34,831 nt of DNA, from positions 1 through 34,831 of the forward strand of contig WELA01002449.1 of assembly GCA_009602735.1 (NCBI GenBank). The letters run 5' to 3'. Source of the DNA: Mesotaenium endlicherianum (Eukaryota). Made by a program: the position numbers and the translations under genes. Below are positions 1-34,831 of this stretch, piece by piece; the stretch's first letter is position 1, and every line of letters begins with the position of its first letter. The notes beneath the pieces are model-generated. The model did not search any database and was not told the origin of the DNA. It saw nothing but the letters and a program-made list of their open reading frames with translations.

Positions 1-176
1 CTGATTTGCATCATTGATGCTAGTTTACTCTCATTTGACTGACGAGTATTATTCACTGCTAGTGCGTTGTCCTTTTGTCGTTTAAACAGTTAACGGAAAG
101 TACCATAAAGCTTACTTGCTGATATATAGATCTTTATTAATTGTTAATCGCCTATTTGGTAAGTCGATTCATTTCA
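1..176 (+). repeat. Family-A LTR, 3' part (cut by window edge)
   Basis: Matches the last ~176 bp of the LTRs at 3783-4503, 14593-15338 and 22694-23413 and ends GATTCATTTCA. It is followed directly by protease-coding sequence rather than a PBS. Confidence 0.92.
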
Positions 177-2042
177 GTCACATACTTTTATCCACAAGGA
201 CTTAGTTAAGCGGCTAAGGCTGCCTACTGTCACCCAAGGGAATAGAAAAATATTCCTTGGAGATGCCTCAAGTATCCCGAGAGGAATTATAACCAAGCCT
301 ATTGAGGTCCAGTTAGATTCTGGCATTGCAATTCTAACTGAAGCGCTTACATTTGAGGTACTCAACACTGGCTTTTATGATCTCGTGCTAGGCAGGTCCT
401 GGCTTAATAGACATCAAGCTGAAGTGTGTTGGAGCAGAGGTACAGTTAAAGTGAGAGGAGCCAGTGATGGGCAGACTGACTTGGCACCCAGCAGTGCTCT
501 TCCTCTTGTCCTGTGTGGATAGCAAATGAAGGAAAAGAGGAGGCTTCCAGAAGGATGCAAGTTGCTGAATGCAATGGAGTTCGTCAAAAGCTGGAACCAG
601 AAGGAAGACAGAATGTTCTGTCTGCTGCTAAGAGAGGTACCTCCTCAACCTGAAGAAGTGGTGGAGAAAAAGGTAAGCTCTCCGGAGCACCCTACTGCTG
701 CGAAAATTGTTGCTCAGTACACGGGTGTATTTAATATGCCTCCAGGATTACCCCCTAAGCGGGAAGTAGATCATAGGATTGATTTATTACCTGGTAGTCA
801 GCCACCCTGGCAACGCACTTATGGCTTGTCTTATGTGGAGAGCGAGGAGTTGAAAACATAGATTGCAGAGCTTGAGGAGAATGGTTATATTTCTCCCAGT
901 AAATCACCTTACGGCGCACCCATCCTATTTGTTATGAAAAAGGATGGCAGTATGCGGATGTGTGTGGATTACAGAGCTCTGAACAGATTTACGGTAAAGA
1001 ACAAGTATGCCTTACCCAGAATCGAGGACTTGCTTGAGACCCTGTCTTGTGCTAAGGTATTAAGTATGATAGATCTCAAGAGTGGTTTTCATCAAATCAG
1101 AATTGCTGAGGGGGATGAACACAAGACTGCTTTCCGCACACGTTATGGACACTATGAGTTCAACGTGATGCCATTTGGACTGACTAATGCTCCTACTACC
1201 TTCATGGGTGCTATGAATGACATTTTCAAAACTTATTTGGATAAGTTTGTGCAAGTTTTCCTGGATGATGTTTTAATTTTCTCTAAAGATGAAGCTCAGC
1301 ACATTGAACACTTAAAGACTGTCCTGGACACTCTGAGGAAAAATCACTTATATGCGAAAATGAGCAAGTGTGATTTCTTCAAGGAAAGTATTGAATTCTT
1401 CGGCCACGTTGTCAGTAAAGAGGGCATTAGTGGGGATCCTAAGAAAGTCGAGACCATAAGGGACTGACCAGTACCACAGTCTGTCTCTGAAGTTAGATCC
1501 TTCCTCGGGTTGGCTAACTACTATAGGAGATTTATTGAGAATTATTCCACAAAGGCCAGTAAACTGACTGACCTTACTAAGAAAGACATAGGGTGTGTGT
1601 GGGGGAAAGAGCAGCAGGCTGCCTTCCAAACCCTTAAAGAGGCCCTTTGTTCTGCCCCAGTGCTAGCTGTGTATGACCCCAGCAAACCCGTGCAGGTGGT
1701 CACTGATGCCTCTGACTTTGCCATGGGTGCTATTTTGTTGCAGCCTGCTGACAAGACCACAAAGGATGGTAAGGTACGGCAGGAGTGGCACCCAGTGTTG
1801 TACGAGTCTATGAAATTTAATCCAGCAGAGATTAATTACTCAGTGCATGATAAGCAGCTGCTAGCTATCATTCATGTGCTCAAACAGTGGAGAGCATACT
1901 TACATGGTAAAGCCTTTAAGGTGATTACAGATCATCTAGCTCTGACCCACTTTCAGAAGAAGTCCAAGCTGTCGAGGAGGGAGAACCGCTGGAGCCAGAT
2001 GCTGGAGCAGTTCCAAGTCCAGATCGACTACAAACCAGGGAA
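177..2042 (+). pseudogene. pol: pol fragment (protease C-terminal part, RT, RNase H) of A1
   Basis: RT motifs [22 protein letters not shown] and RNase H motif TDASD. Premature stops at 520-522, 859-861 and 1465-1467, where the intact copy has TGG/CAG/TGG. Confidence 0.93.
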
Positions 2043-2043
2043 G

Positions 2044-3697
2044 ATGACTCAAAAGTCGGAACTCAAGAGGAAGAGAAGGGCGGAAGAGGCACATGCAGAA
2101 TACTTGCAATTCCGTGGAGACATCGAATCATCCTCCATCTCCGCTCGGGAATCACAACGACTCCAACAACAGCGGGAGGCACAGACGAAGAAGGAGGAGG
2201 AGGAACAGGTCAGACTGAGGCAGGAAGAAATGGACAGAAAAGCTGCAGAGGAGGCCAAGAAAGCAGAGGAGGAGAGGCAAGCTGAGGAGAGGCGGAAGCA
2301 GCAGGCTGAAGAAGAAGAACAGAGGAGAATCAGCAGCTACCGCTACACAATGCTGGGCAAGGGCTTTGATCTACTGGAGGAGGCCTTCAAGTATGCCCAG
2401 AGAAGTCGCAGTGAGTCGCAGAAGGAAATCCTCCAGAGGGAAGGGGAGACATCCGAAAACTTTGACAAGTATATAGAGGTCAGCACGGGGCTCCTCTTCT
2501 ACCACGATTACGCCAGGATGGTAGGATATACGGTCAGAGAGGCGAAAGCAATGGCCCAGGTGAACGCAGCAGGGGCTGTCTTGATTCCTGGTATCTGGGG
2601 GGAAGATAGGGTCATCAGGATGCTCCCCATGGATGCGGACAGCTTTAAGGACTCAACACCCCATAACAGGTTCAATGTATAATGAGGTGGAGAGAAGGAG
2701 CTGGGAATTCTTGGCCAGGGAAACCAGTCAGCTAGACTTTGCAGGGCACTGGTACCCTCGTACTCTTAAAAGGACAGACCCTGCCTTCTTCCAAAAGCCC
2801 ACTAATTGGCGGTGGATGACCATCAACATGAGGGACCAGCAGAATGACAGGGCGACGGATGAGGATTTCCTGACAGACCTAAAGGGGAACATAGTATTGC
2901 CCCCTCATATTGCGGCTTGGGACCCAAGATTGGATGGAGTCAGAGACTGCATGAGCCATGAGATGCAGGGGGACAGAAGCAGGGCCCGAGAGTCATTCTC
3001 AAAAGGGAAGCACGCTTATGCCAAATGGGCAAGCAAGCAGGGGGAAAAGGACCTCTATGCGGTCCGGACTCAGCAGCCCCCACCAGCACCCAAAAGGGGA
3101 AGGTCAGTAGGATATTCTTTTTCTCGGGAAGAGCTGGAGCAGCTGACAGAAGAGACCCCAGAAGTCTCAAAGGAACCCGGGGACGGAGAGGAGGAGGAGT
3201 CAGATGAAGACCAGGAGGAAGGCGAGGAGGAGGACACTAGCCCCGCCGTGATCCTGACACCTGCCACATCCCCTGTAAGGGAGAAGACGGGGTTGGCCCT
3301 GTAGCAACTCGCTGAAGAGGAGGATATCACTTGGCTGGGAACTGCCAGAGGACAGAGCCCATCTGCAGGCACGGAGACCTAGTCGGACAGGGCAGACAGA
3401 ATGGCTGCTCGGGAGATAGCCAGAGGCCTGCCAGCATCTTCCTTGCAGAGAGGGCATGTACCCTTGGCTCATGTCATGCAACATCCTTCTGGGATGCTGG
3501 TATACGTACCTATCAGTTTGAGGGCTGCCTAGGAGAAGGCTGCCTCCCTTCAGTTTCATACTGTGCAAGAGGAAACAGCCAAGTTACTGCGCTCTCCGCG
3601 GGGCCCCTACGCAGATCCCCCAGGCTTCAGGAGACCCCAAGACAGGAGAAGGTCTGGCTCCCCTGAGTATAGGGCCTCAGGGACATCTCCCTCCTAA
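2044..3697 (+). pseudogene. ORF3 type beta (accessory protein of unknown function), disrupted
   Basis: Starts [10 protein letters not shown], near-identical to 8163-9827 and homologous to 20904-22580 ([15 protein letters not shown], LPPHIAxWDPRL, FSKGKHA). Has a 5-bp deletion near 2677 relative to A2 and several C>T stops. Confidence 0.88.
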
Positions 3698-3782
3698 TGG
3701 CAGTAGGCTGGGGACGGAAGGGACAGCACGCTGTTATTAGTGTTAGTGTTGTCGAGGCGACAACATGATAAGTTGGAGGGAT

Positions 3783-4503
3783 TGTAATGAATCAGTATAT
3801 TGGTTGACATAATATTCATTTAAATAATATAGTGAAATAAGTTCAGCCTGCTGAACTCTACTTAATGATCAGTCTGCTGGACTTTATATTTAATATCAGT
3901 TTAATGACTCAGCCGGAAGCAGCAGGCTGATGTCAGCTTAAGTCAGCTTGCTGACACATTCTTTGACAGCCAGCTGACTTCCGTACTCGATAGCAGCAAA
4001 TTGCCTCAATATGCATCTAAGTGTGGTATGCTAGATGAATGGCCAGATGACATCCCTATGATGGATGTCGATTCGGGATGATGGGAGATGGTGGTGGATT
4101 TGGTTAACCGAGGTCCTACTAACGTGGTTAACTCCTGGGTAGGCGGTGCCATCGCACTGGCCGTTGAACAGTAAACTCATTCCATGTACATATGCTAGGC
4201 ATTGCTCTCGAGTTCGGCATTCGGAAACGAGGCCAACTCTCTTGTACAGCTTACTGAGAGAGATCTGAATCCAAGGCGAGAAGCCATTGATACGCACTGT
4301 CTTCTAACCTTGCTTATGTATGAGTTTACTGATTTGCATTATTGATGCTAGTTTACTCGCATTTGACTTACGAGTATTATTCACTGCTAGTGTGTTGTTC
4401 TTTGCCGTTTAACCAGTTAACGAAAAATACCATAAAGATTACTTGCTGATATAAAGATCTTCATTAATTGTTAATCGCCTATTTGGTAAGTCGATTCATT
4501 TCA
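3783..4503 (+). repeat. Family-A 3' LTR of A1 (721 bp)
   Basis: TGTAATGAATC...GATTCATTTCA termini, preceded by PPT AAGTTGGAGGGA. Confidence 0.95.
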
Positions 4504-6140
4504 ACCGGGGATGTGGTCAATCTTCGCTTTAACTCTTGAAATGCCTCTTCCTCTTTCTCGGTCCATGTATAAAGCCTGTTCTTCTTGAGTAGATCTGTTA
4601 GGGGGGCTGCTATGTGCGAGATGATTTGGATGAATCTTCTATACCAATTGGCAAATCTCAAGAATGACTGGAGTTCTTTCTTGGTCGTGGGGGTTGGCCA
4701 TTCCTCCACCACCGTGGTCTTCTTGGGGTCCATCTTGATGCCATCAGCAGTCACGTGGAGACCTAGGAAGTCCACTTCTTGTTTGGCAAACTCGCACTTT
4801 GACTCCTTTGCAAATAGCTTGTTTTGCTTTAATACTTCAAGGACTTCTTTCAAGTGTCTCGCATGCTCTTCAAGGATCTTGCTGTAGATAAGGATGTCAT
4901 CAATGAATACCACCACAAATCTGTCCAACATAGGCTAAAATGTGGTGTTCATCATAGTCATGAAAGTTGCTGGCGCATTGGTGAGTCCAAATGGCAGGAC
5001 CATGAACTCAAAATGTCCATATCTTGTCCTGAATGCCGTCTTCTCTATGTCCGGTTCTGCGATGGGAATCTGGTGGTAGCCGCTTCTCAAGTCCACCTTT
5101 GTGAAGTACTTGGCTCCAACCAACCGGTCCATGAGCGCATCTATGCGCGGCAGCGGGTACCGATTCTTGATGGTGATCTTGTTGAGGGCGCGATAGCCAC
5201 ACACATCCTCAAGGTACCATCTTTCTTCTTGACAAATAGCACCGGGGCTCCAAATGGCGACTTGCTAGGTCCAATGAAGCCATGCTCCAGTAGCTCCTTG
5301 ATTTGCTTCTTGACTTTGTCTAGCTCCGTGTATGACATTTTGAACGTAGGCCGAGAGATGGGCTTGCTTCCGGGCTCCAACTCTATCTTGTGGTCTACGA
5401 ATCTTTTGGGGGGTAGGCCCTTGGGCAATTCCGGGGAGAACACTTCTTTGTAGTCCTCTAAGACTTCTTGTATCTCCTTGGGAACTGAGCTGCCTTCTTG
5501 ACTCTCAATGTCTTTCTTGATGTCTTTTGGCGTGATCAAGGCCAAAAGAAGCTCGTGTCCCTTCCTCACAAGTCTCTTGAGTTGGAGGGCGGACAATAGT
5601 ATCTCGTGTGCCGGCTTCTCGATGTCTTGGGTCTGGATATTCTGGATTGCGCGCGAAATACAGATTCTTGAAGTGATGTCATTCTTGATCTTGATAGTAC
5701 CGGTCCTCCAATCAACTTGGGGGTTGTGCTTGGTCAACCAAGGCGTCCCTAGGATGACGTCGTACTTGCCCAATTGCATGGGGGAGAACACTACTCTATC
5801 CTTGAAGGACTTGATAGAGAGTGCCAAGGGGTACGTCTTCTTGGAAGGGGTAGTATAGGAGAATCCATCGGGCATCATAATCTCCTCGTTGTGGTCAAGA
5901 GTTCGCATAGTAATACCGTGCTTGGTGGCAAAATTTGCAGCAATGAAGTTGCCTTGAGCTCCGCTATCCACCAAGATGTGGACCTTCTCTCCTCCAAGGT
6001 AACCTCTCAAACTCATTGGGGCTGGAACGTCGTCTTCAACGGGGGCTTCCACCTCACTTGGCTTGTTGTCTTCTCGTGAAGTGGGTCTTGAGGTGGTAGG
6101 CTCCTGGCCTACCGGCGCTGTCCGTTGTTTGACAACTTTT
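4504..6140 (-). pseudogene. pol: pol fragment (protease + RT) of C1
   Basis: [53 protein letters not shown]. Frameshift near 5205 and stop at 4932-4934. Confidence 0.9.
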
Positions 6141-7407
6141 TGGGGCATGAAAGTGCACGATGGCCCTTTTCCTTGCAATAAAAGTATAGTCCAGCCGTCA
6201 TGAGAGCTTCTTTTTCAGCCGGAGAGAGTCTTGCTTTCNAGAGAGTCTTTCTTTCACTCCTTGCTGGTTTCTTGCATCATAAGTGTCATTGGAGGGTCTT
6301 CCACTCTTCCGAGCACCCGCGGGGTCCCTTTTAATAACTCTGATTTCCATGGGTGTGGGTCCTGATTCGGATGTGGAAGGGGCTGCGTACACCCGCGTCG
6401 CCGGAACCCGTGAAGATGAAGGCACGGAGTGCTTGAAATCCAAGGTATCCACCTTTTGGGCCACTTCAATGATCTTTGAGAAGTCCGTCAAGTCGCGTAA
6501 CTCCACTTCCTTTGCCACCTTGGGTTTGAGGCCAAAGATGTAACGGTCAATCTTCTCCTCGAGAGACATGTTGGGGATCTCAAGAGTGAGGGCGTAAACT
6601 TTGGATGTATACTCTTGAACGGACGTCGTTTGCTTGAGATGGTGGAGCTTTCCTCGGGCAATCTTCTCCGCATTGATGGGCATGAATTGCTTCTTGAGGG
6701 CCTCACGAAAATCTGCCCATCTTGCATATGATGGTGGGGGCTCTTGGCCGAGCATGGGGGTGGGCCATAGCTTGATGTATAGCCGCTTGATAGTTACGCC
6801 ACCATGATGTTGCTGCTCCTCTAAGTAAGGTAACGGCAAAGGGAACGTAGTCCTCCTCGGGTACTTCAAGGAACGCGAGGTACGTCTCCACTTGGTAGAG
6901 CCATAAATTCAGGTTGGCACCTTTCCCGGGGTTGAAAGTGTCGGGTTTGACGGGCTTGATGAGTTTCCTTGCTCTCGTTGGCTCTTGTGGAGGCGCTTGA
7001 GCCGGGGCTGGATTTTGAGCATTGCTCGCAATAGGGGCAACCATGGCAGCCATAGCTTCTCTTGACGCTTGCACGGTTGCTTCATAGGTGGCCAAGCCCA
7101 CTTGGTTGTGGACGGTCATTAGGAAGGCTGCCCACTCATTTGCGGGAACTCCTTGTGGTGGGGTCAACTTTGCTATAGCGGCTGCCACGGGATTTGACGG
7201 TGCTCCTCCTTGTGGTGCTTCTTGTTGTTGCAGATTTCCTTGAGTAGGCTCTCCCATCGGCGCTGGAGGAGGGTGTGCTCCTCCTTGTGGTGCTTCTTGT
7301 TGTTGCAGATTTTCTTGAGTGGGCTCTCCCATCGGCGCTGAAGGAGGGTGTCTTGGAGAGGAAGGGCTTCCTTCGAAAGCTTGCTGTTGGTCTTGAGAAC
7401 CGGCCAT
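6109..7407 (-). pseudogene. gag: gag of C1, frameshifted
   Basis: ATG 7407 just after the PBS. Retrotransposon gag motifs (LLRGAATSWW, LKQTTSVQEY, GPTPMEI) and a degenerate zinc knuckle GLYFYCKEKGHRALSC ending at TAG 6109-6111. Frame breaks near 6750 and at the N (6239). Confidence 0.87.
7201..7350 (-). repeat. 2 x 75-bp in-frame tandem repeat in the C1 gag N-terminus
   Basis: 7201-7275 and 7276-7350 are near-identical and each encode HPPxAPMGEPTQxNLQQQEAPQGGA. Confidence 0.9.
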
Positions 7408-7431
7408 CTTCTTGTGCTACCAAAGTGCCTA

Positions 7432-7443
7432 GCTCCGATACTA
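7432..7443 (-). other. Primer-binding site of C1 (tRNA-iMet type, TGG mutated to TAG)
   Basis: Minus strand TAGTATCGGAGC, 1 nt after the LTR end. Confidence 0.8.
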
Positions 7444-7444
7444 C

Positions 7445-7946
7445 TGTAGTGAAACAGACAGATAAAGTACTTAGTAAAATAGTATACTTTATCTATTTAA
7501 GACAAGGATCTTTGAACACAAGTGGTAGCTTCTTGAAAGAGAGATGACTTCTTGAAAGTTAATATATTTCTGGATTTTGGCTAGTACAAGAGTGATTCTG
7601 GAATGTCTTTCTCTGTTCTAGCTCTTCTTTATATACTTGCTACATAAGTAATTTCTAGGAAGGTGTATGTTGATGTGTTGGCACCCAACACATCCCAAAA
7701 CTTGCCACCTCTTTCTAGAATAATGTACACATGTCCTTTTGACCTAAAAATGGCACATTTGACTTTTGCCACATGGAGTTCTTCTAGGTCCTTCCTCTAA
7801 CTTCGAAAATGCCTTGGAAGGTTCAAAGGACATGAACCAAGTTACTAGAGTACCTATTCACACTTGAATCCACACAATACTACTCCAAATATATTTGAAA
7901 ACATCATATATATGCAAACTAATATATAATAACTCAAATCACTACA
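7445..7946 (-). repeat. Family-C 5' LTR of C1 (502 bp)
   Basis: TGTAGTG...CACTACA inverted termini; homologous to 23685-24187 and, inverted, to 24264-24764. Confidence 0.93.
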
Positions 7947-8162
7947 CTCGGGATCAGCCAGAAAATTTCTGATCACCATATTACACACTCAAGCTGCGCT
8001 CACACTCACTTTCTCTCTAACTCAATTCACCCTTATATTCACTCACACCAGGTATTTCACACTAGGAGCCCCTCCCCCTATCGCATTTTTCTTCATCAAG
8101 GGCACTCGATGGCGGCAACATATCATGACTTCACTAACTGCATTGTGTTATGATTGAGCAGG

Positions 8163-9827
8163 ATGACTCAAAAGTCGGAACTTAAGAGGAAGAGAAGAGC
8201 GGAAGAGGCACATGCAGAATACTTGCAATACCGTGGCGACATCGAATCATCCTCCATCTCCGCTCGGGAATCACAACGTCTCCAACAACAGCGGGAGGCA
8301 CTGAAGAAAAAGGAGGAGGAGGAACAGGCCAGACTGAGGCAGGAAGAAATGGACATAAAAGCTGCAGAGGAGGCCAAGAAAGCAGAGGAGGAGAGGCAAG
8401 CCGAGGAGAGGTGGAAGCAGCAGGCTGAAGAAGAGCAGAGGAGGATCAGCAGCTACCGCTACACAGTGCTGGGAAAGGGCTTTGATCTATTGGAGGAGGC
8501 CTTCAAGTATGCTCAGAGAAGTTGCAGTGAGTCACGGAAGGACATCCTACAGAGGGAAGGGGAGACATCCGAAAACTTTGACAAGTATATAGAGGTCAGC
8601 ACAGGGCTCCTCCTCTACCACAATTACGCCAGGATGGTAGGATATACGGTCAGAGAGGCCAAGGCAATGGCCCAGGTGAACGAAGCAGGGGCTGTATCAA
8701 TTTCGGGTATCTGGGGGAAAGAGAGGGTCATCAGGATGATCCCCATGGACGCGGACAACTTTAAGGACTCTACATCCCATAACAGGTTCAAGGCCATGTA
8801 TAATGAGGTGGAGAGAAGGAGCTGGGAATTCTTGGCCAGGGAAACCAATCAGCTGGACTTTGCAGGGCATTGGTACCCTTGTACTCTGAAAAGGACAGAC
8901 CTTGCCTTCTTCTAGAAGCCCACCGATTGGCGGTGGATGACCATCAACATGAGGGACCAGCAGAATGACAAGGCGACGGATGAGAATTTCCTAACAGACC
9001 TAAAGGGGAACATAGCATTGCCCCCTCACATTGCGGCTTGGAACCCAAGATTGGATGGAGTAAGAGACTACATGAGCCAAAAAATGCAAGAGGACAGGAG
9101 CAGGGCCTGAGAGTCATTCTCTAAAGGGAAGCTTGCTTATGCCAAATGGGCAAGCAAGCAGGGGGAAAAGGACCTAGATACGGTCCGGACTCAGCAGTCC
9201 CCACCAGCACCCAAAAGGGGAAGGTCAGTGGGATATTCTTTTTCTCGGGAAGAGCTGGAGCAGTTGACAGAGGAGACCCCAGCAGTCTCAAAGGAACCAG
9301 GGGACGGAGAGGAGGAGGGGTCAGAGGAAGAAGAGGAGGAAGGCGAGGAGGAGGACACTAGCCCTGCCGTGATCCTGACATCTGCCACATCCCCTGTAAG
9401 GGAGAAGACTGGGTTGGCCCTGCAGCAGCTCGCTGAAGAGGAAGATATCACTTGGCTGGGAATTGCCAGAGGACAGAGCCCATCCCCAGGCACGGAGACT
9501 CAGTCAGACAGGGCAGACAGGAGGGCTGCTAGAGAAATAGCTAGAGGCCTGCCGGCATCTCCCTCGCAGAGAGGGCATGTACCCTTAGCTCATGTCATGC
9601 ACTATCCTTCTGGGATGCCGGTATATGTACCAGTCAGTTTGAGGGCTGCCCAGGAGAAGGCTGCCTCCATTCAGTTTCAGACCGTGCAGGAGGAAAGATC
9701 ACAGTTACTGCGTTCTCCGCAGGGTCCCTACACGGAGCCCCCCTCTCTGACAGGCTTCAGAAGACCCCAAGACAGGAGGAGGTCTGACTCCCCTGACCAT
9801 AGGGCTCCAGGGGCATCTCCCACCTAA
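8163..9827 (+). pseudogene. ORF3 type beta (554 codons, in-frame stops at 8913 and 9108)
   Basis: Single reading frame from ATG 8163 to TAA 9827 with two stops (TAG, TGA) where A1 has CAA/CGA; homologous to the intact ORF3. Confidence 0.88.
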
Positions 9828-9946
9828 GGGCAGAGGGCCAAGGGCACAGCACGCCGTATGTGAGAGGGATCAGTTATTTCAGTTGGGGAAACCCACGTCC
9901 CCTGTGTCAGTGTTGTCGAGGCGACAACATGTTAAGTTGGAGGAAT

Positions 9947-10655
9947 TGTAATGAATCAGTATATTGGCTGATATAATATAACAATTAAATATGTTCAGCC
10001 TGCTAAACTCTAGTTAATAATCAATCTGCTGGACTTTATGTTTATTATCAGTCTAATGACTCAGCCGGAAGCAGCAGGTTGAAGTCAAGCCTAAGTTAGC
10101 TCGCTGACACATTCCTTGACAGCCAGCTGACTTCCGTACTCGGTCGCAGCGAACTGCCTAGATATGCATCTAAGTGAGATATGCTAGATGAATAGCCAGA
10201 TGACATCCCTAGGATGGATCGCGATTTGGGATGATGGGAGATGGCGGTGGATTTGGTTAATCGAGGTCCTGCCAGCGTGGTTAACTCCCGCGTAGGCGGT
10301 GCCATCGCACTTGCCGTTGAACAGGAAACTCATTCCATGTACATATGCTAGGTATTGCTCCCGAGTTCGGCATTTGGAAACGAGGCCAACTCTCTTGTAC
10401 AGCTTACTGAGAGAGATCTGAATCCAAGGCGAGAAGCCATTGATATGCACTGTCTTCTAACCTTGCTTATGTATGAGTTTACTGATTGCGTTACCGATGC
10501 TAGTTTACTTGCATTTGACTCGCGAAGTGTTGTCTACTGCTAGTGTGTTGTCCTTCGCTGTTTAATCGATTTACAGCAATACCATAAAGATTACTTGCTG
10601 ATATAAAGATCTTCATTAATTATTAATCGTATATTTGGTAAGTCGATTCATTTCA
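9947..10655 (+). repeat. Family-A 3' LTR of A2 (709 bp, more diverged)
   Basis: TGTAATGAATC...GATTCATTTCA termini; homologous to the other A LTRs. Confidence 0.94.
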
Positions 10656-12590
10656 GATGCCATTGTTGCTAGCTGCCAATGCCGAAGCCTCTTCACATAG
10701 AAGTTGCAGCATGCTGAAGGTTGTGGACGACGTGGTGCACTTGGACCATGTCGAGGTTAACCTGTCGTCAATGCATACTTGGAAGCTTAACTTAGTAAAT
10801 CATGTGTGCACGCACTGTCTCAATTGCTCAATACTTGCAGCCATACCCAAGCTCCCTCATTCTAGCTACCACACATATAGTGAGAGAGGTACGTCTCTTG
10901 CAAAGCAACAAGCTTAAACTCAAAGGTATAGCACAACAGACTAACAAGTCCTCTAGCACCGCTGGAGTGCACACCCCTCTCTATACTAGCCGTGGATTGC
11001 ATATAACAACACACAACAACTATGATCAAGTGGGATAAATGAGTCATATCCAACTTGCTATGATGCAACTCCCTTGAGGCTGCCCTTGATGCTTGCAGAC
11101 ACCTCTTCCATCAAGCCTCCACTTTAGGCTTCTTGTTGCGTGGATCTGTACACAAGAGGCTAGGAAAGTCACGTTAGTATGCCGCATAGTACATTGAGCC
11201 TAGAGACACACTAGGTGAGCAAGTGGAAGGATCCTGGACAGGACGTGCAATGCCCTACATCATACACTTCCCAAGCTCCACCTAGACTCATCATACCACA
11301 CAAGTAAACCTCACACACTTACCTCATGAGTCAAAGAAGACGAGCACGGACATTCAAAAAAGGACTTAGCTCCGATACCACTGAAATGAATCTTGCTTAT
11401 TCAAGATTAATATACTTCATTTAAATATATAAGATCAAAGATAGGTGGAAGTGTGTGAAATCAGGGAGCGGTCTTTGCTCTTACAAGAATTTTGTTTACT
11501 CACCTATAACCCTTGATTCACTTACCGTAGTATGCCATAGCTGCACACTAGTACAAGGCATAAGAAAGAGGCGAGCTTGAGAACTAGAGCTTCTCCTCTA
11601 GAAACTCATGACCTCTAGCCTACCAGGCATATAAGCATGTGTAAGCACATACACAACATTAAGGGACTAGATAGCAAAGGCGCTCTCGTTCAGATGACCA
11701 TAAAGTAGCTAAAACACATCCCATTGACTTGGGTGCAAAACCATAGAATCTGTTCGCTGTGTGACCCCAAAATGTCAGAAGACATAACTATGTTTATAAG
11801 ACTCCAAATTGAGCAAACTTAACAACAACAAATGCATCTTGACGAGACCTTTCCGAAAAGTCTTAGTTTGCTCCATTTGGAGCGCAGATGAAGCAGCCAT
11901 GTCAGTTTTCGTGAAGGCTGGTCATTAGAACAAACACAAAAAGTGCACACATGACTTGCAAGTAGAAATCCGACTGTAAAGCCTACTGTCCAGAATGAGG
12001 GACCACGAGATCCCAGCCTGCTATGTACCTAGTGACCACCTGGTTGACCACAGCGCAAGCTGCGCCATTTCGTGGAAAACCCGTTAAGTTGGGACCCACG
12101 GATCTAGGTATAACGACCATATTAATTGGTCGGTTGACTGAAGCCCTAACTTTTCAATCGACTGACGACGGCTCCGCCTACCCAGGAGTTGACCACACTG
12201 GTAGGACATTGGTTTATCGAATCTCAGTCGACCTCCCGACTTTCAATATACTACGGTCACATGTGCCAATCTACAAATAATAATTCTAAATGAATATATC
12301 TATCCTCAGCGTACTTAAGCTAAGTATGCTCACTAATATCAAGCGAGCTTACTATATGTCAACCTACTCATATTACAGCCTATATAAAACTGATATATAA
12401 ATCTTAGCAAACTACACTATGATACAAAAGTCATCTTGCTGACCTTTTTGACAATGTAAGTAAATTCGCATTACATCGACAAACATTCAATTAGATGAAC
12501 TCGCACATGTGAGTATATTGACATAATATTTATTTATTGTTGTATTTATACATGCAATTAATTAAATAAATGATGAACTGATTCATTACA
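10656..12590 (-). mobile_element. Family-D LTR element, 5' end (1209-bp LTR, PBS, apparently non-coding internal region), interrupted by A2
   Basis: The minus strand reads TGTAATGAATCAGT (12590) ... GATTCATTTCA (11382), then G, then PBS TGGTATCGGAGC (11380-11369). No gag-like ORF in 10656-11368. Confidence 0.82.
11382..12590 (-). repeat. Family-D 5' LTR (1209 bp) with family-A termini
   Basis: TG...CA ends identical to family A over 14 and 11 bp; adjacent PBS. Confidence 0.83.
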
Positions 12591-14206
12591 ACGAACCTGG
12601 CTGTCCCCCTCTCAAGACTGCAATTAAATGCAGTGATGACATCCCTGAGTACAGATGTGGAAGCTCAATTTTCTGCCGCCTTTGATGCGGACCCTTATTA
12701 CACGAATGGCGAGGCAGCCCTTGACCCACACAAGAAGCAAGAAGAAAACTATTGGGTGAGACAAGACACGGGACAAAGATGCGTGCCTAACAATCAAGAG
12801 CTACAACTCTTGTTACTTCGAGAAGCACACGACAACCTACTTGGAGGTCACTTTGGAATATTAAAGACCACGGGCGTGCTCTCGAGGACTTTTTGCTGGC
12901 CAGGAATGTCTAAGCAAGTGAAGGAAACCTGCAGGAACTGCGACGCATGCCAAATAATGAAACCATCATCACAAAAGGCGGGAGGACTTCTTCAACCACT
13001 ACCAATTCCCAAGAGACAATGAATAGACATCTCCATGGACCTCATCGTGGACTTGCCAGTGACACCACGCGACTACAATGCAATATTAACAGTGGTGGAC
13101 AGACTTACAAAGATGGCTCATTTCATCCCAACAACAACCAAGGTTACAGCACCCCTGTTAGCAAGACTCATCTTTGACAATATATTTTGATTACATGGCC
13201 TACCATCAAGAATAGTGTCTGATCGCGACCCGAGATTCACAAGCCATTTCTGGACATATCTCTTCAAGAACTTGGGTACATTGATATGTCCACTGCTTAC
13301 CACCCGCAATCAGATGAATAAAAAAAGCACATGAGTCGTACTCTCAAGACCTCTCTAAAGGCCTGCGTGTCTATTCTGGAGCAAGACTAGGACATGTACT
13401 TGATTCCCTTGGAGTTTGCCTACAACAATACGACGCAGGCCTTTACCCAAGAGTCCCCATTCTTCCTCAACTATGGCTTCCATCTGACCACGCCGCTGAG
13501 CTTCACGGCTGGCCATGATGAAATACTTGCAGCGGCAGATTTTTTGGAGACATTATAAAAAGTCCTTGCAGCAGCCACAAAAGTTCTACAACACGCGCAA
13601 GATGCTCAAGCAAAAATTGCAAACACGGCTAGAAGAGAAATTACATACAAAGTGGGCGACGTAGTGTTTCTATCATCCAAGAACATTTTTCTTAACAACA
13701 GGCCTGCCGGCAGCAAGTTCTCTCCCAAATATTTGGGACCCTTCAAGATTATCCAGCAAGTCAACCCCGTTCCTTTTAAGCTAGAACTTCCCCAGACTAT
13801 GCACCTCGACCCCGTATTCCACGCTTCCCTCTTCAAGCCGTATGTGCAACCCGACAACAAGTTCCCAGGACGAGTGAGAACCCCACCAGCCCCAACAATA
13901 GTGGATGATCATATATAGTACAAAGTGGAAGACATAGTGGCTATGAGAAATTTCAGGAGACAACAGCAATACTTGATCAAGTGGAAAGGATATCCAGGTT
14001 CGGAGAGTAGTTGGGTGGCGGCGCACTACCTTGACAAAATTCAGAGAAAGCTGAAACGCTTCCATGCCGCCAACCTCCATCATGGGCCAACTTCAAGTCT
14101 CTCTACTAGAAGCCCAAAGGCTTTAGAGAGGCAGCCTACCACTATCAAGAAGCAGCAAAATACTCCTTGGAGGCAGCCTGCAAGAACCACAAAGAGGAAA
14201 AAATGA
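12591..14206 (+). pseudogene. pol: Integrase + chromodomain of C2, degenerate
   Basis: HHCC zinc finger (HDNLLGGHFG...CDAC), [29 protein letters not shown] and chromodomain YKVEDIV...YLIKWKGYPGSESSW; multiple stops and frameshifts. Confidence 0.9.
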
Positions 14207-14592
14207 CATTAGACACTTTTTTCTTCTCGCAATTTCTGGACAAAAATAAACTGCTACTGTTGATAAGTCTCTTCATATTAAATCTTGAAATTTTACTTAG
14301 CTGTAGTCCATGAGTAGCCGGTCATTTAGAATCCAAGTTTGCTCATTTTGGAACATTGGTGAGCGAGATATGATGCTCTGAGTAGAAGGGGGTCAAGCTG
14401 CTGGCATTATAAGGGCAGAATATGCCTTTTGACATTGTGCCCTCCCTTGAACTTGGAATGCTTTGAAACTCAAGACTATGGTAGAACATTTTACAATGCC
14501 CATTTAGAGACTTACTTTGCGAAATTTGGAGATGTATAGAAGGACTTATGATTTTCAGAAGTTTCTGCGCAGATTTGGAGGAGTGCCTACTC

Positions 14593-15338
14593 TGTAATGA
14601 ATCAGTATATTAGTAGATATAATATTCATTTAAATATAATAGTTAATTAAGTTCAGCCTGCCGAACTTTAGTTAATAGTCAGCCTGCTGGACTTTACTTA
14701 ATAGTCAGTCTGCTGGACTTTACATAATTATCAGTTTGCTGACTCAGTCGAAAGCAGCAGGCTGAAAGTCCATATAAGTCAGCTTGCTGACACATTCTTT
14801 GACAGCAAGCTGACTCCCGTACTCGGTAGCAGCGAACTGCCTTGATATGCATCTAAGTGCGATATGCTAGATGAATAGCCAGATGACATCCCTATGATGG
14901 ATGGCTATTCGGGATGATGGGAGATGGCGGTGGATTTGGTTAACCGAGGTCCTACCAACGTGGTTAACTCCCGGGTAGGCGGTGCCATCGCACTGACCGT
15001 TGAACAGTAAACTCATTCCATGTACATATGCTAGGCATTGCTCTCGAGTTCGGCATTCGGAAACGAGGCCAACTCTCTTGTACAGCTTACTGAGAGAGAT
15101 CTGAATCCAAGGCGAGAAGCCATTGATACGCACTGTCTTCTAACCTTGCTTATGTATGAGTTTACTGATTTGCATCATTGATGCTAGTTTACTCGCATTT
15201 GACTTACGAGTATTATTCCCTGCTAGTGTATTGTCCTTTGCCGTTTAACTAGTTAACGAAAATACCATAAAGATTACTTGCTGATATAAAGATCTTTATT
15301 AATTGTTAATCGCCTATTTTGTGAGACGATTCATTTCA
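14593..15338 (+). repeat. 5' LTR of A3 (746 bp)
   Basis: TGTAATG...CATTTCA followed by the PBS; has one more 26-bp repeat unit than the 3' LTR. Confidence 0.96.
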
Positions 15339-15339
15339 G

Positions 15340-15351
15340 TGGTATCGGAGC
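15340..15351 (+). other. Primer-binding site (tRNA-iMet type)
   Basis: TGGTATCGGAGC, one mismatch to the usual plant TGGTATCAGAGC. Confidence 0.88.
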
Positions 15352-15372
15352 AGTTATCACAGTCTTCTCTGT

Positions 15373-16851
15373 ATGGTAAGGACAAGGTCTCAAACTAGCA
15401 ACTCCCGAGACATGGAGAACCAGGATAACGAGAATGTCGAAAACCAGGCGGAAAGCCATGTAGCGGGAAACCGTACCTATTCGGAAGCAGTAGCGGATAC
15501 TGCAGCTAGGGAGGCTGCAGATGAGGCAGCTGCTATTGCCTCAGTCGCAGCTCAGCAAGCTGAGGAGGAGATAGCCAGACTAGAAGCTGAACAAGTAGCA
15601 AAGGCCGCTGAAGATATACAAAGGAGGGAAGGACAGCCAGCTGACGAGCGCACTGTTGAAGAACTTATGGCATCAAGGGCCAATGTTCTGAACCCACCTC
15701 CTGCCGTACAACTCAATGTACCCCTAGGTCAAATACGTGACCGGCTGAATGCGGCAGGAATTGCTGCTGCAGGAGCAAGAGGGATTGTTGAGGACACTAC
15801 TCAGCGAGTAGATGCCAATGCTGCTGCTGCATTTGCTAATCTACCACCCCAAAATGTAGACTTGGGAGCATTGTTCGTTCAGATGCAGTCGCAAATGGCG
15901 ACCATGTATCAGTCCCAGCAGGAGGACAAAAGAATCATAATGTCCCTACTCCGGGACAGAGACCAACTGGGGTCTCACACCACTAGTGGTGGTGGCCGAG
16001 GGCCTAGTAAGCCCAAGCCGAAACCTCCCCAGGACTATGATCCTGAGGGAAACAGAAAATATTACCTGATCAAGTTTCTCGCGGATGTTGAGCAGTGGCT
16101 GGAGAACTACCCAGAACTGCAAGATTACGAGAAGGTCAGGCACACCGGTGCGCTACTGAAAGGCAGTGCCGCAGACTGGTGGCTTTACTGGAAGGAAGAG
16201 CGTAAGGCTCGGCAACTCGGTGACCCTACGTGGGTAGAGTTTGTCGAGAAGTTGCATGAGAAGTTTGATGTCATCAACCAGCAGGAGAAAGCTATCTATG
16301 CGATGATCTCCCTGACACTGAAGCAGACCACTTCAGTTGCTGAGTTTGCTCAAAAGTTCCAAGAGAACATGATGAAGCAGCCTGATTTGCCAGAACGGTA
16401 TAGGATAGCATACTTCAGGTATGGCTTGAAATCCGAGGTCTCTGGTCATTTTGCTGAGAAAAAGTATGAGAAACTGGCTGACTTGATCCAGGATGCTGAC
16501 GCCTGGGATCAGCAGCAGTTCAATCACAAGCGCCAGAGTAACGCTTTGGTGTCTAAGATTGTCAAAAAGCCCCACGGTTCCTACAATGCAGTTGAAGGAG
16601 ACCAGGCTGAGGATAATCAGGGTGATGAATATGAGTATGAGTACAATGCTATTCAGTCTAGAGGTAGAGGTGGTCCCTCTCGAGGTGGCTATGGAAGGGG
16701 TGGTGGTAGGACTAAGCCGAGACCAGCCTCAGCAAAATCTACTTGCTACCATTGTCAGCAGAAAGGCCACTACAGAGAACAGTGTCCGGTCAAGCACCTG
16801 CCTAAGGTCGAGAGAAAAGACCAGCCTTTAAAAGACAGCAACAGTCAGTAA
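15373..16851 (+). CDS. gag: Gag (492 aa) with CCHC zinc knuckle
   Basis: [10 protein letters not shown] and [10 protein letters not shown] capsid-like motifs, RGG-rich tract, [14 protein letters not shown]. Confidence 0.95.
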
Positions 16852-16868
16852 TCCAGTCTACTGACTGT
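16827..16868 (+). promoter_or_regulatory. Predicted -1 programmed ribosomal frameshift signal
   Basis: T TTA AAA heptamer in the gag frame (16827-16833), 7-nt spacer, perfect 10-bp stem ACAGTCAGTA/TACTGACTGT. pol is in the -1 frame and is open from 16806. Confidence 0.8.
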
Positions 16869-19800
16869 GAGGATGCTAGAGATAGTGAGTCGTCACTAGC
16901 TGCCCTCGTAGCAGGTATTATGGGTCCTGCTGAACTGGATTCACTATGCATGCCTGACAAACAGATAAAGGAGACCATCAGTAATATAGACGTCCAGAGA
17001 GTGCACACTCTGGATGCTCTTGTTCCACCTGATGTCCAACATTTCTTTGCTACGTCAGGAGAACAATGCGAAAGTCAGGAAAAGACAGTCCCCCCTATCC
17101 TACTGCATTGCATGATTGCAGGTAGGAAGGTGAGGGCATTTGTTGACGGAGGGGCGTCACATACTTTTATTCACAAGGACTTAGTTAAGCGGCTAAGGCT
17201 GCCTACTGTCACCCAAGGGAATAGAAAAATATTCCTTGGAGATGCCTCAAGTATCCCGGGAGGAGTTATAACCAAGCCTATTGAGGTCCAGTTAGGTTCT
17301 GGCATTGCAGTTCTAACTGAAACGCTTACATTTGAGGTACTCAACACTGGCTTTTATGATCTCGTGCTAGGCAGGTCCTGGCTTAATAGACATCAAGCTG
17401 AAGTGTGTTGGAGCAGAGGTACAGTTAAAGTGAGAGGAGCCAGTGATGGGCAGACTGACTTGGCACCCACCAGTGCTCTTCCTCTTGTCCTGTGTGGATG
17501 GCAAATGAAGGAAAAGAAGAGGCTTCCAGAAGGATGCAAGTTGCTGAATGCAATGGAGTTCGTCAAAAGCTGGAACCAGAAGGAAGACAGAATGTTCTGT
17601 CTGCTGCTAAGAGAGGTACCTCCTCAACCTGAAGAAGTGGTTGAGAAAAAGGTAAGCCCTCCGGAGCACCCTACTGCTGCAAAAATTGTTGCTCAGTACA
17701 CTGATGTGTTTAACATGCCTCCAGGACTACCCCCTAAAAGGGAAGTAGATCATAGGATTGATCTATTACCTGGTAGCCAGCCACCCTGGCAACGCACTTA
17801 TGGCTTGTCTTATTTGGAGAGCGAGGAGTTGAAAACACAGATTGCAGAGCTGGAGGAAAATGGTTACATTTCTCCCAGTAAATCACCGTACGGCGCACCT
17901 ATCCTATTTGTTAAGAAAAAGGATGGCAGTATGCGGATGTGTGTGGATTACAGAGCCCTGAACAGAATTACAGTAAAGAACAAGTATGCTTTACCCAGAA
18001 TCGAGGACTTGCTTGATACCCTGTCTGGCGCTAAGGTGTTCAGTAAGATAGATCTCAAGAGTGGTTATCATCAAATCAGAATTGCTGAGGGGGATGAACA
18101 CAAGACTGCTTTCCGCACACGTTATGGACACTATGAGTTCAACGTGATGCCATTTGGACTGACTAATGCTCCTGCTACCTTTATGGGTGCTATGAATGAC
18201 ATTTTCAGACCTTATTTGGATAAGTTTGTGCAAGTTTTCCTGGATGATATTTTAATTTTCTCTAAAGATGAAGCTCAGCACACTGAACACTTAAAGAAAG
18301 TGCTGGACACTCTGCGGAAAAATCACTTGTATGCTAAAATGAGCAAGTGTGATTTCTTTAAGGAAAGTATTGAATTCTTAGGCCACGTTGTCAGTAAAGA
18401 GGGCATCAGTGTGGATCCTAAGAAAGTCCAGACCATAAGGGACTGGCCAGTACCACAGTCTGTCTCTGAAGTTAGATCCTTCCTCGGGTTGGCTAACTAC
18501 TATAGGAGATTTATTGAGAATTATTCCACAAAGGCCAGTAAACTGACTGACCTTACTAAGAAAGACATCGGGTATGTGTGGGGGGAAGAGCAGCAGGCTG
18601 CCTTCCAGACCCTTAAAGATGCCCTTTGTTCTGCCCCAGTGCTAGCCGTGTATGACCCCAGCAAACCGGTGCAGGTGGTTACTGATGCCTCTGATTTTGC
18701 CATGGGTGCTATTTTGTTGCAGCCTGCTGACAAAACCACAAAGGATGGTAAGGTACGGCAGGAGTGGCATCCTGTGTTGTATGAGTCTATGAAATTTAAT
18801 CCAGCGGAGATTAATTACTCAGTGCATGATAAAGAGCTGCTAGCTATCATTCATGTACTCAAACAGTGGAGAGCATACTTACATGGTAAAGCTTTTAAGG
18901 TGATTACAGATCATCTAGCTCTGACCCACTTTCAGAAGAAGTCCAAGCTGTCGAGGAGGGAGAACCGCTGGAGCCAGATGCTGGAGCAGTTCCAAGTCCA
19001 GATCGACTACAAACCAGGGAAGTTGAATCCTGCTGATGCACTCTCTAGAAGACCTGACTTGCAAGAAAGGAACTTTAGTCAGCATGCTGTAGATAAAGTC
19101 CTGTGTGCACTCACTTCACTAAAGGTGAAAAAGTCCTTCCTTGAACAACTTAGGAAAGCCTACCTTTCTGACCCAACATTTGAGCCCAGCCCCACTACTG
19201 GTGTGTGTCGTGCTACTGCACTCGGGTATAAGCTCAAGGGAGGGGTCTGGGTGACTGAAACCACTTCAGGCAGGCTGAAGCTGGTCATTCCTAATAACTT
19301 GGAAATAAGGTCTCTCTTACTGAGTCAAGCTCATGACAGTCTCCTGGGTGGACATTTGGGGCAGGCCAAAACTGTTGGCAAACTGGCAAAACATTATCAT
19401 TGGGAGGGGTTACCCCGGGAGGTCTTGAAATATGTCAAGTCCTGTGACCAGTGTCAGAGAAATAAGTCTCGGCACACACCACCCGGAGGTCTCTTGCAAC
19501 CGCTGCCCATCCCAGCTGGACGCTGGGAAACTATATCCATGGACTGGGTGGTCTCACTACCAAGAACTGCCAACGGGCATGATTCAATACTGGTAGTCGT
19601 GGATAAACTGACAAAAATGGTCATTTTTATCCCCACAACTGTCAAAGTGACTGCACTCGAAACAGCGAGACAGTTTTACAACCATGTAGTATGCCAACAT
19701 GGGCTCCCTTCTAATATCATCTCAGACAGAGACTCAAAATTCACCTCTAAGTTCTGGAGAGCTTTAATGGGGTTAATGGGAGTCAAACAGCTGCTCAGCA

Positions 19801-20636
19801 CAGCAAACCACCCTCAGACTGATGGGCAGACTGAAAGAACTAACCGAGTTCTGCAGGAGGTGCTGAGAGCATATATTAACCAAAAACAAGATAATTGGGA
19901 TGACCTGTTGCCTCAAATTCAGTTTGCGGTCAACAGTGCGGTGCACGCGTCAACGGGCAAGACTCCTTTTGAACTCAGCCTGGGTAGAGTCCCTAAGTCT
20001 CCTTTAGATGTGCTAGGGGAATCTTTAACTCACCCTGAAGGGATTGACAACCCGGTCTCCCTCCAGTTAACTCAGGAGTTTGCTGACACCCTGTCAGAAG
20101 TCCAACGAAACTTGCACACGGCCCAAGAAAACCAACAAAAATACGCTAATCAACACCGTCGGGAACTGACATTTTCCAAGGGGGATTTAGTCAAACTGCA
20201 TTCTCAGCACCTGTACCTCCCTGGTGTGGTCAAGAAAAAGCTTGGCCCTGTCTGGGTCGGTCCATATTCGGTGGTCCGTCGTGTCGGTCAGAATGCTTAC
20301 AAACTGAGCATGTCAGCTGAATACAAGGGGCACCCGGTCTTTAATGTCTCCTTCCTGGAACCGTACATCAAAGGTGATACACTGTTCACAGGTCGGTTCC
20401 CTGTCCAACCGGGACCGGTCCCCGCTGTCCGAGACGGTGACCCTGAGGAATATGAGGTCGATGAGATTTTAGACGCTCGCTCGGTCCGTCGATCGTCTAA
20501 ATATGTCATGAAATACCTCATTCGATGGAAAGGTTACGATGCCTCGGGGGACACTTGGGAGTTGAAGGACCACTTGACCAATGCCAAAGGGGCGTTGACA
20601 CGGTTCCACCTCCGGGCCGCTGGAGTCCCTCCATAA
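16827..20636 (+). CDS. pol: Pol polyprotein: protease, RT, RNase H, integrase, chromodomain (probably made as Gag-Pol by -1 frameshift; first in-frame ATG 16920)
   Basis: FVDGGAS, FLDD, TDASD, HHCC, D-D-E (ISMDW, SDRD, GQTER), VGPY and chromodomain EYEVDEIL...[15 protein letters not shown]; Ty3/gypsy domain order. Confidence 0.97.
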
Positions 20637-20903
20637 CTGTCATTTCAGTTGACACGGGAAGGTGACAGGCGGTCCTGTCTCCATTTAAGTTGGAGGGGAA
20701 AATATATGACAGTTAGTGAGCGAGAGCGATAAAAACACACTCATACGTTTATGTGTAGCGCATCGCAACTACGTCAACTTTTAGCAATCATCCTGTAAGG
20801 TAAACAGCAGCGAAGCCACTATACTAAATACTAACATACTTCCTGCAATCCCTATGACAAAGGTCCATATCCTACTAACTTGTGCCCTGGTTACATGTGC
20901 AGG

Positions 20904-22580
20904 ATGGCGCCCACCACACAAAAGGAGGACAGAAAGCGCAAGGCAGAAGAAGCCAGGAGGACAATGGAGCAATACCAGAAGGAGCTGGCGGCGACGTCCC
21001 TCACCAGGAGAGAACAAGAAAGGGTCCGCAAACAACAAGAGGCGGCAGAAGAGGCACAGAGGAAGAAGGATCAGGAAGCGGAAAACCTCAGGAAGGCTGA
21101 GGAGGAGAGACAGAAGAAACAGCAAGAAGAAGCGGCAGCGGCAGAAGAGGAGAAAAGAAAAAAGATTGAAGCGGACAGACAGAAGAGCTTGGCCACTTAC
21201 AGGTATACTGTGGTGGGTGGCCAAAACTTCGATAACCTGAAGGAAGCATTGCTGGCAGCCCAGGAGATCAACAGGCTGGAACAGACAACACTGCTACAGA
21301 AGGAAGGAGCTACAGCACTGGACAGGTACATCGAGACACACACCGGCGTGGTCCTTTACGAAGATTATGCTAAGATGGTGGGCTATACAGCAGAGCAGGC
21401 CCGGTATCTCGCAGATGATTCAGAGGACAAGCCGGTCCCCATACCGGGAATAGTGGGAGATCAGAGACTCATCCGGATGGTGAGCATGCGGCCCGATAGC
21501 TTTAAGGATACGGTATTCTACCTCACACTCCTGCCAGCTTACAATGAAGTTGAGAGAAGGAGCTGGGAGTACTTGGCCAGGGAAGCAGGACAGCAGATGT
21601 TCTCTCCCCACTGGTTCCCGTGTAAACTGAGGAAGGCTGAGCACGGACCCCAGTACTACCAGCAGCCAACAGACTGGAGGTGGATGACCGTCACAAATAA
21701 GAAGCAGGAGTGTGACCGAGCCCAACCGGATGACTTCCACTATGGCCTAGACGGCTATCTCATCCTACCACCTCACATTGCCCCTTGGGACCCCAGGCTG
21801 AATGGATGCCTGAGCAATATGAATGCAGAGACCAAGGAACATAGGAGGAGGGGAAGAGACTACTTCTCTAAGGGAAAGCATGCCTTTGTCAAATGGGCAA
21901 AGAATGCAGGCCGGATAGATATCAGTAGGCTGAAGGCCAAGCAACCTCCAGCGCGCCCTAAGAAAGGGAGGTCGGTAGACTACTCCATGTCTACTAGGGA
22001 GCAGGACGACTTAGTGGACGAGACCCCTACTCTCTCCGAGGAGGAGGATGAGGAGGATGAGGAAGAAGAACAAGGCAGAGGAGAAGCATCAGCAGCAGGT
22101 ACTCAGGATACCCAGGGACAGGCAGTGGCACTTCCTAAAGAACCACGATCAGGTGTGTGGAATGTGATCCCCGTTATGGCGACAACTGGACCCCGCGCTC
22201 GCTCCCCCAGCCCACCTGCCCAAGCAGGGGAAGAAGCTGATCTGACTGTACTGGGCAGCAGACACAGACAGAAATCCCCAGAGGACAGGGGTGCCAGAAG
22301 AGGGACACGCGGGTGGGCCAGAGGTATGCCAGCCTCCCCCTCCGCTCAGGGGCATGTACCTCTAGCCAATGTATTTCAGCATCCTACTGGAATGCCTGTC
22401 TATGTGGGAATCAACACCCAAATAGTTGAAGAGCAGGCCACCATCCTCCGTTCTCCTCGAGGGCCAACTTTAGAGCAAACAGGGTTCTTTAGAAGGCCAG
22501 CTGACAGACCTAGAGGGCTGTCCAGATCTAGGTCCAGATCTCCGTCCCCTGATCCTGAAGCCCCAGGAACCACCCCTTAA
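20904..22580 (+). CDS. ORF3 type alpha, 558-aa accessory protein of unknown function
   Basis: Long uninterrupted ORF between pol and the 3' LTR, with protein-level conservation to the diverged ORF3 beta. Start placed at ATG 20904 by equivalence to ATG 8163. Confidence 0.9.
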   Translation: MAPTTQKEDRKRKAEEARRTMEQYQKELAATSLTRREQERVRKQQEAAEEAQRKKDQEAENLRKAEEERQKKQQEEAAAAEEEKRKKIEADRQKSLATYRYTVVGGQNFDNLKEALLAAQEINRLEQTTLLQKEGATALDRYIETHTGVVLYEDYAKMVGYTAEQARYLADDSEDKPVPIPGIVGDQRLIRMVSMRPDSFKDTVFYLTLLPAYNEVERRSWEYLAREAGQQMFSPHWFPCKLRKAEHGPQYYQQPTDWRWMTVTNKKQECDRAQPDDFHYGLDGYLILPPHIAPWDPRLNGCLSNMNAETKEHRRRGRDYFSKGKHAFVKWAKNAGRIDISRLKAKQPPARPKKGRSVDYSMSTREQDDLVDETPTLSEEEDEEDEEEEQGRGEASAAGTQDTQGQAVALPKEPRSGVWNVIPVMATTGPRARSPSPPAQAGEEADLTVLGSRHRQKSPEDRGARRGTRGWARGMPASPSAQGHVPLANVFQHPTGMPVYVGINTQIVEEQATILRSPRGPTLEQTGFFRRPADRPRGLSRSRSRSPSPDPEAPGTTP

Positions 22581-22657
22581 GGTGACAGGCTGAAAAGATA
22601 GTCAGTAAGGGAGGCTGGTCAGGGTCAGTTTCTTTATTTAAAGCTTTTGCAGTTTAA

Positions 22658-22692
22658 TGTTGTCGAGGCGACAACAAGTTAAGTTGGAGGGA
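22658..22692 (+). other. Pre-PPT hairpin and polypurine tract of A3
   Basis: TGTTGTCG-AGG-CGACAACA, then AAGTTGGAGGGA next to the LTR. The hairpin is identical in A1 (3747-3765) and A2 (9911-9929). Confidence 0.85.
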
Positions 22693-22693
22693 T

Positions 22694-23413
22694 TGTAATG
22701 AATCAGTATATTAGTGGATATAATATTCATTTAAATATAATAGTTAATTAAGTTCAGCCTGCTGAACTTTAGTTAATAATCAGTCTGCTGGACTTTACAT
22801 AATTATCAGTTTAATGACTCGGCCAAAAGCAGCAGGCTGAAGTCAACTTAAGTCAGCTTGCTGACACATTCTTTGACAGCCAGCTGACTTCCGTACTCGG
22901 TAGCAGCGAACTGCCTTGATATGCATCTAAGTGCGATATGCTAGATGAATAGCCAGATGACATCCCTATGATGGATGGCTATTCGGGATGATGGGAGATG
23001 GCGGTGGATTTGGTTAACCGAGGTCCTACCAACGTGGTTAACTCCCGGGTAGGCGGTGCCATCGCACTGACCGTTGAACAGTAAACTCATTCCATGTACA
23101 TACGCTAGGCATTGCTCTCGAGTTCGGCATTCGAAAACGAGGCCAACTCTCTTGTACAGCTTACTGAGAGAGATCTGAATCCAAGGCGAGAAGCCATTGA
23201 TACGCACTGTCTTCTAACCTTGCTTATGTATGAGTTTACTGATTTGCATTATTGATGCTAGTTTACTCTCATTTGACTGACGAGTTTTATTCCCTGCTAG
23301 TGTATTGTCCTTTGCCGTTTAACTAGTTAACGGAAATACCATAAAAGATTACTTGCTGATATAAAGATCTTTATTAATTGTTAATCGCCTATTTGGTAAG
23401 ACGATTCATTTCA
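22694..23413 (+). repeat. 3' LTR of A3 (720 bp)
   Basis: Direct repeat of 14593-15338, followed by TSD TACTC. Confidence 0.96.
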
Positions 23414-23684
23414 TACTCTCTCAGCTCTCAACGACATTCTAGAAATTAAAATGCTCTCAAATTTGGTGACCCGGTATAGATCTTCGACGCGCTCCGTTTG
23501 GCAATAGAATTTTCCAATTTAGAGCGGGTTTGTAGACGCCATGAATTTTTGAATTTGTGGCAGATTCTGGGCCAACTTGTACAATTTTGTTTATCATCAA
23601 GGAGTAGGCTAGCCAATAAGGTCACACCACCCACGACCTTGCCTAGTCTACCTTACATGTGTAGCACTTGACTTGAACCTGTTG

Positions 23685-24187
23685 TGTAGTGAAACAGATA
23701 GATAAAGTACTTAGTAAAATATAATACTTAATCTATTCAAGACAAGGATCTTTGAACACAAGTGGTAGCTTCTTGAAAAAAAGATTGCTTCTTGAAATTT
23801 AATATATTTCTGGAAGTTGGCAAGTACAAGAGTGATTCTAGAACGTTTTTCCATGTTCTAGCTCTTGTTTGTATACTTGCTACATAAGTAATTACTAGGA
23901 AGGTGCATGTTGATGTGTTGGCATCCAACACACCCCAGAACTTGCCACCTCTTTCTAGAATAATGTACACCTGTCCTTTTGACCTAAAAATTGCACATTT
24001 GACTTTTGCCACATGGAGTTCTTTTAGGTCCTTCCTTTAACGTTGAAAATGCCTTAGAATGTTCAAAGGACACGAACCAAGTCACTAGAGTATCTATTCA
24101 CACTTGACTCCACACAATATTACTCCAAATATATTCAAAAATATTAAGATATATGCATACTAATATATTATAACTCAAATCACTACA
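23685..24187 (-). mobile_element. Family-C solo LTR (503 bp)
   Basis: TGTAGTG...CACTACA, flanked by TSD TGTTG (23680-23684 / 24188-24192), same orientation as 7445-7946. Confidence 0.93.
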
Positions 24188-24263
24188 TGTTGACTAGTCT
24201 GCTCCACATGTGTAAGACCTGACTTCACGCGCCGAGACGTCGCTTTTTTTGTCGGGGGAGTGA

Positions 24264-24764
24264 TGTAGTAATTTGAGTTTTATTATATTAGTTTGCATAT
24301 ATTTAATGCTTTTGAATATACTCAAAGTAGTATTGTATGGATTCAAGTGTGAATAGATACTCTAGTAACTTGGTTCATGTCCTTTGAACCTTCTATGGCA
24401 TTTTCGAAGTTAGAGGAAGGACCTAGAAGAACTCCATGTGGCAAAAGTCAAATGTGCCATTTTTAGGTCAAAAGGATATGTGTAAATTATTCTAGAAAGA
24501 CGTGGCAAGTTTTGGGATGTGTTGGGTGCCAACACATCAACATGCACCTTCCTAGAAATTACTTATACAGCAAGTGCATAAACAAGAGCTAGAACGTAGA
24601 AAGGCATTCCAGAATCACTCTTGTACGTGCCAAATTCCAGAAATATATCAACTTTCCAGAAGTCATTTATCTTTCAAGAAGCTACCACTTTTGTTCAAAG
24701 ATCCTAGTCTTGAATAAATGAAGTATTTTACTTATTAAGGTCTTTATCTATCTGTTTCACTACA
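24264..24764 (+). repeat. Family-C 3' LTR of C2 (501 bp)
   Basis: Reverse-complement homolog of 7445-7946, preceded by PPT GGGGGAGTGA, ends CACTACA. Confidence 0.92.
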
Positions 24765-25125
24765 CCTTCTGCTTCAAGTACATAATCTCTCTCCTAGCTC
24801 CTCTGAAGTCTTTCTTCATGCCCATGAACTGTTGAGCAACCTGAATCTCCCTATCGGCTATTTTCCTCTTCAGGCTTCTGTTTTCTTCTGTATATTTTAG
24901 CATTTTAGACTTGTATCTTTTTACTTTACTCTCTAGCCTCTTTGAAGTATCTACAGGTGCTTTCTTAACACCCGTATTCTTCCTCTTTAAAAATTTGCCA
25001 CTTGTTCCTCTAGGCATGTTTGTGTTAGTCTTGGTAATGTCACTCTATTGGGTTGATCATGATTCTTTTTTGGTTCTTTGGATGGGTGCAGGTTCATCCT
25101 GGGACACAGACCTTACAAGATCCAT
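24765..25125 (-). pseudogene. Truncated Lys-rich, coiled-coil-like ORF cut by the C2 LTR (unknown origin, possibly TE)
   Basis: MDLVRSVSQDE... runs in one frame through two stops (TGA, TAG) into MPRGTSGK...REIMYLKQK and ends exactly at the LTR boundary. Confidence 0.45.
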
Positions 25126-25559
25126 AATGAATAAGAACTTCTGTATGAATGTGTACAGAGTTATAGGCGGATTGGTAGGTAGGTAGGTGGTAAAATGTTG
25201 ATTCAGCAGATTTTTGGCATTTTTTGTTTTTTGTTTTTTTGTTTTTGTTTTTTTTTGCATTTTTTGAGCATGTAGAGTTCACTTGTGCCTACACACCAAA
25301 AATGTGGCATTGATTGAAATTCACATGTAGCAGAACTTATGAGGGTGAGAAAAATAAAATGGTAGTGTTTTTACGTGTATTTTTCATTAAACTTTAGAAT
25401 ACTCTTAAAGTCTGAAAACACCTTCAAATTTCAAACTTGAAACTGTTATGCAATTCTCTTACATAGAAGAACAGTCATGCAAAGTTATAGCATCAAACAA
25501 TGCGAGGTTATTAACATATGCCACTGAACACATGCATTAAAAAGAGTCACCTTTCAAGA

Positions 25560-26290
25560 AGTAGACTTATCGCCTACTTTTGCATATATAGCTCATGGGC
25601 CCTATCTTGGGCTGTGGTGCTTAGAATGGGCTGTAAGTTGACCAGTAGTACTATGGGGGGGTGCAAAATCTAGTAGGATCATTTTCAGATCCGTACTCCA
25701 AGTATTTTTGCATTGTACGAATTGGGTATGCTTCACATGTGCGAGAAATTCCACATGTCACATTTTGGAGGCTCACACAGCCTGGTGTAGGTTGATGCAA
25801 AATGATTGTTTTTTAAATTTCATGGCTACCTAGTTGGGTCCGTAATGCCTCTTCAAAATTTGGGGGGAATCAAGAAAGTGGAGTACAAGTTATGGCCATC
25901 CGTATGAAGTGATAAAAAATGCAACATGTAACATTTTTCCAATTATTGCTTACTTGTGCAAATTTTTGATTTGTGTGCATATCTTGGGTCTCAATGAATA
26001 AAATGACCCAAAACTTCACCAATAGCTCTATGAGGGCATGAAAAATTCAGTGAAACAATTTGCAAATCCGTACTACAAATATACTGCATTTAACGGACTG
26101 CCACTCTTCACATGTGTAAAAAGCGCCACATGGCACACTTTGGAGGCCCATCACTTGAAGGGATTATATGAATTTTTAGTTGTTTCTAACTTTTGGCTAC
26201 CTATGAGGGTTCTTGGTAGCCTCTTAAAAAATGGAGTCAATTAGGAAATTTGTGGATAACTGATGGTCATTTGTATAAAGCAGCAAGAAT
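25560..26290. repeat. Degenerate ~375-bp direct repeat (2 units)
   Basis: TCCGTACT (25690/26067), CTTCACATGTG...CCACATG.CACA.TTTGGAGGC (25731/26106) and TGGCTACCTA (25823/26194) recur at ~371-377 bp offset. Boundaries are approximate. Confidence 0.6.
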
Positions 26291-26793
26291 GAGACAAAGT
26301 GAGAGTTTCCACTATTGTCGACAAATTCTTCACTTTCACTAAAAGTGCAATGACTTATGGAGATTATTTCAGCTGTGTCTGAAACTTTAGGGAGGTCTAC
26401 ATATATGGGTTGTCTATTAGATTCTCAACTTTCAGACCATTCCGACAAAATCGTCGCAAATAGCGCTAAAAAGCACCAAAGTGTCCAAAAAATGGGCATT
26501 TGGGATGCGTGTGTTGTCGGGTCAAGTGACTGTCATGTCAATCTTGCGTCAAAGATACATATAAAAAATCTAGAGTGCTACCAATTTGAACGTACCCAAT
26601 TAATCGTGAATTTTTTCTCAACGCTCTCAATGTTGTAAGGACTAAATTGGTTTTACCAAAATCAAATCTTGTCAGTGAACTCCAGAAAAATTGAATTCGA
26701 AAGTGTTGTGTCTTCAATCTCCCTCGCTTAGAGCTGTCTAAAGTATTGTATGCGTATATTTTCTAAATTTATCATCCGAAACTTCATGATAAG

Positions 26794-27152
26794 CCTAGTT
26801 ATGGGATACTCGCGTATTGGTCCGTGAGCGATGTATTACTCCACGTATTTCGACGTATTTTCAAAATACATTTAATACGCGTCCCCATGAGGTAAAACTG
26901 AATCTTTGGCGATTTGAAGATGTAACAATGGATTTTTAATTTTCACCACCTTCACGTCATAGCAAATTGTGTCCTCTACCATTTGCGACCCAGCGCGCTC
27001 GAAATTTGTAAGCAAACTGAAAGTTATAAGCCTTGCCAATTTTTCCGAGAATCTTGGAAAAACGTATTACACACGTATTTCCATTTTTTACACGTGTTTT
27101 CGAAACATGTATTCGTTTTACGTATTCTCTAAAAACGTATTCCATAACAAGG
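26794..27152. mobile_element. Non-autonomous hAT-type MITE (359 bp)
   Basis: Perfect 8-bp TSD ATGATAAG (26786-26793 / 27153-27160); TIRs CCTAGTTATGGGATAC / GTATTCCATAACAAGG (14/16 match); about eight internal CGTATT motifs. Confidence 0.88.
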
Positions 27153-27569
27153 ATGATAAGTGTTTTTTGAGATGGTGGAAAAAGACACAATCGTAGTCGA
27201 TGTCACTGTTGCTATTATCATTCTTTTGGTAGCAATTTATCTTATATGGTACTTCATGCAATGCAACACCAAAGGTCCAATCATAGACGTGATTTATAGC
27301 ATGTTTAACAGTGAGACAATCGCAAAAAACTTCTCGGCGTGGCTTGACTTGGCAATTGCTGAGATAGCTGCTTCGTCAGCTCTGCCTGACTTGGCAACTG
27401 CTGGCGTGGATAGTTTACAGGCCTGTTGGATCAACTTTGCAGCTAATCTGGCTGTTACAACCCCACCGATTGCTGAATGTCAGGTTTGACTTGTCGCAGT
27501 CACTCTTACGTGTGACTTAACTTGAACTTTCAACACTAACTTGCATACATCAACAATTTGGTCAGTGAG

Positions 27570-27985
27570 TCAACGTTGACCTTCCGTACTTGAGGCAACC
27601 GATGACTGCGCCACACGTGCTGCGCGTCCAACTGATAACAGTCGCGACACGATGTCGTGCTCAAGGTACGGCACGATTCGTGTGGCGAACTTGCATTTGC
27701 CGGGGTGACATTTGAGTCCGACGGCCTGGAAGCTTTGGAACAGGACGTCAAGATGAAGGAGATGGTCAGGAAGGTTATTGCTTAAGACGAGGACGTCATC
27801 AATGTAACAGCGAGCAAAGTCTAGGTTTGCTAGGTTGCGATCCATGACCTGCTGGAATTGTGCGGGATTTGGCCAAAGGGCATGACCTTCCATTGATGGA
27901 GTCGGTCCGCACCCGAGGAAAGCCGTCTTATGCTTATCTTGCACGCGGATCTTAATCTGGTTAAATCCTTGATGTAGGTCTAGCG
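27570..27985 (-). pseudogene. Old Ty3/gypsy reverse-transcriptase relic
   Basis: QGFNQIKIRVQDKHKTAF, FQQVMD, CYIDDVLVLS, GLKCHPGKCKF; frameshifted; no LTR found. Confidence 0.8.
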
Positions 27986-28702
27986 CTTACTTTACATGTA
28001 AGCAGGGTTTGTCGGTGGGTCAACAGTTGATTGTCCGTACCCGATTGAGTCGTGACTTCTGTCACGCGTGCCAAACCACCCAATGAGCTGTCAGGCGCGA
28101 CACACAAATGAAGGCGAGTGACCACAAGTGGATGCTTATACCAGTTTCGATCTCCTTTTGACACCCGTCTAGTGCTGCTGAACCGCGCTCGGATCAACTC
28201 GAAGGTCTCTAGTCCCTATTGGTCTGTAGGCATCTCTATATGCGACATGCTGTGCGACTACAGATGCTACGACGCTCAACAGCGTTGGACAGCATGCTCT
28301 AGGTGGCTCTAGGAGAAAATGCGCGACCATTGTTCGACGTGATTCAACAGGAGTGTGGAGTGGTTTGCCAAAAAAAAAATCGGGTTAACTGCGGGAAACA
28401 GGTAAAGTCACAGGTCGTAACTCGACGCACCTCGGCGTCACTAGTCGTTACGGTTCTCACTCCCCCCTCGAGCACATATGGCCTCCTCACGGCCATCGAA
28501 TCTGGACATGAGCGACGTGCATCGACTGTCGTCGAACATTGAGTTGGTCATCTATCCTTGCTGAAGGCAATTCGTCTGCATGGGCTGAATTAGAAACAGT
28601 CGAACATTATTTACACTTCATTGCGACTCTCTTCAACAAGAAGAGTCCGTGCAACCATAATAATATAAAATTATTGCAGCTGGGATTGGGATAGTTGTGA
28701 AA

Positions 28703-29041
28703 ATGGCTCAGGCTGTCCTCGCTACGAATGCTGTGTCTCAAGGATTTATTGCCACCATTCATGCTGCTCAGTCCGTAGCATGCACAGCTAATCTTCCTTA
28801 TCTACCAGCCCTCCAAACTCGTTTCAGGACGGGAGGCAAGCTCAAACTGGTAGCACATAGATCTGTGACCGTTTCACGAAACGCCAGGTCGGCACGTATG
28901 TCCTCTGAACTAGTTGACTTCAACCAGCCGAAGGCAATTGAGAAGGATAATGTGCCAGCTGCCACTTCAGAGTGGTTGTCAGCGGAAGATGCCCTCCTCT
29001 CCTTCGCTGCAGCTCTGACTCCGTTTCTTCTTGATGTTGAG
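28703..29041 (+). CDS. DUF4079-family plastid membrane protein, exon 1 (transit-peptide-like)
   Basis: ATG GCT start, Ala/Ser/Arg-rich N-terminus, ends LTPFLLDVE|GTGAGC donor, phase 0. Confidence 0.75.
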
Positions 29042-30007
29042 GTGAGCACACTGAGCAGAAATGTGATGTTTAGATCATAAGTCTAGGCATATCCAGAAGA
29101 AACGAGCTAGTTCCTACTTGAACAAAGATATTGCAGGTTTCATCTGCATCTTGTTGGGGAAGATGCATCTGCTGATAACTAACAGTACTGTAAAGGAAGA
29201 AGACGCTATCACAGATTCACTGGACTAGCTCAAGCAACATCGACTGTAATGTGGAACTATTGCATGGATGCATGTGATCTCATTGTTGATGTGCTACCAG
29301 CCTGAGCCACATTATTTTTAGTGAGTCACGATTATTGCATTGGCTTAAGCACTGCGTGCCACTTTGAAATATTATCTCATTGTGCTCCTTTCTCATGAGG
29401 ATCCGCCCTATTATATATACACTGGGGGTGATGCATTGCCGTTCAACAGCCCAAATATAGAAACTTGGCCTTGGTCCTGTAAAGCAACAGCATAAATCAT
29501 GTTGCTTTGGACGCCCTGAGATTCGTGGAGTGCTCTTTAGCCGTGCATCTTTGGGCGGACCGTCAAAATTTGTGCACATTATGAAGGATGTAATGGCACA
29601 CCTTGAGGAGTTGCACCTGCAGGAAAAAAAGCATGACATTATCTGAATTCAGAGTACAGGGCATGCTATTTCACATTGAGCTGCCAAATGGCATCCAGCC
29701 CGATTCCAGCCATCTGCATTTTTGAACATTTAAGGAATCTGCTGGGATGCAGGACGCTGCAAGAGAGGGCAAGAATTGTTGGCGAGAATTGTTGGGATGC
29801 TTACCTTTCCTGTGACAGCTTCTATGAGATTGAAGGATTCAGGCAACAGCGGGGTGTAATTATTTGCTTTGTGCAAGAAAATAGTAGAGATAGGGGCAGA
29901 GCCTGAGCACCTGTGACAAAAGCCTGATGACTGCACACGATCTGGCAAAACTGCGCTGCTCATTTGCTTCAACCTGACTGGCTGATTGACTAACTGGCTA
30001 GCTGAAT

Positions 30008-30072
30008 GACTGACTGACTGACTGGAAGCCTCATGCCTGTGTGTGATTGATGTGTGTGTGTGTGTGTGTGTG
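30008..30072. repeat. Intronic microsatellites (GACT)n and (TG)n
   Basis: GACT x4 at 30008-30023 and a TG run at 30051-30072, just upstream of the exon-2 acceptor. Confidence 0.85.
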
Positions 30073-30086
30073 TTTTCACATGGCAG

Positions 30087-30329
30087 TCTGCACATGCTGT
30101 AGGGGGAGAGCTGGGACTGCTGGAGGGCAAGAGCGTGGCCCTCATCCACCCCGCTGCCATGCTCACGCTGGCAGCTGTGAGCGGCTACACGGCCTACCTG
30201 GGCTTCCGGTGGAGGCGCACGAGGACCATCCCCGATGAGATCAACGCACTGAAGAAGCAGCTGCCTGCTGTCGCGACCGAGGGTGCCCCGCCCAGTGAGA
30301 CCGAGCTGGCCATCAAGGCGCTCACCGAG
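30087..30329 (+). CDS. DUF4079-family protein, exon 2
   Basis: GGCAG acceptor; SAHAVGGELGLLEGKSVALIHP...YLGFRWRRTRTI; GAG|GTGGGC donor. Confidence 0.9.
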
Positions 30330-31027
30330 GTGGGCTGAGTGCACACACTCATCAATCTCCCCAGCCTCTACCTTGGGGAAGAAGGGGAGGTCAGAGGCCA
30401 GAGGTTTCAGTTCACAAATAGGCAAAATCTCAGAAAGGGAACATGTCTTGAAGGCTGTTCGGGAGGCACGGTTGGGAACTATCTGCATGAGCCACATTGC
30501 AGGAATTCTACCAATTTTGGAGCTTGTCTAGCTTTGCATACAGCTTATGTATGCACCTCGTTCATTGGGCTGCCCCTTTCACAGGCACACACAAACACAC
30601 ACACATACGCAAACCACACACCTTTTCCTGCCAGCCTGCCTGTATCATCTCCAGCCGACCAGAACCTGTAGCTCTAGGGCTGTCCGACGTTCTAGGGAAG
30701 AATCAGGGTCACTCCAGGAGCTGTGTTTGGGGGGGGGGGGAGGGGGGAGGCATGTCAAGCTCACCTTGTGTACTCCTGCCAGAAGTTATTTCATACTAAG
30801 CACTTATTCTACCCTGCAACTCCATAATTTTGCTTCGCATCTTCCAAGAAGTTTCCATGGAGGGAAGGCAGTGGAACCCCCTTGACCACTGGCAACTTTT
30901 CCCTCCCTATCTCTCCCTCTCTCTCTACATGAGCGTGTGCGTGCCTCACCGTGTGGGGGCCCTCTTCAAATCTCTCTCTCTCTCCCCACTCCTGCACTCT
31001 CCCGCCAACTGCGATATGACATGACAG

Positions 31028-31187
31028 GAGCGCAAGGACCTCGTGAAGCAGGGCTTCAGGGATCGCCACTTCAACATCGGCTCGGTGCTGCTTGGCTCCG
31101 GGGTCGTCTTCTCCATTGCCGGCGCCCTCAACACCTTCTGGCGCACTGGCAAGCTCTTCCCTGGCCCACACCTGTGGGCCGGAGCAG
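31028..31187 (+). CDS. DUF4079-family protein, exon 3
   Basis: GACAG acceptor; ERKDLVKQGFRDRHFNIGS...NTFWRTGKLFPGPHLWAGA; CAG|GTACCC donor, phase 1. Confidence 0.92.
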
Positions 31188-32362
31188 GTACCCTCGCCTC
31201 TCCTCTCAAATAACTGCCCCACTCTTCTTGGGTCGTTCACTAGCCCACCCCTGCAGTCCCGTAGCCGGCGTAGATCTGAGCAGAGCTAGGAGCGTCTGCT
31301 GGGTCGGTGTTCAGTCAGTGGGGCCAAGGTTTGGGGAAGCCTGGGTAACACCAATTGGAGAAGAGAGCTCGGAAGGCCGCTGGACAAAGTATATGCGTGT
31401 AGCAGGGGGCGCTCAAGTGGCAGTAAGCGCGCAGGAAGCAGTGGGCCTCGAAGCTAGCCGTAGCAACATCTACGTGTCATCTTCTCATTTGCCCTGCGGC
31501 CAGTTGGGGGCCGCTGAAGCTCGAGAGCTGCTGACTGTGTACTCCCACACGCGCGTGCGCAAGGTTGTTGACCTTGCTGAGATATGATGAGGTGCATTGC
31601 TTTGAGGAGAGCCCCTCGGCTCCGCATGCACAAGCACAGTTCTTGCAGGAAGCGAGGGCAGGCCTCCCAGCCTTAGTGTGCTCGCATATGGCGTTGGTGC
31701 ACAACCACCACGGGCTGTATGCAAGCGGCTATCTGCCAAGACGGTGAGGTGGTGCCGTCTAGTAGCAGGGCAAAGTGGAGGGGTGCTCTACTATGGCATT
31801 GGCTGCCTGAGTAGCTGCTTGTGGCACATGTGAGATTAGGATTGTGGCCGGAGATGAAAGACTCGAAGAAGGTAAGTGGGAAGGGGAGGGGGAGGGCAAG
31901 GGGAAGCGGAGGCCGCACTGTGAGTTGACGGAGGCAAAAGGAATGAGTGAAGAAACTGGGTGGGTGTAGTAAGAGCTTGGAAGGTCGGGAGGATCCTGCG
32001 CTTTGTTGCAGCGAATACGGTCCTTGGACCATCAGTGTGAGTGGGAGGTTTGAGAGACTGGGAGGGAGCACTTCGCAGCCTACGCCATGGGCGTATGCAA
32101 CTGCTAGTGGGACTTGGACTGTGCCTGTGACACTGGGACTGGGTGTGGGACTGTGACTGGCCGCCCTGATCAGTCTCTGCCTCCTCTCTCCGGCGTGCTC
32201 CAGGCTCCCAGTGTACTTTGTGTTGTTCGCGGACAGAAGCATTTGTGCAAGCAGCTCCCCTTGTTGGTTCTGCCGTTTCCTCTATGGAGCCTTGCTAGCC
32301 GAGCAAGTTTGAAAGAGCTGAAAGTGCAGTTCTTCTGACTGCTGCCGCTTGCGTGATAATCG

Positions 32363-32521
32363 GATGGGGATGGGGATGGGGATGGTGATGGGGATGGCAT
32401 GGGGGCGTTTTTTCTGGTGGGGGGGGGGGGNNNNNNNNNNNNNNNNNNNNNNNNNNNNNNNNNNNNNNNNNNNNNNNNNNNNNNNNNNNNNNNNNNNNNN
32501 NNNNNNNGGGGGGGGGGGGGG
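32363..32521. other. (ATGGGG)n repeat, poly-G and assembly gap (N 32431-32507)
   Basis: Seen directly in the sequence. Confidence 0.9.
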
Positions 32522-32535
32522 AGGACTTTATGCAG

Positions 32536-32714
32536 GCATCACCGCTCTCTGGGCTGCAGCAGCTGCACTTGTGCCGGCCATGCAGAAGGGCGACGACACC
32601 GCCCGCAGCTTGCACATTGCGCTCAACGTCATCAACCTCGCCCTCTTCGTGTGGCAGATTCCCACCGGCTTGGAGATTGTCGCCAAGGTGTGGGAGTTTG
32701 CCCCATGGCCTTGA
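32536..32714 (+). CDS. DUF4079-family protein, exon 4 (spliced product 306 aa; resembles Arabidopsis At3g61870, from memory)
   Basis: TGCAG acceptor with matching phase; GITALWAAAAALVPAMQKG...ARSLHIALN...WQIPTG...WP stop. Confidence 0.92.
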
Positions 32715-34831
32715 AGGCTATTAAGATTTCTTCTTCTTCTTTCTTGTGTCTTTTTATTCTCTGATGTAGAGACTGACAGTTCAGGCCATGAGCCTCCAAT
32801 TTCAGGGATCTGATAGAAACGGATGTAAACTAGAATTTGTGTTATAACGCTGCGATGTTTTTTCAAGACTTCAGGTTAATCTGCTATAGAGCAGCCACAC
32901 TTGGGGCTCATCTCGAAGGAGAGAGTATGATCGAGCACCGATTGTGCAAGACAATCTAGTGCCTGTTGATATCTTCTGAAGACCAAATAATTTGAATGAT
33001 CAGCTCTTGTGATTTTACAGTCAGTAATTGGAAAGATTGGATCCAGCTTTACTGGAGTAATATAAACGCAAGTCTCATGAAATCTATTGTGTTGGATAAG
33101 AGGCACCATGCTTGGCCAGCAGCTGTGTTCAACTTCAGCGTACGTTTGATTCTTGCGAGTGTGGCCAAATAGAGAGGTGGTCTGTTATCCGGTTGCCATC
33201 TCTGGAGCTGTTTGTCAGTCACCTACTTGTACCAGCATACACTTGTAACTACGTCAATACTATAATGCAGCAGCAGCAAGTGGGGAACTTGTTCCTACTA
33301 TGCATGCCTGGATGTAGTTACCAATATTTTTTACGTGTCATCAAAGTCGTGCAATTTGAACATGCATCGGGAAACGGTACCTTGTCAGGCCCATGCCCTT
33401 GATTTACAAGCATTTGCCTTCGAGTATTCTCATGCCGACGGCAACATAAGACAGATTATTGCGCACTGGCAAAACACTCAGCACCTAATTGATGATCTCT
33501 GCTCAATCTGTACTGAGGTCACTATATCCTTGGCATGCAAAAGGGACACTTGGCCCCTCTCCGTTTTCGAATATTTTACGTCAGCTTTCTCTGTGCTAGC
33601 TGTGCATGCCAGCATCTTGTAGCTTCATCACTCCAGCCTAAAATGAAGGGACAAATAAACAAAAGTTACTACACCATGGCTCAACGAGCTGAAGCATACC
33701 TGCATTTGTGCTCTCGAGCAAGCATCAGGATATAAAAAGGCAGATGCATACACGAGAAATTGTGAGCCTCGATAGGTGCTGGGGCCATTGGCAGCTAGTT
33801 TGTACTTAGGCAGTGGTAGGAGGAGCTACAGCTATGACAAATAATTATTTAGACACCAAGGCAGCAGAACTTAAAGAATAGATACCAAGTGCAGCACAAG
33901 GGAGAAGCTAGATACTGCTGAGCCAGTTTGTCAACACCTATGGTCTACCTTCTACCGATGCTTCCACATAAGTAGACCGAGACGTCCTCAAGACTTTTCA
34001 CTTGGAGCAAGAGGAGAGCCCACGTACTCTTTGCCCACCAGAGAAGTGACAAAAAGTACTCATATCCTCAGCTCAACAAGAAAAATGGAGACGGTTGATC
34101 CCGACGCTCATGCTTACAGACATGGTGAGCAGCATTCAGCGCCAGCTACACATACATGGCTGCTCTTCAAAGAGTTCCACACCATCCCCAATGAAGTCCC
34201 GCAATCACTAAGCACCCCCCTCCCGCCACCTACGCCCCCCTCCACCTGCTCCCGGCTCATGCAAGAATACAGCAGACGGGCTTGACCTGCAGCCTTCCCT
34301 ATCAGCTGCCGTTGTGATGACAGGTGTACACTGCCTTAGAATCCAGTACCATGCAGGAGCACATACCTCCAACCTCCGTTGAGCCGATGCTAGAGAGCAT
34401 ATCAACAACCGGCCAGTAAGTATGGTGGGGGAGGGGGGGGGACAAAAAAAAACAGAAAAAAACATCACGTTGCAAACACGATATGCGGGGCGATGACACA
34501 CTCGGTGCAAGGCTCAGCCTAGGGGGCTAGCGCCAGCATCGCCTCAGAGGGCAGCAGATGGAGTTCCCTCAAATTTCTGACACAAGGAGTAAACTCCCCG
34601 CTCCTCCTTTGGAGCTACCGTTGGGGCAAAACTGCACGACAATAGCAGTGCCCCCCCTCTCCGACAAAGCCACAGGCGGCACCAGGCTCCGGCTAGAGCT
34701 TGCGAGGAGTGCGTGGCGCAACTCCAGGCGATAGGAAACACCGACTGAGCAATCAGTGACGAGTCTGAGGATGAGTTTCTAGGAACTCAGCTGCTGATAC
34801 AGAGCTGCCAGATGTCACCCCCAACCTTTCT

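Follow-up and report, generated by a model that had tools for sequence, protein, structure and literature searches.

A chromovirus of Mesotaenium endlicherianum, a zygnematophyte from the algal sister group of land plants, carries a third open reading frame (ORF3) behind pol. What kind of gene is it, how is it expressed, and does it serve the element? These questions were addressed in a window of 34,831 nucleotides (assembly GCA_009602735.1, contig WELA01002449.1, positions 1 to 34,831, forward strand), the whole stretch of DNA that was analyzed. An earlier note had described ORF3 as a non-envelope accessory gene of an unrecognised family.

The element and its third gene

The complete LTR retrotransposon occupies positions 14593-23413 (8,821 bp, plus strand, as are all its features below) within a cluster of nested gypsy elements. 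It has the features of a Ty3/gypsy chromovirus: TG...CA LTRs, a 5-bp target-site duplication (14588..14592, second copy at 23414-23418), a primer-binding site, a polypurine tract (PPT), gag followed by PR-RT-RH-IN, and a chromodomain. The 5' LTR (14593..15338, 746 bp) contains a 26-bp internal duplication and is 96.8% identical to the 3' LTR (22694..23413, 720 bp, delimited by LTR comparison), with 23 differences among 718 aligned bases. The primer-binding site, located by sequence match at 15340..15351, is presumably of the initiator-Met type, matching 11 of 12 bases of the plant consensus. The gag gene (15373..16851, 492 aa) encodes a Ty3 capsid and a CCHC knuckle (ORF and Pfam), and the pol frame (16806..20636, first ATG at 16920) runs without stops through the PR-RT-RH-IN-chromodomain order identified by Pfam. 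A slippery heptamer inside the gag-pol overlap (16827..16833) predicts a -1 frameshift. The chromodomain lies at the integrase C-terminus (approximately 20451-20609; PF00385, E 6e-9), and by eye the aromatic cage positions Y, W, and Y are present. A quick RT-RH tree of 56 rows, built without REXdb references, with six short rows dropped and 30 unnamed matches kept, placed the element outside the seed-plant clade (SH-aLRT 100) and within no supported group. A polymorphic insertion with an empty site was also considered, as reads and a contig skip 14587-23414. This reading was rejected: against the flanks, the contig has 16 mismatches in 188 bases and 23 in 184, and so represents another copy of the flanking repeat.

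ORF3 was confirmed as an intact sense frame of 558 aa at 20904..22580, open between the pol stop at 20636 and the 3' LTR at 22694; an in-frame ATG at 20895 would extend it to 561 aa. The protein begins with a charged coil (residues 1-95) including a basic patch at residues 10-13, followed by the core (96-375), an acidic tract, a second block (471-503), and an RS/SP tail. Homologues previously reported at 2044-3697 and 8163-9827 were found there and define a second type, B, distinct from type A of the intact element. The alignment contained the conserved motifs, acidic tract, second block, and S/P/R-rich tail listed before. Both types have retained the N-terminal basic patch (residues 8-13), the charged coil, the acidic tract, and a tail of the R-S-x-S-P type.

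The earlier view that the protein does not resemble env, and has neither a signal peptide nor a transmembrane stretch, held up. By hydropathy, no membrane segment or hydrophobic signal stretch was found in type A or in type B copy B2, the highest 19-residue values being 0.73 and 0.75, respectively. No N-glycosylation sequon is present in type A, and none of the three ORF3 cysteines is common to all three copies. Judged by these protein features (no membrane segment, no sequon in type A), ORF3 is not an env protein. It could still take the place of env without a membrane anchor, as a particle-associated or cell-exit protein, in keeping with its env-like position, its long coil, the predicted env-like splicing, and the swappable cassette described below. 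This is very unlikely given the same lack of a hydrophobic segment, sequon, and common cysteine, and the N-terminal basic patch and RS tail point instead to the nucleus.

No homologue of ORF3 was detected in the sequence searches made, in agreement with its previous description as unrecognised. A word search with the core against 5.8 billion proteins, restricted to lengths of 306-977, gave 0 matches among 4,458 candidates. With phmmer, 1.84 billion representative sequences also yielded 0 matches, as did the exact look-up of four proteins. There were no PDB sequences at E<=10, the best PHROGs E value was 0.24, and phage tblastn gave no match. Of the pattern hits in metagenome contigs, 0 of 86 and 0 of 228 were homologues, as were 0 of 79 in viral contigs. 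Pfam yielded only sub-threshold matches, one over the coil to PF05262 (E 0.0075) and one to DUF6462 (E 0.18). The collections are poor in zygnematophyte repeats, and these blank results do not bear on other algae. AlphaFold models had pLDDT values of 35.2 and 34.9, too poor for a Foldseek comparison to mean anything. By sequence, ORF3 is an orphan in the collections searched.

A methyltransferase was also considered. The catalytic motif of DNA adenine methyltransferases has D, N, or S before a PPH-type motif. In ORF3, the conserved PPH is not preceded by any of these residues, and there was no supporting Pfam, PHROG, or PDB match, so this reading was rejected. Nor is ORF3 matched to the methyltransferase-bearing retrotransposons of a recent preprint (bioRxiv 10.64898/2026.05.21.726589).

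ORF3 types, selection, and cassette exchange

Two type B copies are present in the window, both broken and both on the plus strand. In copy B1, a pol fragment (177..2042, PR-RT-RH, three stops, 95.9% identical to the intact element) is joined in frame to ORF3-B (2044..3697) exactly at the predicted splice acceptor; a 3' LTR is next at 3783-4503. ORF3 of B1 has suffered a 5-bp deletion, a 9-bp deletion, and three early stops. In copy B2, the type B spacer (7947..8162) contains a branch point at 8132-8138 and an acceptor AG at 8160-8161 and is followed by ORF3-B (8163..9827, two early stops) and a 3' LTR at 9947-10655. No intact pol precedes either copy within the window, as B1 follows the truncated pol and B2 another element's LTR. 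Contigs and reads from the sequencing runs join the end of pol (20535-20698) to the B spacer (7968-8225), with the joint at 20698-7968, which indicates that type B also occurs behind pol. In each of two runs, contigs of equal depth form a B-A-B patchwork, with patches that correspond to conserved protein blocks and end at the hairpin before the PPT; these sequences point to a third ORF3 type. Type A has broken copies as well: at 21068, an ORF3-A copy seen in contigs of runs X5 and X8 lacks one base.

Several neighbouring features belong to other insertions. Positions 1-176 form a precise LTR end abutting the B1 pol fragment, likely from a same-family element nested there. The 176/177 junction was considered as a splice and rejected, since it is not GT-AG; we read it as the nested LTR end. 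A decayed gypsy element is inserted in the B2 spacer (4504-7946, minus strand). Solo-like LTRs of its family are located at 23685-24187, with a 5-bp target-site duplication, and at 24264-24764, inverted.

ORF3 is under purifying selection, as the earlier note had supposed. Between B1 and B2, copies only 8% apart, dN/dS was 0.28 (bootstrap CI 0.19-0.38; 543 codons, dN 0.053, dS 0.194), although decay after insertion pushes this ratio toward 1. The differences were distributed 34/25/69 over the three codon positions (69 of 128 at the third). The pol fragment, taken as a control, gave a dN/dS of 0.20 (0.12-0.31). Types A and B2 share 46% amino acid identity over 516 codons, with pN 0.35 and pS 0.74 (synonymous sites saturated); pN/pS was below 1 in every region, and 313 of 686 differences were in the third position. 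ORF3 is not a chance open reading frame, because the differences concentrate at third codon positions. A passive role, as a captured host gene or nested fragment with no function for the element, would agree with the thin RNA evidence. We consider it highly improbable: selection acted between copies only 8% apart, ORF3 is intact in the copy with intact gag and pol, and a protein collection including Mesotaenium gene models yielded no host homologue.

At least two deeply diverged ORF3 types thus occur on a near-identical pol/LTR backbone: nucleotide identity between A and B is 61% in ORF3 compared to 96% in pol and 90-94% in the LTRs (90-96% for the backbone overall). The left edge of the exchanged segment is an internal hairpin with a second PPT-like tract (20661..20699), and the right edge is a conserved 8-bp hairpin with the PPT (22658..22693). 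Contigs and reads of other types depart from the A sequence at 20698, after the first hairpin and PPT-like tract, and rejoin it at 22654-22658, at the hairpin before the true PPT; the spacer, ORF3, and the 3' UTR are therefore exchanged together. The simplest route for such a swap would be template switching between co-packaged RNAs. The duplicated hairpin-PPT may represent an older 3' end of the element, predating the gain of the cassette.

Predicted splicing and RNA reads

Both ORF3 starts with a native spacer have the same arrangement of YACTAAC, 21-22 nt, CAG, one G, and ATG. In type A, the branch point TACTAAC is at 20873..20879 and the acceptor AG at 20901-20902, one base before the ATG. 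Among 1,274 ATGs on both strands of the window, the pattern YACTAAC, 15-35 nt, YAG, one base, ATG occurred only at these two starts, and 16 and 22 of 200,000 shuffles matched it. The pattern was defined after it had been seen and the copies share ancestry, so it is evidence of conservation, not of independent occurrence. Apart from these signals, the alignment of the A and B spacers scores no higher than that of shuffled sequence (336 of 1,000 shuffles score as high).

Two donors may serve this acceptor. The first lies near the LTR end, 18 nt before it and upstream of the primer-binding site, and reads G|GTAAGT in three further LTR copies (at 159, 4486, and 10638); in the 5' LTR of the intact copy, the predicted site (15321..15326) is weakened to T|GTGAGA. 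RNA reads over this donor had the consensus form in 18 of 18 cases in run X9, 43 of 43 in X12, and 24-25 of 25 in X15. The second is a candidate local donor at 20800..20805, which would give an intron of 103 nt; its weak B2 equivalent, from 8052, would give 110 nt. ORF3 is probably spliced from the donor at the 5' LTR end or from the local donor about 105 nt upstream to the AG before its ATG, which would bring the ATG near the front of the message. Splicing from the LTR donor would also remove the primer-binding site, and such RNA would consequently not be copied.

Copy B1 may preserve a trace of splicing. It joins pol codon 701 in frame to ORF3-B, and the stretch missing relative to the intact element and B2 begins with GT and ends at the predicted AG. 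All of the 1,992 right-end positions tested had some 6-of-8 partner in pol, and a random right end, as in a template switch, would hit the acceptor at about 1 in 1,992. On the other side, B1 has a weak donor, and six of the eight bases at this site agree with the ORF3 start, a similarity found at only 4 of 219 GT sites in pol. The sequence gives moderate support to a retro-copied spliced RNA; the junction also fits a template switch.

Alternatively, ORF3 could be an independent cassette with its own promoter in the pol-ORF3 spacer and a short intron in its 5' UTR, an arrangement compatible with any function. Donor-like sites are present in both spacers (introns of 103 and 110 nt), and the spacer starts with the hairpin and PPT-like tract resembling an older 3' end. 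The weak local donor of B2, the strong consensus of the LTR donor in most copies, and the absence of reads beginning in the spacer in any numbers make this rather unlikely.

Eight sequencing runs were mapped, with orientation assigned by the general convention for stranded libraries. No spliced joint to 20903 was present among the three joints listed for four runs, and in a second set, the 15 joints listed (of 68) included none leading to 20903 or to 8162. Contigs cross the acceptors unspliced in X1 (20640-22115, type A) and X8 (7968-8225, type B). Depth over ORF3-A was zero in the stranded poly(A) runs X9 and X10 and 2.4x in sense in X15, in the first bin only; the unstranded runs X12 and X13 reached about 30x and 21x, respectively, over its 3' part. 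Over ORF3-B, positions 8421-8941 had 4.5x sense depth in X10 vs. 0.14x. Most reads are at most 95% alike to the window and therefore come from other copies or strains. ORF3 expression is low, and the read depth is too low to refute splicing.

Other features of the transcription of this region were observed as well. At 15053-15067, minus mates of five to seven molecules each start in X15 and X10, a possible poly(A) site and R/U5 border. Reads over the integrase end (19312-20846) are mainly antisense in X9, X15, and X10, and gag reads are mainly sense. One contig joins ORF3-B at 8225 to pol at 19396 on opposite strands, a possible source of dsRNA. An abundant joint connects 11436 to 15441, also on opposite strands. 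The related element at 10656-12593 (minus strand), with a 1.2-kb LTR (approximately 11383-12593), has LTR termini and a primer-binding site in common with the ORF3 family and by eye has no GT donor at the LTR end. An integrase-chromodomain fragment of another gypsy family with its flank (12589-14672) has a very high RNA depth, which in X10 reaches 200-330x on one strand between 13110 and 14672. Since 13523-14027 and 14180-14300 are missing from many reads, a heavily transcribed deleted derivative is suggested. The window also contains a host DUF4079 gene (28703-32714) of four exons, the last intron of which includes an N gap; over 81 aa, one of its exons shows 100% identity to a gene model of Mesotaenium endlicherianum, which places the window in this species.

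Possible function and comparison with known systems

On the preferred reading, ORF3 is a selected non-envelope accessory gene that is probably translated from a spliced subgenomic message, and its product would probably regulate the RNA of the element itself, in the nucleus. As a whole, this sequence-based reading is plausible but somewhat short of probable. For its last part, the closest analogues are retroviral Rev and CERV of the Caenorhabditis elegans element Cer1, a spliced orphan of about 500 aa with a coiled segment and a basic NLS (PMC10309623). ORF3 is a candidate for working like them, as an orphan of about that size with a coil and a basic patch and with predicted splicing, and it has no detectable sequence homology to them. 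CERV differs in sharing exons with gag and in having a Cys-rich ring domain and a G-like domain, whereas ORF3 is a separate 3' cassette. In such a scheme, ORF3 would oligomerise through the coil and enter the nucleus via the basic patch; its RS/SP tail would engage the splicing and export machinery, letting unspliced genomic RNA out despite the perfect branch point. As its putative binding site, ORF3 would use the type-specific spacer that travels with it and forms part of the predicted intron. This reading is suggested because unspliced RNA must leave despite a perfect branch point, because the protein has NLS-like and RS-like parts, and because the spacer travels with ORF3. By analogy, we regard a Rev- or CERV-like nuclear regulator as possible, with the balance leaning against it. 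The wider proposal, an independent system in the style of complex retroviruses, with a spliced Rev-like regulator of a new protein family and its RNA target forming a swappable cassette of several ancient allelic types on one backbone, in a chromovirus of the algal sister group of land plants, seems quite unlikely.

ORF3 could instead counteract silencing or evade host restriction, like VANC, with an arms race against the host maintaining its types. The deep divergence of two to three types on a single backbone and the nuclear-looking signals in the protein would suit this role. The antisense reads over the integrase region suggest that the family is a silencing target, and VANDAL extra ORFs, named as anti-silencing factors, provide a precedent (PMC11728184). 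We nevertheless find it an unlikely role: Pfam gave no similarity to a known domain, the selection measured is purifying only, and the LTRs, an obvious target, are common to the types (90-94% identity), so that type-specific proteins are not obviously needed.

REM1 of Chlamydomonas is reportedly a green-algal gypsy element with a third ORF, antisense and encoding a PHD finger and a chromodomain. ORF3, in contrast, is in sense orientation and has no PHD or chromodomain Pfam match. The available part of one further source only cites REM1 (PMC6673714), and according to a figure legend in another, some chromoviruses carry an additional ORF whose function is unknown (PMC2864245). The statement of the earlier note that chromoviruses normally encode only gag-pol stands insofar as an extra 3' ORF is uncommon, but ORF3 is not unprecedented: the accessible text of the REXdb survey counts 782 Tekay elements, 18% of which have a 3' sense extra ORF, and lists no such ORF for Chlamyvir, Tcn1, Galadriel, Reina, or CRM (Neumann et al. 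2019, PMC6317226). Such ORFs (eORF-3'F) also occur in SIRE (74%), Athila, TatII, and Retand and were acquired many times (PMC6317226, same text). Like ORF3, these eORF-3'F are sense frames of more than 250 codons between pol and the 3' LTR, without a conserved domain and of unknown function, and Tekay elements are also chromoviruses. ORF3 is set apart from these ORFs, by description, in that its host is a zygnematophyte alga, its pol lies outside the seed-plant clade, and it has no Pfam match to the described eORF domains PF03078, PF04195, PF10536, and PF04094. It also differs from the algal and moss clades Chlamyvir and Tcn1, for which the accessible text lists no 3' sense extra ORF (PMC6317226).

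Sense 3' ORFs have been called env-like, and the message of the 3' ORF of barley Bagy2 is spliced; the functions are unknown (PMC7264820). The env-like ORFs of Bagy2 and Athila share with ORF3 the position, the orientation, and splicing (predicted, not observed, in ORF3), but ORF3 lacks a transmembrane segment and resides on a chromovirus rather than an Athila backbone. At the opposite end of the element, Tekay 5' additional ORFs (RIRE3, sunflower Tekay 13-2) have coils, disorder, proline-rich parts, and a predicted NLS (PMC11728184). By description, these and ORF3 are both chromovirus accessory proteins with coils, the Tekay ORFs being 5' of gag. Outside subscription journals, no literature on an ORF3 family was found. 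What is known, then, is that chromoviruses can have 3' extra ORFs; this protein is new.

What the extra ORFs of plant retrotransposons do is still an open question (PMC7264820; PMC6317226). To this question, the present case brings a copy that is intact, a measure of selection, a precise prediction of splicing, and natural cassette swaps. The conserved splice signals and the cassette swap, absent from the earlier note, combine env-like predicted expression with a non-env protein. With ORF3, the range of 3' accessory genes now includes an algal chromovirus lineage, whereas no such gene is listed for the algal and moss clades in the accessible text of the REXdb survey (PMC6317226). If the Rev-like reading is true, complex retroviruses and Cer1 would have a parallel in the green lineage.
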